Shown: piece by piece, positions 1 through 64,000 of the stretch
Numbering within the stretch: position 1 is the stretch's first letter
How the letters are laid out: the number at the start of each line of letters is the position of its first letter
Origin: an uncultured Candidatus Rokubacteria bacterium
Lineage (GTDB): Bacteria > Methylomirabilota > Methylomirabilia > Rokubacteriales > CSP1-6
Length of the DNA stretch: 64,000 nucleotides
NCBI GenBank assembly: GCA_963762145.1
Contig: CAVXJS010000011.1
Coordinates: 96,001 to 160,000, forward strand
Reading direction: 5' to 3'
Notes under the pieces: generated by a model
Told to the model about the DNA's origin: nothing
The model's input: the letters and a program-made list of their open reading frames with translations, nothing else
Databases searched by the model: none
Program-made: the position numbers and the translations under genes

Positions 1-1
1 G

Positions 2-718
2 CTCGGCGTCGCCCTGGAGGCGCTGTCGGTGCCGTTCGGCCAGGAGATCATCCTGATCGTCTCGGGCGTCCTCATCGTGATGCTGCTCCAGCGCGTCGGG
101 ATCTCCCGCGCGGTCGGGATCGCCGCCTTCGCCATCTTCTGCTTCCGGGCCGTGCCGTCCACCGGGCAGGGGTTCAGCTACTGGGCGATCGACCGGCTCG
201 GCTTCGATCAGGAATTCCTGGGCGTGCTCGCCCAGGTCGGCGCGGTGCTGAGCCTGGTCGGCCTCATCGTGTTCCGGAAGCCGATCACGCATCGCCCGGT
301 GAGCTACACGCTCTTCTGGGTGACGATCGCGGGGGCGGTGCTCTACCTGCCGACGATCGGGCTCTTCTACGGAGTCAACGAGTGGTTCGGGGTGAGCCCG
401 CGCACGTTCGCGTTCATCGACACCACGATCTCGGCGCCCCTGGGCCAGCTCAGCATGGTGCCCATGCTCGCGCTCATCGCGCGCACCGCGCCGCGCGGGG
501 CGGAGGCCACCATGTTCGCGATCATGGCCTCCCTCATGAACCTCGCGCTGTCCGCCAGCGAGCTCGGCACGCGCTACCTCAACACGTTCTTCGGCGTCAC
601 CCAGCAGGACTACTCGGGCCTGGGCCGGCTCCTGATCTGCGTGGGGGTGATCGGTCTGCTCCCGCTGCTCGCCCTGCCGCTCCTGCGGCGCGTCGAGGCG
701 GAGTCTGCGACGCCGTGA
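2..718 (+). CDS. BT1/folate-biopterin transporter family MFS protein (5'-partial)
   Basis: The frame is open to the window edge. Multiple TM helices and the motif APRGAEATMFAIMASLMNLA, typical of the BT1/FBT family. Confidence 0.7.
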   Translation, partial: LGVALEALSVPFGQEIILIVSGVLIVMLLQRVGISRAVGIAAFAIFCFRAVPSTGQGFSYWAIDRLGFDQEFLGVLAQVGAVLSLVGLIVFRKPITHRPVSYTLFWVTIAGAVLYLPTIGLFYGVNEWFGVSPRTFAFIDTTISAPLGQLSMVPMLALIARTAPRGAEATMFAIMASLMNLALSASELGTRYLNTFFGVTQQDYSGLGRLLICVGVIGLLPLLALPLLRRVEAESATP

Positions 719-734
719 TAGTGTGTCCCCCGTC

Positions 735-2034
735 ATGGCGGTGACCGCCCCCTCGCGCTCCCCCTGGGCCGGGCTGTTCCAGCCCGTCGAGCGGGACGAG
801 CGGCTATTCGCGGTGCTCCTGGCCTTCGTGATGGTGGGCGGTCTGGCCACCCTCGGCCTCGTCCCGCTGCGCCCGCGGTACCAGGTGGACGTCTACTCCC
901 TCGTCATCTGGTTCGGCCTCTACAAGGCGGGGATCCTCGCGCTGGTCAGCGCCAATCCGCGCGGAACGCGGCGGATCTTCATCGCCGCCCTCTGCATCGA
1001 TCTCCTCCTCGTCTTCCTCCTGCTGTTCCTCACCGGGGGCGGCGACAGCCCGTTCGTCAACCTCTTCTTCCCGCTCGTCGCGGTCAACGCCTACTACTTC
1101 GGCCGCTGGGTCGGCCTGTTCCTCACGATCGTGGCCGGGCTGCTCTACTGGGCCGCCGCCAGCCTGTCGCTGCCCGCTGCGACGTGGACCGCGGTGCTGA
1201 TCCTGATGGCCCTGGTCGGGCTCCCGGCCTTCGCGCTCGGTCACGTGGCCGACCGCGAGCGCCGCGCGCGCTCGGAGGTGGAGCGCCTGAACACGGAGCT
1301 GACCGGGACGCTCACCCGCCTGCGGGCCGCCCACGAGAGCCTGGTCGAGGCCGAGCGCATGGCCACGGTGGGACGGCTGTCGCTCAAGGTCGCGCACGAG
1401 GTGCGCAACCCCATCGCGGCCATCGGGCTCAACGCGGAGCTGCTGGGCGACATGGTGCAGGGGCGGGTGAGCGAGGACGGTACCGAGGCGACCGCGCTCG
1501 TCACCGCCATCCGCGACCAGGTGGGCGCCCTCGACGCGCTCACCGAGGAGTACCTGGCCTTCGCGCGGTTCCCGCGTCCGCAGTTCGAGGAGGATTCCGT
1601 CAACGACATGGTCAGCGCGGTCGCGGAGTTCGTCCGCCCGCTCGCCGCGCGCCAGGGGATCGCGGTCAAGGTGGCGACCGACCCGACCGTGCCGCCGATG
1701 GAGATCGACCGCACACTCCTTCGCCAGGCGGTGCTGAACCTGGTGAAGAACGGTATGGAGGCGGTCCCCCAGGGAGGGAACCTGACGCTCACCACCGCCT
1801 GCACCGGCGACACGGTGGAGATCGCGGTCTCGGACAGCGGCGCGGGTATCTCGCCCGAGGTCGGCCGGCGGCTGTTCGAGCAGTTCTTCACCACCAAGCC
1901 GCAGGGCACGGGCCTCGGCCTGGCGATCTCGCGCCAGATCGTCGAGGAGCACGGCGGCAAGATCCGCTGGCACAGCGAGCCCGGCGCGGGCGCGACCTTC
2001 ACCATGACCGTGCCGGTGCAGAAGGCGGCCGCCC

Positions 2035-2042
<8 letters not shown>
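735..2042 (+). CDS. Membrane sensor histidine kinase (NtrB-like)
   Basis: About 6 N-terminal TM helices; H-box AHEVRNP; N-box NLVKNG; DSGAG; FFTTKPQGTGLGL. ATG at 735, alternative GTG at 723. Confidence 0.93.
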
Positions 2043-3455
<1,413 letters not shown>

Positions 3456-3459
<4 letters not shown>

Positions 3460-4328
3460 GCCTCCGGACCTTCGAGGCGCTCCGCTACGACGTGGCGGAT
3501 GGCATCGCCACCGTCACCCTGAACCGGCCGGACAAGCTCAACGCCCTGAACACGGTGATGCTCGACGAGCTGCTCGCGGTGCTCGACGTGGCCGACGCGG
3601 ACGACGACGTCCGGGTCCTGATCGTCACCGGCGCGGGCCGCGCGTTCTGTGCGGGAGCGGATCTGTCCGGGGGCGCCCGGACCTTCGATCGGAGCGTCCG
3701 CGCGCGGGGCGAGGCGCCCGGGGAGCACCGTGATGGGGGCGGCCGCGTCACCCTGCGTATCTTCGACATGAAGAAGCCGCTGATCGCCGCGATCAACGGG
3801 CCCGCGGTGGGTTTCGGCGTCACCATGACGCTCCCGATGGACATCCGGATCGCGTCGACCGCGGCGCGGATCGGCTTCGTGTTCGCCCGCCGCGGCGTGG
3901 TCCCGGAGGCGGCCAGCACCTGGTTCCTGCCCCGGCTGGTCGGCCCGAGCCAGGCCGCGGAGTGGGTCTTCACCGGTCGCGTGTTTCCGGCCGAGGAAGC
4001 GCTCGCGGGGCGGCTCGTGAGCCGGGTGGTCGAGCCCGCGCTCCTGCTGCCGGTGGCCCGCGAGCTGGCGCTCGAGATCGCGCAGAACACCTCCGCGATC
4101 TCGGTGGCGCTCGCGCGGCAGATGATGTGGCGGCTGCTGGGCGCCGATCATCCGATGGAGGCGCATCGTCTGGACTCGCGCGGCATGGACTGGACGGGCC
4201 GCTCGGCCGACGCCCACGAGGGCGTGACGTCGTTCCTGGAGAAGCGCGCGCCGCGCTTCACGCAGCGGCCCAGCACGGACATGCCGCCCTTCTACCCCTG
4301 GTGGTCCGAGCGCCGCTTCGAGCCCTGA
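3456..4328 (+). CDS. Enoyl-CoA hydratase/isomerase (crotonase) family protein
   Basis: LNRPDKLNA, GRAFCAGADL, KPLIAAINGPAVGFG. GTG start overlaps the upstream TGA. The ORF-track N-terminal extension is spurious. Confidence 0.92.
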
Positions 4329-4341
4329 GCCGCCCTCGGCG

Positions 4342-5499
4342 GTGAGCGCGTCCTCGCTCTCGGGCACGGGGCTCCTGTGCCTGGTCGTCTTCGCCAGCAC
4401 GGTGTGCGTCGGCGCGTTCGGTCCGCTCTTGCCCGAGATCGCGCGGGCGCAGGGCCTCCCGGACTGGCAGCTCGGGATCCTGGCCGGCTCCTTCGGCTTC
4501 GCGCGGATGGCGGCGGATCTGCCGGCCGGCGCGCTCGCCACGCGCCACCTCGCGACCTCGCTCACGCTGGCTCCGATCACGCTGCTCGCGGGGATGCTGC
4601 TGCTCTCCACCGCGGGGCCATTCCCGGTCCTCGTGCTGGGTCGTCTCCTCACCGGGCTCGCGCATACGCTGGTGATGGTCGGCAGCTTGACCGCCGTGCT
4701 GCAGGATCGAGAGGGCCCGCGCGCTTCCATGCGCCTGAACACCCTCGAGTTCGCGGGCATGCTCGGCGTGCTCGGCGGGCTGACCATGGTCGGCCTGCTC
4801 CCCGAGCGCTGGCCCTGGAACCTGACCCTGCTGGCCGCCGCCGGACCGGTGGTGCTGTCGCTGGCCGGCACGCTCGCGCTGACCCGCACGTTCCGGCGTC
4901 ACCTCCCGCCCGCGCCGCCCGCCGCCCGGGCCGGAGCCAGGGCGGAGACGCCGGTGGCCGCCGGCGTGCCGCCGATCGTGCGGCTCATGTTCGCGCTCGG
5001 CGTGGTCATGGCGCTCGCCTGGTCCGCGGTGAGCCAGTTCGTGATCCCGCTCCGCGGGACGCGGGAGTTCGGGCTCGACCGCGCGGGGATCTCGGGTCTG
5101 CTCTCGCTGGCCCAGCTCGTGGATCTGATCGTGCTCCTGCCGGTGGGGTGGCTCGCCGACCGCATCGGCCGGCTGCCCGTGCTGACGGTGGTCGCGGTCA
5201 CCCTGGGCGTCGGGCTGTTCGCGGTGGGCCTCGGCTCGCTGCCGCTGCTGGTCGTCGGCTGCGCGCTCTTCGGGCTCGGGATGGCGGGCTGGATGCTGCC
5301 CCTCGGGGTCATCCGCGAGCACACGGACGTGGCCCGGCTCGGCTGGCGGACGGGCGTCTATCGCGTGGGCGTGGACGGAGCGATCTTCCTCGGCCCGCTG
5401 ATCTGCGGGGTGCTCGGAGAGACGCACACCCCGATCTTCATCGCGCTGCTGGGCTTGGCCGCATTCGCGATCGCGGTGAGGCTCGGGCGGGGGAGATAG
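4342..5499 (+). CDS. MFS transporter
   Basis: About 12 hydrophobic helices; motif-A-like GWLADRIGR. Confidence 0.85.
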   Translation: MSASSLSGTGLLCLVVFASTVCVGAFGPLLPEIARAQGLPDWQLGILAGSFGFARMAADLPAGALATRHLATSLTLAPITLLAGMLLLSTAGPFPVLVLGRLLTGLAHTLVMVGSLTAVLQDREGPRASMRLNTLEFAGMLGVLGGLTMVGLLPERWPWNLTLLAAAGPVVLSLAGTLALTRTFRRHLPPAPPAARAGARAETPVAAGVPPIVRLMFALGVVMALAWSAVSQFVIPLRGTREFGLDRAGISGLLSLAQLVDLIVLLPVGWLADRIGRLPVLTVVAVTLGVGLFAVGLGSLPLLVVGCALFGLGMAGWMLPLGVIREHTDVARLGWRTGVYRVGVDGAIFLGPLICGVLGETHTPIFIALLGLAAFAIAVRLGRGR

Positions 5500-5515
5500 G
5501 GCACCTGACCAGCCG

Positions 5516-5550
5516 CCCCTCACCCTGCCCTCTCCCCTCTGGGGAGAGGG
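5516..5550 (+). repeat. REP-like palindromic element, copy 1
   Basis: CCCCTCACCCTG-CCCTCTCCCC-TCT-GGGGAGAGGG, a perfect 10-bp stem between convergent genes. A related inverted copy lies at 21824-21858. Confidence 0.75.
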
Positions 5551-5574
5551 GAAAGGGAGAGGAAAGTGACTGCG

Positions 5575-5763
5575 TCAGGCTTTGAACGCGATCTTCTTGT
5601 GGTTGCCGTCGCAGTACGGCTTGTTGGCCGAGCCGCCGCAGCGGCAGAGGAAGATGGTGTCGCCGCCCTTGCCGGCGATGGCGTTGCCTTGGCCGTCCTG
5701 CATCTCGCATTCGCCCTTCACCATCAGGGGGCCGTCGGTAATAACCTTCACGGTCACGGGCAT
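5575..5763 (-). CDS. CDGSH iron-sulfur domain protein
   Basis: LCRCGGSANKPYCDGNH matches the CDGSH [2Fe-2S] signature. N-terminal DGPLMVKG motif. Confidence 0.92.
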   Translation of the reverse strand: MPVTVKVITDGPLMVKGECEMQDGQGNAIAGKGGDTIFLCRCGGSANKPYCDGNHKKIAFKA

Positions 5764-5818
5764 CGTTTCACCTCATCGTCATGATCGAGCTACCGCGGGG
5801 CGAGTATACTCCAACGAC

Positions 5819-6394
5819 ATGGCCGCTCCGCTTCCCGGCATGACCGATCGGCTCCTCGACGCGATGGCCGGTTCCGCCGCGCGACGGTACGGGACCGAGC
5901 GCGTCTCCGAGCTGACGCATGCGCTCCAGTGCGCCGAGCTGGCGCGGGAGGCGGGAGCGGACGAGGAGCTGACGCTGGCGTGCCTGCTCCACGACGTGGG
6001 CCGCTTCGCGGTCGACCAGGCGCTCATCTTCGACCGGGTGGGCGGCGGGCGGGCGGGAGGCAACGCCCGCGGCCATCATGAAGTCGGGGCCGACCTCATC
6101 GCGCCCTACGTGCCGGAGCGGGTGACCTGGCTCGTACGCATGCACGCCGACGCCAAGCGCTACCTCTGCTCCACCGAGCCCGGCTATCACGCCACCCTGT
6201 CGCCGGCTTCCCAGCACACGATGACGCTGCAGGGCGGCCTGATGAGCCCGGACGAGGTGGCGCGCCACGCGGCCCATCCCTGGCTCGGTGACGCGCTCCG
6301 CCTGCGGCGCTGGGACGATCTGGCCAAGGTGGTGGGCAAGGTCACCGCGCCGCTCGCGGCCTGGGAGCCGCTGCTCCGGTCCTACTTCCGGTGA
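5819..6394 (+). CDS. HD-domain diiron oxygenase, PhnZ/TmpB-like
   Basis: THALQCA, LLHDVG, HHEVGA, HADAKRYL, LSPAS..T..LQGG, LRRWDD.AK. Confidence 0.8.
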   Translation: MAAPLPGMTDRLLDAMAGSAARRYGTERVSELTHALQCAELAREAGADEELTLACLLHDVGRFAVDQALIFDRVGGGRAGGNARGHHEVGADLIAPYVPERVTWLVRMHADAKRYLCSTEPGYHATLSPASQHTMTLQGGLMSPDEVARHAAHPWLGDALRLRRWDDLAKVVGKVTAPLAAWEPLLRSYFR

Positions 6395-6870
6395 TCCACG
6401 ACCCGGCCCTGCCGCCGCCCTTCGCGGAGCGGTTCGCTCCGCTGGACGAGATCAAGTTCAGCGGCCCGCGCTCGAGCTTTCACAACTGCTTCGGCTGCGG
6501 GCCCCGTCACGACATCGGCCTCCGCGTCCGGACCTTCAGCGGAGACGGCGAGGTGCTCTCGCCCATCCTGATCCCGCGCCGCTTCGAGGGGCCGCCCGGC
6601 TCCGCCCACGGTGGCATCGTGGCCGCTTATCTCGACGAGGTGCTGGCCGGCGCGGCGGTGAACCACACCGGGCGCCTCTACGTGACGGGAGAGCTGGCGG
6701 TGCGCTACGTGAAGGGCACGCCGATCGAGCGCCCGCTGCTCGGCCGGGGCCGCGCGGTGCTCGACTCCGGCAAGTACCTCGACCTCGAGGCCACCATCGA
6801 GGACTGGGAGACCAGCGAGGTGGTCGCGAAGGCCACCGGCCGTTTCTTCCCGGTCAAGGACGGGTCCTAG
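6391..6870 (+). CDS. PaaI family thioesterase (hotdog fold)
   Basis: CFGCG, GPPGSAHGGIVAAYLDE. GTGA overlap with the upstream gene. Confidence 0.87.
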   Translation: MIHDPALPPPFAERFAPLDEIKFSGPRSSFHNCFGCGPRHDIGLRVRTFSGDGEVLSPILIPRRFEGPPGSAHGGIVAAYLDEVLAGAAVNHTGRLYVTGELAVRYVKGTPIERPLLGRGRAVLDSGKYLDLEATIEDWETSEVVAKATGRFFPVKDGS

Positions 6871-7790
6871 TCGGCGCGCTTGAACTTCTGGAACGAGCGC
6901 ATCTCCCGCGGCGGCTTGAGGAACTGCCCGTAGCCGGTGTAGGAGACCTCGCCCACGTAGACGTCTCCGCGCGAGTCCACCACGAGCCCGTGGGGCGCGA
7001 TGAACTCACCCGGCTTCTCGCTCGCGAACTGGCCGCCGAAGCGCGCCACCCGCTGGCCCTTGGCGTCGAGCACGCTGACCCGCGGGCCCAGGTTCGGCGT
7101 CTTCTCGGTGACCGGCATGCCGGAGCCGAGCTCGCCCACGAAGAAGTGCCCGCTGGCGCGTTCCACGAAGAGCCCGCAGGGGCGGTGGAGGTTGTTCCAC
7201 GTGCCCTGGTGCTGGCCCTTGCCGTCGAAGATCTGTACCCGGTGGTTCTCGCGGTCGGCCACGTAGACGAGGCCGTCGCGATCGGTGACGAGGTTGTGGG
7301 GCAGGTTGAACTGGCCGGGATCGGTGCCCGGCTCGCCCCACGACATGACGTGCGCGCCGTCGGGCGCGTACTTGTGCACCCGCGAGTTGCCGTAGCCGTC
7401 GGAGACGAAGAGGTAGCCGCTCTTCGGGCAAATCGCCACGTGGGTGGGCCGGTTGAACGGCTTGCCGCCCTGCAGCTCCGCGGCCTTGTCGGGATCGCCG
7501 ATGGTGAGCAGCAGCTTGCCCTCCGGCGTGAACTTGCGCACGGTGTGGTGGAGATCGTCGGTGAGCCACACCATGTCGTCGGCGTCGATGGTGATGCCGT
7601 GGGCGCGGCGGACCACGCCCTCGCCCCACGAGCGGAGGAACTTGCCGTCGCGGTCGAACACGATGACGGGGTGCTCGCTGCGAGTGAAGCAGAACACCCG
7701 GTCCTGCTTGTCCACCGCGGCGCCCGCCACTTCCTGGTAGCGCCAGCCGTCCGGCAGCCTGCCCCAGCCCTCGATGACCGAGAATTTCAT
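6867..7790 (-). CDS. NHL-repeat beta-propeller (peptidyl-alpha-hydroxyglycine lyase-like)
   Basis: Repeated FNRPT/FNLPH/FIAPH, SDGYGNSRV, VADRENHR. Start ATG at 7790 (MKFSVIEG) overlaps the SDR stop. Confidence 0.88.
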   Translation of the reverse strand: MKFSVIEGWGRLPDGWRYQEVAGAAVDKQDRVFCFTRSEHPVIVFDRDGKFLRSWGEGVVRRAHGITIDADDMVWLTDDLHHTVRKFTPEGKLLLTIGDPDKAAELQGGKPFNRPTHVAICPKSGYLFVSDGYGNSRVHKYAPDGAHVMSWGEPGTDPGQFNLPHNLVTDRDGLVYVADRENHRVQIFDGKGQHQGTWNNLHRPCGLFVERASGHFFVGELGSGMPVTEKTPNLGPRVSVLDAKGQRVARFGGQFASEKPGEFIAPHGLVVDSRGDVYVGEVSYTGYGQFLKPPREMRSFQKFKRAD

Positions 7791-8599
7791 TTCGACTCCT
7801 CGATGGCCTGGGCCATGCGCTCGAAGCGGCGCTTGAGCGGAGTCAGCCCTTCCTCGTGGGTGATGACGTAGAGACGGTTGGCGTAGATGGCGCGCAGCAC
7901 CCGCTCCGCCACGTGCTCGGGGGGGAGGTAGCGGCCGATCAGCTCGACCGCGCCGCCCTCGCGCGCGGTCGTCGCGTTGCGGAGCGCGGTGGGGCGGTTC
8001 CGGTCGCTCTGCCGGATCTGGGTGTGCACGCCCATGGGACAGAGGACGGAGACGCCGATGCCGTAGCCGCGCAGGTCCTTCTGGAGCGTCTCGGAGAGGC
8101 CGACCACCGCGTACTTGGTGGTGTTGTAGATGCCGAGCCCCTGCGAGGCGATGAGGCCGGCCATGGACGCGGTGTTCACCACGTGTCCGGGCTGCTTCTG
8201 GGCCACCATGCGCGGGACGAAGGCCTCCACCCCGTGAATGACGCCCCAGAGATTGACGCCCATCGCCCACTCCCAGTCCTTGTGAGTGACCGCCTCGAGG
8301 CCGCCCCAGAGGGCGACGCCCGCGTTGTTGCAGACCACGTGAACCGCGCCGAACTCGCTGAAGGCGCGCTCGGCGAGGGCGTGCACGTCGGTGAGGCGGC
8401 TGACGTCCGTCTTCACGGCCAGGGCCCGCCGTCCCGCCTGCGTCACGCCGGCCACCGTCTCGGCCATGCCGGTCTCGTCGAGGTCGGCCACCACCACGTT
8501 GGCGCCCTCGCGGGCGAAGAGCAGCGAGAGCGCGCGTCCGATTCCGCTGGCGCCGCCGGTGACCACCGCGGTGCGGCCTTGCAGGCTGGTGAGAGGCAC
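7787..8599 (-). CDS. Short-chain dehydrogenase/reductase
   Basis: TGGASGIG, NNAG, catalytic S and YNTTK. Confidence 0.95.
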   Translation of the reverse strand: MPLTSLQGRTAVVTGGASGIGRALSLLFAREGANVVVADLDETGMAETVAGVTQAGRRALAVKTDVSRLTDVHALAERAFSEFGAVHVVCNNAGVALWGGLEAVTHKDWEWAMGVNLWGVIHGVEAFVPRMVAQKQPGHVVNTASMAGLIASQGLGIYNTTKYAVVGLSETLQKDLRGYGIGVSVLCPMGVHTQIRQSDRNRPTALRNATTAREGGAVELIGRYLPPEHVAERVLRAIYANRLYVITHEEGLTPLKRRFERMAQAIEESK

Positions 8600-8682
8600 G
8601 TCGCCGAGTGTCGCGCTCCCCTCCGCTCGCTGTCAACCCTCGTTTGCCGCCGGCGCCGGGGGGTCGGGTAGGATGAGCATCC

Positions 8683-9441
8683 ATGGACGAGCGGACGATC
8701 GTGATCGAGCGGCGGTTCCGGGGGCCGGACGTGGGCGGAGGGACGGGCAACGGCGGTTACGTGTGCGGGCTCGTGGCGCTGGCCGCGGGGCCGGGGGCTC
8801 GCGGCGTCGAGATCAGGCGGGCGACCGGCGTGCCGCTCGACCGGCCGCTCGTGGTGCGCGTCGGCGGGCGGGACGCGGTGCTGTCCGATGACGAGGGGGT
8901 GATCGCCCACACGACCGCGGCGGATCTGGCGGTCACGGTGCCCGCGCCGCCGCCCCTCGACCTCGCCCGCCAGGCGTCGGGCCGCTTCCTCGAGCGGCTG
9001 GAGAGCGGGAAGGTCGTGCATACGTTTCCGGAGTGTTTCGTGTGCGGCCACCGGCGGGCGCCGGGGGATGGGCTGAGGCTCTTCGCGGGGCCGCTCGACG
9101 GCGGGGCGGGCGACAAGGCCGGCGAGCGGGTGGCGGCCTGGCGCCCGGCCGCCGCGTTTCTCGACGACGCCGGTCACCTGCGCCCGGAGTTCGTGTGGGC
9201 GGCGCTGGATTGCCCGGGAGGCTGGGCGATCGCGGGGCCGGCCAATACCGGGACGCTGCAGGTGGAGATCCTCGGGCCGGTGAATGGGCGCCAGGAGCTG
9301 ATCGTGACCGGCTGGCCCATCGCCGCCGACTCCGCTCGGCCCGGGAGCCGGCGGCGGTACGCGGGAACCGCGCTGTTCGACGCGCGGGGCCGGCTGCGGG
9401 CGCGGGGCGCCGCGATCTGGGTGGCCCCGCGCACCGCCTAG
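8683..9441 (+). CDS. Double-hotdog thioesterase-like hypothetical protein
   Basis: RFRGP..GNGGYVCG, FPECFVCG, WAALDCPG. Confidence 0.6.
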   Translation: MDERTIVIERRFRGPDVGGGTGNGGYVCGLVALAAGPGARGVEIRRATGVPLDRPLVVRVGGRDAVLSDDEGVIAHTTAADLAVTVPAPPPLDLARQASGRFLERLESGKVVHTFPECFVCGHRRAPGDGLRLFAGPLDGGAGDKAGERVAAWRPAAAFLDDAGHLRPEFVWAALDCPGGWAIAGPANTGTLQVEILGPVNGRQELIVTGWPIAADSARPGSRRRYAGTALFDARGRLRARGAAIWVAPRTA

Positions 9442-9459
9442 CGGTGGTATTCTTCGCGA

Positions 9460-12021
9460 ATGGATTATCGTCTCCCGACCACCGTGGTGCCCTCGCGGTA
9501 CGACATCCGGCTCGAGCCCGACCTCGAGGCGGCCACGTTCGCGGGCGAGGAGACGGTTGCGATCACGGTGACGGAGCCGGTGACCGAGATCGCGCTCAAC
9601 GCGGCCGAGCTCTCCATCCAGTCGGTGAGCGTGGTCACCGCCGACGGAATGACGGTCGAGGGAAGCGCGACGCTCGACGAGGCGGCGGAGCGCGCACGCC
9701 TGCTCTTCCCGTCGGCGATCCCGCCCGGCGAGCACCGGCTGACCCTGCGTTTCACCGGCATCCTGAACGACCGCCTGCACGGCTTCTACCGCAGCACCTA
9801 CAAGGACGCCGCGGGCGCCTCCCACGTGATCGCGGCCACCCAGTTCGAGGCCACCGACGCGCGGCGCGGGTTCCCGTGCTGGGACGAGCCCGCGCTCAAG
9901 GCGGTGTTCGGCGCGACCCTGGTGGTTCCGGAGCGGCTCGCCGCGATCTCGAACACGCGGGTGGTCAGCGAGACGCCCACCGGCACCGGGAAGAAGACGG
10001 TGGTCTTCGCCGACAGCATCCGGATGTCCACCTACCTCGTCGCCTTCGTGGTGGGCGAGCTCGAGGCGACGCCGCCGGTGATGGTCGGCCCGACGCCGCT
10101 GCGGGTGTGGTGCGTGCCGGGCAAGCTCCATCTGACCCGCTTCGCGCTCGAGATCGGCGCGTTCTCGCTCGAGTACTTCGAGCGCTACTACGGGATGCCC
10201 TATCCGGGTGACAAGCTCGACATGCTCGCGATCCCCGACTTCGCGGCGGGAGCCATGGAGAACCTGGGTGCGATCACCTACCGCGAGACCGCGCTCCTGG
10301 TGGACGAGACCGCCGCGTCGCACACCGAGCGCGAGCGCGTGGCGGACGTGGTGGCCCACGAGGTCGCCCACATGTGGTTCGGCGATCTCGTCACCATGCT
10401 CTGGTGGAACGGGATCTGGCTGAACGAGGCCTTCGCCACCTTCATGGAGCTCCTGGCGGTGGACGCCTGGAAGCCCGAGTGGAATCGGTGGACGACGTTC
10501 GGGGTGTCCCGGGCCGCCGCGATGGGCGTGGACGGCCTGCACAACACCCGGCCCATCGAGTTCGAGGTGCGGGCGCCGCGCGACTGCGAGGCGATGTTCG
10601 ACCTCCTGACCTACGAGAAGGGCGGCTCGGTCCTGCGCATGCTCGAGCAGTATCTGAGCGGTGAGGTCTTCCGGGACGGCGTACGCCTCTACCTCGAGCG
10701 GCATCGCTTCGGCAACGCGGAGACCACCGATCTGTGGAAGGCCCTCGGCGACGCCTCGCACCTGCCGATCCCGGAGGTCATGAACGCGTGGATCTTCCGG
10801 CCCGGCTACCCGCTGGTGAGCGTCGAGCCCGAGGGCGTCGGGGTCAAGCTGAGCCAGCGCCGGTTCACGTACCTGCCCGGCGAGGGCGCGGCCGCCGAGC
10901 GCTGGCAGATCCCGCTGCGGCTGCGCGCCTCGGTGAAGCGCGGCTTCGTGGACAAGCCGATCCTGCTCGGCAACGAGGATCTGTCGGTGCCGCTGCCCGC
11001 GTCCCCGGACTGGGTGGTGGCCAACGCGGGCGGGCACGGCTTCTATCGCGTGCAGTACGCGCCGCCGCTGCTCAAGAAGCTCACCGGGGCGCTCAAAAAG
11101 CTCGCGCCCATCGAGCGCTTCAACCTGGTGAGCGACGCCTTCGCCCTGACCCAGGCCGCGATGATGCCGTCGGCGGACTACCTCGACCTCACCGCGCGCT
11201 TCGTCGAGGAGACCGACCGCAACGTGTGGACCGCGCTGATCGGCTCGCTCGGCTACGTGAACCGGCTCATCGCGGACGAGTCGCGCCCGCATCTCGAGGG
11301 ACTGGTGCGACAGCGGGTCGAGGCGCCGGTGGAGCGGCTCGGCTGGGAGGCCCAGCCCGAGGAGGACGAGCTGGAGCGCCAGCTACGGGGCGACATGCTC
11401 CGCGCCCTCGGCACCCTCGGCAACGACCCGGCCACCCAGGATCGCGCCCGCTCGCTCTACGCGCGCTATCGCGAGGACGAGTCGGCGGTGGACGCCAACG
11501 TGCTGCCCGCCCTCATCGCGATCGTGGCCGCCGCGGGCGGGGAGACCGAGTACGACGACTTCCTCCAGCGCTTCAAGGCCGCGCGCACGCCGCAGGAGGA
11601 GCAGCGCTACCTCTACGCGCTCGCCGGGTTCCGGCCGCCCGACCTGGTGCGGCGCACGCTCGAGAAGACCACCAACGGCGAGGTGCGTAGCCAGGACGCG
11701 CCGTTCCTGATGCGGGCGTTGCTGGGGGGCGTGCACAGCCGCGGGCTCGCGTGGGACTACCTCAAGGCGAACTGGCAGACGATGGCCCGACAGTATCCCG
11801 GCAGCGCCTATCGCCGGATGTACGAGGGCGTGACCGCGCTCGTCAACCCGGAGTGGGAGCAGGACGTGAAGGCCTTCTTCGAGACGAACCAGATCGTGCT
11901 CGGCGGCAAGACGCTCGAGCAGTACCTCGAGCAGCTCCGCATCGCGGTGCGGCTGCAGGAGCGCGAGACGGCCGCCCTGGCCGCCTACCTGGCGAAGCCG
12001 CCTCGTCCCCCGCGCCGCTAG
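9460..12021 (+). CDS. pepN: M1 family aminopeptidase (puromycin-sensitive/PepN type)
   Basis: TQFEATDARR, GAMEN, HEVAH-x18-E (WLNEAF), YEKG, ERAP1-like C-terminus. Confidence 0.95.
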   Translation: MDYRLPTTVVPSRYDIRLEPDLEAATFAGEETVAITVTEPVTEIALNAAELSIQSVSVVTADGMTVEGSATLDEAAERARLLFPSAIPPGEHRLTLRFTGILNDRLHGFYRSTYKDAAGASHVIAATQFEATDARRGFPCWDEPALKAVFGATLVVPERLAAISNTRVVSETPTGTGKKTVVFADSIRMSTYLVAFVVGELEATPPVMVGPTPLRVWCVPGKLHLTRFALEIGAFSLEYFERYYGMPYPGDKLDMLAIPDFAAGAMENLGAITYRETALLVDETAASHTERERVADVVAHEVAHMWFGDLVTMLWWNGIWLNEAFATFMELLAVDAWKPEWNRWTTFGVSRAAAMGVDGLHNTRPIEFEVRAPRDCEAMFDLLTYEKGGSVLRMLEQYLSGEVFRDGVRLYLERHRFGNAETTDLWKALGDASHLPIPEVMNAWIFRPGYPLVSVEPEGVGVKLSQRRFTYLPGEGAAAERWQIPLRLRASVKRGFVDKPILLGNEDLSVPLPASPDWVVANAGGHGFYRVQYAPPLLKKLTGALKKLAPIERFNLVSDAFALTQAAMMPSADYLDLTARFVEETDRNVWTALIGSLGYVNRLIADESRPHLEGLVRQRVEAPVERLGWEAQPEEDELERQLRGDMLRALGTLGNDPATQDRARSLYARYREDESAVDANVLPALIAIVAAAGGETEYDDFLQRFKAARTPQEEQRYLYALAGFRPPDLVRRTLEKTTNGEVRSQDAPFLMRALLGGVHSRGLAWDYLKANWQTMARQYPGSAYRRMYEGVTALVNPEWEQDVKAFFETNQIVLGGKTLEQYLEQLRIAVRLQERETAALAAYLAKPPRPPRR

Positions 12022-12030
12022 CGGGTCGGG

Positions 12031-12330
12031 CTAGCCCCCGAAGAGGTCCACGAAGAAGTCCCGGGTGCCCGAGCCGACCACGGTGACGCCTTCCCACACA
12101 GCCTGGCCGGTGAACGTGACACCCTCCATAACGGTCTTGCCGACACCCTTGGCGAGCTCTCCGGTGCCGCTGAGCACCTCACCCTGCCCGATCTGCTGCG
12201 CGCCGATCCCCACCTGCTTGGTGGCCGCGGCCACGGGCTGGCTGTCGGCCGCCTGCCCGGGGCCGGGAGCGGTCGCGATGAGCGCCGAGAACGCGAGGGT
12301 GACAATCAGCCAACGAAGCCTCAGTGTCAT
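12031..12330 (-). CDS. Small secreted hypothetical protein
   Basis: Strong SD AAGGAGG before ATG 12330; signal peptide MTLRLRWLIVTLAFSALIA...GQA; Gly-rich helical body. Confidence 0.65.
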   Translation of the reverse strand: MTLRLRWLIVTLAFSALIATAPGPGQAADSQPVAAATKQVGIGAQQIGQGEVLSGTGELAKGVGKTVMEGVTFTGQAVWEGVTVVGSGTRDFFVDLFGG

Positions 12331-12365
12331 CTCCACCTCCTTCGGTTGGATAAATTCTCGAATCA

Positions 12366-12381
12366 TGCTAACACCGTGCCG
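12366..12381 (-). promoter_or_regulatory. Candidate sigma-54 (-24/-12) promoter
   Basis: Minus strand CGGCAC-GGTGT-TAGCA (GG-N10-GC), 36 bp upstream of the 12330 start. Confidence 0.5.
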
Positions 12382-12438
12382 GAGCGGTTCCGGCATGTTC
12401 TCGGCCGCTCCGCCAACTTTTCCAGCGAGGTGAGGGAC

Positions 12439-13290
12439 ATGAAATACGGCGTGTTCCAGTTCTCCACCGACTACACGATCCGCATCGACGATCTCGCGCG
12501 CGAGGCCGAGGCCCGCGGCTTCGAGTCGCTGTTCGTCCCCGAGCACACCCACATCCCGGCGAGCCGCAAGAGTCCCTGGCCGGGCGGCGCCGACCTGCCG
12601 CGCGAGTACTGGCACACCGTGGATCCGTTCGTCGGGCTCGCCGCCGCGGCGGCGGTGACCACGCGGATCAAGCTCGGCACCGGGATCTGCCTGGTGATCG
12701 AGCGCGACCCCATCGTGCTCGCCAAGGAGGTCGCGAGCCTCGACTATCTCTCGCGCGGCCGCGTGCTCTTCGGGATCGGCGGCGGGTGGAATGCCGAGGA
12801 GATGGCGCATCACGGAACGGACTTCGACACGCGCTGGAAGGTGCTGCGCGAGCGCATCGCCGCGATGCGGGAGATCTGGACGAAGGACGAGGCCGAGTAC
12901 CACGGCAAGTTCGTGAACTTCGACAAGCTCTGGTCGTACCCGAAGCCGGTGCAGAAGCCGCATCCCCCGATCCTCATGGGCGGCGCCGGCCCTCACGCGC
13001 GGCAGCGCGCGGTGGACTTCGGGGGCCACTGGCTGCCGATCGGCGGGCGCTCCTACAGCGAGCCGATCGCCGAGACCATCGCGGATCTTCGCGCGCGGGC
13101 CGAGAAGGCGGGCCAGGATCCGGGCGCGGTCACCGTCTCCATCTTCGGCGCGCCCACCGACGAGGCGCGCCTGGCCGGATTGCGTGACGCGGGCGTGCTG
13201 CGCGCGATCTTCGGCCTGCCCCCCGCGGGCCGCGATCAGGTCTTGCCGCTCCTGGACAAGTACGCGGCGCTCATGACCAAGATCGGCTGA
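12439..13290 (+). CDS. Luciferase-like (LLM) oxidoreductase, Rv2161c-type, putatively F420-dependent
   Basis: PEHTHIP, DPFVGLA, LAKEVASLD.LSRGR, PKPVQKPHPPI. ATG at 12439 after GAGG. Confidence 0.88.
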   Translation: MKYGVFQFSTDYTIRIDDLAREAEARGFESLFVPEHTHIPASRKSPWPGGADLPREYWHTVDPFVGLAAAAAVTTRIKLGTGICLVIERDPIVLAKEVASLDYLSRGRVLFGIGGGWNAEEMAHHGTDFDTRWKVLRERIAAMREIWTKDEAEYHGKFVNFDKLWSYPKPVQKPHPPILMGGAGPHARQRAVDFGGHWLPIGGRSYSEPIAETIADLRARAEKAGQDPGAVTVSIFGAPTDEARLAGLRDAGVLRAIFGLPPAGRDQVLPLLDKYAALMTKIG

Positions 13291-13341
13291 TGCCGTCTGA
13301 TCTCCCCCGCGGCGGGTGCTTGCCCCCGACCGCGGGACGGA

Positions 13342-14592
13342 TCAGGCGCGCGCGGCCGCGCCCGGTCTCGTTGTGAGCGTGAAGACGGTCAGCGCCCCCA
13401 GGCCGATGAGCGCGACGGCCAGGGCCCAGAGGTAGATCGCCAGGTACCCGCCCGTGCGGTCGAAGAGCACGCCGGACAGCCAGGGGCCGAGCGCCGCGCC
13501 CAGATTGTTGCCGATGCCGAGCAGGCCGAAGATGAAGCCATAGTGCGCGGGCGGCGCGATGCGGCCGAGCAGCACGGTGACGATGCTCGCCCGCGAGCCG
13601 AGCGGCAGGAAGAGAAAGAGCACGTAGCCCGCCGCGAGGATCCAGAGCGGCCGGACCTCCATCGCGATCAGGCAGAGCATGCCCAGCAGCGAGCAGGAGA
13701 ACGAGAGGAAGCCCGCGGTGGGTCCGCCGAAGCGATCGGCCACCAGGCCCGCCAGGGCCCGGCCGCCGCCCGCCAGCACGCCCCCGATGGCGAGGAGCAA
13801 GGACGCCTCGCCCGCCGTGAAGCCGCGATCGGTGAAATACAGCGTGTGCTGGGTGGTGGCGAGATATCCGAAGAGGGGCGGCGTGGTGAACATCACCAGG
13901 AGGCTCCAGAATCCGGCGGAGCGGATGATGCTCGAAGCGGTCACCGGCGTGCTTCCTGGTCTCGCGAACCCGCGGTCCATCGCCGAGGCCAGGCGCGTCG
14001 GGTGCGCGTGCCACGCCCACGGGATCAGGGCCGCGATCGCTGCCGCGTAGCACCAGAAGGCGGGGCGCCAGCCCCAGTGGGTGATGATCCACTGGGCCGG
14101 CGCGGCCAAGGCGTAGGCCGCCATCGACCCGCCGAAGGCGATCCCGGTGGCAAGGCCGCGGCGCCGGACGTAGGCATCCGCGATGAGCGCGGCGTGGGTC
14201 GTCATGCCCGTCAGGCCGAGGCCGGCGCCCCCACCGAACCCCATGGCCGTCAGGAACAGCGGCAGGGTCGGCGCCAGGCTGCCCAGCAGCATCCCGAGGG
14301 CCACCAAGCCCAGGCCGAGGCTGACGAGCAGGCGCGGGTTCCAGCGGGCGACCAGGTAGCCGGCGACGGGACTGAGCAGGGCGCCGCCCACCCAGAGCAG
14401 GGAGGCGGTGGACGCGGTGGCGGCCCGGGAGCCGCCGAACTCGGCCAGCAGCGCGGGCAGGAACACCGGGAAGGTATTGGTGATTCCGGCCACGAGCAGC
14501 ATGGTGACGAAGGCAAGCCAGAGCCGCTGGCTGGCGAGGGACTCGGACTGCGGGGAGGGGGCCGGGCCCGGGGGGCCCGGAGCGAGGCTCAG
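13342..14592 (-). CDS. MFS transporter (OFA/monocarboxylate-like)
   Basis: About 12 TM helices; RRRGLATGIAF; GLVADRFG. The first ATG is at 14502, but the frame is open to a CTG at 14592 overlapping the rpsU stop. Confidence 0.82.
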   Translation of the reverse strand: MSLAPGPPGPAPSPQSESLASQRLWLAFVTMLLVAGITNTFPVFLPALLAEFGGSRAATASTASLLWVGGALLSPVAGYLVARWNPRLLVSLGLGLVALGMLLGSLAPTLPLFLTAMGFGGGAGLGLTGMTTHAALIADAYVRRRGLATGIAFGGSMAAYALAAPAQWIITHWGWRPAFWCYAAAIAALIPWAWHAHPTRLASAMDRGFARPGSTPVTASSIIRSAGFWSLLVMFTTPPLFGYLATTQHTLYFTDRGFTAGEASLLLAIGGVLAGGGRALAGLVADRFGGPTAGFLSFSCSLLGMLCLIAMEVRPLWILAAGYVLFLFLPLGSRASIVTVLLGRIAPPAHYGFIFGLLGIGNNLGAALGPWLSGVLFDRTGGYLAIYLWALAVALIGLGALTVFTLTTRPGAAARA

Positions 14593-14786
14593 TCGTCCGC
14601 CTCGGCGCGCTTCATGGCCTTCCGGCGCTTCTTCCGCGCCTCAGCCTGCTTGCGCTTCCGCTTGACCGACGGCTTCTCGTAGTACGCGCGCTTCTTCATC
14701 TCCTTGAAGAGCCCATCCTTGAGCATGAGCTTCTTCATGGTCTTCAGCGCGGACTCGACCTGATTATCGTGTACCTCGATACGCAT
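14589..14786 (-). CDS. rpsU: 30S ribosomal protein S21
   Basis: MRIEV...ESALK...YYEKPSVKRKRK; 65 aa, basic. Confidence 0.95.
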   Translation of the reverse strand: MRIEVHDNQVESALKTMKKLMLKDGLFKEMKKRAYYEKPSVKRKRKQAEARKKRRKAMKRAEADD

Positions 14787-14861
14787 GACAGGCAAAGTAC
14801 CCGGAGGGCGCGCCGCTGTCAATGCCCACGTGGGTGCCCACCCCTGATACGATTGCTTCCC

Positions 14862-15914
14862 ATGATCGCCCCGCCCGCCCGGCTGGAGCTCGCCCTGGCG
14901 CCCACGCCGATCCTCAAGCTCGATCGCCTCTCTCGCCGGCTGGGCGTCGAGCTCTACGTCAAGCGCGACGATCTGACCGGCCTGCTCGAATCGGGCAACA
15001 AGGTGCGCAAGCTGGAGTTCCTGGTGGGCGAGGCGCTGCAGCAGGGGGCCGATACCCTGATCACGTGCGGGCCGCCTGACTCCAACGGCTGCCGTGCCGT
15101 CGCTGCGGTGGCGGCCCGGCTCGGGCTCCGCGCGGTGCTCGCGATCCGGGGCGAACGTCCCGCCGCGGCTGACGGCAACCTGCTGCTGGGGCGGCTGCTC
15201 GGCGCGGACACGCGCTACTATCCCGATCTTCGGTCGGCTCGGGGGTCCGACCTGGCGCCCGAAGGAGGCGACGCGGTCATGGCCGCGCTCGCCGCCGAGG
15301 TCCGCGAAGGCGGCGGACGCCCCTACATAATTCCGGAGAGCGGGGCGGGGGAGCTGGGCGCGCTCGGGTACATCGAGTGCGCGGTCGAGCTGTCGGAGCA
15401 GATCCACCACGGGGCGCCGCGCTTCGACACGATCGTCATCACGGCGGGGAGCGGTGGCAGTCACGCGGGCCTGCTCATGGGCAAGCAGCTCGCGGGGCTT
15501 CCCGGGGAGATCGTGAGCGTGCCGGCCACCGGGCCGGCGGAGCGGGTGCGCCGGGCCATCGTCGGGACGATCGGCGCCGCCATCGAGCGCTTCGGGTTCG
15601 CCATCGAGGTGCCCAAGGCCATCCACCTCCTGGACGGCTACCAGGGCGCCGGGCCCGCGGAGGCGAGCGATGAGGAGCTGGGCGTCGTCCTGCACCTGGC
15701 CCGGGAGGAGGGGCTGCTGCTGGATCCGGTCTACACCGCGCGGGGTTTTCGAGGGCTGGTGGAGACGCTGGCGCGCGATCCGAAGGCGCTGGGGCAGCGC
15801 GTCTGCTTCATCCACACCGGGGGACTGTTCAGCGTGTTTGCCTACAAGGACCGCCTGAGCCTTCTCCTGTCGGGCGAGGCGCAGCCGAAGGCGAGCCGAG
15901 CGGATACCCAGTAA
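14862..15914 (+). CDS. PLP-dependent D-cysteine desulfhydrase/ACC deaminase family protein
   Basis: PTP, YVKRDD, GNKVRKL, GSGGS, LLDPVYT, FIHTGG. Confidence 0.88.
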   Translation: MIAPPARLELALAPTPILKLDRLSRRLGVELYVKRDDLTGLLESGNKVRKLEFLVGEALQQGADTLITCGPPDSNGCRAVAAVAARLGLRAVLAIRGERPAAADGNLLLGRLLGADTRYYPDLRSARGSDLAPEGGDAVMAALAAEVREGGGRPYIIPESGAGELGALGYIECAVELSEQIHHGAPRFDTIVITAGSGGSHAGLLMGKQLAGLPGEIVSVPATGPAERVRRAIVGTIGAAIERFGFAIEVPKAIHLLDGYQGAGPAEASDEELGVVLHLAREEGLLLDPVYTARGFRGLVETLARDPKALGQRVCFIHTGGLFSVFAYKDRLSLLLSGEAQPKASRADTQ

Positions 15915-15917
15915 GGA

Positions 15918-16682
15918 CTAGATGGTGTAGGTCTTGCCCTGCTCCAGGATGTGGATGCGGCTCGGGTCGATCTTGGCCAGCTCCTCCGCCGTCTCCTGAT
16001 AGAGCTGCGGCTTGATGTGGTAGATCCAGATCGGGAGATCGGCGGGCATCTTGTCGATCTCCTGCCGCAGCATCTCAGGGGTGAGATGTCCGGAGGCCTT
16101 CGCGAGCGCCGACAGCCGGTTGGGGAAGGCGGTCTCCACGATCAGCGCCTTCAGCCCGCGCATCTCGCGGGCGATCTGCCAGATTCGCTTGGTCGGGCCG
16201 GTGTCGCCGCTGAACACGAACCCGGTCTCCCCGTCGTGGATGACGAAGCCGGTGGTGGGGACGGTGTGCTCCACGAGCACCGGCGTCACCCAGAGCTCGC
16301 CGACTCGCGATTCGCCCTCCTCGGGCAGCTCGCGGAACCCCAGGACCGACTGCGCGGCCGACGGGATATTGGTGAAGTTCGGCCAGAGCTCGTCGTTGAA
16401 GGCGTGGGTGCGCAGCGACTCCACGACGTGGGCGATGCTGCAGGCGGTGACCCGGCGGTCGGGCGCGACCATCGCGAGGGTGTCGGTGAGGAACGCGAGC
16501 CCCGCGGTGTGGTCCAGGTGCGCGTGACTGATCAACGCGTGCTGGATCTGGATCTGCTCGGGAACCGAGAGCGCGCCGCCCACCGTGCCCGCGTCCACCA
16601 GCACGCGGTCGTCGACGAGGAAGGCCGTGGGCCTCTGCCCCGGTCCCTCGCTGCCGTAAGTACCGAGGACTTTAATCTTCAA
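15918..16682 (-). CDS. Class II 3',5'-cyclic nucleotide phosphodiesterase (MBL fold)
   Basis: LVDAGT, SHAHLDH, WPNFT, SGDTGPT, HLTP, YHIKP. TTG start. Confidence 0.85.
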   Translation of the reverse strand: MKIKVLGTYGSEGPGQRPTAFLVDDRVLVDAGTVGGALSVPEQIQIQHALISHAHLDHTAGLAFLTDTLAMVAPDRRVTACSIAHVVESLRTHAFNDELWPNFTNIPSAAQSVLGFRELPEEGESRVGELWVTPVLVEHTVPTTGFVIHDGETGFVFSGDTGPTKRIWQIAREMRGLKALIVETAFPNRLSALAKASGHLTPEMLRQEIDKMPADLPIWIYHIKPQLYQETAEELAKIDPSRIHILEQGKTYTI

Positions 16683-16832
16683 TGAAGCCCTTCATGAGGC
16701 CGTGAGTCCCCCCGGTTCGGGCGGTTGGCACTTCTGCGAATACTAGTCTAGCAGCGAGAGGGCGGGCAATCCGAGGGAATTGGGCGGGTTCGGGCGCCCG
16801 CAACCGAGCGTGTCGAAAGGGCATCGGCGCGC

Positions 16833-17432
16833 TCACTCGCACGCGGAGGCGGTCTTGAAGCGGGCCGCGAACTCCTCGAGCTCCCGACAAGGGTCGCCGG
16901 CCGCGCGCGACGGGCTCGGCTCCTCGCGCCGGACCGCCAGGACCACGCTCTTGAGATAGGCGTACTGGAGCCGGACGGCGTCCGCATAGTCGAGATCCCA
17001 GCCGGTCATCAGGAGCTCCACGCTCGCGACGTGCGCCTCGACCTCGCATTGGTGGCGATGGCTCTGGCACCGGCCGTCGCCATGGCCCAGGACGAAGTGG
17101 GCGAGCTCGTGGCTGAGCACAGCCTGAGCGATCAGGTCATCGGCGACCACCGCCCGGTTGATCATGATGCGCCCCGGGCGGCCGAGATCGGCGAAGCCGG
17201 TGCGCGGCGTGAAGTAGGCGGCCGGGCGTCCCATCGCCGAGAGCGCCGCGTCGTCGCCGATTCGCACCGCCGGCGGGTCACCCTTGATCCCGCGCGACTC
17301 CAGGATCTGCCGGGCGGCCCGCTCGTACTCGTCGATCCGGGTCTGCTCGAGATCGGTGAAGGACCGGAGCGGCGCCGCGCAGGCCGTCAGGCCGAGCGCC
17401 GCCACCAGCGCGATGTGTCGAAGCGCCATCAT
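16833..17432 (-). CDS. Putative lipoprotein with HExxH zinc-metallopeptidase motif (M48-like)
   Basis: Lipobox LTAC; AVLSHELAHFVLGH followed by a downstream E.EA. Confidence 0.6.
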   Translation of the reverse strand: MMALRHIALVAALGLTACAAPLRSFTDLEQTRIDEYERAARQILESRGIKGDPPAVRIGDDAALSAMGRPAAYFTPRTGFADLGRPGRIMINRAVVADDLIAQAVLSHELAHFVLGHGDGRCQSHRHQCEVEAHVASVELLMTGWDLDYADAVRLQYAYLKSVVLAVRREEPSPSRAAGDPCRELEEFAARFKTASACE

Positions 17433-17519
17433 CCATCGAGCATGACACGCTCGGGAATTTCTCCGCTTCGCGCGCTGCCGGCGTGGCGTTCCCTCGCCCC
17501 CATGTGGCATACTTTGCGC

Positions 17520-18893
17520 GTGATCTTTCAGCAGATCCTGAACGAGGAATCCGGCTGCCTGTCCTACCTGATCGGCTGCGCCCAGGCCGGCCAGGCGGTG
17601 ATCGTGGACCCGGGCCGCGATCGGGTGGACGACTACGTGGCGATGGCCCGCCGCAAGGGCCTCACGGTGAGCGACATCCTCGAGACCCACGTGCACGCCG
17701 ACCACGTGTCCGGCAACCAGGCCCTGGCCGCCAGGACCGGGGCGCGGATCCACATCCACCCCGCGGCCCAGGCCGCCTTCGCGCACGATCCGGTGGAGCA
17801 CGGGCGGGAGATCCGGATCGGCAACGTGGCGCTCGGGGTCCTGCACGTGCCCGGGCACACCCCCGACAGCATCGCCCTGCTGGTGACCGATCTGAGCCGA
17901 GGCACCGAGCCCTGGTTCGTGCTGACCGGCGACACGCTTTTCGTGGGCGACGTGGGCCGGCCGGATTTCGGCGGCGAGCAGGCCGCGGCCAGCCTCTACG
18001 CGAGCCTCACCGAGCGCCTGCTGCGGCTGCCCGACAGCGTCGAGGTGTACCCGGCGCACGGTGCCGGATCGAGCTGCGGCCGGGCCATGTCGAGCAAGAC
18101 CGCGACGACCATCGGCTTCGAGCGCCGCTTCAACGCCGCGCTGCAGGTGCCCGACGCCGAGGAGTTCGTCCGGCGCCTCATGACCGGGCTGCCGCCCAAG
18201 CCGCCCAACTTCGACCGCATCATCGCGCGCAATCGCGCCCAGGCGTTGCCCCAGAACACCGAGCCCCGGCCGCTCTCGGCGGCGCAGGTGCGGGAGCTGC
18301 TCGACAAGGGCGCCTGCGTGCTCGACGTGCGCAGCCCGGAGGAGTACGGCCTGGCCCACGTCCCCGGGGCGCTCAACGTCTGGATCGAGAGCCCGCAGTT
18401 CGCCAACCGGTCCGGGCTCTTCATCCCCGCGGAGGCGCCGGTGGTGCTGGTGGTGGCGAGCCCGACCGACCTCACCCGCGCGATGGACGGCCTCGGCCGC
18501 ATCGGGCTCGACTCGATCGCGGGTCATCTGCAGTGGGGGATGACCGAGTGGAAGAGCCAGGGGCTGCCGGTCGGCCAGGTCCCGCAGATCAGCGTGCACG
18601 ACCTGGCCACCATGAAGGACGAGCGGCCCGACCTCGTGGTGCTGGACGTCCGCGAGCTGTTCGAGTGGGACGAGGGCCATATCGACGGGGCCCTGCACCT
18701 GCCCATGGCCGAGGCGCTGGCCCGCAAGGACCTGGTGCCGACGGGGCGGCCGAAGGCGGTCCTCTGCGCGGGCGGGCTGCGCTCGAGCCTCGTGATCAGC
18801 GCGCTGAGCCGCGCGGGCCTGACCGACTTCTACAACGTCATCGGCGGCATGACCGCCTGGCAGAAGGGCGGCTACAGCACGGTGAAGCGTTGA
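17520..18893 (+). CDS. MBL-fold persulfide dioxygenase fused to two rhodanese domains (CstB/Blh-like)
   Basis: THVHADH, PGHT, TGDTLF..DVGRPD, PAHGAGSSCG, two LDVR rhodanese units, active site CAGGLRS. Confidence 0.9.
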   Translation: MIFQQILNEESGCLSYLIGCAQAGQAVIVDPGRDRVDDYVAMARRKGLTVSDILETHVHADHVSGNQALAARTGARIHIHPAAQAAFAHDPVEHGREIRIGNVALGVLHVPGHTPDSIALLVTDLSRGTEPWFVLTGDTLFVGDVGRPDFGGEQAAASLYASLTERLLRLPDSVEVYPAHGAGSSCGRAMSSKTATTIGFERRFNAALQVPDAEEFVRRLMTGLPPKPPNFDRIIARNRAQALPQNTEPRPLSAAQVRELLDKGACVLDVRSPEEYGLAHVPGALNVWIESPQFANRSGLFIPAEAPVVLVVASPTDLTRAMDGLGRIGLDSIAGHLQWGMTEWKSQGLPVGQVPQISVHDLATMKDERPDLVVLDVRELFEWDEGHIDGALHLPMAEALARKDLVPTGRPKAVLCAGGLRSSLVISALSRAGLTDFYNVIGGMTAWQKGGYSTVKR

Positions 18894-19555
18894 CCGACGA
18901 GAGCTTCGACTACCCGGTCATGGCGCGCGCGCTGATCCTGGGTGACAAGGACACGGTCGCCAAGAAGACGCAGGAAGGCCTGGCCCTGGCGATGGATCCG
19001 AAGGACCTGATCTTCCGCGGGCTCATCCCCGGCATGGACGTGGTCGGCGAGAAGTTCCGGCGCAACGAGTACTACGTTCCCCAGGTGCTGCTGTCCGCGC
19101 GGGCGATGTACGCGGGCCTCGATCTGCTCAAGCCCCTCATCACCAGCGCGGGCGGCGCGAACCAGAACCTGGGCGTGATCGTGATCGGCACCGCCCAAGG
19201 CGACCTGCACGACATCGGCAAGAATCTGGTGGCGATGATGCTCGAGGGGGCCGGCTTCAAGGTGATCAATCTGGGCCGGGACGTGGCCCCCGAGAAGTTC
19301 GTGGCCGCGGTGCAGGAGCACTCGGCTCACATCGTCGGCATCTCCGCGCTGATGACGACCACGATGCCCGCGATGAAGCGCACCATCGACGCGCTCGAGA
19401 AGGCGGGGCTGCGCGATCGCGTGAAGGTGATGATCGGAGGAGCCCCCGTGAACCAGGCCTACGCCGACGAGATCGGCGCGGACGGCTACGCGAAGGATTC
19501 GACCATCGCGGTGGTGCGGGCCAAGGAGCTGCTCGGCGTGCCGGTGAACGCGTGA
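18890..19555 (+). CDS. Stand-alone corrinoid (cobalamin-binding) protein, MtbC/MttC-like
   Basis: Cap domain GLIPGMDVVGEKF...YVPQVLLSA; B12 motif GDLHDIGKN, SAL, GGA. TTG start overlaps the upstream TGA. Confidence 0.93.
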   Translation: MTDESFDYPVMARALILGDKDTVAKKTQEGLALAMDPKDLIFRGLIPGMDVVGEKFRRNEYYVPQVLLSARAMYAGLDLLKPLITSAGGANQNLGVIVIGTAQGDLHDIGKNLVAMMLEGAGFKVINLGRDVAPEKFVAAVQEHSAHIVGISALMTTTMPAMKRTIDALEKAGLRDRVKVMIGGAPVNQAYADEIGADGYAKDSTIAVVRAKELLGVPVNA

Positions 19556-20499
19556 TGGCGGCCCGCGCGCGCGGCTGGGAGATCGTGGAGCGGATCCGCG
19601 CCGGCGAGCGCCTCGTCTTCGACGGCGGCTACGGCACCGCCCTCTTCGACGCGGGCCTCGGGAACGGCGACTGCCCCGAGCTCTGGAACGACACGCACCC
19701 GGACGTGGTCCGCTCGATCCATCAGGGGTACTTCGACGCGGGCTCGCACCTCGTCGAGACCAACACCTTCGGCGCCTCCGCGCTCAAGCTGCACGAGTAC
19801 GACGAGCGCATGGGCCACGACATGGGCGCGCGCACGCGCGAGCTGAACGAGAAGGGCGTGCGGCTGGCCCGGGCGGCCTGCCCGCCCGGCGGGTTCGTGG
19901 CCGGCTCCATCGGGCCCACCAGCTACCTGCCGGTCGACTACGGGGTCGGCAAGAACGTGGCCACCGACGAGGAATACGAGGCGGCCTTCCGCGAGCAGGC
20001 CGAGGCCCTCGCGGCGGGCGGGGTGGACTGCTTCGCGGTGGAGACCATGATGTTTCCGCAGGAGGCGGAGGCCGCCATCCGGGCGTGCAAGGCGGTCGCG
20101 GACCTGCCGGTCATGGCCACCATGTTCTTCCAGTACGAGGAGCTGCACGACCGCGACCGGACCATGTGGGGCGAGAGTCCGGCCGACGTGGCCCGGCAGC
20201 TCCTCGCCGCGGGCGCGGACATCGTGGGCATGAACTGCGGGCGCGGGCCGGACCGGGCCATCGTGATCATCCGGGAGATGCGGCAGGTCACCGACGCGCC
20301 GCTCATCGCGTATCCCAACGCGGGGCTGCCGATCACCACCGGCGGGCGGACCACCTACGAGCTCGGTCCCGAGGAGATGGTCAAGGACTACCCGGCGCTC
20401 CTCGATGCCGGCTGCAACATCGTCGGGGGCTGCTGCGGCTCGAACCCCGAGCACATCCGCCTGATCGCCGACGTGGTGCGCTCGCGACGCGCGCGGTGA
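19555..20499 (+). CDS. Homocysteine S-methyltransferase domain protein (MetH N-terminal module)
   Basis: DGGYGT, ETNTFG, GSIGP, Zn ligands in GMNC and GGCCG, PNAGLP. Confidence 0.92.
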   Translation: MAARARGWEIVERIRAGERLVFDGGYGTALFDAGLGNGDCPELWNDTHPDVVRSIHQGYFDAGSHLVETNTFGASALKLHEYDERMGHDMGARTRELNEKGVRLARAACPPGGFVAGSIGPTSYLPVDYGVGKNVATDEEYEAAFREQAEALAAGGVDCFAVETMMFPQEAEAAIRACKAVADLPVMATMFFQYEELHDRDRTMWGESPADVARQLLAAGADIVGMNCGRGPDRAIVIIREMRQVTDAPLIAYPNAGLPITTGGRTTYELGPEEMVKDYPALLDAGCNIVGGCCGSNPEHIRLIADVVRSRRAR

Positions 20500-21266
20500 G
20501 CGCGGCACTCTCCGTCCTCTCTCCCACTCCCGCGGTTCTCGAGGATCTGCCGCTCGCGATCGACCGCGACGAGGTCCTGCGCTTCCAGGGCTACAAGAAG
20601 GGCGTGGACGTCCCCGGCGCCGAGGTCCTCGCGATCTTCGACGAAGCCCTGGCGCTGGGCCGGACCCTCCTGGCCCCCCGGGTGGTCTACCGCGCGATCG
20701 CGGTCACCGGCGGCGCGGCGGATCGCCTCGACGCGGGCGGCGAGCGTCTGCACATCCCGCAGATCGGGCGGCTCTGGGGCCCCATCGAAGCGGTCGGCGC
20801 GGGCATCTGCACGGTCGGCGAGGCCCTCGAGACCCGCGTCCGGGAGCTCTTCGAGGCACGCGAGCTGCCGCTCGCGGTGATGCTCGACAGCGTCGGATCC
20901 GCCGCGGCGGAGAGCCTGGCCGAGTTCGCCAACGACCTGCTCTGCCAGGCGGGGCTCCGGGCGGGGACGAGGGTCACCAACCGGATCAGCCCCGGGTACG
21001 CGGGATGGGACACCGCGGAGCAGGCGGCGCTGTTCCGCCTGTGCCCGGGGGAGCCCATCGGGGTGCGCCTGAACGAGGCGTGCTTCATGACGCCGGGCAA
21101 GAGCATCAGCTGGCTGGTGGGCGTCGGCCCGGAGGCGCGGGTGGACCACTACTTCACCCAGTGCCGCCGCTGCTGGATGCGCGACTGCGCCTATCGCCGG
21201 GCCCCGGCGACCACCACGGTACGGCAGCCGGGCACGGTGCAGGAGCCGGGCGACGGGGTGTGGTGA
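20496..21266 (+). CDS. Stand-alone methionine synthase activation (AdoMet-binding) domain
   Basis: CTVG, DSVGS.AAE, RISPGY, M.PGKSIS; C-terminal CRRCWMRDCAYR. GTGA overlap. Confidence 0.85.
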   Translation: MSAALSVLSPTPAVLEDLPLAIDRDEVLRFQGYKKGVDVPGAEVLAIFDEALALGRTLLAPRVVYRAIAVTGGAADRLDAGGERLHIPQIGRLWGPIEAVGAGICTVGEALETRVRELFEARELPLAVMLDSVGSAAAESLAEFANDLLCQAGLRAGTRVTNRISPGYAGWDTAEQAALFRLCPGEPIGVRLNEACFMTPGKSISWLVGVGPEARVDHYFTQCRRCWMRDCAYRRAPATTTVRQPGTVQEPGDGVW

Positions 21267-21282
21267 TAGGCTGGGTGGACGT

Positions 21283-21861
21283 ATGGGCGACAACGTGATC
21301 CTGGTGGGCTTCATGGGGGCGGGCAAGTCGTCGGTGGGGCGGCTCCTCGCTCGCCGGCTCGGCCGGTGCTTCGTGGAGACCGACGACATGATCACGGCCC
21401 AGGAGGGCCGCTCGATCCCGGACATCTTCGCGGAGCGGGGCGAGGCCCACTTCCGCGCCCTGGAGGAGGAGACGGTGCGGCTGCTCGCGCTGAAGTCGGG
21501 CGACGTGATCGCCACCGGCGGGGGCCTGCCCTGCCGCGACGGGCGCCCCGAGACGCTCCGGGCCATGGGCACCGTGGTGTGGCTCCGCGGCGAGTTCGAC
21601 GCGGTGTACGAGCGGGCGCAGCGCGCGGGCGCGCGGCCGATGCTGGCCGGGCGCGGGCGCGACGAGATCGAGGCGCTCTATCGGGCGCGCGAGCCCTACT
21701 ATCGCCAGGCCGACCTCTCGGTGGACACCACCGGCATCAATCCCGACCAGGTCGTGGCCAAGCTCCTGCTCCTCCTGCGCTATCGCAACGCCGCCACCCT
21801 CTCTCCTCTGGACAAGCCCGGCTCCCTCTCCCCTCTGGGGAAGGGGCAGGGTGAGGGGTAG
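21283..21861 (+). CDS. aroK: Shikimate kinase
   Basis: GFMGAGKS, GEAHFR..E, ATGGG, RPML. Confidence 0.94.
   Translation: MGDNVILVGFMGAGKSSVGRLLARRLGRCFVETDDMITAQEGRSIPDIFAERGEAHFRALEEETVRLLALKSGDVIATGGGLPCRDGRPETLRAMGTVVWLRGEFDAVYERAQRAGARPMLAGRGRDEIEALYRAREPYYRQADLSVDTTGINPDQVVAKLLLLLRYRNAATLSPLDKPGSLSPLGKGQGEG
21824..21858 (-). repeat. REP-like palindromic element, copy 2 (inside the aroK 3' end)
   Basis: Reverse complement CCCCTCACCCTGCCCCTTCCCCAGAGGGGAGAGGG shares the first 15 and last 10 nt with the copy at 5516-5550. Confidence 0.72.
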
Positions 21862-21871
21862 TCGTACCGCG

Positions 21872-23722
21872 ATGCCCTCGCCCCTGCTCACCCGCCTCGC
21901 CGAGCGCCCGCTCCTCTGCGACGGGGCCATGGGCACGCTGCTGTACGCCCGCGGCGTCGCGCTCGACGCCTGCTTCGACGTGCTCAACCTCAACGAGCCC
22001 AAGCTCGTGCAGGCGGTCCACGCGGAGTACATCGCGGCGGGCTGCGACGCCATCGAGACGAATACCTTCGGAGCCAACCGCTTCAAGCTCGGCGTCCACG
22101 GCCTGCAGGCGCGCGTGCGGGAGATCAACCTGCGCGGCGCCAAGCTGGCGCGCGACGTGCGCGAGAGCATGGGGCGCGACGTGATGGTCCTGGGCTCGAT
22201 CGGCCCCCTCGGCAAGTACCTGGCCCCACTCGGCAGCGTCGAGCCGGCGGACGCGCGGGCCGCGTTCCACGAGCAGGCGGAGGGGCTCCTGGAAGGCGGC
22301 ATCGACGCGTTCGTGATCGAGACCTTCTCGGACCTCACCGAGATGCGCCTGGCCGTCGAGGCGGTGCGCGCTCTCACCGACCTGCCGATCCTCGCCGAGG
22401 TCGCGTTCACCGACGAGGGCGTGACCTTCACCGGGCGCGCCGCGGCCGAGGTCGTCCGCACCCTGCGGGAGCTGCCGATCCAGGCGGTGGGGGCCAACTG
22501 CTCGGTCGGCTCCAGCGTGCTCTTCGACATCCTGGAGCAGATGGTGCCGGAGGCGGGCGGCCTCCACGTGGCCATCCAGCCGAACGCGGGGCTGCCGAGC
22601 CGGGTGGGAGAGCGGCTGATGTACCTCTCCTCGCCGATCTACATGGCGGACTACGCGGCGCGGATGATCGCGAGCGGCGCGCGCCTTGTCGGCGGCTGCT
22701 GCGGGACGACACCCCAGCACATTCGCGCGATGCGGGAGGCGCTCGACCGGCTGGTGCCCCAGCGCAGCGCCGCCCGGGTCGAGCCGGTCCGTCGTGCCCG
22801 GGTGGAGATCGCCGAGCCCTCCGGCCTCGCCACCAGCGCGCCGCCCACCCTGCTGCAGCGCCGCCTCGACGCGGGGGAGTTCCTCGTCACGGTCGAGCTG
22901 GATCCGCCGCGCGGACACAACATCGAGAAGCTCGTGCAGGGGGCGAAGCTCCTCAAGGAGCGCGGCGTCGAGATCGTGGACATCAACGACGGCTCGCTGG
23001 GCCGCGTGCGGATGTCGGTCCTGCCCACCGCGATGCTGGTGCGGGACGCGACCGGGCTCGACATCAACATGCACTTCACCTGCCGCGATCGGAACCTGAT
23101 GGGCATCCAGGCGGATCTCCTCGGCGCCCACGCGATGGACATCCGCAACATCCTGGCCATGACCGGCGATCCCCCGCGGACCGGCGACTACGTCAACGCC
23201 ACCGCGGTGTTCGACGTGGACGCGATCGGCCTCATCCGGATCCTCGCCGAGATGAACCGCGGCCTCGACGCTACCGGCACCTCGATCGGCGAGCCCACCT
23301 CGTTCAGCGTGGGGGTGGCCCTCAACCCGGCGAGCGAGGAGCCGGCGCGCGAGATGGAGCGCTTCCTCGCCAAGGTCGAGGCGGGGGCCCGCTGGGTACA
23401 GACGCAGCCCATCTACGATCTGGACGTGCTCGATCGGTTCTTCGCGCGGACCCGCTCGCCGATTCCCCTCGTCGTCGGCATCATGCCGCTCCACTCGTCA
23501 CGCCACGCCGAGTTCCTGCACAACGAGGTGCCGGGCATCACGGTGCCCGACCCGGTGCGGGCGCGGATGCGGGAGGCGGGCGAGCGCGGGCTCCGCGCCG
23601 GCATCGAGATGGCCCAGGGCCTCCTGCGCGACCTGCGCAGCCGCCACCACGCCGGCGTCTACCTGATGCCGTCCTTCGGCCGCTTCGAGGTCGTGGCTGA
23701 GGTCCTGGACGCGCTGCACTGA
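21872..23722 (+). CDS. yitJ: Bifunctional homocysteine S-methyltransferase/5,10-methylenetetrahydrofolate reductase
   Basis: N-terminal DGAMGT, ANCS, GGCCG; C-terminal VELDPP, HFTCRDRN, TGDPP, TQPIYD. Confidence 0.92.
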   Translation: MPSPLLTRLAERPLLCDGAMGTLLYARGVALDACFDVLNLNEPKLVQAVHAEYIAAGCDAIETNTFGANRFKLGVHGLQARVREINLRGAKLARDVRESMGRDVMVLGSIGPLGKYLAPLGSVEPADARAAFHEQAEGLLEGGIDAFVIETFSDLTEMRLAVEAVRALTDLPILAEVAFTDEGVTFTGRAAAEVVRTLRELPIQAVGANCSVGSSVLFDILEQMVPEAGGLHVAIQPNAGLPSRVGERLMYLSSPIYMADYAARMIASGARLVGGCCGTTPQHIRAMREALDRLVPQRSAARVEPVRRARVEIAEPSGLATSAPPTLLQRRLDAGEFLVTVELDPPRGHNIEKLVQGAKLLKERGVEIVDINDGSLGRVRMSVLPTAMLVRDATGLDINMHFTCRDRNLMGIQADLLGAHAMDIRNILAMTGDPPRTGDYVNATAVFDVDAIGLIRILAEMNRGLDATGTSIGEPTSFSVGVALNPASEEPAREMERFLAKVEAGARWVQTQPIYDLDVLDRFFARTRSPIPLVVGIMPLHSSRHAEFLHNEVPGITVPDPVRARMREAGERGLRAGIEMAQGLLRDLRSRHHAGVYLMPSFGRFEVVAEVLDALH

Positions 23723-23724
23723 GC

Positions 23725-25044
23725 ATGGCGGCCATGTACGAGCTGGGAGCCGCCGAGGCCGCCCGGCGCATCCGCGCCGGCACGCTGTCGCCTTCGAACC
23801 TGCTCGCGGCGTGCCTCAAGCGCATCGACGCGACCGAGCCCGCGGTCGGCGCGTGGGTGCGGCTCGACCGCGACGCGGCCGCGCGGGTGGCGGTGCAGCG
23901 CGACATCGAGGCCCGCGAGGGGCGCTTCATGGGCGCGCTGCACGGCGTCCCCATCGGGCTCAAGGACATCTTCGACGCGGCCGGCGTGCCCACCGCCTCG
24001 GGCGCGCCCGCCTGGGCCACGCGTACCCCGGCGGCGGATGCGCCGTCCGTCGCGGCGCTGCGGGGCGCGGGCGGGGTGCCGATGGGCAAGCTCGTGACCA
24101 CGGCCTTCGCGTACCTCGACCCGTCGGTCACGCGCAATCCGTGGAATCCGGAGCACACCCCCGGCGGCTCCTCCAGCGGCCCCGCCGCGGCGGTGGCCGC
24201 GCGCATGACGCCGCTGGCGCTCGGGTCGCAGACGGTGGGCTCGGTGCTGCGGCCGGCCGCGTACTGCGGCGTCGTCGGCTTCAAGCCCACCCACGGCCGG
24301 ATCAGCGCGGCGGGCGTGCTCGAGCTGGCCGGCAGCCTGGACCACGTCGGGGTGTTCGCACGGGCGGTGGAGGACTGCGCGCTCGCGCTCGCGGTGCTGG
24401 CCGGGGGGGATCCCGCGCCGGAGGACTACCGGGCCGCGGTGGTCGAGCCGCCGGCGCCCCGTCTGGGCGTGCTCGCCTCGTTCATGGCCCGGGCGACGCC
24501 CGAGATGGGCAAGCATCTCGAAGCGGTCGCGCGCGGCCTCGAAGCCGCGGGGGCGCGGCTGGAGGAGGTGGCGCTGCCCGACGCGTTCGCCGCGATCTAC
24601 GACGTGGGCGCCACCGTGCTGCGCGCGGAGGCGGCGGCCGCGCACGCCGCGCTCTTTCCCGCGCACGCGGCCGAGTACCCGCCGAAGATCAGGGAGCTGA
24701 TCGAGCTGGGCCACGCGATCTCGGCGCCCGCGTACCTGGCCGCGCAGGCCGCGCGGCGGCAGGTCCGCGCGGAGACGGGGGCGGTCGCCGCGCGCTACGA
24801 CGCGCTCCTCCTGCCCACCATCGGCGCGCCGGCGCCCCGGGGGCTGGGGTCGACGGGCGATCCCGCGTTCTGCTCGCCGTGGAGCTCCCTGGGGATGCCC
24901 GCCATCACGCTGCCGACCGGTGTGGAGGGCGGCCTGCCGCTCGCCCTCCAGCTCGTGGCCGCCCCGTGGGGCGAGGCGCGGCTGCTGGCGTCGGCCGCCT
25001 GGTGCGAGCGCGTGATCGGCTTCACCGCCGGTCCGCCGCTCTGA
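23725..25044 (+). CDS. Amidase signature family protein
   Basis: GVPIGLKD, PGGSSSG, GSQTVGSVLRPAAYCG. Confidence 0.93.
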   Translation: MAAMYELGAAEAARRIRAGTLSPSNLLAACLKRIDATEPAVGAWVRLDRDAAARVAVQRDIEAREGRFMGALHGVPIGLKDIFDAAGVPTASGAPAWATRTPAADAPSVAALRGAGGVPMGKLVTTAFAYLDPSVTRNPWNPEHTPGGSSSGPAAAVAARMTPLALGSQTVGSVLRPAAYCGVVGFKPTHGRISAAGVLELAGSLDHVGVFARAVEDCALALAVLAGGDPAPEDYRAAVVEPPAPRLGVLASFMARATPEMGKHLEAVARGLEAAGARLEEVALPDAFAAIYDVGATVLRAEAAAAHAALFPAHAAEYPPKIRELIELGHAISAPAYLAAQAARRQVRAETGAVAARYDALLLPTIGAPAPRGLGSTGDPAFCSPWSSLGMPAITLPTGVEGGLPLALQLVAAPWGEARLLASAAWCERVIGFTAGPPL

Positions 25045-25054
25045 GGCCGCGCGC

Positions 25055-28000
25055 GTGAAGATCGGGCGCCTGTTCCCCGACCTCCTGGCCACGCTGGAGC
25101 GCGCCGCGTCCTCCGAGGCGGGCTTCACCCGCACGCTCCGGCTGCTCGTGACCCTCGCCGGCGCCCGAGCAGGCGGCCTGCGCTTTCGCCCCGGGGACGG
25201 CACCCCGCTGGACGTGATCGTGGGCGCCCGGCGTGGCTCCGCCCTCGAGGGCTGGATTCAGGCGCGGCTCGAGCAGTCCGGCCGGGGCGTGAAGGTCGAG
25301 AAGCTGGCCGAGGCGCCGCCGGGGATCCGGTCGCGCGATATCACGGTGCTGACCGCGGGGCTGGGCGATGCCGTCCGTCCCGTCGGCGGGCTCGTGCTGC
25401 TCGGGCCGGGCGGCGCGCGCGGGCTCGCCCGCGAGACGATCCCGCCGAGCTTCCTGCGCGAGTTTGGCCACGCCCTCGAGCAGGTGTGGCGCCTGCGGCG
25501 GCGCACCATCCGGCTCGAAGTCATCAACGAGGTAATGGCCCTCACCGCGACGACGCTGCCGCTCGATCGCGTGTACGGCAAGACGGCGGAGGCGGTCGCC
25601 CGGCTGATCCGCTTCGACGCGCTCGGCGTGACGCTGCTCGATCGCGAGCGGGGGGACTTCCGGTTCCTCGACGTGACCGCGCCCGCCGTGCGGCCCGAGG
25701 TCCTCGACTTCCGGATGCCTACCGCCGGGACCCTGACCGCGTGGGTCGCGAGCCAGCGGGCGCCGCGACGCGTCGACGATGCGACCACCGATCCGTCCGT
25801 CCCGGCGGTGAGCCGCGACCTGCTGTCGCGGCGGGGCTTCCGGTCCGCGATCCTGGCTCCGCTGCTCTCGCAGGGCCAGGTCATCGGCACGCTGAACGTC
25901 GCCCACCGCGCGCCGCACGCCTTCACGGACGCCGACGTGGAGATCTTGATGGAGGTGGCGCGCCCGCTTGCCTCCGCGGTGGAGCATGCGCGCCTGCACG
26001 CGGAGAGCGCGCGCGGTGCCGAGGAGCTGGCCGCGCTGAACCGCACGAGCCAGCTCATCACCGCGCGGCTCGACCTGCCCTCGGTCCTGGAGACGATCAG
26101 CCGCTCGGTCACCTCGCTCATGGGGAGCACCGGCTGCGGCATCGGGCTCCTGAGCCCCGACGACCGGACCCTGATCGAGCAGGCGGCCGCGCACGGCTTC
26201 CGGACCCCGGAGTGGCAGAACCTCTCGGTGCGGGTGGGGGAGGGGCTCATCGGCCTCGCCGTCTCGTCGGGGCAGGCGGTGCGCTCCGACGATCTCCGCG
26301 AAGATCCGCGCTCCGCGCGGCGGGACCTGGACGAGAAGGAAGGCATCCGCTCCCTGCTGAGCGTGCCGCTGCGGGTCGGCGGCCAGATCATCGGCGTCAT
26401 CTCCGCCTTCTCCACCGAGCCACGCGCCTTCGGCGATCGCCAGCAGGCGATGCTGGAGAGCTTCGCGGATCAGGCCGGCATCGCGATCCAGAACGCGCGC
26501 CTGTTCGAGGAGACCCAGCGGCGCGCGCGGGAGACCCAGGCCCTGCTGCGCGCGGGCCACGCGGTCAACCAGAGTCTCGACGTGAGCGAGACGGTGGGAC
26601 TCATCCTGAACCAGGCCCGCGAGGTGCTGGAGGTGCAGTCGTGCGGCCTGTTCACGCTGGACGCCGCGACCGGCGAGCTGACCGCCACCGCCAGCCTCGA
26701 CCTGCCCGCGGAGGACCTGCACGCGATCCGCCTGCGGGTCGGCGAGGGCATCACCGGCGTCGCGGTCAAGGAGCGACGGCCGGTGCAGACCGCGGACCTC
26801 TACCGCGATCCCCGGGTGCGGTATCCGCAGGCGAGCCTGCGCTCGATGCTGGCCGCGCCCCTGATCGTGGGGGAGCAGACGATCGGCGCCCTCACCGTGC
26901 TCCGGACCGACGTGCACCACTTCAGCGCCGAGGAGGAATCGCTGGTCTCCGCGTTCGCAGACCAGGCCGCGATGGCGCTGGAGCACGCGCGCCTGTTCAG
27001 CTCGGTCCGCACGTACTCCGAGCGCCTGGAGGCCATGGTGGAGGCGCGCACCCACGAGCTCGACGAGCAGCGGCGCTTCGTGGAGGTGGTGCTGGAGACG
27101 CTGCCGCTCGGCCTCTTCGTGCTCGACGCGGAGCTGCGCGTGATCAGCACGAACCGGGAAGGCGGCGCGCTGTTGCCGGTGGAGGCCGGTGCCCGCCGTC
27201 CGTTCGCGGAGCTGATGCCGCCCGCCAAGGTCGCCGCGGTACACGCCTTCCTGGAGGGCGCGGTGACCGCGCGCGAGGTGCGCCATGCCGAGGAGGAGCT
27301 GCCCGCGGGCGGGGAGACCCTCACCGTGCGGTTGACCGCGACCCCGCTCCGCGCCCCGCAGGCCACCCACGTGCTGGTCCTGGTGGAGGACATCACGCTG
27401 CAGAAGCGGCTCGAGCGCCAGATGGTGCTGACCGAGCGGCTCACCACCGCGGGGCGGCTGGCCGCCGGGGTGGCCCACGAGCTGAATAATCCGCTGGCCA
27501 CCATCGCGGGCTGCGCGGAGGCCCTGAAGGAGCGGGCGCACGATCCGCACCTGCGCGGCCTGGATGCGTTCAAGGACTTCCCGAGCTATCTCGGGCTGAT
27601 CGAGGAGGAGGCGTACCGCTGCAAGGAGATCACCGGGAGCCTGCTCCACTTCGTGCGCGACCCCGGCAGCCGCCGCGCCCCGACCGATCTGAACATGCTG
27701 GCGGACAAGGTGCTGGAGCTGATCGGACACCAGTCCCGCTACGCCCAGAGCCGGTTCGAGCGGCGCTTCGACGCCGAGATGCCCGACGTGGTGGCCAACG
27801 AGGGCCAGCTCCGCCAGGTGTTCCTCGGGCTCGCCAGCAACGCGCTCGACGCGATGGACGGCCGTGGGACCCTGACCGTGACCACGCGCCGACGCAACGC
27901 CAAGGAGGTCGAGATTGCATTCACGGACGAGGGCCCGGGCATTCCCGAGCACATCCTGCCGCGCGTGTTCGACCCCTTCTTCACCACCAAGCCGCCGGGC

Positions 28001-28125
28001 CAAGGGACCGGGCTCGGCCTGGCGATCGCGCAGGGCTTCGTGGCCGACCACGACGGCCGCTTCGAGGTCGACTCCCGCGTCGGCGCCGGCACCACCTTCC
28101 GCGTCATCCTGCCGGTGACTCGCTC

Positions 28126-28129
<4 letters not shown>
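25055..28129 (+). CDS. Cytoplasmic multi-GAF/PAS histidine kinase
   Basis: Three clear GAF repeats (PL...IG.L, FADQA..A..NARL), a PAS-like segment, AHELNNPL, FFTTKPPGQGTGLGL. No TM helix. Confidence 0.93.
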
Positions 28130-29472
<1,343 letters not shown>

Positions 29473-29499
29473 GCCCGGCCGTCCCCTTTCGGGCGCGGG

Positions 29500-31209
29500 T
29501 CACGCCGGGAGCGTGTACCGCTGCTCGATCGCGGCTCGAATTCGGGCGCGGCTCTCCCGGGCGGGAAGGTTGTCCTCGCGCTCGATGGCGGCCGCGTCGT
29601 CCGCCAGCTCGTCGTTCTTGATGGCCTCACGGAACCAGCGCGAGTAGTGACCGTTGCGCAGATGGTGCCGCCACGTGTCGTCGTCCACGCCGTCGGCGAG
29701 CTGGACGAAGACCGCCAGATTCTGGGCGCGGAGATTGAGCCGGTCATCCGGCCCGCGGAAGTAAAAGCTTCGGTCGGGGCCAAGCTCGCCTTCCGCGTAC
29801 TTGCGGACGTGCCGCTGCCGCTCGGCGCGCGCCGGCGCGATCCGGAACGTGATCGGCGCGCCGGTGCCGGCTGGCGACCAGTAGCGCGCCTCTCCTGGGG
29901 CGAGCGGTGTCGGCGACCCGCGCGGGATGGACCGGCCAGTGGCCGTGCAGAACCCCCGGATGGCATCTTCGCCCGATCCTCCCACTCCGAGCACGACACT
30001 GACACCCGTCAGCACGGCCGGGGCGACGTGCTCGGGATGCACCGTGATGAGGATCACGTCGGTCAGGGTCTTGGGCATGAAGGTCGCGTGATCCCGCTCG
30101 GGTGGAAAGAGGTGATGGGCTTCGTCCACCACGAGCCAGTGAGGCCGGCCGACCCGCGCCCGCAACTCCTGCAGCCGCGGCAGCAGCGCGGCGAAGAATG
30201 CCGGCCGATCCTTGAGCGGGACCCCGAGCAGGTTCACGACCACGTGGCGATCGGGCGCGTCGAGGACCTTGACGATCTCGTCGGCGCTCGGCACGCGCTT
30301 TTGGTCACCGAGCACGATTGCGCCGGGCAGGGCCACATAGTCGCCCTCTGGATCGACGACGCAGATCTGGTAGTGGCGCTCCACCAGACGCTCCATGATC
30401 GAGGTGGCCAAGGTCGACTTGCCGCTGCCTGACGGCCCCGCGATCAGCACGCTGGCGCCATACGGTGGGATCGATACCTCTTCGGCCATCGCAGTCGTGC
30501 CGAGGCTGATCATGTGCCGGGCCAGCCGTGGCTTCAGCTCAGCGAGATCCGATCGAAGAAGGCGCTCGACGAGCTCCTGCGTGCCCATTCCATTGGCCTC
30601 CGCCGTGACCAGATCGGCGGTCGCCTTGAGCATGGGCAGCGCGTTCGCGACCGCCACCGCGCACTCGCATTGCGTCAGAAACGCGTGGTCGTTCTCCGCG
30701 TCGCCGACCCCCACGCAGTTGTGAGCCGATATTTTCAGGTCGCCGAGCGCGGCGACGAGCCCGGTGGCTTTGTTGACGCCCGGGGGCAGCACCATCACCG
30801 CACCCTTGTTGAAGATGACCTGCAGCTCGAGCCCGAGCGTCTGGATCGCTCGGAGGACGGTGGTGTCCCATGGCTGCCACGTGGCTACGATCACATGCCC
30901 GCGGTCGAGCGGTACCACGCCGGCGGCTCGGAGGACGTCGACCAACGCCTCCGGCACCGGATCGTGCAAGACGCGGGTCTCCTTGGTATCCGGCCGATAG
31001 ACGACCGCGCCATTCTCGGCAACCACACGCGCGAACAAGCTCACGCCGGGAAATACCTCGACGAGATCTTCGAGCCGGCGCCCGGTGACGAGCACGAGCT
31101 TGCGGCCGGTCTCGCTCAGTCGGCGTATCGCATCGAGCGTCGGCTCGGCCACCCGGCCGTCGTGTGCCAAGGTCCCATCGTAGTCGCACGCGAGCACGTG
31201 ATAGCGCAT
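29500..31209 (-). CDS. HAD-IIB phosphatase fused to a HerA/DUF87-like P-loop ATPase and a C-terminal helical domain
   Basis: DYDGT, GVNKA, GDAEND; Walker A GPSGSGKS, DPEGDY, Walker B LVVDEAH. ATG at 31209. Confidence 0.85.
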   Translation of the reverse strand: MRYHVLACDYDGTLAHDGRVAEPTLDAIRRLSETGRKLVLVTGRRLEDLVEVFPGVSLFARVVAENGAVVYRPDTKETRVLHDPVPEALVDVLRAAGVVPLDRGHVIVATWQPWDTTVLRAIQTLGLELQVIFNKGAVMVLPPGVNKATGLVAALGDLKISAHNCVGVGDAENDHAFLTQCECAVAVANALPMLKATADLVTAEANGMGTQELVERLLRSDLAELKPRLARHMISLGTTAMAEEVSIPPYGASVLIAGPSGSGKSTLATSIMERLVERHYQICVVDPEGDYVALPGAIVLGDQKRVPSADEIVKVLDAPDRHVVVNLLGVPLKDRPAFFAALLPRLQELRARVGRPHWLVVDEAHHLFPPERDHATFMPKTLTDVILITVHPEHVAPAVLTGVSVVLGVGGSGEDAIRGFCTATGRSIPRGSPTPLAPGEARYWSPAGTGAPITFRIAPARAERQRHVRKYAEGELGPDRSFYFRGPDDRLNLRAQNLAVFVQLADGVDDDTWRHHLRNGHYSRWFREAIKNDELADDAAAIEREDNLPARESRARIRAAIEQRYTLPA

Positions 31210-31223
31210 CTTCTCCTGAGGTA

Positions 31224-31239
31224 AGCAAGCCATGTGCCC
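31224..31239 (-). promoter_or_regulatory. Candidate sigma-54 promoter for the HAD-ATPase gene
   Basis: Minus strand GGGCAC-ATGGC-TTGCT (GG-N10-GC). Confidence 0.55.
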
Positions 31240-31473
31240 TACCAGGCCACGACGGTGCGACCTAGAATTCCCAACAACTTCGGAGCCAGTTCGGTCATGC
31301 GGCCAAGGTTTACTGGGTAGTATTAACGCGACGACGCCAACGTAGTGGCGGTTGTCAGAGCGCCGCTTTGCGTCACTTGGATCGGGCACAACGCCCGCAC
31401 CTTGACGGACTCGACCCGCCGTCTCGGCTCGTAAGGCCTTGCTTTGGCAGGAAATCCTGATGAAATTCGCCGC

Positions 31474-31489
31474 TGGCACAAAGGTTGAA
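31474..31489 (+). promoter_or_regulatory. Candidate sigma-54 promoter (variant -12)
   Basis: TGGCAC-AAAGG-TTGAA; perfect -24 element, GA instead of GC at -12. Confidence 0.5.
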
Positions 31490-31536
31490 TCTCTCCTGAC
31501 GGTTCGACTCGTACTGAAAGGATTAAGGGGAGAAAC

Positions 31537-31944
31537 ATGACTCGGCTACTGACGATCGATGGGGACCGGAACCGGGCGCAGGCCCTGGCCATGGAATGCC
31601 TCGAGCAGGGCGTGGCGGTGCGCATCGCCGAGACGCTGTGCGAGGGCGTGCGATATCTGCTCGACGCGCCGGTCTCGCTGGTCCTGGCGGAAGCGGGGAT
31701 GTTGCGGATGGCCAGCAGTGATCAGGCGCGCCTGTTCGAGACGGTGGCGCCCGGCGTGCCGGTGATCCTCACCGTGGACGCGGGGGCGAAGGTGGAGGAC
31801 CTGGTGAATCTGGAGCTGCAGGGGTTTCGCGTGATGACCCGGCCCTTCGTGCTGGGTGATCTGCTCGCGAAGATCGAGCTGCCGGCCAAGGGCGCGCCCG
31901 CCCGCCGGGATGCCCGCGCGCGGGTCGAGACGGTCTGTTGGTAG
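31537..31944 (+). CDS. Atypical (pseudo) receiver-domain protein
   Basis: SD AAGGGGAG; CheY-like pattern LLTIDGD...LVLAE...PVILTV...TRPF. Confidence 0.6.
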   Translation: MTRLLTIDGDRNRAQALAMECLEQGVAVRIAETLCEGVRYLLDAPVSLVLAEAGMLRMASSDQARLFETVAPGVPVILTVDAGAKVEDLVNLELQGFRVMTRPFVLGDLLAKIELPAKGAPARRDARARVETVCW

Positions 31945-31955
31945 GGAGCGCATCG

Positions 31956-32162
31956 ATGGGAAAGCGATGGATCTTCGCCCTGACGGTGGCCGCGGTGCTG
32001 GGCCTGATCGGGCTGCTGGCCTACACCAGCGAGTCCGTGCACCGCGCGGCGGAGCCTCCGCCGGTCGGGACCGAGGCGGCGCGGCCGACCGTCGAGCCCG
32101 TCCCTCACGAGCGTGAGGTCGGGCCCACCGTCGACAGCACCGGGTTGATGCTCACCTACTAG
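31956..32162 (+). CDS. Small membrane-anchored hypothetical protein
   Basis: SD GGGAG; one N-terminal TM helix and a Pro-rich tail. Confidence 0.5.
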   Translation: MGKRWIFALTVAAVLGLIGLLAYTSESVHRAAEPPPVGTEAARPTVEPVPHEREVGPTVDSTGLMLTY

Positions 32163-32312
32163 GTCTCCCGGGTCTCCGCCGTGGCGGAGGCCGGGGTCCT
32201 GGTGTACAGTATTGGCCGATGCGCCGCCGCCGGCGGCGCCCTCGCCTCCGATATTGGCTCTTCCGAGTATTGGGGCGCGTACGAAGCGGAAGAGTGACCG
32301 AAGGAGAACCAC

Positions 32313-32702
32313 ATGGCTGCGAAACTGTACGTGGGTGGTCTGTCCTATTCCACGACCAGTGAGACCCTTCGCGAGTATTTCGCCCAGTGCGGGACGGTGG
32401 AGTCGGCGTCCGTGATCACGGACAAGTTCTCCGGCCAGTCCCGGGGCTTTGGCTTTGTCGAGATGGCGACGTCCGAGGAGGCACAGCGGGCCATCTCCGA
32501 GCTGAACGGCAAGGACCTCGACGGCCGCAAGATCACGGTGAACGTGTCGAACCCCCGTACGCCGGGCTCGGGCGGCGGCGGGCGCGGACCGGGTGGACCT
32601 CGCGGTGGCGGTCGGCCGGGTGGTGGTGGCGGGCGGGGGGGCGGCGGCGGCGACCGCGGCGCCTACGGGGTGCCCCCTTCGAAGAAGCCCTTCCGCTGGT
32701 AG
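32313..32702 (+). CDS. RRM RNA-binding protein with Gly/Arg-rich tail
   Basis: RNP2 LYVGGL, RNP1 RGFGFVEM; SD AAGGAG. Confidence 0.95.
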   Translation: MAAKLYVGGLSYSTTSETLREYFAQCGTVESASVITDKFSGQSRGFGFVEMATSEEAQRAISELNGKDLDGRKITVNVSNPRTPGSGGGGRGPGGPRGGGRPGGGGGRGGGGGDRGAYGVPPSKKPFRW

Positions 32703-32728
32703 CCCGCCAGCACCTGAGCGGACACATC

Positions 32729-32758
32729 AAGGGCGCGGTGAGTGATCACCGCGCCCTT
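32729..32758. terminator. Probable bidirectional intrinsic terminator
   Basis: Perfect 13-bp stem AAGGGCGCGGTGA-GTGA-TCACCGCGCCCTT between convergent genes. Confidence 0.75.
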
Positions 32759-32781
32759 TGTCTGTCCAGACCGCGCGGCGC

Positions 32782-34623
32782 CTAGAGGATCTTCTCGTAG
32801 CGCCCGTGCTCGTGGGCGGCGTCCATGAACCACTTGACGATCTCGGGACTCGAGCGCGGCGGGATCTCGCAGGACGTCGACAGGATGAAGCCCGAGTGCT
32901 TGGCCGCGGTATCGATGCACCGGCGCACCTCGGCGTCCATCTGGGCCTGGGTGGCCTTCTCGAACATGGTCGCGTCCACGTTGCCGATGGCCACCGCGCG
33001 CCCCTTGGCAACCTGCATGAACCGCTCGAGCTGGTCCACGTGCAGCGCCGGGTCCGACTGCTGGTCCAGGTCGAACGAGATCGTGGTGAAGCCGCAGCCG
33101 ATCAGGTCCTCGAAGATCGGGTAGGTGACCCCGCAGATGTGGGTGGTGACGCCCACCTTCTTGGCCTTGAAGTGATCCACCAGCTCCTTGTGATAGGGCG
33201 CGATGAACTCTCGGTAGTTGTCCGGGGAGACGAGGCTGATGGAGGCGGTCGGCTCGGAGAAGGAGAGCCCGATCTTGGTCTTCACGATCGCGTCACCCCA
33301 GAGCTTGCAGAAGTCGGTGGTCAGCCGCATCACGTCGTGGATGAACTGGGGGTCCTCGAAGGTGTCGAGCAGCATCATCTCCGGGTTGCGGAGCAGCATC
33401 GCGATCGTCCACGGCCCCACCGCGACCGCCCCGGTGGCCGCGGGCGGCGCCGCCTTCACGAGCGCCTCGCACTGCTCGAGGAAGCCGGGGAGCCGCGCGG
33501 TCTTGTACGGATCGGGCATCCGGAGCTTGGCCAGGTCCGCCTTGTCCTCGAGCAGGTGGGTCTCGATCGAGGGCACCACGTAGTCGGAGTACTTGACGCC
33601 GCAGCCGAAGGCCTCCGCCTCCTTGGAGAGATCGTTGTACGCGAGCACTACGTCCGGCTGGTAGCGCTCGTAGTAATTCATCATCGCGCTGATGGCCTTC
33701 GTGGGGTTGGTGCAGTATTCCTCGATGCTGAGCCCGTCGAGCGTGCCCGCGAACGAGGCCACGATCGGGTACACCGGCACCCGGTCCGAGAAGGAGCGCT
33801 TGTAGGCCGCCACCACCCGATCGCGGTTGGTCAGGCTGGTCCTGCCGGCCTCGGCGTCCCACAGCTTGTTCACTTCCATGTAGCGCGGGGGCAGCTTGGC
33901 CTCGTACTCCATGAACTGGGTGATCGGATAGCGGATGCCCCCGTTGTGGGTGCCCCGCAGGCCCTCCACGATCTCCTCCATTCGCGCCCACGGAATCGAG
34001 AACGCCATCTCGTGATCCTGGGTCTGGCCGAAGATGCGGTCGCCCGAGCAGGGGAGGATCACCTGCGGCTCGCCGGTCTGCATGGTCGTGACCACGATGT
34101 CGGCGCAGACCGCGCGGCCCTCGAAGGAGGATGTGAGCCGGCCGCCTCGCTTCCAGAGCGCGGCCTGGGTCAGGCGCATCACCTGGGCGGGGTTGGCGTA
34201 GACGCAGACGACGTGCGGCTCGAAGGTGGCGCGGTCGAGCGGGGCGACCAGCAGGCAGTGATACTCGCCGGGCGCGAACTTGTCGATGGCGGCCTCGGAG
34301 CGCTGGCCCGCGGCCTTGGTCTCGGTGTACATGCCCTCGCACAGCGAGCCCACGTTGTAGATGGGCAGCGGCTTGTCGAAGCCGATCGCGGTGATGCCGA
34401 GCGAGCAGATGTGGTCCTCGCGGGTGAGCGCGATGGTCCAGCCGTAGCGCCGGGACATGTCGATGACCTGGCAGCTCATGGAGAGCTTCTTGAAGTCGCG
34501 GGCGGGCCGGCGCGCGCGCTCCGGGATCGGCTCGCCCGCCTTGAGCATGCGGATCGCCACCGGGAACGTCTGCGGACGCAGGTACGTCTGCAGCTCCTGG
34601 TCCGCCGTCTTCACGTCGATCAT
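32782..34623 (-). CDS. DUF169 domain fused to a URO-D/MtaA-CmuA-type corrinoid methyltransferase domain
   Basis: N-terminal PVAI, SCQ, HICSLG, ANPAQVMRL, LPCSGDRIF (DUF169-like). C-terminal EAEAFGC, GPWTIA, EPTAS..SP, HICG, GNVD, STSCEIP. SD AAGGAG before ATG 34623. Confidence 0.82.
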   Translation of the reverse strand: MIDVKTADQELQTYLRPQTFPVAIRMLKAGEPIPERARRPARDFKKLSMSCQVIDMSRRYGWTIALTREDHICSLGITAIGFDKPLPIYNVGSLCEGMYTETKAAGQRSEAAIDKFAPGEYHCLLVAPLDRATFEPHVVCVYANPAQVMRLTQAALWKRGGRLTSSFEGRAVCADIVVTTMQTGEPQVILPCSGDRIFGQTQDHEMAFSIPWARMEEIVEGLRGTHNGGIRYPITQFMEYEAKLPPRYMEVNKLWDAEAGRTSLTNRDRVVAAYKRSFSDRVPVYPIVASFAGTLDGLSIEEYCTNPTKAISAMMNYYERYQPDVVLAYNDLSKEAEAFGCGVKYSDYVVPSIETHLLEDKADLAKLRMPDPYKTARLPGFLEQCEALVKAAPPAATGAVAVGPWTIAMLLRNPEMMLLDTFEDPQFIHDVMRLTTDFCKLWGDAIVKTKIGLSFSEPTASISLVSPDNYREFIAPYHKELVDHFKAKKVGVTTHICGVTYPIFEDLIGCGFTTISFDLDQQSDPALHVDQLERFMQVAKGRAVAIGNVDATMFEKATQAQMDAEVRRCIDTAAKHSGFILSTSCEIPPRSSPEIVKWFMDAAHEHGRYEKIL

Positions 34624-34707
34624 GGGTGTCTCCTTGTCACGGAGGCTACGGGGGGCCCTCCGGGTTGTCAAGGGAAGGGCGCCCGCTTCCGCTACAATAT
34701 CGCCGCG

Positions 34708-34998
34708 ATGGCGCGATACCGCATCATCCAGTGGCGCGATCTCCCCTCGCTGGTGGAGGCGATGGACGGTGACCACACCGCCCGCGTCCCGCTCTCCCAG
34801 CGCTTCCAGGACCTGATCGACGCCCTGGCCATGCGCGAGGGCGCCACCGAGAGCGAGGCCTACCTGGAAGGCTGGGCCCCGGGCCCCGAGATGGAGCGCC
34901 CGGGCGACGCGGAGACGGTCGCTCGTGAGGTCGCCGCCGACCTGGAGGACGGTTTCCAGGACCTGGTCACGCGCCGCTTTCTCGGCCCGCCTCGTTAG
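34708..34998 (+). CDS. PF13769 ('Virulence_fact')-like small protein
   Basis: WRDLPS.V, LSQRFQDLID.LAM, AYLEGW. Confidence 0.75.
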   Translation: MARYRIIQWRDLPSLVEAMDGDHTARVPLSQRFQDLIDALAMREGATESEAYLEGWAPGPEMERPGDAETVAREVAADLEDGFQDLVTRRFLGPPR

Positions 34999-35013
34999 GT
35001 TCGTGCGCTTCGA

Positions 35014-35081
35014 GCGCCGGCTTCGCCGGCGCAATCCCGTTGTGGGGGAGGTTCGGAGGGGGCCGTCTAGGCCCCCTCCGA
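35014..35081. repeat. Double-hairpin intergenic element (REP-like or terminator)
   Basis: GCGCCGGC-TTC-GCCGGCGC (35014-35032) and TCGGAGGGGGCC-GTCTA-GGCCCCCTCCGA (35053-35081). Confidence 0.55.
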
Positions 35082-35103
35082 TGCGCTATACTTCCGCCAG
35101 CCA

Positions 35104-35307
35104 ATGAAGGTCGCGGAGCTGCTGGTCGCCTGCTTCCTGCTGTTCGGGGCGTGCCTCGTGTGGCCCCTGCTCGCCATCGCCAACCACCCCGTCCTGATCC
35201 TGGGGGTGCCGGCCCTGGTGCTCTACCTCTTCGCGGTCTGGGCCGCCATGGTCGGGGTCCTGATCACGCTGGCCCGGCGCCCCCGGGCGCCCGAGGACGA
35301 GTCGTGA
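35104..35307 (+). CDS. Small 2-TM membrane protein, probable partner of the SSS histidine kinase
   Basis: Two hydrophobic helices joined by ILGVP; GTGA overlap with the downstream kinase. Confidence 0.75.
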   Translation: MKVAELLVACFLLFGACLVWPLLAIANHPVLILGVPALVLYLFAVWAAMVGVLITLARRPRAPEDES

Positions 35308-38300
35308 GCGGCCTGTCGCCCACCGCGCTCCTCTCGATCGTCCTCGGCTACCTGGCCTTCCTGTTCCTGGTCGCGTCGGTGGCGGAGGCCTTCGCGCCCC
35401 GCCTTGCCCGGGGCCGGGCCGCCACGCTGATCTACGTGCTCGCCGCGTCGGTCTACTGCACCGCGTGGACCTTCTACGGCAGCGTGGGCCTGGCCGCCAA
35501 CCGGGGCCTCGAGTTCCTGACGATCTACCTGGGGCCCGCCTGCGTGGCGCTCCTGTGGCCGGTGCTGCTGCGCAAGCTCGTGCGGGTCTCCAAGGAGCAG
35601 CGCATCACCTCGGTCTCCGACTTCATCTCGAGTCGCTACGGCAAGTCGGCGTCCCTGGGCACACTCGTGGCGGTCCTCGTGGTGTGCGGGATGATTCCCT
35701 ACATCGCGCTGCAGCTGAAGGCGGTGTCGGCGTCGTTCCGGATGATCCTCCGGGACGAGGCGGTGCTCGAGGTCTTCGACCCGACCCTGGTGGTGGCGGT
35801 GACCCTCGCCCTCTTCGGCATCCTGTTCGGGGCGCGCAACCTCGACTTCACCAAGCGGCAGACCGGCCTCATGACCGCGGTGGCGGTGGAGTCGGTGGTG
35901 AAGCTGCTCGCGTTCCTCCTGGTCGGGGTCTACGTGACGTGGGGGCTCTTCGGGGGGTTCGCCGATCTCTTCGGCCAGGTGGCGCGGAATCCGGAGCTGT
36001 CGCGTCTCCTCACGCTCGACCAGGCGGGCACCGCGTCCTATGCGCGCTGGACCGCGATGCTGGTGATCTCGATGCTGGCCGTGATGTTCCTGCCGCGGCA
36101 GTTCCACGTGCTGGTCGTGCAGAACCAGCGCGAGCGCGACGTCAACGCGGTCTCCTGGTCCTTCCCGCTCTACCTGTTCCTGATCAACATCTTCGTGCTG
36201 CCGATCGCCTTCGCCGGCCTCCTCGTCTTCCCGGAGGCGGGCGCGCAGGCCGACGGCTTCATCCTCCGGCTGCCGCTGTCCTTCGACAGCCAGCTCATCT
36301 CGGTGATCGTGTTCCTGGGCGGCTTCTCGGCGGCCACCGCGATGATCGTGGTGGACTCCCTCGCCCTGTCCAAGATGATCACCAACGACATCATCCTGCC
36401 GATGCTGCTGCGCCGCCGCCGCATGGAGGACATCTACTGGATCACCCTCTTCTACACGCGGCTCGCCATGCTGGCGGTGGTGGCGCTGGGCTTCGCGTGG
36501 GCGCGGATGGAGCACGGCCAGCTGCTGCTGGTGGAGATGGGGCTGCTCTCCTTCATCGCGGTGGCCCAGTGCGCGCCCGCCATCCTCCTCGGGCTCTACT
36601 GGCGGCGCGGCAACCGCCGGGGCGCCTACGCGGGGATCTCGGGCGGCTTCTTCGTGTGGTTCTACACGCTCATCCTCCCGGCCCTGGGCAAGGAGGAGAT
36701 CCTCGGTCAGTCGTTCCTGTCGAACGGGCCGCTGGGGCTGTGGCTGCTGCGGCCCACCGCGTTCCTGGGGCTCGAGGGACTCGATACCATCAGCCACGGC
36801 GTCTTCTGGTCCTTCTTCTTCAACGTGGGGCTCTTCGTGGTGGTGTCGCTGCTCACCGAGCAGGACGCGGACGACCGGGCCCAGGCCGCCGCCTTCGTGG
36901 GGGTCGCGATGGAGGACAAGCCCGCTCCGGGGGCGCCCGCGATCCTATCCGCGCCCGAGATCGAGCGGCTCGTGCATCACTACGTGGGCGACGAGGACGC
37001 GGAGGCCATCGTGCGCGAGCTGTTCGGGGCCAAGGCGCCCGCTGATCTTTCGGTGCCCGAGCTGCTCGAGATGCGCATCCGCTTCGAGCGGCTTCTCGCC
37101 GCCTCGCTGGGCGCGGCGGCCGCGCGCATCATCGTGGAGGACCACTTCACGATCTCCAAGGAAGAGGCCCAGCAGCTCGTCACGTCCTTCCAGCACATGC
37201 AGCAGTCGCTGCGGGTCACCGAGGAGGAGGTCAAGCGCGGGGAGCGGCTACTGGCCTCGGTGGTCGAGAGCGTGGACGACTGCATCTTCACCGCCGACAC
37301 CACCGGGCGGCTCGTCACCATGAACCCGGCCGGCCGCCGGCTGCTCGGCTACGAGCTCTTCGAAGTGAGTCGCCTCCGCTACCCGGATCTGCTCGCCTCG
37401 GACGTGCGAGGCGGCGCCGGCGGCATCGTGGCCGCGCTCGAGGTCGGCCGTGGCTGGAGCGGGCAGGTGACGGGCCGCCGCGGCCGGGGTGACGTCTTCC
37501 CGGCTCACCTGGCCCTGACCGCCCTCTTCGACGACCGCGGCCAGCGCATGGGCACGGTGGGCGTGCTCCACGACCTCACCGAGCAGGTGGAGACGCAGCG
37601 GCGGCTCATCCACCGCGAGAAGCTCGCCTCGCTCGGCGAGATGGCGGCGGGGGTCGCCCACGAGATCCGCAATCCGTTGGGCGGGATCAAGATGGCCACC
37701 AACCTGCTGTCCTCCCCGGAGGTGGACGGCAGCCCCCTGTCGCAGGAGATGGCCCGATCCATCCTGTCCGGCATCGGCGAGATCGAGGGCATCATCAACA
37801 ACCTCCTCGACTGGACGCGGGACGCGCGGCTCGAGCGGAACGAATACGAGCTGGCGAGGATCCTCGACCCGGTGGTGGAGGCGGTGGCGGGCGAGGGGCG
37901 GGCCCGGGGCGTCCAGGTCGGCTTCGGACGGCTCGAGCGCGAGGTGGTCGCGGCGGTGGACGGGCAGAAGCTCCGTCAGGTGTTCACCAACGTCCTGAAG
38001 AACGCGGTGGAGTCGATCGACCCGCACCGCGGCGCCGGACGCGTCAGCGTGGAGCTCTTCGCGGAGGGTGACCGGGCGGTGGTCGAGGTCGTGGACGACG
38101 GCGTCGGGATCGCTCCGGAGGACCGCGACAAGATCTTCCTGCCCTTCTTCACCACCAAGCCCTCCGGCACGGGCCTCGGCATGTCCATCGTCAAGAAGAT
38201 CGTGGACCTCCACGCGGGGGACATCGCGATCGAGAGCGCGCCGGGCCGCGGCACGCGGGTTCGCATCTCATTCCCGGCGGTGGGCGCGGCCCAGCCGGTG

Positions 38301-38318
38301 GCTGGAGGCAATCCATGA
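35304..38318 (+). CDS. Sodium:solute symporter-STAC-PAS histidine kinase (CrbS/CbrA family)
   Basis: VYCTAWTFYGSVG, SDFISSRYGKS, PYIALQLKA, LPRQFH, FSAATAM; ERLLAASLGAAAAR (STAC-like); PAS; AHEIRNP; FFTTKPSGTGLG. Confidence 0.93.
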   Translation: MSGLSPTALLSIVLGYLAFLFLVASVAEAFAPRLARGRAATLIYVLAASVYCTAWTFYGSVGLAANRGLEFLTIYLGPACVALLWPVLLRKLVRVSKEQRITSVSDFISSRYGKSASLGTLVAVLVVCGMIPYIALQLKAVSASFRMILRDEAVLEVFDPTLVVAVTLALFGILFGARNLDFTKRQTGLMTAVAVESVVKLLAFLLVGVYVTWGLFGGFADLFGQVARNPELSRLLTLDQAGTASYARWTAMLVISMLAVMFLPRQFHVLVVQNQRERDVNAVSWSFPLYLFLINIFVLPIAFAGLLVFPEAGAQADGFILRLPLSFDSQLISVIVFLGGFSAATAMIVVDSLALSKMITNDIILPMLLRRRRMEDIYWITLFYTRLAMLAVVALGFAWARMEHGQLLLVEMGLLSFIAVAQCAPAILLGLYWRRGNRRGAYAGISGGFFVWFYTLILPALGKEEILGQSFLSNGPLGLWLLRPTAFLGLEGLDTISHGVFWSFFFNVGLFVVVSLLTEQDADDRAQAAAFVGVAMEDKPAPGAPAILSAPEIERLVHHYVGDEDAEAIVRELFGAKAPADLSVPELLEMRIRFERLLAASLGAAAARIIVEDHFTISKEEAQQLVTSFQHMQQSLRVTEEEVKRGERLLASVVESVDDCIFTADTTGRLVTMNPAGRRLLGYELFEVSRLRYPDLLASDVRGGAGGIVAALEVGRGWSGQVTGRRGRGDVFPAHLALTALFDDRGQRMGTVGVLHDLTEQVETQRRLIHREKLASLGEMAAGVAHEIRNPLGGIKMATNLLSSPEVDGSPLSQEMARSILSGIGEIEGIINNLLDWTRDARLERNEYELARILDPVVEAVAGEGRARGVQVGFGRLEREVVAAVDGQKLRQVFTNVLKNAVESIDPHRGAGRVSVELFAEGDRAVVEVVDDGVGIAPEDRDKIFLPFFTTKPSGTGLGMSIVKKIVDLHAGDIAIESAPGRGTRVRISFPAVGAAQPVAGGNP

Positions 38319-39700
38319 AGCGACGGCTCCTGCTGGTCGAGGACGACGAGGTCTTTCTCCGCCCGCTGCACCGCACGCTCGAGCTGAAAGGCTACGAGGT
38401 GGTGCCGGTCCACAGCGCGGAGGAGGCACTCGACTCCCTCAAGACCGAGGACGTGGACGTGGTGCTCACCGACCGCCGGCTGCCCGGGATGGACGGCGTC
38501 GAGCTGGTGCGGCAGATCAAGGTGGAGCATCCGGACCTCGCGGTGGTGGTCATGACCGCCTACGGCACCATCGAGTCGGCGGTCGAGGCGATGCGACTCG
38601 GGGCCGAGGACTACCTGGTGAAGCCCTTCGAGGCGGCCGAGCTGCTGCTGGTGATCCGGCGGGCCATCGAGTTCCAGGAGCTGAAGTCGGCGAACCGCCG
38701 GACGATCCGGCGCAATCAGGAGCGCTTCACGTTCGGCAACATCGTGGCGGCCAGCGCGGGCATGCAGGCGGTATTCGACCTGCTGCGCTCGGTGGTGGAT
38801 CTGGACACCACCGTGCTCATCCATGGGGAGACCGGCGTCGGCAAGGAGCTGCTCGCGCGCTCCATCCACTTCTCGGGGGCCCGGCGCGACCGGCCCTTCG
38901 TGGCGGTCAACTGCGCGGCCATTCCCGCCGAGCTGTTCGAGTCCGAGCTGTTCGGCTCCCGGCGAGGCGCCTTCACCGGCGCCACCGAGCACCGGCGCGG
39001 CCACTTCCAGATGGCCCACGGGGGAACCCTGCTCCTCGACGAGATCGGGGAGATGCCGTTGCATCTGCAGAGCAAGCTGCTGCGCGCGCTCGAGGAGAAG
39101 AAGGTGACCTCGGTGGGGGCGGACCGCTCGGTGGAGGTGGACGTGCGCTTCATCGCCACCACCAACAAGGACCTGCAGGTGGAGGTGGAGCACGGGGCCT
39201 TCCGCCGCGACCTGTTCTACCGGCTCTCGGTGATGCCGGTGCGGGTGCCCCCGCTGCGCGAGCGCCCGGAAGACATCCCGCTGCTCGCCCGGCACTTCGT
39301 GGAGCAGGCGAGCCGCCGCATCAAGAAGGCGGTCCGCGACATCGCGCCCGAGAGCCTCGGAGCCCTGATGCGATACCCGTGGCCCGGCAACGTGCGCGAG
39401 CTGGAAAACGTGATCGAGCGGGCGGTCATCGTATCCACCGCCCACGTTCTCGCGGACCTCGAGCGCTTTCTCGCGCCGACCGGCGCTCACGCGCCAGTGG
39501 ATCTGTCGCTGCCCTTCCGGGACGCCAAGGCCCGGGTGGTGGAGGACTTCGAGCGCGCCTACATCGAGGGCCTGCTCAAGAGCCACGGGGGCAAGCTCAC
39601 CGCGGCGGCCAAGCACGCGGACATGGATCCCAAGAATTTCTCCGACAAGATCCAGCGCTACGGCCTGCGCCGCTCCGCGCCGGAGCCGCCTCCCGCCTAG
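38315..39700 (+). CDS. Sigma-54-dependent response regulator (CbrB/NtrC-like)
   Basis: Receiver domain, GETGVGKE, GAFTGA, WPGNVREL. ATGA overlap with the kinase. Confidence 0.95.
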   Translation: MKRRLLLVEDDEVFLRPLHRTLELKGYEVVPVHSAEEALDSLKTEDVDVVLTDRRLPGMDGVELVRQIKVEHPDLAVVVMTAYGTIESAVEAMRLGAEDYLVKPFEAAELLLVIRRAIEFQELKSANRRTIRRNQERFTFGNIVAASAGMQAVFDLLRSVVDLDTTVLIHGETGVGKELLARSIHFSGARRDRPFVAVNCAAIPAELFESELFGSRRGAFTGATEHRRGHFQMAHGGTLLLDEIGEMPLHLQSKLLRALEEKKVTSVGADRSVEVDVRFIATTNKDLQVEVEHGAFRRDLFYRLSVMPVRVPPLRERPEDIPLLARHFVEQASRRIKKAVRDIAPESLGALMRYPWPGNVRELENVIERAVIVSTAHVLADLERFLAPTGAHAPVDLSLPFRDAKARVVEDFERAYIEGLLKSHGGKLTAAAKHADMDPKNFSDKIQRYGLRRSAPEPPPA

Positions 39701-40931
39701 AAGAAGAGGATGGTCACGATCGCGAAGAGCGGCAGCAGCACCGCGCCGCTGTAGGCCATGTACCCGAAGAAGCTCGGCATGCGCACGCCCGCCGCATCCG
39801 CGATGGCCTTCACCATGAAGTTGGGGGCGTTGCCGATATAGGTGTTGGCTCCCATCGCCACCGCGCCCACGCTGATCGCGGTCAGGATCACGTGCGGCAC
39901 TCCGACCACCTCCGCGGGCAATCCGAGGCTCTGGGCCAGCGCGAGGAACGTGAGGTAGGTCGGCGCGTTGTCGAGGAACGACGAGAGCACGCCGGTGGCC
40001 CAGAAGAACTGCCAGGGCTCCCGCACGCCGAGCTCCCCCCGCGCACGTGGAGCAGCTCGAGGGCGGGGATCATGGTGAGGAAGATCCCGAGGAAGAGCAC
40101 CGCCACCTCCACCATCGGACCCGCGGTGAAGTGGTTCGCCCGGCGAATCGCGCTCGGCGTCCGCCAGAGCGAAACGCCGGCCAGGACCAGGATGGCGAGC
40201 TCGCGCACCGGCGCGTGGAGGAAGGCCACCGCAGCCACCACACCCGCGAGCCAGACCCCGTTGAGCGTGCCGCGGATCCGGAGCGGCTCGATCTGGACGT
40301 GGTCGCGCCGGCGTGCCGCTTTCGTCTCGCGCGAAAGCTCGCGCGAGTCCCAGACGTAGTACAGCAGCAGCAGCGCCGCGGTCATGGTGAGCCAGGGCCC
40401 CCACAGCCGCAGGGTCCAGGCGAACGGGACTCCTTGCAGGTACCCGAGGAAGAGCGGTGGGTCGCCCAGCGGGGTGAGCATCCCGCCGATGTTGGAGACG
40501 AGGAAGATGAAGAACACCACGGTGTGCGTCACCCGCGCCCGCTCCCGGTTCGTCTGCAGCAGTGGCCGGATCAGGAGCATCGAGGCGCCGGTGGTGCCCA
40601 CGAGGGAGGCGAGCAGGGTGCCGGTGGCGAGGAAGGCGGTGTTCACGAGCGGGGTCGCCTCCAGGTCGCCGGTGAGGCGGACGCCGCCCGCGACCACGTA
40701 GAGCCCGCCGAGCAGGATGATGAACGAGACGTAGTCGGCCGCCATGTGGACGAGCGCGCCTGGTTGCCGGGCCAGGTAGAGGACCAGCACCGGCGCTCCC
40801 AGGACCACCGCCACCACCAGCTTGCTCCGGTTGGACTCCCACCAGTGCGGCAGCCACAGGGGGAAGAGGGCGATGGTGAGCAGCATCGCGACGAAGGGCA
40901 GCACGGTGTAGAGCGGCAGCGCGGTCGGCAC
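39697..40931 (-). pseudogene. Ion-transporter superfamily Na+/H+ antiporter (CitMHS_2/NhaD-like), frameshifted
   Basis: N-terminal part SNIGGMLTPLGDPPLFLG in one frame; C-terminal part SSFLDNAPTY and TYIGNAPN in another. The frames switch at a G6 tract (40035-40040). Confidence 0.85.
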
Positions 40932-41027
40932 TCGGTGATGTTACTCCCTTGAAGTTGCCGGGCGGATGGTTTAGAAGGGGAGCGGCGCGGCGACGCGCCG
41001 ATCCTCACCCGAGAACGAGGTCCCCCA

Positions 41028-42977
41028 ATGGCCAGCGAGACCAAAGGCAGCAGCGCCGTCGAAGCTCTCCTGAAAGAGAAGCGGAGGTTTCCGCCGCCGA
41101 AGGAGTTCGTCAAGCACGCCAACGTCAAGAGCGCGTCGGTCTACAAGGAGGCGGCCAAGAATCCGGCCCGCTTCTGGGAGCGCTTCGCCAAGGAGCTCGA
41201 CTGGTTCAAGCCGTGGAAGACGGTCGTGCAGTGGAAGGCGCCCCACGCCAAGTGGTTCGTGGGCGGCAAGCTGAACGTGGCCTACAACTGCCTCGATCGC
41301 CACGTGGCCACCGCGCGCAAGACGAAGGCCGCCATCATCTGGGAGGGCGAGCCGGGCGACACGCGGGTGCTGACCTACTGGGACCTCTACCGCGAGGTCA
41401 ACCGCTTCGCGGCCGCGCTCAAGCGGCGCGGGGTCAAGAAGGGCGACCGGGTCACCATCTACATGCCGATGGTGCCGGAGCTGCCGATCGCGATGCTGGC
41501 CTGCGCCCGCATCGGGGCCCCGCACAGCGTGATCTTCGGCGGGTTCGCCCCCGAGGCGGTGCGCGACCGCATTCACGACGCGGAGTCCACCGTGCTCATC
41601 ACCGCCGACGGCGGCTTCCGGCGGGGCGGCACGGTGGCGCTCAAGAAGAACGTGGACGAGGCGCTCCGGGAGTGCCCCGACGTGAGCACCGTCATCGTGC
41701 TCAAGCGCACGCGGCAGGACATCGACATGCAGGCCGGGCGCGACGTCTGGTGGGACGACTTCGTCAAGGACGCGCCCGCCTACTGCGCGCCCGAGAAGAT
41801 GGACTCCGAGGACATGCTGTACCTGCTCTACACCTCGGGCTCCACCGGCAAGCCGAAGGGCATCGTGCACACCACCGGCGGCTATCTCACCGGGGTCTAC
41901 GCGACCACCAAGTGGATCTTCGACCTGCACGACACCGACGTGTACTGGTGCACCGCCGACATTGGCTGGGTCACCGGCCACTCCTACATCGTCTACGGGC
42001 CACTCGCGAACGGGACCACCACCGTGATGTACGAGGGCACGCCGGACTACCCGGACAAGGACCGGTTCTGGCGGATCGTCGAGAAGTACGGCGTCACCAT
42101 CTGCTACACCGCGCCCACCGCCATCCGCACCTTCATGCGCTGGGGCGAGGAGTATCCGAAGCGCTGCGATCTCTCGAGCCTCCGCCTGCTCGGATCGGTC
42201 GGGGAGCCGATCAACCCGGAGGCGTGGGTCTGGTACTGGAAGGTCATCGGGGGCGGCCGCTGCCCGGTGGTGGACACCTGGTGGCAGACCGAGACCGGCC
42301 ACATCCTGATCAGCCCGCTGCCCGGCATCACCACGCTCAAGCCCGGCTCGGCCACCCGCCCGTTCCCCGGCATCGAGGCCGACGTGGTCAACGACAAGGG
42401 GGAATCGGCCAAGGCCGGCTACCTCGTGCTCAAGAAGCCGTGGCCGGGCATGCTGCGCGGCATCTACCGCGACCCGCAGCGCTTCGTCGCCCAGTACTGG
42501 AGCAAGTATCCGGGCATCTACTTCACGGGCGACGGCGCCAAGATCGACGAGGACGGCTACTTCTGGCTGCTCGGCCGAGTGGACGACGTCATGAACATCT
42601 CGGGTCACCGCGTGTCCACCATGGAGGTGGAGTCGGCGCTGGTGGACCACCCGCACGTGGCGGAAGCCGCGGTGATCGGCCGGCCCCACGAGATCAAGGG
42701 GCAGGCCATCGCGGCCTTCGTGACCATCAAGGACGGCACCAAACCGTCCAAGGAGCTGATGGAGGAGATCAAGGGGCACGTGACCAAGAAGATCGGAGCG
42801 CTGGCGCGGCCCGACGACCTGATCTTCGCGGCCGACCTGCCCAAGACTCGCTCCGGCAAGATCATGCGCCGCCTGCTGCGCGACATCGCCGAGGGCAAGG
42901 CGCTGGGGGACACGACCACCCTGGCCGACCCTGCCGTCGTCGCCACCCTCAAGGAGAAGTACGGCGAGGAGGAGTAG
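41028..42977 (+). CDS. acs: Acetyl-CoA synthetase (AMP-forming)
   Basis: [36 protein letters not shown]. Confidence 0.98.
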
Positions 42978-42993
42978 GGGCCGCGCGACGCCC

Positions 42994-43033
42994 CTTGGTA
43001 ACGGTGCCAAGATCACTTGGTGCCGCTACCAAG
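42994..43033. promoter_or_regulatory. Tandem palindromes CTTGG-N8-CCAAG (candidate enhancer; could also fold as the acs 3' hairpin)
   Basis: Two 18-bp dyads at 42994-43011 and 43016-43033, 22 bp apart, upstream of a -24/-12 promoter. Confidence 0.55.
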
Positions 43034-43093
43034 AAGGGCCCATGGAGACAGAGACTTCGCTCGTCGAATCGCGCACTTGGAAAGGGGCTCGCC

Positions 43094-43109
43094 TGGCACC
43101 GTTCGTGCT
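43094..43109 (+). promoter_or_regulatory. Candidate sigma-54 promoter
   Basis: TGGCAC-CGTTC-GTGCT (GG-N10-GC). Confidence 0.6.
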
Positions 43110-43124
43110 GCTCCGGGCGGACCA

Positions 43125-43439
43125 ATGCGCTACCGGCGAATCGCCTTCATGGTTGCGTTGTACGTGACGGTCGACCTCACGAACCCGTTCATCGGGTGCG
43201 CGTTCAATTTCAGCCCAGAGGAGTCGATCGACGGTCTATCGCGCTCCGATGAGCGGCTCCTCCCGCAGGAGGCCCCGGCGGTGCTGCCGACGCCCCCCGG
43301 TGGGGACAACCACGCCCGAATCGCGCGCCTCGCTCCCACCTGGCGGTTCACGGCCCGCGTGCTGGGCGGGTGGCTCGCGCAGATGAGACAGGGGCACGCG
43401 CCGAATTCCGATCCGCAGTCGTCGACCGAAGATCACTAG
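43125..43439 (+). CDS. Hypothetical protein
   Basis: ATG just downstream of the sigma-54 site and an N-terminal hydrophobic stretch. Codon usage is atypical and no family was recognised. Confidence 0.4.
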   Translation: MRYRRIAFMVALYVTVDLTNPFIGCAFNFSPEESIDGLSRSDERLLPQEAPAVLPTPPGGDNHARIARLAPTWRFTARVLGGWLAQMRQGHAPNSDPQSSTEDH

Positions 43440-43539
43440 CGGCGCCCGCCGCACAGGTGTCCGTGGTCGTTCCCGTGCCCGCCGGCGATCGGCGTGCGCG
43501 TGGCCGGGTGATTCGAACCATCTCTCAGGAGGGGATCCA

Positions 43540-43809
43540 ATGGCGGATCTGACCGACAAACAGAAGGACGCGTACTGGCGGTTCAACGTCAAGCTCACCA
43601 CGATCCTGCTGGTCATCTGGTTCGTGGTGACGTATCTGATCTCCGGGCTGTGGGCGGGCTGGCTGAACCAGTACTCGGTCCTCGGCTTCCCGATGGGGTA
43701 TTACATGGCGGCCCAGGGCTCGCTCGCGATCTTCGTCATCGAGATCGCGGTGTACGCCTACCTCATGAATCGCAAGGACCAGGAGTACGGCATTCGCGAG
43801 GAGGCCTAG
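43540..43809 (+). CDS. DUF4212 family small subunit of a solute:sodium symporter
   Basis: AYWR.N, LGFPMGYYMAAQGS; SD AGGAGG. Confidence 0.9.
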   Translation: MADLTDKQKDAYWRFNVKLTTILLVIWFVVTYLISGLWAGWLNQYSVLGFPMGYYMAAQGSLAIFVIEIAVYAYLMNRKDQEYGIREEA

Positions 43810-43812
43810 CGC

Positions 43813-45735
43813 ATGAGCCTGGACAAGATCTTCGGTCTCTACACCGTCTCGTTCCTCGCCGTGACGATCCTTATCGGCATCGGCGAGCTGGCCTTCGGTC
43901 TGCCCAACCGGTGGATCGGCTGGATCTTCATGGCCCTGTCCCTCGCCATCTACATCGTCATCGGCGTGGTCACCCGCACGTCGAACCCGGACCAGTACTA
44001 CGTGGCCGGGCGCGGGGTGCCCGCCTTGTACAACGGCATGGCCACCGGCTCCGACTGGATGTCGGCGGCTTCCTTCATCTCGATGGGTGGTGCCCTGTCC
44101 GCCCAGGGCTTCGCCGGGCTGGCGTACGTCATGGGCTGGACCGGCGGTTACCTGCTGCTGGCGGTGTTTCTCGGCCCGTACCTGCGCCAGTTCGGCGCCT
44201 ACACGATTCCCGACTTCCTCAGCGCCCGCTACGGCGGCACGTCCGCCCGTCTCATCGGGGTCGTCGCGGCGGTCGCCTGTTCCTTCACGTATCTGATCGC
44301 GCAGGTCACCGGCGTCGGCCTGATCGTCTCGCGCTTCATCGGCCTCGACTTCAACGTGGGCGTCTTCGTCGGCCTGCTGGGCGTGCTGTTCTGCTCGGTG
44401 CTGGGCGGAATGCGCTCGGTCACGTGGACCCAGGTCGCGCAGTACATCATCCTGATCATCTCCTACCTGGTCCCGGTCGTGTATCTCTCGTGGCAGCTCT
44501 TCTCGATCCCGATCCCCGAGCTGACCTACGGTCGCGTCCTGCAGCAGAACAACAGCAAGGCCATCGAGATCACGCGCGACGCGAAGGAGAAAGAGACGCG
44601 CGCGCTCTGGAAGAAGGACGCGGACGAGGTCAACGCCAAGATCAAGGCGGGCGGCCTGCCCGAGGCCGAGATCGACAAGCTGAAGGCGCAGGCGGCCCTA
44701 TCGGGTCGGCAGGCAACCGCGCCGGCGGCCAGCGACGACGCCACGATCAGCCGGTATCTCACGGTGCCCTCCGGCGTCGGGATGTGGAACTTCCTGGCCC
44801 TCACGTTCTGCCTGATGGTGGGCACCGCGGGCCTGCCGCACATCCTGACCCGCTACTACACCACGCCTTCGGTACGCCAGGCGCGCACCTCGGTGGCGTG
44901 GTCGCTGTTCTTCATCTTCCTGCTGTACTTCACCGCCCCGGCCTACGCGGCCTTCGCGCGCTTCACGATCTACGCCAAGCTGGTCGGCACCAAGGTCGCG
45001 GAGCTACCACGCTGGGTCACGCTCTGGCAGCCCGCCGGTCTCTTCGACGTGGTGGACAAGAACGGGGACGGCATCGTGCAGTGGGCCGACTTCGTGATCA
45101 AGAGCACCGACTTCGTGGTGCTGGCCATGCCCGAGATCGCGGGCCTGCCCTTCGTGATCACCGGGCTCGTCATGGCGGGCGGTCTCGCGGCCGCGCTGTC
45201 CACCGCGGATGGGCTGCTGCTCACGATCGCCAATGCCATCTCGCACGACCTTTACTACAACGTCATCGATCCGAGCGCCTCGCTCACCAAGCGGCTCACC
45301 ATCACCAAGGTGCTCCTGGTGGTGACCGCGATCATCGCGGCCTGGGTGGCCACGTTCCGCCTGTCCCTGATCGTGGAGCTCGTGGCCTGGGCCTTCAGCC
45401 TGGCCGGCGCATCGTTCTTCCCCGCGCTCGTCATGGGGATCTGGTGGAAGCGGGCCAACAAGGCGGGGGCGGTGGCGGGCATGGTCCTCGGCCTCGGCAT
45501 CACGACCTACTACATGATCGGCAGCCGGTTCTACGGCCTCTCCTGGTTCGGCACGCAGACCATCGCGTCGGCCATCTTCGGCCTGCCGGCCGGGTTCCTC
45601 ACCATCTGGATCGTCTCGCTCCTCACCGCGCCGCCGCCCAAGGCGGTGCAGGACCTCGTGGTCAGTGTCCGGTATCCGAAGTCCGGTCAAGGGACCGCGC
45701 TGTCGGCCCAGGGCATCGGGCTCGGCCGGCACTGA
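43813..45735 (+). CDS. actP: Cation/acetate symporter (ActP-like, VC_2705 subfamily SSS)
   Basis: YYVAGR, NGMAT..DWMSAASF, GTAGLPHIL.RYYT, AAALSTA.GLLL. Follows acs and DUF4212. Confidence 0.88.
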   Translation: MSLDKIFGLYTVSFLAVTILIGIGELAFGLPNRWIGWIFMALSLAIYIVIGVVTRTSNPDQYYVAGRGVPALYNGMATGSDWMSAASFISMGGALSAQGFAGLAYVMGWTGGYLLLAVFLGPYLRQFGAYTIPDFLSARYGGTSARLIGVVAAVACSFTYLIAQVTGVGLIVSRFIGLDFNVGVFVGLLGVLFCSVLGGMRSVTWTQVAQYIILIISYLVPVVYLSWQLFSIPIPELTYGRVLQQNNSKAIEITRDAKEKETRALWKKDADEVNAKIKAGGLPEAEIDKLKAQAALSGRQATAPAASDDATISRYLTVPSGVGMWNFLALTFCLMVGTAGLPHILTRYYTTPSVRQARTSVAWSLFFIFLLYFTAPAYAAFARFTIYAKLVGTKVAELPRWVTLWQPAGLFDVVDKNGDGIVQWADFVIKSTDFVVLAMPEIAGLPFVITGLVMAGGLAAALSTADGLLLTIANAISHDLYYNVIDPSASLTKRLTITKVLLVVTAIIAAWVATFRLSLIVELVAWAFSLAGASFFPALVMGIWWKRANKAGAVAGMVLGLGITTYYMIGSRFYGLSWFGTQTIASAIFGLPAGFLTIWIVSLLTAPPPKAVQDLVVSVRYPKSGQGTALSAQGIGLGRH

Positions 45736-45746
45736 TCGCATGACCC

Positions 45747-45782
45747 GGCGCGGGCAGGGGGGCTCTCGCCTCTGCCCGCGCC
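45747..45782 (+). terminator. GC-rich hairpin after actP
   Basis: GGCGCGGGCAG...CTGCCCGCGCC stem with no U-tract. Confidence 0.45.
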
Positions 45783-45791
45783 ACCACCCTC

Positions 45792-46079
45792 ATGCATGAG
45801 CTGATCTACCGGTTCCTCGTCCTGGTGTGGTTTCTGTCGTACATGGCCGCCATCTATCTCGCCCTGCACATGATCGTGGCCCGTTTCACGCGGGCGCCGG
45901 ATAGCCGCCTGCTCTGGTTCTTTTCCGTGATCACCGGCCCGCTCACCCGGCCGGTCCGCGGCTGGGCCCCGGCGGGCACGTCCGAGGGACGGGTGCGGCT
46001 GATCACCCTGGTCGTGCTGGTCGCCCTGTGGCTCGGCTCGCGGCTGCTGCTCGGCACCATGGGTGGCCTGGACCTCTGA
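45792..46079 (+). CDS. Small membrane protein (YggT-like)
   Basis: Two TM helices with FSVITGPLTRPVR between them. Confidence 0.6.
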   Translation: MHELIYRFLVLVWFLSYMAAIYLALHMIVARFTRAPDSRLLWFFSVITGPLTRPVRGWAPAGTSEGRVRLITLVVLVALWLGSRLLLGTMGGLDL

Positions 46080-46533
46080 GGAGCCGACGGGTCACGTGCT
46101 CCGGCTGGCCGGGACCAACGCGCTCGCGATGCTGATGTTCGCCGTGATCTACGCTGCGGCCGGGGCCCGTTGGCTCACGCAGGGGGCCTTCCTGGCCAGT
46201 CTGACGGTGTTCTTCATCTCGGTCACGGCGCTCTGGGTCCACGTCGAGCGTTCGCGGCCCGGAGCCCGCGACGTCCTGAGCCGGATCGGCCGCGGGGTAC
46301 TCGCGCTGCTGATCGTTGCCGTCGGGCTGCCGGCACTCGTGCTGGCGCCTCTCTTCGCCGTACAGGAGACGCTGCCCGCGGACGCCGGCTTTGCGGATGT
46401 CGTTCGGCCGGTCATGGTTCTCCTGCTGCTCGCACTGGTCCTCGTGGTCGCGGTGAACATCGCGGGGCTTCTGGTATTGGCGGTCTCCGGTCTGACCTCG
46501 CGGCTTCGGCGGGGGCGCGGCGCCGGACGTTAG
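46063..46533 (+). CDS. Hypothetical membrane protein
   Basis: Four hydrophobic segments; start uncertain. Confidence 0.55.
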   Translation: MAWTSEEPTGHVLRLAGTNALAMLMFAVIYAAAGARWLTQGAFLASLTVFFISVTALWVHVERSRPGARDVLSRIGRGVLALLIVAVGLPALVLAPLFAVQETLPADAGFADVVRPVMVLLLLALVLVVAVNIAGLLVLAVSGLTSRLRRGRGAGR

Positions 46534-46688
46534 CCGTCGGTTCCAAAGCTATCCACAGACCAGAACTGACATACCCACTGACGAATTTTCCCAGTGGTTA
46601 CCGGGCGTTTTGCCCCGTAGGTTTCACTGCCCTTGCGGTTGTCCAACGAATATCGGGGGTTTTCGCACGTCTCTTCCATGCAGTGGTC

Positions 46689-46704
46689 AGGCACAGGCTT
46701 TGCA
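46689..46704 (+). promoter_or_regulatory. Candidate sigma-54 promoter
   Basis: AGGCAC-AGGCT-TTGCA (GG-N10-GC) in an AT-richer intergenic region. Confidence 0.65.
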
Positions 46705-46751
46705 GCTAGCTGCGCCAACCGGGCGAGCCGGGTCGGAGCGATCCGGCGCCC

Positions 46752-47174
46752 ATGGAGGAGACGATGGACGAGATCAAGCAGCGCCTGGAGCGGGAACTGA
46801 GCCACACCATGCAGCGCATCCGGCACATGGGTGGGGTCAATACGATGGAAGAGCTCGGTGGCGGCCGGGGAGAGAACACGCCGCTGGCCGACGAAGTCGA
46901 CGTGATCCGGCTGAACGAGGATCGCGAGATGAACTTCGCCACGCGGAGCCTGCTGGTGGAACGCGCCAACAAGCTGGCGGAGGCGCTCGAGAGGCTGCGG
47001 GGCGGGGAGTACGGCGTGTGTGAGGAGTGCGGCGAGGCGATCGCGCCCGCCCGGCTTCGCGTCATGCCGGAGGTCACCACCTGCGTGCGCTGCCAGGACC
47101 GCCTCGAGCGGATGCTGCCGCGCCTGGAAACGGTCGGCGCCGTGGTCGACGCCGACGAGCCCGAGGACGACTAG
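46752..47174 (+). CDS. DksA/TraR family C4 zinc-finger protein
   Basis: YGVCEECG..I...RL...P....CVRC, preceded by a coiled coil. Alternative start ATG 46764 after GGAGG. Confidence 0.9.
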   Translation: MEETMDEIKQRLERELSHTMQRIRHMGGVNTMEELGGGRGENTPLADEVDVIRLNEDREMNFATRSLLVERANKLAEALERLRGGEYGVCEECGEAIAPARLRVMPEVTTCVRCQDRLERMLPRLETVGAVVDADEPEDD

Positions 47175-47181
47175 CTGATCC

Positions 47182-47919
47182 CTACGACCGGCCGAGCCGG
47201 GCCCGCAGCAGGCCCGGCCGGTCGGTGATGATTCCGTTCACACCCCACTCGACGAGCCGGTCCATCTGGGCCGGCTCGTTGACTGTCCAGACGTAGCACT
47301 CGAGCCCGGCTCCGTGGATTTGCGCGAGGAGCGGGGCGGTCAGGACGTGTCCGCCGGGACAGATCGCGCTGACCACCTCCGGCGCGAGCAGGGCCGGGTC
47401 GATGGGCGCCTGCGCCACCAGTGCCCCGACCGGAATCTCGCGGTTGAGGCTCCGCACCCTGGCGATGGCCGTGTCGTCGAAGGACTGCACCAGGACCCGG
47501 TCCACCACGTCGTAGATCTCCACCATCGAGACCACCCGCTCCTCGACGCCCGGATAGAGTGCCGAGCCGGCCTTCAGCTCGATCCAGAAGCGCGCCCGGC
47601 TCCGAAACCGTTCCAGGACCTCCTGGAGCGTCTGTACGCGCTGGCCGCGGAATCGGCGGTCGTGCCAGCCGCCCGCGTCCAGGCGCTTGAGCTCGCGGAC
47701 GCGATGATCGCCCACCGGGCCCGCGCCGTCGGTGGTGCGTTCCAGGGTGAAATCGTGGATGACGACCGGCTGCTCGTCGGCGGAGAGGTGCACGTCCAGC
47801 TCGATGCCGTCGGCACCCTGCTCGAGGGCCAGCTCGAAGGCCGCGATGGTGTTCTCGGGCGCGTCGGCCGAGGCGCCACGGTGGCCGATCACGAGGGGGC
47901 GCGCGTCCGCTCCGGGCAC
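47182..47919 (-). CDS. Glycerophosphodiester phosphodiesterase
   Basis: GHRGAS..APENT, IELDV, VIHD.TL.RTT, WTVN, IITD.P. Confidence 0.94.
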   Translation of the reverse strand: MPGADARPLVIGHRGASADAPENTIAAFELALEQGADGIELDVHLSADEQPVVIHDFTLERTTDGAGPVGDHRVRELKRLDAGGWHDRRFRGQRVQTLQEVLERFRSRARFWIELKAGSALYPGVEERVVSMVEIYDVVDRVLVQSFDDTAIARVRSLNREIPVGALVAQAPIDPALLAPEVVSAICPGGHVLTAPLLAQIHGAGLECYVWTVNEPAQMDRLVEWGVNGIITDRPGLLRARLGRS

Positions 47920-47954
47920 TGTCGGTCTCAGACGGGGCGTGGCACTATCGGGCC

Positions 47955-48599
47955 GTGCGCACGCCCGTGATCGACGTCGCCCGGCCGGTCATCCGGCTCG
48001 GGGCGCGCATCTATTTCCGCATCCGCTTCGAAGGCGTCCATCACATCCCTCGCTCCGGTCCTCTCCTCATCGTGCCGAACCATGTCACGTTTGCCGACCC
48101 GGTGCTCGCGACCATTCCGGTGCGCCGGCCCGTCCACTACATGGCATGGAACGCCCTGTTCCGCGTGCGTGGCCTCTCGTGGCTCATTCGCCGCCTGCGC
48201 GCCTTTCCGGTGGACATCGACGGGGCCGACGCGGGCGCGACCCGGGCCGCGGTCCGCCTCCTCCGCGCGGGGGAGGCGGTCATGATCTTCCCCGAGGCCG
48301 GCCGGAGCCTCGACGGGCGGGTCCAGCGCTTCCGCCTTGGCGCGTTCCGCCTGGCCTGCTCGCTCGGCGTGCCCGTCATGCCGGTGACCATCATCGGGGC
48401 GCACGAGTGCTGGCCGCCCGGTCGCCGCCTGCCGCGCCCCGGCCGCCTCACCATCGTCTATCATCCGGTGATCGCGCCGCCGGAGAACCTCGACGTGAAG
48501 GGGGCCGCGCGGGACCTCGCCCATCGCGTCCACGCGGTCGTCGCCGCCGCGCTGCCCGCGCACCAGCGGCCAGATGCGCCGAGTGACGCGCCCGCCTGA
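47955..48599 (+). CDS. plsC: Lysophospholipid acyltransferase (PlsC family)
   Basis: NHVTFAD (HX4D), IFPEAGRS. Confidence 0.88.
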
Positions 48600-48642
48600 G
48601 GCGCGAGCATTATACGGGCGTCCAGTGTATTCTCTCCCTTCA

Positions 48643-49134
48643 ATGGCACGTCGCGTCGAGTCCGCCATCCTCGTCCTCCACGGCCCGAATCTCAACCTCC
48701 TCGGCACCCGCGAGCCGGCGGTCTACGGCCGTGTCACGCTCACGGAGGTGAACCGCGCGGTGCAGCGCCACGCGGAGAGTCGGGGCGCGCGAGCGGTCTG
48801 CCGGCAGTCCAACCACGAGGGGGAGCTGGTGGACTGGATCCAGGCGGCGGCGCGCGAAGGCTTCCGCGGCATCGTCTTCAATCCGGGCGCGCTCTCGCAC
48901 TACTCGATCGCCTTACGCGACGCGGTGGCCTCGGTGCGCGTGCCGGTGGTCGAGGTGCATCTCTCGAACATCCATGCCCGCGAGGAGTTCCGACACCACT
49001 CGGTGGTCGCGGCGGCCGCCGTCGGGCAGATCTCCGGTTTCGGGCCATCCAGCTACCTGCTCGGCGTGGACGCCCTCCTGGGCGCCTCGCCTGCGATCGG
49101 CGCCCGGGGGACGGCCCGGCAGCGTCGGCCGTGA
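48643..49134 (+). CDS. aroQ: Type II 3-dehydroquinate dehydratase
   Basis: [36 protein letters not shown]. Confidence 0.97.
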
Positions 49135-49205
49135 ATGCGGGCGCCCTACCTGCCGTCCTACCCCCGATCGCTTAGGGGGCGCGAGGGCCGCGACCGGGTC
49201 CGGCC

Positions 49206-50294
49206 GTGACGCCGCCCGACGGTCCCGCCGGGCTCCCGGAGTCCCCCGGAATCGACGAGCGAGCGCTCATCCAGCGGTGCATCGGGGGAGACGCCGCGGC
49301 GTTCGAGCCGCTGGTCGAGAAATACCGTCAGCGGGTGTGGCGTCTGGCCTACCAGGTGTTGCACGACCGCGAGGAGGCCTGGGACGTGGCTCAGGAGGCA
49401 TTCGTGCGGGCGTTTCATTCGCTGTCGTCGTTCCGTGGCCAGTCGGCGTTCTACACCTGGCTCTTTCGCATCACCGTGAACGTGGCCACCGATCGGCATC
49501 GGCAGCGAGGCGCGCAGGCGCGCGCCTTCGGGCCGGAGCGGGTGACCGAGGAGGAATGGACCCGCAGCATGCCCGATCCGGGACGGGGGCCGGATCAGGA
49601 AGCGACGCGCGCGGAGCAGCGCGAGCGCATCCGTCGGGCGCTCGATGCCTTGCCGCCCAAGGCCCGAACGATTATCATGCTGAGTGACGTGGAGGGCCTT
49701 TCGTACCGCGAGATCGCCGAGGTGCTCAACTGCCCGATCGGAACCGTGATGTCCAGGCTGCATAACGCGCGGAAGCGGCTCAAGGGCCTCCTGGGGCCGA
49801 TGCTCGTCCTGATCCTCTGGCTGGGGCTGACGCTCGGCTGGGTCATGCCAGCCGAGGCCCAGCAGATCATTCGCTTCGGCGTCCGCATCATGGAGGCCTC
49901 GAGCCCGCCCCGCGCGGGCGAGACCCCGGGCGTCCTCCGGGCTCCCGCCACGCCCGAGGCCGAGACCGACGAGCGCATGAAGAGGATCCTGCCCCGGCTC
50001 CGCACCCTCTTCCGTTACACCGACTACACCACGCTCGACCGCCAGCGCGTCGAGGGGCCGCTCGGCACCCAGCAGCGGTTCGCGGTGCCCGGCGAGCGGT
50101 GGCTCGAGGTCACGCCCGACCAGCTCCACGGCGACCACGTGCGGATGCGGGTGCGCCTCCTGCGCGGCGTGCATCCGGAGGTCAACGCGGCGATCCAGGC
50201 CGCGCCCGGCGCCCCCGCGGTGCTCGGCGGCCCGCCGTACGGCAACGGCGTGCTGATCATCATCCTCTGGGCCAATCCCAATCCCGCTCCCTAG
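49206..50294 (+). CDS. ECF sigma factor with C-terminal TM/signal-peptide segment and extracytoplasmic domain
   Basis: Sigma2 DVAQEAF, FRGQSAFYTWL; sigma4 GLSYREIA..L.CPIGTVMSRL. Continues in frame into MLVLILWLGLTLGWVMPAEA-QQ and about 145 more aa. Confidence 0.88.
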   Translation: MTPPDGPAGLPESPGIDERALIQRCIGGDAAAFEPLVEKYRQRVWRLAYQVLHDREEAWDVAQEAFVRAFHSLSSFRGQSAFYTWLFRITVNVATDRHRQRGAQARAFGPERVTEEEWTRSMPDPGRGPDQEATRAEQRERIRRALDALPPKARTIIMLSDVEGLSYREIAEVLNCPIGTVMSRLHNARKRLKGLLGPMLVLILWLGLTLGWVMPAEAQQIIRFGVRIMEASSPPRAGETPGVLRAPATPEAETDERMKRILPRLRTLFRYTDYTTLDRQRVEGPLGTQQRFAVPGERWLEVTPDQLHGDHVRMRVRLLRGVHPEVNAAIQAAPGAPAVLGGPPYGNGVLIIILWANPNPAP

Positions 50295-50300
50295 CCCCGC

Positions 50301-51824
50301 GTGAGCGAGCAGCGCTACCGGCAGGAACGGGCCCGTATCGAGCAGGGCCACGTCAAGTACCGCGAGAAGCTCAGGGACGAGGGCAAGCTCTTCGTCCGCG
50401 ACCGCCTGAAGCTGCTCCTGGATCCCGGGACCGAGTTCCAGGAGGATTTCCTCTTCGCGCGCAACCAGGAGGCGGACACGCCCGCCGACGGCGTGGTCAC
50501 GGGGGTCGGCACGGTCGGCGGCCGCGCGGTGTGCGTGATGGCCAACGACTACACCGTGAAGGCGGGCTCGTGGGGCGAGAAGACCATCCAGAAGATCGTG
50601 CGCATCCAGGAGCGCGCCCAGCGGCTGCAGGTGCCGATGATCTACCTGGTGGACGCGGCGGGCGGGCGCATCTCGGAGCAGATCAAGATCTTCCCCGGGC
50701 GCTTCCACGCCGGCCGCATCTTCTACAACGAGGTCCAGCTCTCCGGGGTGGTGCCGCAGGTGTGCGTGCTCTTCGGCCCGTCGCCGGCCGGCTCCGCCTA
50801 TCTGCCCGCGCTCACCGATTGCGTGATCATGGTGGACGGCAAGGCAAGTCTCTACGTCGGGTCTCCCCGAATGGTCGAGATGGCCATCGGGGAGAAGACG
50901 ACCCTCGAGGACCTGGGCGGAGCGCGGATGCACTGCACGGTGTCGGGATGCGGCGACGTGCTCGCCGCCTCCGACGAGGAGGCGATCGAGATCTGCCGGC
51001 GATACTTGAGCTACCTGCCCGGCTCTTTCCGCGAGCGGCCCGCCCCCGTCGAGCCGGTCGGCCCGAAGCCGGGCCGGTCCATCGAGGAGATCGTGCCCTA
51101 CGACCAGCGCAAGTGGTTCGACATGTACGAGGTGATCGACCGCGTGGTGGACGCGGGGTCCTTCTTCGAGATCAAGCGGCTCTTCGCGCCGGAGATCATC
51201 GTGGGCTTCGCGCGCCTCGGCGGCCGCGCGGTGGGCGTGGTGGCCAATCAGCCCAAGGTCAAGGGCGGCGTGCTGATGGTGGACTCCTCCGACAAGGCGG
51301 CGCGGTTCATCGCGCTCTGCAACGCCTTCAACGTCCCGCTCCTGTACCTGGCCGACGTCCCGGGTTTCATGGTCGGCAGCAAGGTGGAGCGGGCCGGCAT
51401 CATCCGCCACGGGGCCAAGATGGTCTTCGCGACGTCGCAGGCCACCGTGCCCAAGATCTGCGTGGTCGTGCGCAAGTGCTACGGTGCCGGCCTGTACGCG
51501 ATGTGCGGCCCGGCCTTCGAGCCGGACGCGGCGCTCGCGCTGCCGCAGGGGCAGGTGGCCATCATGGGGCCCGAGCCGGCGGTCAATGCGGTGTACTACA
51601 ACAAGATCATGGAGCTGCCGGAGGGCGAGCGGGCCGCCTATGTCCAGCAGAAGCGCGACGAGTACGCGCAGGACGTGGACATCTACAAGCTCGCCTCCGA
51701 GATGCTGGTGGACGGCATCGTCGGCGGCTCCGAGCTGCGCGACGAGCTGATCAAGCGGCTGGCCTACGCAGAATCCAAGCAGCTCGAGTTCCCCCCGCGC
51801 CGCAATCCGGTCCTGCCCGTCTGA
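50301..51824 (+). CDS. Acyl-CoA carboxylase carboxyltransferase (beta) subunit
   Basis: PADGVVTG, NDYTVKAGS, LGGARMH, DVPGFMVG, RKCYGAG. Confidence 0.93.
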   Translation: MSEQRYRQERARIEQGHVKYREKLRDEGKLFVRDRLKLLLDPGTEFQEDFLFARNQEADTPADGVVTGVGTVGGRAVCVMANDYTVKAGSWGEKTIQKIVRIQERAQRLQVPMIYLVDAAGGRISEQIKIFPGRFHAGRIFYNEVQLSGVVPQVCVLFGPSPAGSAYLPALTDCVIMVDGKASLYVGSPRMVEMAIGEKTTLEDLGGARMHCTVSGCGDVLAASDEEAIEICRRYLSYLPGSFRERPAPVEPVGPKPGRSIEEIVPYDQRKWFDMYEVIDRVVDAGSFFEIKRLFAPEIIVGFARLGGRAVGVVANQPKVKGGVLMVDSSDKAARFIALCNAFNVPLLYLADVPGFMVGSKVERAGIIRHGAKMVFATSQATVPKICVVVRKCYGAGLYAMCGPAFEPDAALALPQGQVAIMGPEPAVNAVYYNKIMELPEGERAAYVQQKRDEYAQDVDIYKLASEMLVDGIVGGSELRDELIKRLAYAESKQLEFPPRRNPVLPV

Positions 51825-51849
51825 GCGGCGTGTCCGCCGCGGCCCCCGC

Positions 51850-52599
51850 ATGGGCTCGCTGATCCTGGCGATCCGCTTTCTCACGATCGTCCCGGTGCCC
51901 GGTCGCCAGGCGGCGGGCCCGTCGGCGCTGGGCCGGGCCGCCTGGTGGTTCCCCATCGTCGGGTTACTGCTGGGGATCGCGCTGGCGGTCGGGGGACGGG
52001 GGGCGGACGCGCTGTTCCCCCCGCTGGTCGCGGCGGCGCTCCTCGTCACGGGGTGGAAGGTGGCCACCGGCGGGATTCACCTCGACGGCGTCGCCGACTG
52101 TCTGGACGGCCTCGCGGGGAGCGACCCGGCGCGGCGGCTCGCGATCATGCGCGACAGCCGGATCGGCGTGTTCGGCGCCGCCGGCCTCATCCTGCTCTGC
52201 CTCCTGACCGTCGCCGCGCTCGCCGCGCTCGCCGCGTCCCTCCGACTCCGCGTCCTCGTGCTGGCCCCGGTGATCGGCCGGGTGGCGCCTCTGCTCGCGG
52301 GCGCCTGGCTGGCGCCCGCGACGCCGGGGCAGGGGCTCGGCGCCGCATTCGCCGCGGGCCTCTCGCGGGGAGCGGGGCCGGCCCACGTGGTCGCGTCCGG
52401 CGTCCTGGCCGCCTGGCTCCTGGGCATCGGCGGTGTGGCCGTCGCGGCGGCGGCGTGGAGCCTGGCGCTGCTCGCAGCCGCGTTCGTGGCCCGCCGTCTC
52501 GGCGGGCTCACCGGCGATGTGCTGGGCGCCGTCGTGGAGGTGGCCGAGCTCGGAACTCTGCTCGGCGTGGCGGCGGCGGCCCACCGGGGCTGGCTCTGA
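51850..52599 (+). CDS. cobS: Adenosylcobinamide-GDP ribazoletransferase (cobalamin synthase)
   Basis: FLTIVP, TGGIHLDG.AD..DG, IMRDSRIG, GGLTGDVLG. Confidence 0.95.
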   Translation: MGSLILAIRFLTIVPVPGRQAAGPSALGRAAWWFPIVGLLLGIALAVGGRGADALFPPLVAAALLVTGWKVATGGIHLDGVADCLDGLAGSDPARRLAIMRDSRIGVFGAAGLILLCLLTVAALAALAASLRLRVLVLAPVIGRVAPLLAGAWLAPATPGQGLGAAFAAGLSRGAGPAHVVASGVLAAWLLGIGGVAVAAAAWSLALLAAAFVARRLGGLTGDVLGAVVEVAELGTLLGVAAAAHRGWL

Positions 52600-53207
52600 C
52601 CTCCACCACCGTGTGCCTGGTCCGCCACGGCAGCGTGGTGGGCGCCGAGACCCGCCGCTTCATCGGCCACCTCGACGTGGCCCTCTCGCCGCTCGGCGTC
52701 GCGCAGCTCGATGCGCTCTCGCGCCGGCTCGAGTGCGTCGCGTTCGATGCGATCTACTGCAGCGATCTCGAGCGCACGCGGCACAGCGCCGAGATCCTGG
52801 CCGCGCCCCACGCGCTCACCCCCGTCCGGGACCCGGCCCTCCGCGAGTTCGCGATGGGGGAGTGGGACGGGCTGACCGCCGAGCAGATCCGCGCGCGTGA
52901 TGCCCGCGCGTTCGAGGCGTGGATGGCCGACGTGGGGCGCTTCCAGTTCCCCGGCGGCGAGAGCCTGCCCGACCTGGTCGCGCGGGCGGTCCCGGTCTTC
53001 GAGGCGCTGGTGGCGCGGCACGCGGGCGGCACGATCGCGGTGGTGGCGCACGGCGGGAGCAATCGCGCGATCCTCTGCCACGCGCTCGGGCTCGGCCCGG
53101 AGCGCCTGCTCGCGCTGGGCCAGGACTACGCGGCCCTCTCCGTGCTCGACGGGTCCGCCGGGCGCTGGACCCTGCGTTTGCTGAACCACTGCGAGCCCCT
53201 CCGGTGA
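52596..53207 (+). CDS. cobC: Histidine phosphatase, alpha-ribazole phosphatase-like
   Basis: LVRHG, SDLERT, GEWDG, PGGES, AHGG; directly after cobS. Start is either CTG 52596 (overlapping the cobS stop) or GTG 52611. Confidence 0.85.
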   Translation: MTSTTVCLVRHGSVVGAETRRFIGHLDVALSPLGVAQLDALSRRLECVAFDAIYCSDLERTRHSAEILAAPHALTPVRDPALREFAMGEWDGLTAEQIRARDARAFEAWMADVGRFQFPGGESLPDLVARAVPVFEALVARHAGGTIAVVAHGGSNRAILCHALGLGPERLLALGQDYAALSVLDGSAGRWTLRLLNHCEPLR

Positions 53208-53352
53208 CCGTCCGCGGGCCCCGGGCGGCCCGGCTGAGTCACCCGGGCCCGTTTCGCGGCTGACGGTTCCTGTAGGTCGTCTGTCACAACTTGTAGACTC
53301 CCGGGTCGCGCGCTGGAACTGCACCCCTGTCGAACCCAAAACAAGCCAGATA

Positions 53353-53418
53353 TATCAGCCTCTTACCGGCCTAAACGGACGCCAGATCGAGAGCCGATCC
53401 GCTGGCATTCGTCTTGCC
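53353..53418 (+). promoter_or_regulatory. IHF site plus sigma-54 promoter of the pilin cluster
   Basis: TATCAGCCTCTTA (53353-53365) matches WATCARNNNNTTR; TGGCAT-TCGTC-TTGCC at 53403-53418. Confidence 0.7.
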
Positions 53419-53451
53419 CTGTAGCGAGCCGGGTATGTGGAGGTCATGACC

Positions 53452-53898
53452 ATGCATGCGTTGAACCGATCGAAGTCTCGCGCCGCTGAGGCCGGGTTCA
53501 CCCTGGCCGAGATCCTGGTGGCCTGCGCCATCATCTCGGTGGGACTGGTCGCGGTGGCGACCGGCTTTGGGCTCGGCGTCGATGGGGTGGAGGCCGGGCG
53601 CCAGCAGAGCACCGCGGTGTTCCTCGCCGAGCAGCGCATCGAGCAGGCCAAGGAGCTGGCCATGCGTCAGACGGGTCTGGTGCAGCTCGTCGTCGGCAAC
53701 TTGCCGGCCACCGAGGCGTACGGGACGATCACGGGCGCTCCGCCCAGCTACCGTCGGACCACGACGATCACCGACAATCCGGGCGGCACCGCCGGCAAAC
53801 GCGTCGACGTCGTCGTGTTCTACCGCCCGGTGACCGGGCGCGGCGTGCTCACGACGGAACGGTCGGTGTCGCTGTCCATCTTCCTGGCAAATCGATGA
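53452..53898 (+). CDS. Type IV minor pilin, PilV-like
   Basis: Prepilin cleavage site AG/FTLAE followed by a hydrophobic helix; SD GGAGG. Confidence 0.85.
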   Translation: MHALNRSKSRAAEAGFTLAEILVACAIISVGLVAVATGFGLGVDGVEAGRQQSTAVFLAEQRIEQAKELAMRQTGLVQLVVGNLPATEAYGTITGAPPSYRRTTTITDNPGGTAGKRVDVVVFYRPVTGRGVLTTERSVSLSIFLANR

Positions 53899-53912
53899 GG
53901 CGAGGGGACATC

Positions 53913-54587
53913 ATGAACAATCAGCGAGGCTTCACCCTGGCCGAGATGCTGGTGGTCTGCGCCATCGTGGGTCTCGTGATGGCGAGCCTCCTGGGTCTCA
54001 CGATGCAGGGTCAGCAGGCGTACTGGTTCGGGACGACTCAGGTGGACGGCCAGCAGACGGTGCGCGTGGCCATCGAGCGCATGGCCAAGGAGATCCGCGA
54101 GGCGGGCTACGAGCCGCTGCCCGGCGAGACCGACCCTACCGCGTGCCCGAACGCCACGAACTATCCGCTCTACACCTCCGGCGTTCCTTGCTACAAGTTC
54201 GTGCCGGTCACCGCTGCCAGCGCGACCTCGCTCACGCTCCAGTACAACTGGAACGGCTCGACCTGCGCGGTCCCGTGTTCGCCCATCACGACGGGCGCCC
54301 TGGTCACCGATCCGATGGTGTGTCCGACCGCTGCCTGCCGGGGCGAGCAGATCACGTACGCCCTGACTTCCGGCAACATCACGCGCCAGGAGATCGTGGT
54401 GGACGCGTCCCCGGTCGTCATCGCGAGCGGCATCACCAACCTGACCTTCACCTATCGAGACGAGAACAACAACGTCACGGCGTCGACCGACCTCATCCGG
54501 TCTGTCGAGATCTCGGTGACCGCCCAGACCGCGACCAAGGGCGCCTTCGTGACGATGGTCGATCGTATCCGGCTGCGCAATCGATGA
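53913..54587 (+). CDS. Type IV minor pilin, PilW-like
   Basis: QRG/FTLAE, EIREAGY, C-terminal IRLRN; Cys-rich variable region. Confidence 0.87.
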   Translation: MNNQRGFTLAEMLVVCAIVGLVMASLLGLTMQGQQAYWFGTTQVDGQQTVRVAIERMAKEIREAGYEPLPGETDPTACPNATNYPLYTSGVPCYKFVPVTAASATSLTLQYNWNGSTCAVPCSPITTGALVTDPMVCPTAACRGEQITYALTSGNITRQEIVVDASPVVIASGITNLTFTYRDENNNVTASTDLIRSVEISVTAQTATKGAFVTMVDRIRLRNR

Positions 54588-54616
54588 TCCAAGTCACACC
54601 CCGGAGGCCAGTACCG

Positions 54617-56086
54617 ATGAAGACGTGGCGCACGATGCTTGGTGATGAGCGCGGGGTGGCCCTGCCCCTCGCGATGATCATGCTGGTGGTCCTGACGATG
54701 CTCACGCTCACGTTCATGTCCCTGGGGGCGGTCGAGCCCCAGATCTCCCGCAACCTCTCCGACGGCGCCCGCGCCCGGCAGCTTGCCGAGAGCGGGATCG
54801 AGTGGGGATTCAATCAGCTCGCGGGCAAGGCCTTCGACGACGCGACCCTGCTGGGCAGCGGCCTCACCACCGGCGGCGTCAACTGCGGATCGGGCATCGT
54901 CTGCAAGGTGCTGGTGACCGGTCAGGCGATGCCGGGGCTCACCACGACCGCCGGCACGTTCACGGTGACGCTGCGGAACGACCTGAACACGCTCAACACG
55001 GACCAGGCGCTCATCGGGAGCGGCAACACCCTCGACACGAGCACCTCGGTGGACAACAACAAGATCGTGATCCTGAAGTCGACCGGCACCTACAACGGGG
55101 CGAGCCGGACGATCACCGCGGTCGTCCAGCGCGGCAACCTGCCGATCAACGCGGCGGTGAGCCTGCCCGGCGTGCAGGGCGACACCTATACGGACGCGCC
55201 GCCCTGCGCGGGCTGCTACTCCGTCGACGGGCGCGACTGGAAGGACGTCGACACCACCACCAACACCGGGACGGGCCCGCTGAAGTACGCGATGACCGCC
55301 GCCAACAACACGATCGAGGGGATCGCAGAGAGCGGGTTCAATACCCTCGCCAAGCGCGACTACATGCACGGCCTGACCGACGGTGACGGCTACAGCGCGG
55401 CGACCGATGGCGCGAACCTCACCGGGGCGACCGGCAACGGCCGGAACACCATCGCGAGCGACGGCACGCTCACCCCGGCCCTGATCACGAAGTTCATGCA
55501 GAACCTGGCAAGCAATCCGTCGACCCAGATCCTCAACAGCACCATGGCCTGCCAGTACCCCGCGGGTGGCGGCGACCACGACAAGCCCGAGGGCATCAAG
55601 ATGCAGAGCACGGGCACCGCGAACATCGTGACGGTCACGAACAACTGCGTCGGGACCGATCAGATCAACCAGACCGTGAACCTCGGCACGGCGGCCGCGC
55701 CCACGATGCTCTACGTCAAGGGCGAGTACGACCCGAACTCCCTCTTCCGCGGCCTCGGGGTGGATGGGAGCAACGCGATCACCGGCTACGGCATCCTCGT
55801 CGTCGAGGACTCCGACCTGGCCTTCTTCCAGACCGGCCAGTTCCGGTGGAACGGCATCGTCCTGCTCACCGGGCGCAACAACTCGTCCGCGTTCCTCGGC
55901 GCGAGCAACACCGAGATCCGCGGCGCCCTCATCACGAACGAGACGAACACCGCCGAGGTGAGCGGCTTCTCCGAGTTCGCGGTCAAGACGGACGGCAGCA
56001 TGAAGATCCGCGCGAGCAAGGAGAACGTGGACCGGGCCCTCATGGCGCTTTACAACATGCGGATCTCCGCATACCGCGAGAACTAG
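54617..56086 (+). CDS. PilX-like N-terminal domain protein with large beta-rich C-terminal region
   Basis: ERG/VALPL (no Glu5), ARQLAESG; Thr/Gly/Asn-rich body; SD GGAGG. Confidence 0.83.
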   Translation: MKTWRTMLGDERGVALPLAMIMLVVLTMLTLTFMSLGAVEPQISRNLSDGARARQLAESGIEWGFNQLAGKAFDDATLLGSGLTTGGVNCGSGIVCKVLVTGQAMPGLTTTAGTFTVTLRNDLNTLNTDQALIGSGNTLDTSTSVDNNKIVILKSTGTYNGASRTITAVVQRGNLPINAAVSLPGVQGDTYTDAPPCAGCYSVDGRDWKDVDTTTNTGTGPLKYAMTAANNTIEGIAESGFNTLAKRDYMHGLTDGDGYSAATDGANLTGATGNGRNTIASDGTLTPALITKFMQNLASNPSTQILNSTMACQYPAGGGDHDKPEGIKMQSTGTANIVTVTNNCVGTDQINQTVNLGTAAAPTMLYVKGEYDPNSLFRGLGVDGSNAITGYGILVVEDSDLAFFQTGQFRWNGIVLLTGRNNSSAFLGASNTEIRGALITNETNTAEVSGFSEFAVKTDGSMKIRASKENVDRALMALYNMRISAYREN

Positions 56087-56088
56087 GC

Positions 56089-56841
56089 GTGCGGATCCTG
56101 CTCCTGGCCGCGGCGCTGCTGCTCGCGGCCTGCCAGGAACCGCCCGCGGATCATCCGGTCACGAGCCAGGTCTCCCCGGCCGCGCAGCTGCAAGCCGAGG
56201 GGGCCGCGCTCATGGCCCGGGGCGACCACGCGGGCGCGATCGAGAAGTTCCGGCAGGGGCTCGATCTGGAGCCCAACAGCGTGCCGCTGCACTTCGCCCT
56301 CGGCACCGCGTATTCGTTCCTCGATCGGCGGCCGGAGGGCATCGCCCAGCTCCGCTGGGTGGTCGCGAACGCCAGCACCGAGTCGACCGAGTACCAGGAG
56401 GCGCGTCGCTGGCTGCTGCGCGCGGGTGCCCTCGTCGACGCGCCCACGGTGGCCAGAGCCGCCGAGACCTCGGCGGCGGAGGCGGCCAAGAAGGTGGTGG
56501 ATCCGGCCGCGCAGGGCTCGGTCGCCGGCGAGACCCGCTGGGCGGGGGTGGCTCCGGCCGAGAACCCGATCCCGATCCGGATGTCGCTGGTGGGCAGCGA
56601 CGACGCCACGAAGCACGTCGGTCAGCGGCGAGACTTCGCCCTGGGTGAGCGCTTCGAGTTCAAGGACGTTCCCGAGGGTCAGTACCGGCTGGTCGGCGTC
56701 TTCGACGACAAGATCATCTGGGACCAGAACATCACGGTGAAGGGCGGCAAGCGGACCGACGTCGCACTGGATCAGGGCGCAAGCACCGTGCCGCCCACCA
56801 CATTCCCGCTTCAGGACCGCGTCCCGAGCTCGTCCCGGTAG
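56089..56841 (+). CDS. TPR-containing lipoprotein with C-terminal beta-sandwich domain
   Basis: Lipobox LAAC; TPR-like AIEKFRQGLDLEPNS..LHFALG.AY; FKDVPEGQY. Confidence 0.72.
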   Translation: MRILLLAAALLLAACQEPPADHPVTSQVSPAAQLQAEGAALMARGDHAGAIEKFRQGLDLEPNSVPLHFALGTAYSFLDRRPEGIAQLRWVVANASTESTEYQEARRWLLRAGALVDAPTVARAAETSAAEAAKKVVDPAAQGSVAGETRWAGVAPAENPIPIRMSLVGSDDATKHVGQRRDFALGERFEFKDVPEGQYRLVGVFDDKIIWDQNITVKGGKRTDVALDQGASTVPPTTFPLQDRVPSSSR

Positions 56842-56874
56842 CCGCCGGAACAAATCCGCGGCGGGGCGCGCCGG

Positions 56875-57264
56875 CTAGCGGCGCAGGCCGAGGGCGCCGC
56901 CCCCGATCATCGCCGACGCCACCGTGGCCACCAGCAGGACCAGCACGTACTCGTAGCCGGGGGAGTCCGGCTTCAGGTCGGCCCAGAAGCCGTTCTTCAG
57001 GTGCACGAAGACGATCGCCCCCAGCATGGCGGGGACGTTCGCCAGTGCCGCCCAGCGCGGGAAGATCCCGAGCACGAGACAGATGCCGCCGAGCCCGTGC
57101 GCCAGGATCAGGTACCACGTGGCGAGCTCCGGGAAAGGCACGCCCGCCTTGGTCTGATAGGCCACCATTCCCGAGGGACCGAAGACGACCAGCGCGAGGT
57201 AGGCGTGCATGATGTAAACGACGCCCAGGATCACCCGGAGCAGCATCGCGCCGTAGGACGCCAT
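56875..57264 (-). CDS. DoxX family membrane protein
   Basis: LLRVILG...H, GVPFPE, LG.FPRWAAL, VH..NG, GYEY. Confidence 0.9.
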   Translation of the reverse strand: MASYGAMLLRVILGVVYIMHAYLALVVFGPSGMVAYQTKAGVPFPELATWYLILAHGLGGICLVLGIFPRWAALANVPAMLGAIVFVHLKNGFWADLKPDSPGYEYVLVLLVATVASAMIGGGALGLRR

Positions 57265-57284
57265 GGGGCCTCCTTCCCTGGCTC

Positions 57285-57980
57285 TCAGGGCTTGCGGAAC
57301 ATGATCTCGCCGAAGTAGGCCTCGGCCGAAGAGCGCGTGTCGTTGGAGTCGATGGAGATCGAGACCGCGCCCACGTCTTCCGACGGCGCCTCCCCGTAGA
57401 TCTTCCGGTAGTCCTCGAGCACATTGCGGGTCTCGGTCAGCCACTTGCCCAGATCGGCCGGTCCCGATCGGACCACCACGTAGGTCACGAGGCCCGTCTT
57501 CTCGCTCTTGAACACGGCGCCGGCGGGCGCGGTGGTGTCCCAGATGTAGGAGATGATGCGCGAGCGGACCTGGGTCGGGAACCGCGGGAAGGTGACGTAG
57601 AGCTGCGCGGCCTGATCGTCGGTCGCGGACTTGCGAGCGTCGCCTCCCTTGGGGAGGGTCACCGCCTGCCAGCTCCACGTCAGGATCGACAGGCTCTTGA
57701 CGTCCACCTTGATCTCCTTGGAGATCGTCGAGCTGTCGTTGTTGCTCTTGATGCTGAGCGCCTTGCGGCCGTCCTGGGTGACGATGCGAAAGTCGAACTT
57801 GGGGCTGCCCCAGCTCTGTCCCTTCCACCCGTCCGGGATGCCGGTCTTGCCGTCGGGCTGCTGCGACCAATCCTCGACGAGGAACGTGGGCGGATCGGCC
57901 GCGGACAGGGGCCCGCTCGTGACGAGCGTCATCGCCAGCAGCGTCATCCAGGCCGTGAATGCGATCGCCGCGCGGAACAT
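57285..57980 (-). CDS. DUF3047 family exported protein
   Basis: Signal peptide; LTWSW, K..DDQAAQLYV.F, YIW, GKW..E.RN...DY, DSNDT. Confidence 0.85.
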   Translation of the reverse strand: MFRAAIAFTAWMTLLAMTLVTSGPLSAADPPTFLVEDWSQQPDGKTGIPDGWKGQSWGSPKFDFRIVTQDGRKALSIKSNNDSSTISKEIKVDVKSLSILTWSWQAVTLPKGGDARKSATDDQAAQLYVTFPRFPTQVRSRIISYIWDTTAPAGAVFKSEKTGLVTYVVVRSGPADLGKWLTETRNVLEDYRKIYGEAPSEDVGAVSISIDSNDTRSSAEAYFGEIMFRKP

Positions 57981-58027
57981 GGCCGGCTCAGTGTCTCACG
58001 GGGTCCATGTGCTACGGTAAAAACCTG

Positions 58028-58393
58028 ATGCCGGACGTGCGGATCGACAAGTGGTTGTGGGCGGCGCGCTTCTTCAAGAGCCGCACGCTCGCCGCGACCG
58101 CCTGCAACGGCGGGAAGGTGCACGTCAACGGCGACGCGGCCAAGCCATCCAAGGCGGTGCGGCCCGGCGACATGCTGCGCGTGACGCTCCCGCGAATTCG
58201 CCGCGTCGTGCGCGTAGTCGCGCTCGCCGAGCGACGGGGCGGCGCGAGCGAGGCGGCGGTGCTCTACGAGGATCTCACTCCGCCCCCGCCGCCGCGCGAG
58301 GCGCGCCCGGCCCCGCCCGCCTATCGTCCGCCGGGCGCGGGACGTCCCACCAAGCGCGAGCGCCGCCGCATCGACCGCCTCGGCGACGGGTAA
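58028..58393 (+). CDS. hslR: S4-domain RNA-binding heat shock protein 15
   Basis: VRIDKWLWAARFFKSR, KPSK, GRPTKRERR. Confidence 0.93.
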   Translation: MPDVRIDKWLWAARFFKSRTLAATACNGGKVHVNGDAAKPSKAVRPGDMLRVTLPRIRRVVRVVALAERRGGASEAAVLYEDLTPPPPPREARPAPPAYRPPGAGRPTKRERRRIDRLGDG

Positions 58394-58433
58394 GGGCGGT
58401 TGCGCTCACCGCACCCCTCTGTTACGGTCTGCC

Positions 58434-58613
58434 CGTCCATGGTGTCCGGGCGGCCCGCCGGGTGCGGGCCCCAGGGAAGGCGGTGCGAATCCGCCGCGAC
58501 CCCGTCACTGTAATCGGGTACGAAACCCGCGATCGGCCACTGCTCCGGCCCCAGCCGGATCGGGAAGGCGCGGGGAGTAGGACGATCCGAAAGCCAGGAG
58601 ACCTGCCCGGACG
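58434..58613 (+). promoter_or_regulatory. Cobalamin riboswitch 1 (upstream of cobU)
   Basis: GGTG...AGGGAA-ggcGGTGCGAATCCgcc...CACTGTAA...GCCACTG...GGGAAGGC...AGCCAGGAGACCTGCC. A hairpin at 58627-58646 sequesters the SD. Confidence 0.93.
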
Positions 58614-58648
58614 CTGCCACCCGCGCCGGTCCTCGAGGGAGGACCGAG

Positions 58649-59224
58649 GTGACGGCCGTGCACTCCTCGCATCTCGTGCTGGGCGGCGCCCGTAGCGGCA
58701 AGAGTCGCCACGCGGTCGAGCGGGCGGCGCAGTGCGCGCGGCGCGTGGCCTTCCTGGCGACCGCGCGGGCGCTGGACGGCGACATGGCCGCGCGCATCGC
58801 GCGTCACCGGGCCGAGCGTCCGTCCGGCTGGACCACGCTGGAGGCGCCGCAGGATCTCGTGGAAGCCTGCCGCCGTGCCGCCCCCGCGCATGACCTGATC
58901 CTCGTGGACTGCGCCACCGTCTGGGTCGCCAACCTGATGGAGCGCGGCGACGACGACGCGGCGGTCCTGGCCGCCGCCGACGACCTGGCCACGCTCCAGC
59001 GGGAGCGCGTCGTCTCCCTCCTCATCGTCTCGAACGAGGTGGGCGAGGGCGTGCATCCCCCGACCGAGCTCGGACGCCGCTTTCGCGACCTCCTCGGATT
59101 CGTCAACCAGCGCCTGGCCGCCGCCGCCGATCGGGTGACCCTGATGGTCGCGGGCATTCCGATGGCGGTGAAGGACACGCCGCCGCTCCCGACCCGTCGC
59201 GAGCCGACCCATGAAGCTCCCTGA
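58649..59224 (+). CDS. cobU: Bifunctional adenosylcobinamide kinase/cobinamide-phosphate guanylyltransferase
   Basis: GGARSGKS, RIARH...RP..W, VDC, VSNEVG.G. Confidence 0.95.
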   Translation: MTAVHSSHLVLGGARSGKSRHAVERAAQCARRVAFLATARALDGDMAARIARHRAERPSGWTTLEAPQDLVEACRRAAPAHDLILVDCATVWVANLMERGDDDAAVLAAADDLATLQRERVVSLLIVSNEVGEGVHPPTELGRRFRDLLGFVNQRLAAAADRVTLMVAGIPMAVKDTPPLPTRREPTHEAP

Positions 59225-60275
59225 CGTCATCCCGTTGCCGGATCCCGGCGCCGAGCTCGAGGTGCGCCGGCGCCTCGATGAGCTCACCAAGCCGCCGGGG
59301 AGCCTGGGGCGGCTCGAGGAGCTGGCGGTGCGGCTCGCCGCCATCACGGGGATCTGTCCGCCGCCGCTCAGGGACCCGGTGATCTTCACGCTGGCGGGTG
59401 ACCACGGCGTGGTCGCGCAGGGAGTGAGCGCCTACCCTCAGGTCGTCACCGCCCAGATGGTGGAGAACTTCCTGCGCGGTGGCGCGGCGGTCAACGTCCT
59501 CGCGCGCCACGCGGGCGCGCGCGTCGTGGTGGCGGACCTGGGCGTGGCGGTGTCGCTGCCCCGGCATCCGGATCTGCGGGACTGCAAGGTGGCGCCCGGC
59601 ACCGCGGACATGACCCGCGGGCCCGCGATGACACCCGCACAGTGCACGCGGGCGATCGAGGCGGGCATCGCCCTGGTGGAGGCCGAGCGCGCCCGCGGCG
59701 CGGACCTGATCGGCACCGGCGAGATGGGGATCGGCAATACGACCGCGGCCAGCGCGATCGTGGCCGCCCTCACCGGCGCGTCGCCGGAGAGTGTCACCGG
59801 TCCGGGTACGGGCATCGACGCGGCTGGCCGGCGGCGGAAGGTCGAGGCCATCCGGTTGGCACTGGCCGTGAATCGGCCGGATGCGGCCGATCCCCTCGAC
59901 ACCCTTGCCAAGCTCGGGGGCTTCGAGATCGCCGGGCTCGTGGGCGTCATCCTGGCCGGCGCCGCGGGGCGCCTGCCGGTGGTGCTCGACGGCTTCATCG
60001 CCGGGGCGGCCGCCCTCGCCGCCGTCCGGATCCGACCTGAGGCGCGCGCAGCACTGCTCGCCGCGCACCGCTCCGCCGAGCCGGGCCATGCCCGCGTTCT
60101 GGAGGCCCTGGACCTCGAACCCTACCTCGATCTCGGTCTTCGCCTGGGGGAGGGGACCGGTGCGGCCCTCTGCATCGGTCTGGCGCGTGCCGCGGTCGGC
60201 GTCCTGTCGGACATGGCGACCTTCAAGTCGGCCGGCGTGTCGGATCGTCCGCACGTCCCGGGCGGTCGATCGTGA
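59211..60275 (+). CDS. cobT: Nicotinate-nucleotide-dimethylbenzimidazole phosphoribosyltransferase
   Basis: LTKPPGSLGRLE, GEMGIGNT, RLGEGTGA. Confidence 0.97.
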   Translation: MKLPDVIPLPDPGAELEVRRRLDELTKPPGSLGRLEELAVRLAAITGICPPPLRDPVIFTLAGDHGVVAQGVSAYPQVVTAQMVENFLRGGAAVNVLARHAGARVVVADLGVAVSLPRHPDLRDCKVAPGTADMTRGPAMTPAQCTRAIEAGIALVEAERARGADLIGTGEMGIGNTTAASAIVAALTGASPESVTGPGTGIDAAGRRRKVEAIRLALAVNRPDAADPLDTLAKLGGFEIAGLVGVILAGAAGRLPVVLDGFIAGAAALAAVRIRPEARAALLAAHRSAEPGHARVLEALDLEPYLDLGLRLGEGTGAALCIGLARAAVGVLSDMATFKSAGVSDRPHVPGGRS

Positions 60276-61180
60276 TCGGCCCCGTGCGCTGGCTTCTCGC
60301 CGTGCTGGTGCTGGCGTCGTGCGGGCTGCTGTCCGCGGCAGGGTCTGCCCTGACCGTCACCGATCAGATGGGCCGGCGCGTCGTCCTGCCGGCGCGGCCG
60401 GTGCGGATCGTCTCGCTCGTGCCCAGCGTGACCGAGACCGTCTTCACGATCGGAGCCCAGGACCGCCTCGTCGGCGTCACCGACTTTTGCGACTATCCGC
60501 CCGCGGCCCGCCAGAAGCCCAGCATCGGCGGCATGGTCTCGCCGAGCCTCGAGGGAATCGTGGCGCTCAAGCCCGATCTCGTGGTCGCCACCACCGCGGG
60601 TAATCGACAGGAGACGTTTGATCAGCTGGCGAGGCTCAAGATACCGGTCTACCTGGTCAATCCGGTGTCGGTGCATGACGTGCTGGACCTGATCGTCCGG
60701 CTGGGTCGCCTGACCGATCGTCCCGAGGCGGCGGATCGCGTGGCCGCCCTCCTGCGTGAGCGCATCCAGGCCGTCTCGGCCCGCGTGGCGGGGCGCCCAC
60801 GCCCGCGCGTGTTCTACGTGCTCTGGCCGGACCCGCTCATCGTGCCCGCGCGCGGCGCGCTCGTCTCCGAGCTGATCGCCCTGGCCGGCGGCGACTCCGT
60901 GACCGCCGACGGGGGGCAGGGGTATCCACGCTACAGCATGGAGGCGGCCCTGGCCCGGAATCCCGAGGTCATCCTGGTCGCGAGCCACGATGCGGCACAG
61001 AGCGCGCTGGTACGGGCCAAGTGGGAGCGTTTCACCCAGGTCCCGGCGGTCCGCGCGGGGCGGCTGCATACCGTGGACGGCAACCTGATGCACCGCTACG
61101 GCCCCCGCATGGTGGACGGTCTGGAGACGCTTGCGCGCCTGATCCATCCCGAAGCATTCGTCCGGGCGGTGGCGCGATGA
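60272..61180 (+). CDS. btuF: Cobalamin ABC transporter substrate-binding protein
   Basis: RIVSLVPSVTE, VGVT.FCDYP, LKPDLV, R.GPR; cob operon context. Confidence 0.9.
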   Translation: MIGPVRWLLAVLVLASCGLLSAAGSALTVTDQMGRRVVLPARPVRIVSLVPSVTETVFTIGAQDRLVGVTDFCDYPPAARQKPSIGGMVSPSLEGIVALKPDLVVATTAGNRQETFDQLARLKIPVYLVNPVSVHDVLDLIVRLGRLTDRPEAADRVAALLRERIQAVSARVAGRPRPRVFYVLWPDPLIVPARGALVSELIALAGGDSVTADGGQGYPRYSMEAALARNPEVILVASHDAAQSALVRAKWERFTQVPAVRAGRLHTVDGNLMHRYGPRMVDGLETLARLIHPEAFVRAVAR

Positions 61181-62205
61181 CCCGGGCGCCCTCCGCCTCG
61201 GGTGCGCGGCTCGCGGTGCTGCTGGTCGGACTCGGCCTCGTGGTGGTGGTCGCCGCGATCGGCGCCCTCTTCCTCGGCAGCGCCCGGGTGCCTCCCGGCG
61301 ACGTGCTGGCGGTCCTCACCGGTCGCGTCCGGGGCGTGGACCAGGTCGTGGTGCTGAGCCTGCGGCTGCCGCGCATCCTGGCCGCCCTGCTCGCGGGCGG
61401 TGCGCTCGCGGTCGCGGGGGCGGGGTTCCAGGCCCTCACGCGCAATCCGCTGGCCGAGCCGTCGGTGCTCGGGGTCTCGAGCGGCGCCGCCTTCGGCGTG
61501 ATCGTCGCGCAGGTGTTCGGGCTCGGCGGCGGGCTCGTGGAGGCGGTCGGCATCGCGGCCTGCGCCTTCGCGGGCGCGCTGGTCGCGGGGGTGGCCGTCT
61601 ACGCGATCGCGTCGCGCGGCGGCGGCCTGCCGGTGCACACCCTCCTGCTGGCCGGGGTCATCGTCGGCATCTTCTTCTCCTCGGCCATCACGGTGCTGAT
61701 CTCGGTCCTGGACTTCGATCGCCTCGGCGGGGTGGTGCACTGGCTGCTCGGCAACCTGGGACCGATCGCGCCCGGAAGCCTCGCCGTCTTCGCGGCCCTG
61801 ACCCTGGTCGGGCTCTGGCTCGTCGTGGGCCAGGCCCGCCCGCTCAACCTCCTCGCGCTCGGAGAAGAAAGCGCCCAGCAGCTCGGCGTGGACGCCGAGC
61901 GGCTCAAGCGCCGCGTCTTCGCGGGCGCCGCCCTGCTCACCTCGGCGGTGGTGGCCTTCGTGGGCCCCATCGGCTTCGTCGGCCTGATCGTGCCGCAGGT
62001 CCTCCGGATGCTGTGCGGGCCGGACAACCGCGTGGTGATCCCGGCGGCGGTCCTGGGCGGCGGCGCCTTCCTGCTCCTGGCCGACACGCTCGCCCGCAAC
62101 GTGGTCGCGCCGGCCGAGCTCTCCGTCGGCGTCATCACCGCGTTCTGCGGCGCGCCGTTCTTCATCTATCTCCTCCGCGCCCGCGCGCCCGAGGTCGGGC
62201 GATGA
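61177..62205 (+). CDS. btuC: Cobalamin ABC transporter permease (FecCD family)
   Basis: LRLPR, RNPLAEP..LGVSSGA, GPIGFVGL.VP. Confidence 0.9.
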   Translation: MTRAPSASGARLAVLLVGLGLVVVVAAIGALFLGSARVPPGDVLAVLTGRVRGVDQVVVLSLRLPRILAALLAGGALAVAGAGFQALTRNPLAEPSVLGVSSGAAFGVIVAQVFGLGGGLVEAVGIAACAFAGALVAGVAVYAIASRGGGLPVHTLLLAGVIVGIFFSSAITVLISVLDFDRLGGVVHWLLGNLGPIAPGSLAVFAALTLVGLWLVVGQARPLNLLALGEESAQQLGVDAERLKRRVFAGAALLTSAVVAFVGPIGFVGLIVPQVLRMLCGPDNRVVIPAAVLGGGAFLLLADTLARNVVAPAELSVGVITAFCGAPFFIYLLRARAPEVGR

Positions 62206-63005
62206 GCGCCCCGCTCGTCGCGTGCGAGCGCGTGGAATTTGCCTACGCCTCCGCCGCGGCGGGGGCCTTCGCCATCCGCGATCTGTCGTTCGAGGTGCGG
62301 CCGGGCGAGACCTTCGGAGTCATCGGCCCGAACGCCTCGGGCAAGACGACGCTGGTGCGCCTGCTGTCCAAGGTGGTGACGCCCTCATCCGGCCGGATCC
62401 GCCTCGACGGCGCGGACGTGGCGGGGCTCTCCGGGGCCCAGGTGGCGCGGCAGGTCGCGGTGGTCCCCCAGGACGTGCTGCGCGGTTTCCCGCACAGCGT
62501 CGAGGAGCTGGTCCTCATGGGCCGCTACCCACGCGCCCCCCGCCGCTTCTTCGAGAGCCCGGAGGATCGCGCCGCCGCCCGGCGGGCCATGGAAGCTGCG
62601 GGCGTGCTCGAGCTCCGGGCGACCCTGCTCGACCGCCTGAGCGGGGGCGAGCGCCAGCGTGTGATGCTGGCGCGGGCCCTGGCCCAGGAGCCGCGCCTGC
62701 TCGTGCTCGACGAGCCCACCGCGCATCTCGACCTCCGCTACCAGGCCGAGTGTGCGGGGCTGCTGCGGCGGCTCGGGCGCGAGACCGGGCTCACCATCGT
62801 CCTCGTCTCCCACGACCTGGGGTTCGCGGCCGAGCTCTGCGACCGCCTCCTGCTCATGGCCGGCGGCGTGGCGGTGCGCGTGGGGCCGCCCGAGGACGTC
62901 ATCGACGAAGCCGTGCTGCAGGCCGCGTACGGCTGCCGCGTCCTGGTGGACAAGCACCCGATCAGTCGCCGTCCGACCGTGCACCTGGTCTACCCGACCA
63001 GCTGA
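62202..63005 (+). CDS. btuD: Cobalamin ABC transporter ATP-binding protein
   Basis: GPNASGKT, LSGGERQR, LDEPT, SHDL. Confidence 0.9.
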   Translation: MSAPLVACERVEFAYASAAAGAFAIRDLSFEVRPGETFGVIGPNASGKTTLVRLLSKVVTPSSGRIRLDGADVAGLSGAQVARQVAVVPQDVLRGFPHSVEELVLMGRYPRAPRRFFESPEDRAAARRAMEAAGVLELRATLLDRLSGGERQRVMLARALAQEPRLLVLDEPTAHLDLRYQAECAGLLRRLGRETGLTIVLVSHDLGFAAELCDRLLLMAGGVAVRVGPPEDVIDEAVLQAAYGCRVLVDKHPISRRPTVHLVYPTS

Positions 63006-63012
63006 AACGAGA

Positions 63013-63229
63013 ACAGGAGGTGACACGACCTAAACAGCAATAAATACAGCAAACAGATCGCAGATCAAGGGAAGCCGGTCCCGGCCGATGTCGAGGCCGA
63101 AGCCGGCACGGTCCCGCCACTGTAAGTGGGGAGTCTCGCCCGATTCCGTGATGGGAGCCACTGGGCCGCCCGAGAGGGCGCCTGGGAAGGCCGGGCCACG
63201 ACGCCGATCCACGAGTCAGGAGACCTGGC
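63013..63229 (+). promoter_or_regulatory. Cobalamin riboswitch 2 (upstream of btuB), variant
   Basis: AGGT...AAGGGAA-gccGGT...CCCGCCACTGTAA...AGCCACTG...TGGGAAGGC...AGTCAGGAGACCTG. Confidence 0.9.
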
Positions 63230-63274
63230 TGCGATCACGGTTGCCAACCCCTTTCGAGGCAAAAGGAGTGGTCG

Positions 63275-64000
63275 ATGCGACAGCACTTGAGGTGGTTTCT
63301 GGGCCTGGTCCTGATCGCGCCGCAGGCGGCGCATGCGCAGGAGCCGAAGAGCGTGGATCCGGTGGTGGTGACGGCGACCGGGGTACCGACCCCGACCCAG
63401 CAGCTGGGGGCCTCGATCAGCGTGGTCAACGGGGACGATTTCCAGACCTATCACTACCCGACCGTGGACGAGGCGCTCCGCAACGTTCCGGGGGTCGAGA
63501 TCCGGCGATCGGGCTCCTACGGGAAGACCTCGAGCATCTCGATCCGGGGGGCCAACTCCAACCAGGTGCAGGTGCTGGTGGACGGTGTGCGGGTCAAGAG
63601 CTCCACGCTCGGGACGGCCGACCTGTCCGACCTCTCTCCCGACCTGATCGATCGGATCGAGATCATCCGGGGAGCGCAGTCGACCCTCTACGGCGCCGAC
63701 GCCATCGGCGGCGTGGTCAACATCATCACCCGGAAGGGAAGCGGGGGGCCCTTCCAGGCCACCATCCAGCAGGAAGGGGGCAACTACGATACCTATGCCT
63801 CGGGGGCGACGATCCGCGGCGCCTACAAGATCTTCAACTACGCGGCGTCGGGCTCCCATTTCGAGAGCAACGGCCAGTATCAGAACGACGGCACGAACGC
63901 CAACGCGTTCAACGTGCGCATCGGGCTGGACCAGCTGCCCTGGGACAGCTCGCTCTCCTTCATCTTCCGCTGGAACAAGAACGACATCGGTGTGCCCGTG
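63275..64000 (+). CDS. btuB: TonB-dependent cobalamin receptor (3'-partial; absent from the ORF track)
   Basis: SD AAGGAG; MRQHLRWFLGLVLIAPQAAHA signal; TonB box DPVVVTAT; plug motifs IRG, VLVDG, RIEIIRG..STLYG..AIGGVVNIIT. Confidence 0.9.
   Translation, partial: MRQHLRWFLGLVLIAPQAAHAQEPKSVDPVVVTATGVPTPTQQLGASISVVNGDDFQTYHYPTVDEALRNVPGVEIRRSGSYGKTSSISIRGANSNQVQVLVDGVRVKSSTLGTADLSDLSPDLIDRIEIIRGAQSTLYGADAIGGVVNIITRKGSGGPFQATIQQEGGNYDTYASGATIRGAYKIFNYAASGSHFESNGQYQNDGTNANAFNVRIGLDQLPWDSSLSFIFRWNKNDIGVPV

Follow-up and report, generated by a model that had tools for sequence, protein, structure and literature searches.

What is the role of a protein in which a DUF169 domain and a barrel of the URO-D fold are joined in one polypeptide, and does this protein belong with the corrinoid genes encoded some kilobases away? 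The question arises from a contig of a Candidatus Rokubacteria bacterium (assembly GCA_963762145.1, contig CAVXJS010000011.1), of which a stretch of 64,000 nt (positions 96,001-160,000, forward strand), here called the window, was analyzed; all positions given below are those of the window. The gene occupies 32782-34623 on the minus strand and encodes 613 aa plus a stop codon, as judged from the ORF and its translation, from two Pfam domains and from full-length orthologs. The enclosing minus-strand ORF extends over 32782-35034, the 613-aa start being the ATG at 34621-34623, and a Shine-Dalgarno sequence, AAGGAG, can be read directly at 34630-34635 on the same strand, 6 nt upstream of the ATG. 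The range of 32782-34998, to which the original prediction was attached, thus spans two genes, with the fusion proper ending at 34623. The stretch is present in soil metagenome runs, pointing to soil as the habitat, and small shares of it also occur in RNA runs. Among the open-access PMC papers and bioRxiv, we found no paper on a DUF169-MtaA fusion, on the function of DUF169, or on PF13769, the family of the neighboring gene.

The original prediction, of a single ORF with a DUF169-like N-terminal half and a URO-D-fold C-terminal half carrying the motifs HICG and STSCE, is confirmed by the ORF, by Pfam and by alignment. The DUF169 module (aa 1-262; 33838-34623, minus strand) is supported by Pfam and by an AlphaFold2 model (pLDDT 97.4), with PF02596 matched at aa 11-221 (E 3.6e-60; 203.8 bits, the cut-off being 27; positions 2-209 of the 209 in the profile), so the N-terminal half is indeed DUF169. 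The URO-D-fold domain (aa 265-606; 32806-33831, minus strand) matches PF01208 along the whole profile, from position 1 to 346 of 346 (E 1.7e-60; 205.4 bits, the cut-off being 23.9). With matches accepted to an E of 0.01, Pfam recognizes only these two domains over the 613 aa, and no B12-binding domain. Nor is the fusion an artifact of a single genome, the domain pair being found in 120 of its 120 best database matches and the fusion being encoded at 80 of 80 kept genome loci. At 78 of these the match covers residues 1-4 to 607-613, while the remaining two are clipped by the ends of the stored DNA (L028, residues 1-569; L079, residues 101-613). With an identity of 79-96% over the 80 species loci and a median of 83%, equal to that of acetyl-CoA synthetase, the sequences indicate that the fusion is under purifying selection. 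Rfam recognized only two cobalamin riboswitches, both far from the fusion gene, and a promoter/terminator scan returned nothing useful near it.

The C-terminal half, by sequence comparison, is closest to the methylcobamide:CoM methyltransferase MtaA and not to HemE, as had been proposed. NCBIfam profiles score the fusion at 120.9 bits for the MtaA/CmuA family, 110.9 for methylcobalamin:CoM methyltransferase and 38.2 for hemE (TIGR01464, cut-off 302.95), and a true hemE, with 427.7 bits on PF01208, resides elsewhere in the genome (C21:504215-505216). As the MtaA/CmuA score is below the cut-off of TIGR01463 (235.4), and as the equivalog scores are likewise low (97 versus 400 for MtaA, 90.1 versus 600 for MtbA), the fusion is a relative of this family and not a member by NCBI's rule. 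Comparisons with solved structures rank the candidates in the same order, with MtaA (4ay7) matched by the single sequence at E 5.9e-14 versus 1.5e-6 for the best UroD, and by the family profile at 187 bits versus 105.8 for the best UroD and 73.8 for CdmB. The HICG motif (His495-Ile496-Cys497, codons at 33133-33141, minus strand) and the cysteine of STSCE (Cys585, codon at 32869-32871, minus strand) align, respectively, with HICG and GC of MtaA 4ay7, at the positions conserved as zinc ligands in MtaA, MtbA and MtsA, zinc itself being predicted. This triad is kept in eight of nine fused and in 21 of 21 stand-alone relatives, while the host's own HemE lacks both cysteines. Stand-alone MtaA-like relatives are 35-43% identical to the fusion. 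A His-Cys-Cys triad is, within the UroD superfamily, the mark of S- or Se-methyltransferases, and O-demethylases have one or both of the cysteines replaced (PMC10418091, in extract).

The genes with which the fusion may cooperate are encoded on the plus strand. The first (18890-19555; Pfam and NCBIfam) encodes a corrinoid protein with B12-binding_2 and B12-binding domains and a D-x-H-x-x-G motif, in the invariant form GDLHDIG, scoring 213.8 bits for TIGR02370 (cut-off 215.3), 212.8 for MtgC, 208.5 for MtbC and 130.7 for metH, and proposed here as the methyl carrier. It is followed by a homocysteine S-methyltransferase domain protein (PF02574; 19552-20499; Pfam and NCBIfam), proposed to catalyze the methyl-corrinoid:homocysteine step, and by a MetH-type reactivation (SAM-binding) domain protein (20496-21266), recognized through PF02965 in 12 of 12 orthologs and through a profile match to PDB 1j6r (E 2.3e-8). 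At each of 14 loci the PF02574 gene comes after the corrinoid gene, and all three genes stand in a row in 12 of the 14. A bifunctional homocysteine S-methyltransferase/MTHFR (21851-23722; PRK08645, 692 bits) shares the strand of the trio but does not always belong to its neighborhood, its ortholog (74-81% identical) occurring in five of 12 related loci of families f1, to which the window belongs, and f2. By its domain content, the trio of a MtbC/MtgC-type corrinoid protein, PF02574 and PF02965 amounts to a MetH without the folate module. Pterin_bind matches across the 88%-complete genome are limited to folP and a fragment in a broken metH, with no separate pterin-binding methyl-THF:corrinoid methyltransferase of the kind that defines a split MetH (MtgC/MtgD/MtgE), and the genome shows no MttB match. 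The possibility that the missing donor enzyme is encoded at C11:170524, where there is a pterin-binding match, was rejected, this gene being folP itself (DHPS, 190.3 bits, between ftsH and cdaA). Full-length metH is found in 28 of 41 sampled relatives (two of the genomes counted in this sample are unpublished); as most relatives keep it, the trio is an extra system and not the sole methionine synthase, and by this evidence it is not essential for methionine.

Is the fusion the enzyme that brings methyl groups to this trio, as originally suggested for the genes at 18.9-23.7 kb? The linkage of the fusion to a conserved set of a corrinoid protein, a homocysteine S-methyltransferase and a MetH-type reactivation domain is new here. 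Both genes were listed in 123 genomes, 54 of which could not be assessed for linkage because the genes lie on different contigs. In all of the 69 genomes with both on one contig, the fusion and the corrinoid ortholog are within 54 kb of each other, and in 64 within 20.5 kb, with a median distance of 13.8 kb; in the window it is 13.9 kb from start to start. The gap narrows to 2.7 kb in one genome (G012) and to 5.7 kb in another (G043), the fusions of both sharing no more than 64-65% identity with that of the window, and in a third (G020) a distance of 2.2 kb separates the fusion from the ortholog of the homocysteine methyltransferase. Between the trio and the fusion of the window itself, unrelated genes take up 11.5 kb (amidase, sensor kinase, sigma-54 regulator, HAD-ATPase and RRM protein). 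The halves of the G020 gene lie in different frames, and a natural split (Rosetta-stone evidence) was considered and rejected, since the reading frame shifts within the URO-D domain, at about aa 295.

The two genes also match in their distribution, compared by family with a fusion query that also matches stand-alone DUF169 or URO-D genes: 152 versus 149 of the 158 genomes in the window's own family, f1, are positive for the fusion query and the corrinoid ortholog, respectively, as are 21 versus 20 of 21 in f2, five versus five of six in f10, and none versus none of 20 in f13. In f8, five of 15 genomes match the query, with the DUF169 half only in the two checked (G033 and G035), versus none with the corrinoid ortholog. 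In two genomes missing the corrinoid ortholog (G010 and G018), a DUF169-only gene is kept with no URO-D remnant, and in the tree this gene falls among the fused ones, in a clade with a support of 97/99 and inner nodes at 88/82 and 92/93; the URO-D half has thus been lost where the corrinoid ortholog is absent, a case of co-loss. There are two exceptions, one genome (G005, 93% complete) with the corrinoid ortholog and no fusion match, and one (G006, 76% complete) with the fusion and only a corrinoid match at 3.2e-66. As the compared genomes are kin, linkage and co-distribution could reflect inherited synteny rather than selection. The linkage, the near-adjacency in G012 and G043, the matching distribution and the loss of the URO-D half lend real though indirect support to the proposal of a missing methyl-input enzyme; that the proteins are physical partners, in which direction the methyl group moves, and what donates it, we infer. 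The genome encodes a second MtaA-like gene on another contig (C7), with orthologs at least 62% identical in only 14 of 41 sampled f1 genomes, and by this distribution the fusion is the better fit as partner of the trio.

The interpretation that we favor, tentatively and as somewhat short of probable, is that the fusion is an MtsA-like zinc methyltransferase, which takes methyl groups for methionine synthesis from a methyl-sulfur or methyl-selenium donor and loads them onto the corrinoid protein. The zinc site of His495, Cys497 and Cys585 would activate a methylthiol, thioether or methylselenide, the URO-D-fold barrel would pass the methyl group to Co(I) of the corrinoid protein, the PF02574 enzyme would move it onto homocysteine, producing methionine, and the reactivation protein would rescue oxidized cobalamin. 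The whole would constitute a system of four parts that forms methionine, or scavenges methyl groups, independently of folate, its missing donor-side (MT1) enzyme being the fusion. A more specific version appears unlikely on present evidence. In it, Rokubacteria, which abound in soils, would run a folate-independent methionine synthase of four parts; the fusion would take methyl groups off volatile methyl-sulfur or methyl-selenium compounds (methanethiol, dimethyl sulfide or methylselenides, for instance) and load them onto the MtbC/MtgC-type corrinoid protein, a MetH-like homocysteine module would convert them into methionine, and DUF169 would be a hitherto unrecognized cysteine-based domain binding or passing on the sulfide, selenide or thiol set free. 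The best-known bearers of the His-Cys-Cys triad are MT2 enzymes, which unload methyl-corrinoid onto a thiol, and MtsA provides the precedent for an MT1 role with such a triad, which is why this role can be considered for the fusion. Speaking against an MT1 role are the position of the fusion outside the operon of the trio and the presence in the trio of an enzyme already unloading methyl-corrinoid onto a thiol. The favored interpretation also has against it the score beneath the MtaA/CmuA cut-off, the full metH kept by most relatives, and the lack of any corrinoid methyltransferase context around the closest stand-alone DUF169 genes.

The most serious alternative, to which we give a minor chance, is that the fusion is itself an MT2-type methyl-corrinoid:thiol (or sulfide or selenide) methyltransferase that does not feed the homocysteine trio, unloading, via this or another corrinoid protein or free cobalamin, onto a small acceptor or onto a cysteine of its own DUF169 module. 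Both the triad and the closest solved relative, MtaA, are of the MT2 type, and a bacterial Mlp with the same triad methylated selenide from methylcobalamin in vitro (both PMC10418091, in extract). The genome uses selenium, encoding two selD genes, one with an in-frame TGA, the fusion is transcribed apart from the trio, and nine B12-binding matches in the genome imply that other carriers exist. However, such a role would leave unexplained why the URO-D half tracks the corrinoid ortholog of the trio in position and distribution, and it would call for a further corrinoid-loading enzyme, in a genome with neither an MttB match nor a free pterin-binding methyltransferase.

It is also conceivable, though distinctly unlikely, that the fusion serves the trio as an MT1 enzyme for a donor other than a sulfur or selenium compound, such as methoxylated aromatics from lignin or chloromethane, in the manner of MtvB/OdmB/VdmB, CmuA or CdmB. 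The UroD superfamily does include O-demethylase and haloalkane MT1 enzymes (PMC13222342, in extract), the evidence from linkage to the trio applies equally, and the soil habitat fits. On the other hand, the fusion keeps all three ligands while O-demethylases replace one or both cysteines, CdmB has no zinc (PMC13222342, in extract), and its profile score is far below that of MtaA, as given above.

The systems described so far offer partial likenesses. With MtaA, MtbA and MtsA of methanogens, the fusion shares a URO-D TIM-barrel of about 340 aa with the aligned triad, MtaA 4ay7 being the best solved match, and a MtbC/MtgC-type corrinoid protein encoded in the neighborhood; it differs in its scores under the NCBIfam family cut-offs, in the 262-aa DUF169 module at its N terminus, in its Rokubacteria-type soil host, and in a proposed acceptor chain that ends in homocysteine and not CoM. 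The Mlps of type 1 mlp clusters are bacterial MtaA-like proteins with His-Cys-Cys, proposed to act on methyl-sulfur or methyl-selenium compounds, and these clusters, like the trio, have no tetrahydrofolate methyltransferase (Kountz and Balskus preprint, PMC10418091, in extract). Such a cluster is defined by at least two mlp genes adjoining a corrinoid gene plus a Ram/RACE activase, while the window contains one MtaA-like gene, fused and kilobases from the corrinoid gene, along with a MetH-type SAM-domain reactivation protein and a homocysteine methyltransferase. The split methionine synthase MtgBCDE of marine Rhodobacterales, in which separate MtgC and MtgE proteins accept methyl groups from alternative donor enzymes, resembles the trio in its separate corrinoid and homocysteine-binding proteins, and it differs in its pterin-binding MtgD, its MttB-family MtgB, and reactivation by RamA and DUF1638 (PMC12478193, in extract); here, no pterin-binding or MttB partner was found, reactivation is of the MetH type, and the enzyme proposed for the donor side belongs to the UroD superfamily. 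CmuA, which NCBIfam places in one family with MtaA, likewise joins a methyltransferase domain of the UroD superfamily to another domain, but that partner is corrinoid-binding, CmuA acting as both MTI and CP (PMC13222342, in extract), while in the 613-aa protein Pfam recognizes no such domain.

What DUF169 contributes is best approached through its relatives. Stand-alone DUF169 proteins (PF02596, COG2043), like the fusion, match the full-length profile and possess the same three conserved cysteines. In the module these are Cys51, Cys73 and Cys173, conserved in 90% or more of the 46 subfamily members aligned. Unlike the fusion, the stand-alone proteins are about 260 aa long and occur in varied contexts. 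The DUF169 half has a function able to stand alone. Within the fusion, as a guess, it may bind or deliver a substrate or product that contains sulfur or selenium, or it may carry a metal or cluster. The original prediction that the fusion ties DUF169 to corrinoid methyl transfer in general is not supported, as at 12 of 12 loci of the closest stand-alone DUF169 genes there is no URO-D gene within 8 kb, and as orthologous DUF169-only genes occur where the corrinoid ortholog is missing. Foldseek matched the DUF169 model to nothing in the PDB at an E of 0.001 or lower, and the best VIA-align wide match has a Z of 4.7, mostly among thiolase-fold rows; as a Z below 5 is the noise range stated by the tool, we draw no fold assignment. 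Atlas look-ups gave DUF169 or PF13769 clusters only.

These relatives also bear on the notion that the fusion is not a corrinoid enzyme at all, DUF169 setting its function in acyl-CoA or metal/Fe-S metabolism and the URO-D barrel being a decarboxylase-like or other cofactor-free module for a non-porphyrin substrate. Stand-alone and paralogous DUF169 genes neighbor those for thiolase, CoA-transferases, acyl-CoA dehydrogenase, carboxylases, methylmalonyl-CoA mutase, Fur and Mrp/ApbC, the faint fold matches point the same way, and the Asp of the "NDL" motif in the fusion aligns with "SDI" of UroD 4exq. However, the fold matches do not rise above the noise range, acyl-CoA genes abound in these genomes, the triad and the ranking of MtaA over UroD favor methyl transfer, and the linkage with the corrinoid trio would be left without explanation, making this notion very improbable. 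Weakest is the idea of a second uroporphyrinogen decarboxylase, a HemE paralog, which has in its favor the Pfam URO-D match over the full profile and is next to untenable given the low score on the hemE equivalog, the hemE already present in the genome, and the two cysteines that HemE lacks and the fusion keeps. A neighbor of the distant fused genes, with Creatinase_N and Peptidase_M24 domains, was weighed for a DddP-like role, which we do not claim (31 bits for DddP and 124 for PepQ, both far below the cut-offs).

Divergently from the fusion, as the original prediction had it, a 96-aa protein of the PF13769 ("Virulence_fact") family is encoded at 34708-34998 on the plus strand (Pfam E 1.5e-11, 44.9 bits versus a cut-off of 25), the only one in the genome. 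Such a gene adjoins the fusion divergently, on its upstream side, in only 25 of 77 species loci, the link being confined to one sub-clade, and none is present at five distant fused loci. A search for longer PF13769 homologs gave only six over-extended ORFs and no informative fusions. No support was found for the broader claim of PF13769 proteins occurring near genes for corrinoid or folate methyl transfer.

Even if the interpretation favored here, of an MtsA-like donor-side enzyme for the trio, proves wrong, the fusion is still among the most conserved unassigned genes of its clade, and all of the genes can be cloned and assayed by methylcobalamin chemistry. If it proves right, a widespread, uncultured soil phylum would possess a direct route to methionine from methylated compounds of sulfur or selenium, or from a different donor that is not folate, linking the turnover of trace gases and organosulfur compounds to amino acid synthesis, and MetH-like modules would have partners other than the pterin-binding and MttB-type enzymes described in marine bacteria. 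The DUF169 family, old and widely distributed, would gain a concrete biochemical setting and a testable set of partners and, should it bind or pass on the sulfide, selenide or thiol set free, would have its first function.

The gene at the centre of this analysis was recovered largely as predicted: an open reading frame on the reverse strand (32782-35034) encodes, from an ATG at 34621-34623 with AAGGAG 6 nt upstream (read from the sequence), a single protein of 613 aa, in which Pfam places DUF169 (PF02596, E 3.6e-60) at residues 11-221 and URO-D (PF01208, E 1.7e-60) at residues 265-606, and which is divergent from a 96-aa PF13769 gene (34708-34998, +; Pfam). The range originally given covers two genes, the fusion and, beyond an 84-nt gap, the PF13769 gene; otherwise the observation is correct. 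As stand-alone relatives measure about 260 aa for the DUF169 half and about 340 aa for the URO-D half, the junction near residue 262 is a clean end-to-end fusion, almost without a linker. The window, GC-rich throughout (0.66-0.77), is G000:C11:96001-160000 of a 6.26-Mb genome in 25 contigs (88% complete).

The fusion is not an artefact of a single genome. Both Pfam domains are found in all 120 best matches from a collection of 5.8 billion proteins, all at least 82% identical, with source names including Candidatus Rokubacteria and 'MtaA/CmuA family methyltransferase'. In a species-level genome collection, a relative is encoded in 210 stretches, and all 80 of those retained, nearly all from Rokubacteria/Methylomirabilota MAGs, encode the fusion at 79-96% identity (median 83%, the value for the neighbouring acetyl-CoA synthetase), 78 of them covering residues 1-4 to 607-613, and L028 and L079 being clipped by the end of the stored DNA. 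Within the phylum, the fusion query, which also picks up stand-alone DUF169 or URO-D genes, matches 203 of 251 genomes (E up to 1e-20): 152/158 in the window's own family, f1, 21/21 in f2, 5/6 in f10, 10/21 in f7, 5/15 in f8, and 0/20 in f13, tallies that take in four genomes flagged unpublished, on which no claim depends. At the 50%-identity level, full-length fused representatives number only three (P0122, P0125, P0128), and thus the fusion is clade-specific rather than widely spread across bacteria.

The corrinoid genes at 18.9-23.7 kb begin with a 221-aa protein (18890-19555, +) with B12-binding_2 and B12-binding domains and an invariant GDLHDIG, whose scores resemble those of the corrinoid proteins cognate to methylotrophic methyltransferases (NCBIfam TIGR02370, 213.8 bits with a cut-off of 215.3; MtgC, 212.8; MtbC, 208.5) and lie well above its 130.7 bits against the B12 part of MetH. 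It is followed by a homocysteine S-methyltransferase (PF02574 by profile match; 19552-20499, +) and a 256-aa MetH-type reactivation protein (20496-21266, +), for which the MetH activation domain PF02965 is recognised in 12 of 12 orthologs, and whose profile matches PDB 1j6r ('methionine synthase', E 2.3e-8), the separate reactivation protein of Thermotoga. The three genes are consecutive in 12 of the 14 loci examined, among them two families whose corrinoid protein is only 75-76% identical. Judged by domain content, the trio is in effect a MetH lacking the methyl-tetrahydrofolate module. The reactivation protein ends in a C223-x2-C226-x4-C231 motif, invariant in 12/12 aligned orthologs, which may be a metal or cluster site; the MetH activation domain is not known to carry one.

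Pterin_bind matches in G000 are restricted to folP (DHPS, 190.3 bits, flanked by ftsH and cdaA/glmM) and part of a broken metH, and no MttB-family gene was found in this genome, at 88% completeness. The canonical metH is broken over several frames (G000:C16, about 88,000-92,200; L171:3094-7105, -), with partial matches to S-methyl_trans (45-257), Pterin_bind (1-92), B12-binding (2-50) and pieces of Met_synt_B12, and is a pseudogene or else the result of poor assembly. Among 41 sampled f1 genomes, 28 (two of these unpublished) possess a full-profile Pterin_bind in an open frame of at least 1000 aa, which points to an intact metH. The Meth_synt_2 domain (MetE catalytic or 'core MetE') has seventeen matches in G000, the best of 117.7 bits at C19:206772-207752, an unusually large paralog set that may include folate-independent methionine synthases. 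Upstream of the trio, an ORF with an MBL fold and two rhodanese domains (17031-18893, +), weakly similar to GloB (92 bits) and the Blh sulfurtransferase/dioxygenase (63 bits), both below cut-off, overlaps the first 4 nt of the corrinoid gene (start 18890), and is found ahead of the trio in 4 of the 12 related f1/f2 loci; a sulfur-handling gene in this position would fit a methyl-sulfur donor, as a lead only.

The tie between the fusion and these corrinoid genes, as originally proposed, is upheld by both linkage and distribution. Among the 123 genomes listed with both genes, unpublished genomes left out, the two share a contig in 69, in all of which they lie within 54 kb, and in 64 within 20.5 kb (median 13.8 kb; 13.9 kb in the window), while in the other 54 they are on different contigs and distance cannot be judged. 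One example of closer linkage is G012, whose fusion, 64% identical to the window's, is convergent with and directly beside the trio (2.7 kb start to start); another is G043, with a gap of 5.7 kb between fusion and corrinoid gene; and in G020 a distance of 2.2 kb separates the fusion from the homocysteine methyltransferase ortholog. Across families, the corrinoid ortholog is distributed almost as the fusion is (f1 149/158, f2 20/21, f10 5/6, f8 0/15, f13 0/20). As all the compared genomes are kin, these counts do not amount to independent statistical tests.

In family f7, genomes G003, G004, G005, G012, G015, and G022 encode a close ortholog of the corrinoid protein (E up to 1e-99), and intact fusions are encoded by G003, G006, G012, G015, and G022; the G004 match is clipped by a contig end, and G005 (93% complete) has the corrinoid ortholog and lacks the fusion. 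G020, without a close corrinoid ortholog, carries a fusion frameshifted near residue 295 (L192:7437-9534, G020:C5), which may reflect decay or an indel error in this 7-contig assembly. A close corrinoid ortholog is likewise missing from G010 and G018, where DUF169 survives as a gene of its own and the vicinity shows no trace of URO-D. Maximum-likelihood analysis of the DUF169 module (26 rows) groups all 12 fused rows in a single clade with G010 and G018 (support 97/99); the latter two nest within it (88/82 and 92/93), and the f8 and f11 stand-alone genes branch outside it. The simplest history suggested by this tree would be one fusion event and one later loss of the URO-D half, the loss falling in a lineage also lacking the corrinoid ortholog.

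The fusion alone is not enough to place the DUF169 family as a whole in corrinoid chemistry, and a general tie of this kind, as originally suggested, is not borne out. None of the 12 closest stand-alone DUF169 loci (metagenomes, 49-55% identical) has a URO-D gene within 8 kb, and neighbours at eight annotated stand-alone loci vary (Fur, Mrp/ApbC, NUDIX, a methylmalonyl-CoA mutase operon, a TRAP transporter). Stand-alone orthologs within the phylum adjoin thiolase and CoA-transferase genes, or a PduO-type adenosyltransferase gene, and two paralogs in G000 adjoin acyl-CoA genes and a sulfatase gene. The AlphaFold2 model of this half (46 sequences) is very confident (pLDDT 97.4, pTM 0.92), with no solved relative by Foldseek at E up to 0.001 and no clear one by VIA-align (best Z 4.7). 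Gly81 and Arg196 are invariant among the 46 sequences, and conservation reaches 90% or more at Cys51, Cys73, and Cys173. Published mentions are few and concern context only: a STRING link to YedE (table in section 10 of PMC5322559), and, in passages of the respective sources, a neighbouring TauE-like permease (PMC4001038) and proximity to hgcAB or SepRS (10.1101/648329, PMC8762117). No publication on the fusion, DUF169 function or PF13769 was found in open-access PMC and bioRxiv literature.

Likewise, the proposed link with PF13769 did not hold. The gene, the only PF13769 match in G000, lies next to the fusion, divergently, in 25 of the 77 species loci with enough upstream DNA, all of one sub-clade (fusions 81-96% identical to the window's, most at least 87%), and is absent beside the fusion in the remaining loci and in five distant fused loci, 64-67% identical (L166 in G022, L167 in G006, L168 in G043, L169 in G012, L192 in G020). 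In these five it is replaced by a Creatinase_N plus Peptidase_M24 gene of no specific family, the best NCBIfam matches being far below cut-offs. An RRM-type RNA-binding protein gene is convergent downstream of the fusion in 51/69 loci, and we saw no evidence that any of these three neighbours works with the fusion. Further upstream (35040-45735), acetyl-CoA synthetase and a DUF4212 plus sodium:solute symporter pair are accompanied by a sigma-54 response regulator and a sensor kinase (about 1090 aa; PAS, HisKA, HATPase_c; nothing found by Pfam in the N-terminal membrane half), in what looks like an acetate uptake and activation regulon; the kinase gene is upstream of the fusion in 33/80 loci. 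The predicted B12 salvage is confirmed as a salvage and uptake island, with cobalamin riboswitches at 58431-58624 (92.1 bits) and 63045-63246 (78.7 bits), both +, flanking cobT-like (DBI_PRT) and btuF/C/D-like transporter genes at 59.2-63.0 kb.

As to the C-terminal half, the MtaA-like identity originally assigned to it stands, and by sequence it is related to the methylcobamide:CoM methyltransferases of methanogens. MtaA (4ay7) is the top PDB match (E 5.9e-14), and in a search with a profile of the URO-D domain and its 21 stand-alone relatives, MtaA obtains 187 bits, against 105.8 for the best UroD and 73.8 for CdmB, the chloromethane enzyme. NCBIfam ranks MtaA/CmuA (120.9 bits) and methylcobalamin:CoM methyltransferase (110.9) over hemE (38.2), all below cut-offs. 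His495, Cys497, and Cys585 align to the HICG and GC of MtaA 4ay7, and this triad is kept in 21/21 stand-alone and 8/9 fused relatives, the single exception, P0128, having a C end that looks out of frame. A second MtaA-like gene with the triad (G000:C7:247768-248730, +; 80 bits on PF01208, 70 on methylcobalamin:CoM methyltransferase) adjoins amidohydrolase and GTPase genes; as just 14 of the 41 sampled f1 genomes have an ortholog (62% identity or more), it matches the trio's distribution less well.

In the UroD superfamily as described by Kountz and Balskus (PMC10418091), His-Cys-Cys marks S- or Se-methyltransferases, one or both Cys being replaced in O-demethylases, and PMC13222342 adds donor-side (MT1) enzymes for methoxy-aromatics and haloalkanes, some without zinc. 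The main rival to a donor-side role is an MT2-type one, the chemistry for which the triad is best documented, in which the fusion would unload methyl groups onto a thiol, a sulfide or a selenide. It is compatible with selenium use, as indicated by two selD genes (G000:C11:419505-420437 and C14:136744-137655), one with an in-frame TGA, likely selenocysteine. The tie to the trio is left unexplained by this reading. Methoxy-aromatics or halomethanes are possible donors, in poorer agreement with the triad. A function outside corrinoid chemistry is unlikely, and one as HemE very unlikely, given the low hemE score and a real HemE elsewhere in the genome (427.7 bits on PF01208) with neither Cys of the triad.

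In conclusion, the domain identities, the conserved triad, the make-up of the trio, linkage and co-distribution lead us to infer that the fusion is the donor-side enzyme of the trio, the set probably being a corrinoid-dependent multi-component methyltransferase. The predicted zinc site would activate a methyl-S or methyl-Se compound, the corrinoid protein would take up the methyl on its Co(I), the PF02574 enzyme would carry it on to homocysteine, and the PF02965 protein would repair oxidised cobalamin. MtsA, acting on dimethyl sulfide, is a precedent for a His-Cys-Cys enzyme of the UroD superfamily working in the loading direction. With an apparently intact metH in 28 of the 41 sampled genomes, the trio is an additional system rather than a demonstrably essential one, which fits a donor other than methyl-tetrahydrofolate.

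What the first reader, a model, noticed from the sequence alone, without database searches (positions are those of the whole stretch)
49206..50294. ECF sigma factor fused to a signal-peptide-like anchor and extracytoplasmic domain, with no anti-sigma: a possible one-component pro-sigma system
Seen: a complete RpoE-like sigma2/sigma4 (about aa 15-196) runs without a stop into RKRLK (basic), LLGPMLVLILWLGLTLGWV (hydrophobic) and MPAEA/QQ (an AxA signal-peptidase-like site at 49851-49859), then a ~145-aa beta-rich domain. The flanking genes are aroQ and a carboxyltransferase, so no anti-sigma gene is adjacent. Known: most ECFs are held by a separate anti-sigma, and TM-bearing ECF groups are mainly reported from Actinobacteria and Planctomycetes. 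Inference: the sigma is tethered by its own tail and released by sequential cleavage (signal peptidase, then an RseP-like protease). The tail resembles the exported proteins that can follow sigma/anti-sigma pairs, which suggests fusion with loss of the anti-sigma.
Basis: partly seen in the sequence, partly recalled or inferred. Interest (0 to 1): 0.78.

Follow-up and report, generated by a model that had tools for sequence, protein, structure and literature searches.

The report
Sigma factor anchored by a signal peptide
A soil-bacterium gene joins a stress-type transcription factor directly to an export signal and an exported domain, so the factor is probably held at the membrane until it is cut free, without the usual separate inhibitor.

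Summary
ORF 49206..50294 (+, 362 aa) encodes a complete ECF sigma factor (sigma2 aa 36-102, sigma4 aa 139-192). It runs without a stop into RKRLK, one hydrophobic segment (aa 195-215), an AEA/Q site (49851-49859) and a 144-aa beta-rich tail.

It is not an assembly error. The same frame is uninterrupted in 26 of 27 assessable Rokubacteria/Methylomirabilota genome loci, always between aroQ and a carboxyltransferase gene.

The tail belongs to an unnamed family of about 150-aa secreted proteins. In two Hydrogenedentes loci a member is the third gene of a sigma, zinc-finger anti-sigma, tail-protein operon. The fused hydrophobic segment looks like that family's signal peptide, with the basic end of sigma4 serving as its n-region. 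No anti-sigma domain is left.

A conserved ECF-type motif (GTGAAT-N17-CGTC, 49131-49157) lies upstream and suggests autoregulation.

Best reading: a membrane-tethered pro-sigma released by proteolysis, possibly by signal peptidase and then an intramembrane protease. The cleavage steps are inferred, not shown.

ECF sigmas fused to membrane-spanning extensions are already known (IutY, ECF48/52/53), so this is a new variant of a known kind. Assignment to a published ECF group could not be checked.

The parts
49131..49157 (+). Putative ECF-type promoter: GTGAAT (-35, 49131-49136), 17-nt spacer, CGTC (-10, 49154-49157). It overlaps the aroQ stop codon.
   Evidence: Invariant in an otherwise variable intergenic alignment of the window plus 27 relatives. 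Exact at the same place in 26 of loci L001-L028. The only exact copy in the window. Similar T(G/A)AAT-N16-CGTCTA lies upstream of the sigma genes of L030 and L042.
49206..50294 (+). Whole ORF, 362 aa: sigma, anchor and tail as one polypeptide.
   Evidence: Uninterrupted in 26 of 27 assessable related loci.
49311..49511 (+). Sigma-70 region 2 (aa 36-102).
   Evidence: Pfam PF04542, E 2.5e-17.
49620..49781 (+). Sigma-70 region 4 (aa 139-192). Its last helix ends in the basic RKRLK (aa 189-193).
   Evidence: Pfam PF08281, E 8.1e-21. The AF2 model shows one continuous helix over aa 178-212.
49788..49850 (+). Hydrophobic signal-anchor segment (aa 195-215).
   Evidence: Kyte-Doolittle maximum 2.1 at aa 195-213. 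Charge +5 before and 0 after. Sequence varies between relatives (mean pairwise identity 0.57) but the segment stays uncharged: the run is 23 aa in 110 of 125 relatives.
49851..49859 (+). AEA (aa 216-218): signal-peptidase-I-type small-x-A motif, followed by Q219.
   Evidence: Position -3 is A/V/G and -1 is A/G/S in 125 of 125 fused relatives; +1 is Q in 120. The site lies 3 aa before strand beta1 in 122. It is also kept in the diverged fused forms P0155, P0160, P0136, P0145 and P0171.
49860..50291 (+). Extracytoplasmic tail (aa 219-362): strand beta1 (221-232), variable Pro-rich linker (233-254), conserved core (255-358).
   Evidence: 175 representative relatives at E <= 1e-3, many of them about 150-aa proteins with their own signal peptide. 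AF2 pLDDT 90. Core mean pairwise identity 0.78, linker 0.36.
48574..49134 (+). aroQ (type II 3-dehydroquinase), the conserved upstream neighbour.
   Evidence: Pfam DHquinase_II, E 7.5e-58. Upstream in 27 of 28 related loci; the 28th starts inside the sigma gene.
50301..51824 (+). Acyl-CoA carboxyltransferase gene, 6 nt after the stop codon; probably co-transcribed.
   Evidence: Pfam Carboxyl_trans, E 4.2e-154. Downstream in 27 of 28 loci; the 28th ends at a contig end. No terminator-like site lies between the two genes.

Best explanation
This is a single-polypeptide pro-sigma factor of Rokubacteria/Methylomirabilota.

Anatomy (shown). A complete ECF sigma factor is followed directly by one membrane-spanning segment, a conserved small-x-A/Q site and a folded domain. 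There is no linker and no anti-sigma domain. The folded domain belongs to a family of small secreted proteins.

Origin (inferred from comparison). The ancestor was a three-gene module of sigma, zinc-finger transmembrane anti-sigma and secreted partner, as still found in two Hydrogenedentes loci. The sigma gene fused to the partner gene and the anti-sigma gene was lost. The partner's signal peptide became the anchor, and the basic end of sigma region 4 became its n-region.

Mechanism (inferred).
1. The segment inserts with the sigma part in the cytoplasm and the tail outside.
2. The -35-reading helix of region 4 continues straight into the bilayer, so the tethered sigma is probably unable to work with RNA polymerase.
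3. Activation needs proteolytic release. The most economical route is cleavage at AEA/Q by signal peptidase I. This may be gated by the tail domain, as it is in the anti-sigma factors RsiV and RsiP.
4. The remaining membrane stub would then be removed by a site-2 protease or a signal-peptide peptidase.
5. The freed sigma then drives its own promoter (GTGAAT-N17-CGTC) and the genes downstream of it.
For: Domains and anchor.

Conserved fusion: 443 tail-region relatives, and all 120 listed carry sigma region 4. One open frame in 26 of 27 assessable genome loci of different species. Fixed aroQ / sigma-tail / carboxyltransferase order in every locus that has the flank.

Selection pattern: the sigma part (mean pairwise identity 0.86) and the tail core (0.78) are conserved. 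The anchor (0.57) and linker (0.36) drift in sequence while hydrophobicity and the site are kept.

Signal-peptide origin: stand-alone relatives are about 150-aa proteins. 80 of 90 have K/R before an uncharged run (median 18 aa) just ahead of the same beta1 strand.

Ancestral module: L030 and L042 encode a sigma (41-42% identical to the window's), an anti-sigma and a secreted tail-family protein. The anti-sigma has the H-x3-C-x2-C motif and one hydrophobic segment (zf-HC2 E 6e-4 in L030, just under Pfam's cut-off). The start of the tail-family gene overlaps the anti-sigma stop.

Predicted binding of that secreted protein to the periplasmic end of the L030 anti-sigma got only weak support. Score 0.56, best of 3 controls 0.03, runs agreeing in at least 90% of contacts, partner pLDDT at least 68. 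The mark was reached by 116 of 157 solved complexes and 2 of 215 mismatched pairs. At 0.60 or under it was reached by only 18 of the 157 solved complexes and by both mismatches that passed. My own alignments were used, so the counts hold only roughly.

No room for an anti-sigma domain: the AF2 full-length model (pLDDT 87.4) has one helix over aa 178-212, running from sigma4 into the membrane segment.

Autoregulation: the bipartite motif is invariant upstream, and a like motif lies upstream of the Hydrogenedentes sigma genes. ECFs often autoregulate (passage of PMC7826278).

Precedents: signal peptidase is the site-1 protease for RsiV and RsiP (abstracts of PMC6066255 and PMC8844934). RseP removes remnant signal peptides (start of the abstract of 10.1101/2021.02.04.429786 in the search listing). 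Fused sigma/anti-sigma proteins are released by regulated proteolysis (passages of PMC8999054).
Against: - No cleavage, topology or activity was measured; every mechanistic step is inferred.
- The uncharged run (23 aa) is longer than the median signal peptide of the stand-alone relatives (18 aa; 13 of 90 reach 23 or more). The segment could be a stable, uncleaved anchor.
- If signal peptidase cleaved constitutively, as it does ordinary signal peptides, the fusion would sense nothing.
- There is no RsiV-like protective amphipathic helix or DUF4179. Strand beta1 starts 3 aa after the site.
- Among the 48 window ORFs scanned against Pfam, no match was to a site-2 protease or signal peptidase family. 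This says nothing about the rest of the genome.
- The ancestral-module argument rests on two loci of one phylum. The contexts of the other stand-alone relatives could not be fetched.
- In L020, L023 and L025 the GTG of the promoter-like motif is in frame with the ORF with no stop between them, so there it might lie in coding sequence.
- No second copy of the motif marks other target genes in the window. One-mismatch hits number 4, against 3.1 matches (exact plus one-mismatch) expected by chance. The related loci also have only the one copy.
- The 125 relatives counted for the site are close kin (75-95% identical), so they are not independent.
Confidence: 0.5

Rival explanations
1. Constitutive coupling without sensing. 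The segment is an ordinary cleaved signal peptide. Each translation yields one secreted tail protein and one sigma whose signal-peptide stub is cleared by housekeeping proteases. The fusion would only fix a 1:1 ratio and route the sigma through the membrane, and regulation would be transcriptional.
For: The site and its spacing from beta1 match those of the cleavable signal peptides of stand-alone relatives. No protective element follows the site. The conserved own promoter points to transcriptional feedback.
Against: A positive-feedback sigma with no inhibitor would tend to run away. The tight conservation of the direct sigma4-to-anchor junction, and an anchor longer than the family's median signal peptide (23 against 18 aa), suggest that the tether itself matters.
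Confidence: 0.2
2. A stable type II membrane protein released by other proteases. The small-x-A site is not used by signal peptidase. A DegS- or Prc-like site-1 protease trims the tail in response to a periplasmic signal and a site-2 protease then frees the sigma, as for IutY.
For: The long uncharged run. The precedent of IutY, processed by Prc and RseP (passage of PMC8999054). A folded, conserved tail that could be the sensor.
Against: It does not explain why -3/-1 small residues and +1 Q are kept in all 125 relatives, and in diverged forms whose anchor sequence is otherwise different.
Confidence: 0.15
3. The sigma works while tethered, like the membrane-bound transcription factors ToxR and CadC (comparison recalled, from no call). 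It would recruit RNA polymerase to membrane-proximal DNA, with the tail modulating activity allosterically or by oligomerisation.
For: None directly. The protein has no recognisable inhibitory domain.
Against: The sigma4 recognition helix runs into the membrane helix without a linker. This leaves little room for the -35 DNA and the polymerase flap (inference from the known sigma4 geometry, recalled).
Confidence: 0.08
4. Artefact: two genes were joined by an assembly or sequencing error, or the tail is translated on its own from ATG 49800.
For: One related locus (L028) has the sigma and tail parts in different frames, and L015 has a garbled stretch in the tail. ATG 49800 is in frame.
Against: The same open frame occurs in 26 of 27 assessable loci from independent assemblies, and in hundreds of metagenome proteins. 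There is no room for a stop or a gene between the parts. Met199 is not conserved in diverged fused relatives, and a peptide starting there has no basic n-region.
Confidence: 0.03

Closest known systems
IutY of Pseudomonas putida (ECF243), a sigma/anti-sigma hybrid
   Same: One polypeptide with an N-terminal ECF sigma, one membrane span and a periplasmic C-terminal part. The sigma is activated by regulated proteolysis (Prc, RseP) and becomes constitutively active when truncated (passages of PMC8999054; title of PMC5411451 in the listing).
   Different: IutY keeps a FecR-like anti-sigma portion and works with a TonB-dependent receptor. Here nothing lies between sigma4 and the membrane segment, the outside domain is of another family with no Pfam name, and a signal-peptidase-type site follows the span.
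ECF48 / ECF52 / ECF53 of Actinobacteria (for example SCO4117)
   Same: ECF sigmas with long C-terminal extensions that include transmembrane helices, proposed to be released by proteolysis (passages of PMC8999054; abstract start of PMC5826349).
   Different: Those carry a zinc-finger (anti-sigma-like) domain before the span, and proline-rich or carbohydrate-binding parts outside. The window protein has no zinc finger and comes from a different phylum.
RsiV / sigmaV and RsiP / sigmaP of Firmicutes
   Same: A type II membrane regulator whose first cut is made by signal peptidase at a site just outside the span, followed by a site-2 protease (abstracts of PMC6066255 and PMC8844934).
   Different: There the substrate is a separate anti-sigma protein. 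RsiV hides its site behind amphipathic helices until lysozyme binds. Here the sigma itself carries the span, and no such helix is predicted.
Sigma, zinc-finger anti-sigma and secreted tail-family protein operons of Hydrogenedentes (L030, L042)
   Same: A related ECF sigma (41-42% identity), a like upstream motif and a homologous secreted domain.
   Different: Three separate genes with a canonical H-x3-C-x2-C anti-sigma. The tail-family protein has its own N-terminal signal peptide.
Secretin domain (PF00263; PilQ, GspD, InvG)
   Same: Weak signals from three searches point the same way. The A1 profile aligns two collinear pieces with the PilQ secretin domain (E 0.88 and 4.5). The ten best Foldseek matches are all secretins (E 3.7e-3 to 2e-2). 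Secretin is the only Pfam family hit by more than one member (2 of 94, best E 0.06).
   Different: No match is significant: 0 Foldseek hits at E <= 1e-3, query-normalised TM-scores of 0.48 or less, rmsd about 21 A. The tail core is about 105 aa against more than 200 for a secretin domain, and it lacks the N-domains.

Membership tests
ECF (group 4) sigma-70 factors | Regions 2 and 4 present, no regions 1.1 or 3. | tested here: met
   Pfam r2, r4_2 and Sigma70_ECF matches. NCBIfam sigma70-ECF scores 123.6 bits against a cut-off of 42.9.
RpoE / SigW equivalogs (NCBIfam) | Score above the curated equivalog cut-off. | tested here: not met
   TIGR02939 RpoE scores 154.6 against 236.15. PRK09641 SigW scores 142.4 against 209.
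A published ECF group (ECF Hub, classification 2.0) | Match to a group or subgroup HMM. | not testable with these tools
   No ECF Hub models are on hand. 'Rokubacteria' occurs 0 times in the main text of PMC7826278. Its supplement could not be read.
Fused sigma/anti-sigma proteins (IutY, ECF48/52/53) | An anti-sigma domain (zinc-finger or FecR-like) between sigma4 and the membrane span. | tested here: not met
   Pfam sigma4 ends at aa 192 and the hydrophobic segment starts at aa 195. No anti-sigma family matched. One continuous helix over aa 178-212.
Fused sigma/anti-sigma proteins (IutY, ECF48/52/53) | A membrane span after the sigma, with an extracytoplasmic C-terminal part. | tested here: met
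   A single hydrophobic window (Kyte-Doolittle 2.1), with positive charge on the sigma side. The tail is homologous to secreted proteins.
Fused sigma/anti-sigma proteins (IutY, ECF48/52/53) | Activation by regulated proteolysis. | not testable with these tools
   Needs experiment.
Sec-type signal peptide | Basic n-region, hydrophobic h-region, c-region with small residues at -3 and -1. | tested here: met
   RKRLK, an uncharged run of 23 aa, AEA/Q. No dedicated predictor such as SignalP was available.
Sec-type signal peptide | Located at the N-terminus of the precursor. | tested here: not met
   It is preceded by 188 residues of folded sigma factor.
RsiV-type signal-peptidase-gated regulators | DUF4179 or amphipathic helices masking the cleavage site. 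| tested here: not met
   No DUF4179 match. Strand beta1 begins 3 aa after the site.
Secretin (PF00263) | Pfam gathering score, or a significant structural match. | tested here: not met
   The window tail has 0 Pfam families even at E <= 10. 2 of 94 family members hit Secretin, best E 0.06. Foldseek best E is 3.7e-3 with TMq 0.45.
Unnamed family of about 150-aa secreted proteins (alignment A1) | Homology over beta1 and the core, with the conserved A-S, L-F-x-Y, L-P-G, G-G-P and L-I-I motifs. | tested here: met
   phmmer found 175 representatives at E <= 1e-3 and 39 at E <= 1e-10. Alignment A1. An HMM built from A1 hits the window ORF at E 4.8e-49; A1 includes the window tail itself.

The most novel reading that the evidence does not exclude
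A signal peptide acts as the anti-sigma factor. The only thing that keeps this sigma off is an internal export signal inherited from a secreted partner protein, and release runs through the general secretion-processing enzymes (signal peptidase I, then a site-2 protease or signal-peptide peptidase). Sigma activity would then report either the state of the exported, possibly secretin-like tail domain or the working of the export and processing pathway itself. This would be a minimal one-protein envelope sensor that evolved by deleting the anti-sigma gene from a three-gene module.
Probability: 0.25. Interest if true: 0.8.

Novelty: new variant of a known kind. Interest (0 to 1): 0.58.

Why it matters
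ECF sigma factors are one of the main routes by which bacteria sense their envelope, and nearly all described ones need an anti-sigma domain, either separate or fused. This lineage-wide case has a bare membrane tether derived from a signal peptide in its place.

- If the tether alone inhibits, it is the smallest known design for a transmembrane sigma switch, and an attractive orthogonal part for synthetic circuits.
- It links sigma release to the general signal-peptide processing machinery.
- It gives a first functional context, ECF signalling, to an unnamed family of small secreted proteins found in several phyla.
- It shows a concrete evolutionary path from a three-gene module to a one-gene module.
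- The organisms are uncultured soil bacteria, so this is one of the few regulatory mechanisms in that phylum that can be tested directly by expressing a single gene in another host.

Tried and rejected
- Assembly artefact or split gene: rejected. The short proteins P0001, P0009, P0281 and P0282 start inside sigma4 and come from contigs of at most 2.7 kb, so they are fragments and not stand-alone tails.
- Other sigma-only hits of the genome scan (Poribacteria, Syntrophomonadaceae and others). The 18 of them I examined, besides L030 and L042, end shortly after sigma4. None of L029-L079 except L030 and L042 has a tail homologue within the fetched flanks, even at E <= 50. They were pulled in by the EIAEVLNC word.
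- Further targets of the promoter motif: none beyond chance in the window or the loci. My first pattern used a 16-nt spacer and missed the site; the true spacer is 17 nt.
The phyla of P0155 and P0160 are therefore unknown.
- A profile search for names of stand-alone relatives listed only fused Rokubacteria proteins among its best 120.
- The ESM Atlas returned only unnamed clusters, commonest phyla Myxococcota and Verrucomicrobiota.
- Secretin homology: no secretin gene lies in the window or the loci to build a profile from, so no profile-profile test was possible. The question is left inconclusive.
- My first rule for picking cleavage sites in stand-alone relatives misplaced most sites and was replaced by a simpler run-length count.
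- Literature: searches for membrane-bound, membrane-tethered, membrane-anchored or transmembrane sigma factor found no occurrence of those phrases in any of the 15 papers listed of 74; all those listed were found through 'IutY'. 'Rokubacteria' + 'ECF' + 'sigma' gave 2 unrelated papers.
- Closed and so unchecked: the collections metagenome contigs and viral contigs.
Full report
1. The observation

The ORF 49206..50294 (+) starts with GTG and encodes 362 aa. Pfam places Sigma70_r2 at aa 36-102, Sigma70_r4_2 at aa 139-192 and the ECF model at aa 21-193. NCBIfam's general ECF model is passed (123.6 bits against 42.9). The RpoE and SigW equivalogs are not (154.6 against 236.15; 142.4 against 209).

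The basic RKRLK is aa 189-193. The only strongly hydrophobic 19-residue window of the protein starts at aa 195 (mean Kyte-Doolittle 2.1; the next best elsewhere is 1.39). Net charge is +5 in the 15 residues before it and 0 in the 15 after it, which favours sigma-in, tail-out. AEA is aa 216-218, nt 49851-49859.

The remaining 144 aa have no Pfam or NCBIfam match. They fold confidently (pLDDT 90.0, pTM 0.80) as beta1, a disordered linker, one helix and seven more strands. The neighbours are aroQ and a carboxyltransferase gene.

2. The fusion is real and conserved

A search restricted to aa 195-362 found 443 proteins at E <= 1e-3. All 120 listed carry sigma region 4 domains, most are 356-372 aa long, and those with a name are from Rokubacteria/Methylomirabilota.

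The scan of one genome per species returned 79 loci, of which L001-L028 match the tail as well. In 26 of them sigma and tail lie in one uninterrupted frame. L022 is cut by its contig end just after the membrane segment, and L028 has the two parts in different frames. Some of these MAGs carry labels of other phyla, but their gene order is the same. aroQ lies upstream in 27 of 28 and the carboxyltransferase downstream in 27 of 28; the two exceptions are contig ends.

Across 25 sequences the conservation differs by region:

| Region | Mean pairwise identity |
|---|---|
| Sigma part | 0.86 |
| Tail core | 0.78 |
| Membrane segment | 0.57 |
| Linker | 0.36 |

This is the pattern expected of a functional protein with a compositionally constrained anchor. 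More distant fused forms exist (P0126, 428 aa; P0155, 353 aa, from a low-GC organism; P0160, 415 aa). Their source organisms could not be learned.

3. What the tail is

An exhaustive phmmer search with the tail alone found 175 cluster representatives at E <= 1e-3. Most are proteins of about 140-200 aa whose match starts about 30-60 residues in. Their N-termini look like ordinary signal peptides. 80 of 90 have K/R before the longest uncharged run (median 18 aa), which ends a few residues before the same beta1 strand. The family has no Pfam model, and the ESM Atlas returns only unnamed clusters.

Weak signals from three searches point to the secretin domain:
- The family profile aligns two collinear pieces with the PilQ secretin domain (E 0.88 and 4.5).
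- The ten best Foldseek matches are all secretins (E 3.7e-3 to 2e-2, TMq up to 0.48, none at E <= 1e-3).
- Secretin is the only Pfam family hit by more than one member (2 of 94, best E 0.06).

None of these is significant, so I treat the link as a lead only.

4. Where the fusion came from

An HMM of the family was run over all ORFs of all fetched loci. Besides the fused genes it hit two separate ORFs, in the Hydrogenedentes loci L030 and L042 (E 3e-17 and 3e-18). Both lie in the same arrangement:
- an ECF sigma gene, 41-42% identical to the window's;
- a gene for a 150-159-aa protein with the H-x3-C-x2-C zinc-finger anti-sigma motif (zf-HC2 E 6e-4 in L030, 20.3 bits against a cut-off of 22.2; no hit in L042), one hydrophobic segment and about 45 periplasmic residues;
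- overlapping its stop, the gene for a signal-peptide-bearing tail-family protein.

A complex prediction between that secreted protein and the periplasmic end of the anti-sigma gave weak support. Score 0.56, best of 3 controls 0.03, runs agreeing in at least 90% of contacts, partner pLDDT at least 68. The mark was reached by 116 of 157 solved complexes and 2 of 215 mismatched pairs. At 0.60 or under it was reached by only 18 of the 157 solved complexes and by both mismatches that passed. My own alignments were used, so the counts hold only roughly.

In the Rokubacteria protein the small-x-A site sits 3 residues before beta1 in 122 of 125 relatives, much as the signal peptides of the stand-alone proteins end a few residues before it. 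The simplest history is therefore fusion of the sigma gene to the partner gene with loss of the anti-sigma gene. The partner's signal peptide became the anchor, and the basic end of sigma4 (ARKRLK, also present in the Hydrogenedentes sigmas) became its n-region.

5. How it probably works

The full-length model (pLDDT 87.4; pTM 0.45, so domain orientation is not defined) shows one helix from aa 178 to aa 212. The last helix of region 4 runs straight into the membrane segment. There is no room for an anti-sigma domain, and none is detected. A sigma whose -35-binding helix ends in the bilayer is unlikely to sit on RNA polymerase and DNA. This rests on recalled sigma4 geometry.

I therefore favour a tethered, inactive pro-sigma that must be cut free. 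The conserved site suggests signal peptidase I. Position -3 is A 114, V 9, G 2; position -1 is A 122, G 2, S 1; position +1 is Q in 120 of 125, and the site is kept in the diverged forms. These sequences are close kin and so not independent.

There are precedents. Signal peptidase is the site-1 protease for the anti-sigma factors RsiV and RsiP (abstracts), and RseP clears remnant signal peptides (abstract start in the listing).

Against a simple cleaved signal peptide, the uncharged run is 23 aa in 110 of 125 relatives, longer than the family's median of 18. No RsiV-like masking helix follows the site. Whether cleavage is constitutive, gated or absent cannot be decided here.

6. Promoter

In the alignment of upstream regions the only invariant intergenic element is GTGAAT-N17-CGTC (window 49131-49157). 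It overlaps the aroQ stop. It is exact at the same place in 26 of L001-L028. L004 has no upstream sequence and L018 reads GCGAAT. It is unique in the window. One-mismatch hits number 4, against 3.1 matches (exact plus one-mismatch) expected by chance.

The two Hydrogenedentes sigma genes are preceded by TGAAT-N16-CGTCTA and TAAAT-N16-CGTCTA. That this resembles ECF promoters is recalled. That ECFs often autoregulate is stated in PMC7826278 (passage).

One caveat: in L020, L023 and L025 the GTG of the motif is in frame with the ORF without an intervening stop. No terminator-like site separates the sigma gene from the carboxyltransferase gene 6 nt downstream, so the two are probably co-transcribed.

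7. Comparison with what is known

Fused sigma/anti-sigma proteins released by regulated proteolysis are established: IutY, and by prediction ECF48/52/53 (passages of PMC8999054). C-terminal extensions are the second most common ECF regulatory mode and arise by gene fusion (passages of PMC7826278 and PMC7671368).

This protein shares the outline but fails the defining feature of those groups, an anti-sigma domain before the span. It adds a signal-peptide-type anchor and site, a new outside domain and a new phylum.

The main text of PMC7826278 never mentions Rokubacteria. Its supplement, which lists all groups, could not be read, and ECF Hub models are not available here. Prior classification of these proteins therefore cannot be excluded.

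In the held library, phrase searches for membrane-bound, membrane-tethered, membrane-anchored or transmembrane sigma factor returned no occurrence of those phrases in any of the 15 papers listed of 74. 'Rokubacteria' + 'ECF' + 'sigma' returned two unrelated papers.

8. Verdict

This is a new variant of a known kind. The tether is shown. The proteolytic release and its trigger are inferred, with overall confidence of about 0.5.

Noticed in passing
window 58431-58624 and 63045-63246 (+): Two cobalamin riboswitches (92.1 and 78.7 bits). One lies in front of cobU/cobT and B12-type ABC transporter genes, the other in front of a TonB-dependent receptor gene.
   Followed up: partly
window 723-3459, 25055-29472, 35040-39700 (+): Three pairs of a sensor histidine kinase and a sigma-54-dependent response regulator within 40 kb.
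   Followed up: no
window 53437-53898 and 53895-54587 (+): Two genes with prepilin-type N-terminal methylation motifs (pilin or pseudopilin-like), syntenic in many of the related loci. No secretin gene was found among the window ORFs scanned.
   Followed up: partly
L030 5887-7470 and L042 5890-7533: Hydrogenedentes operons of an ECF sigma, a zinc-finger anti-sigma and a secreted tail-family protein, preceded by a T(G/A)AAT-N16-CGTCTA motif.
   Followed up: yes
L028 5809-7085; L015 5439-6557: L028 has the sigma and tail parts in different frames (a frameshift or an assembly error). L015 has a garbled stretch inside the tail but stays open.
   Followed up: partly
protein P0123 (346 aa, metagenome): A TonB-receptor Plug / carboxypeptidase-regulatory N-terminus joined to the tail core without strand beta1. 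It is probably a chimeric contig rather than a second architecture.
   Followed up: no
window 49650-49678 (+): A single sigma-70-like promoter match inside the sigma coding region (TTGCCG-17-TATCAT, 9 of 12). It lies upstream of ATG 49800 and is a consensus match only.
   Followed up: no
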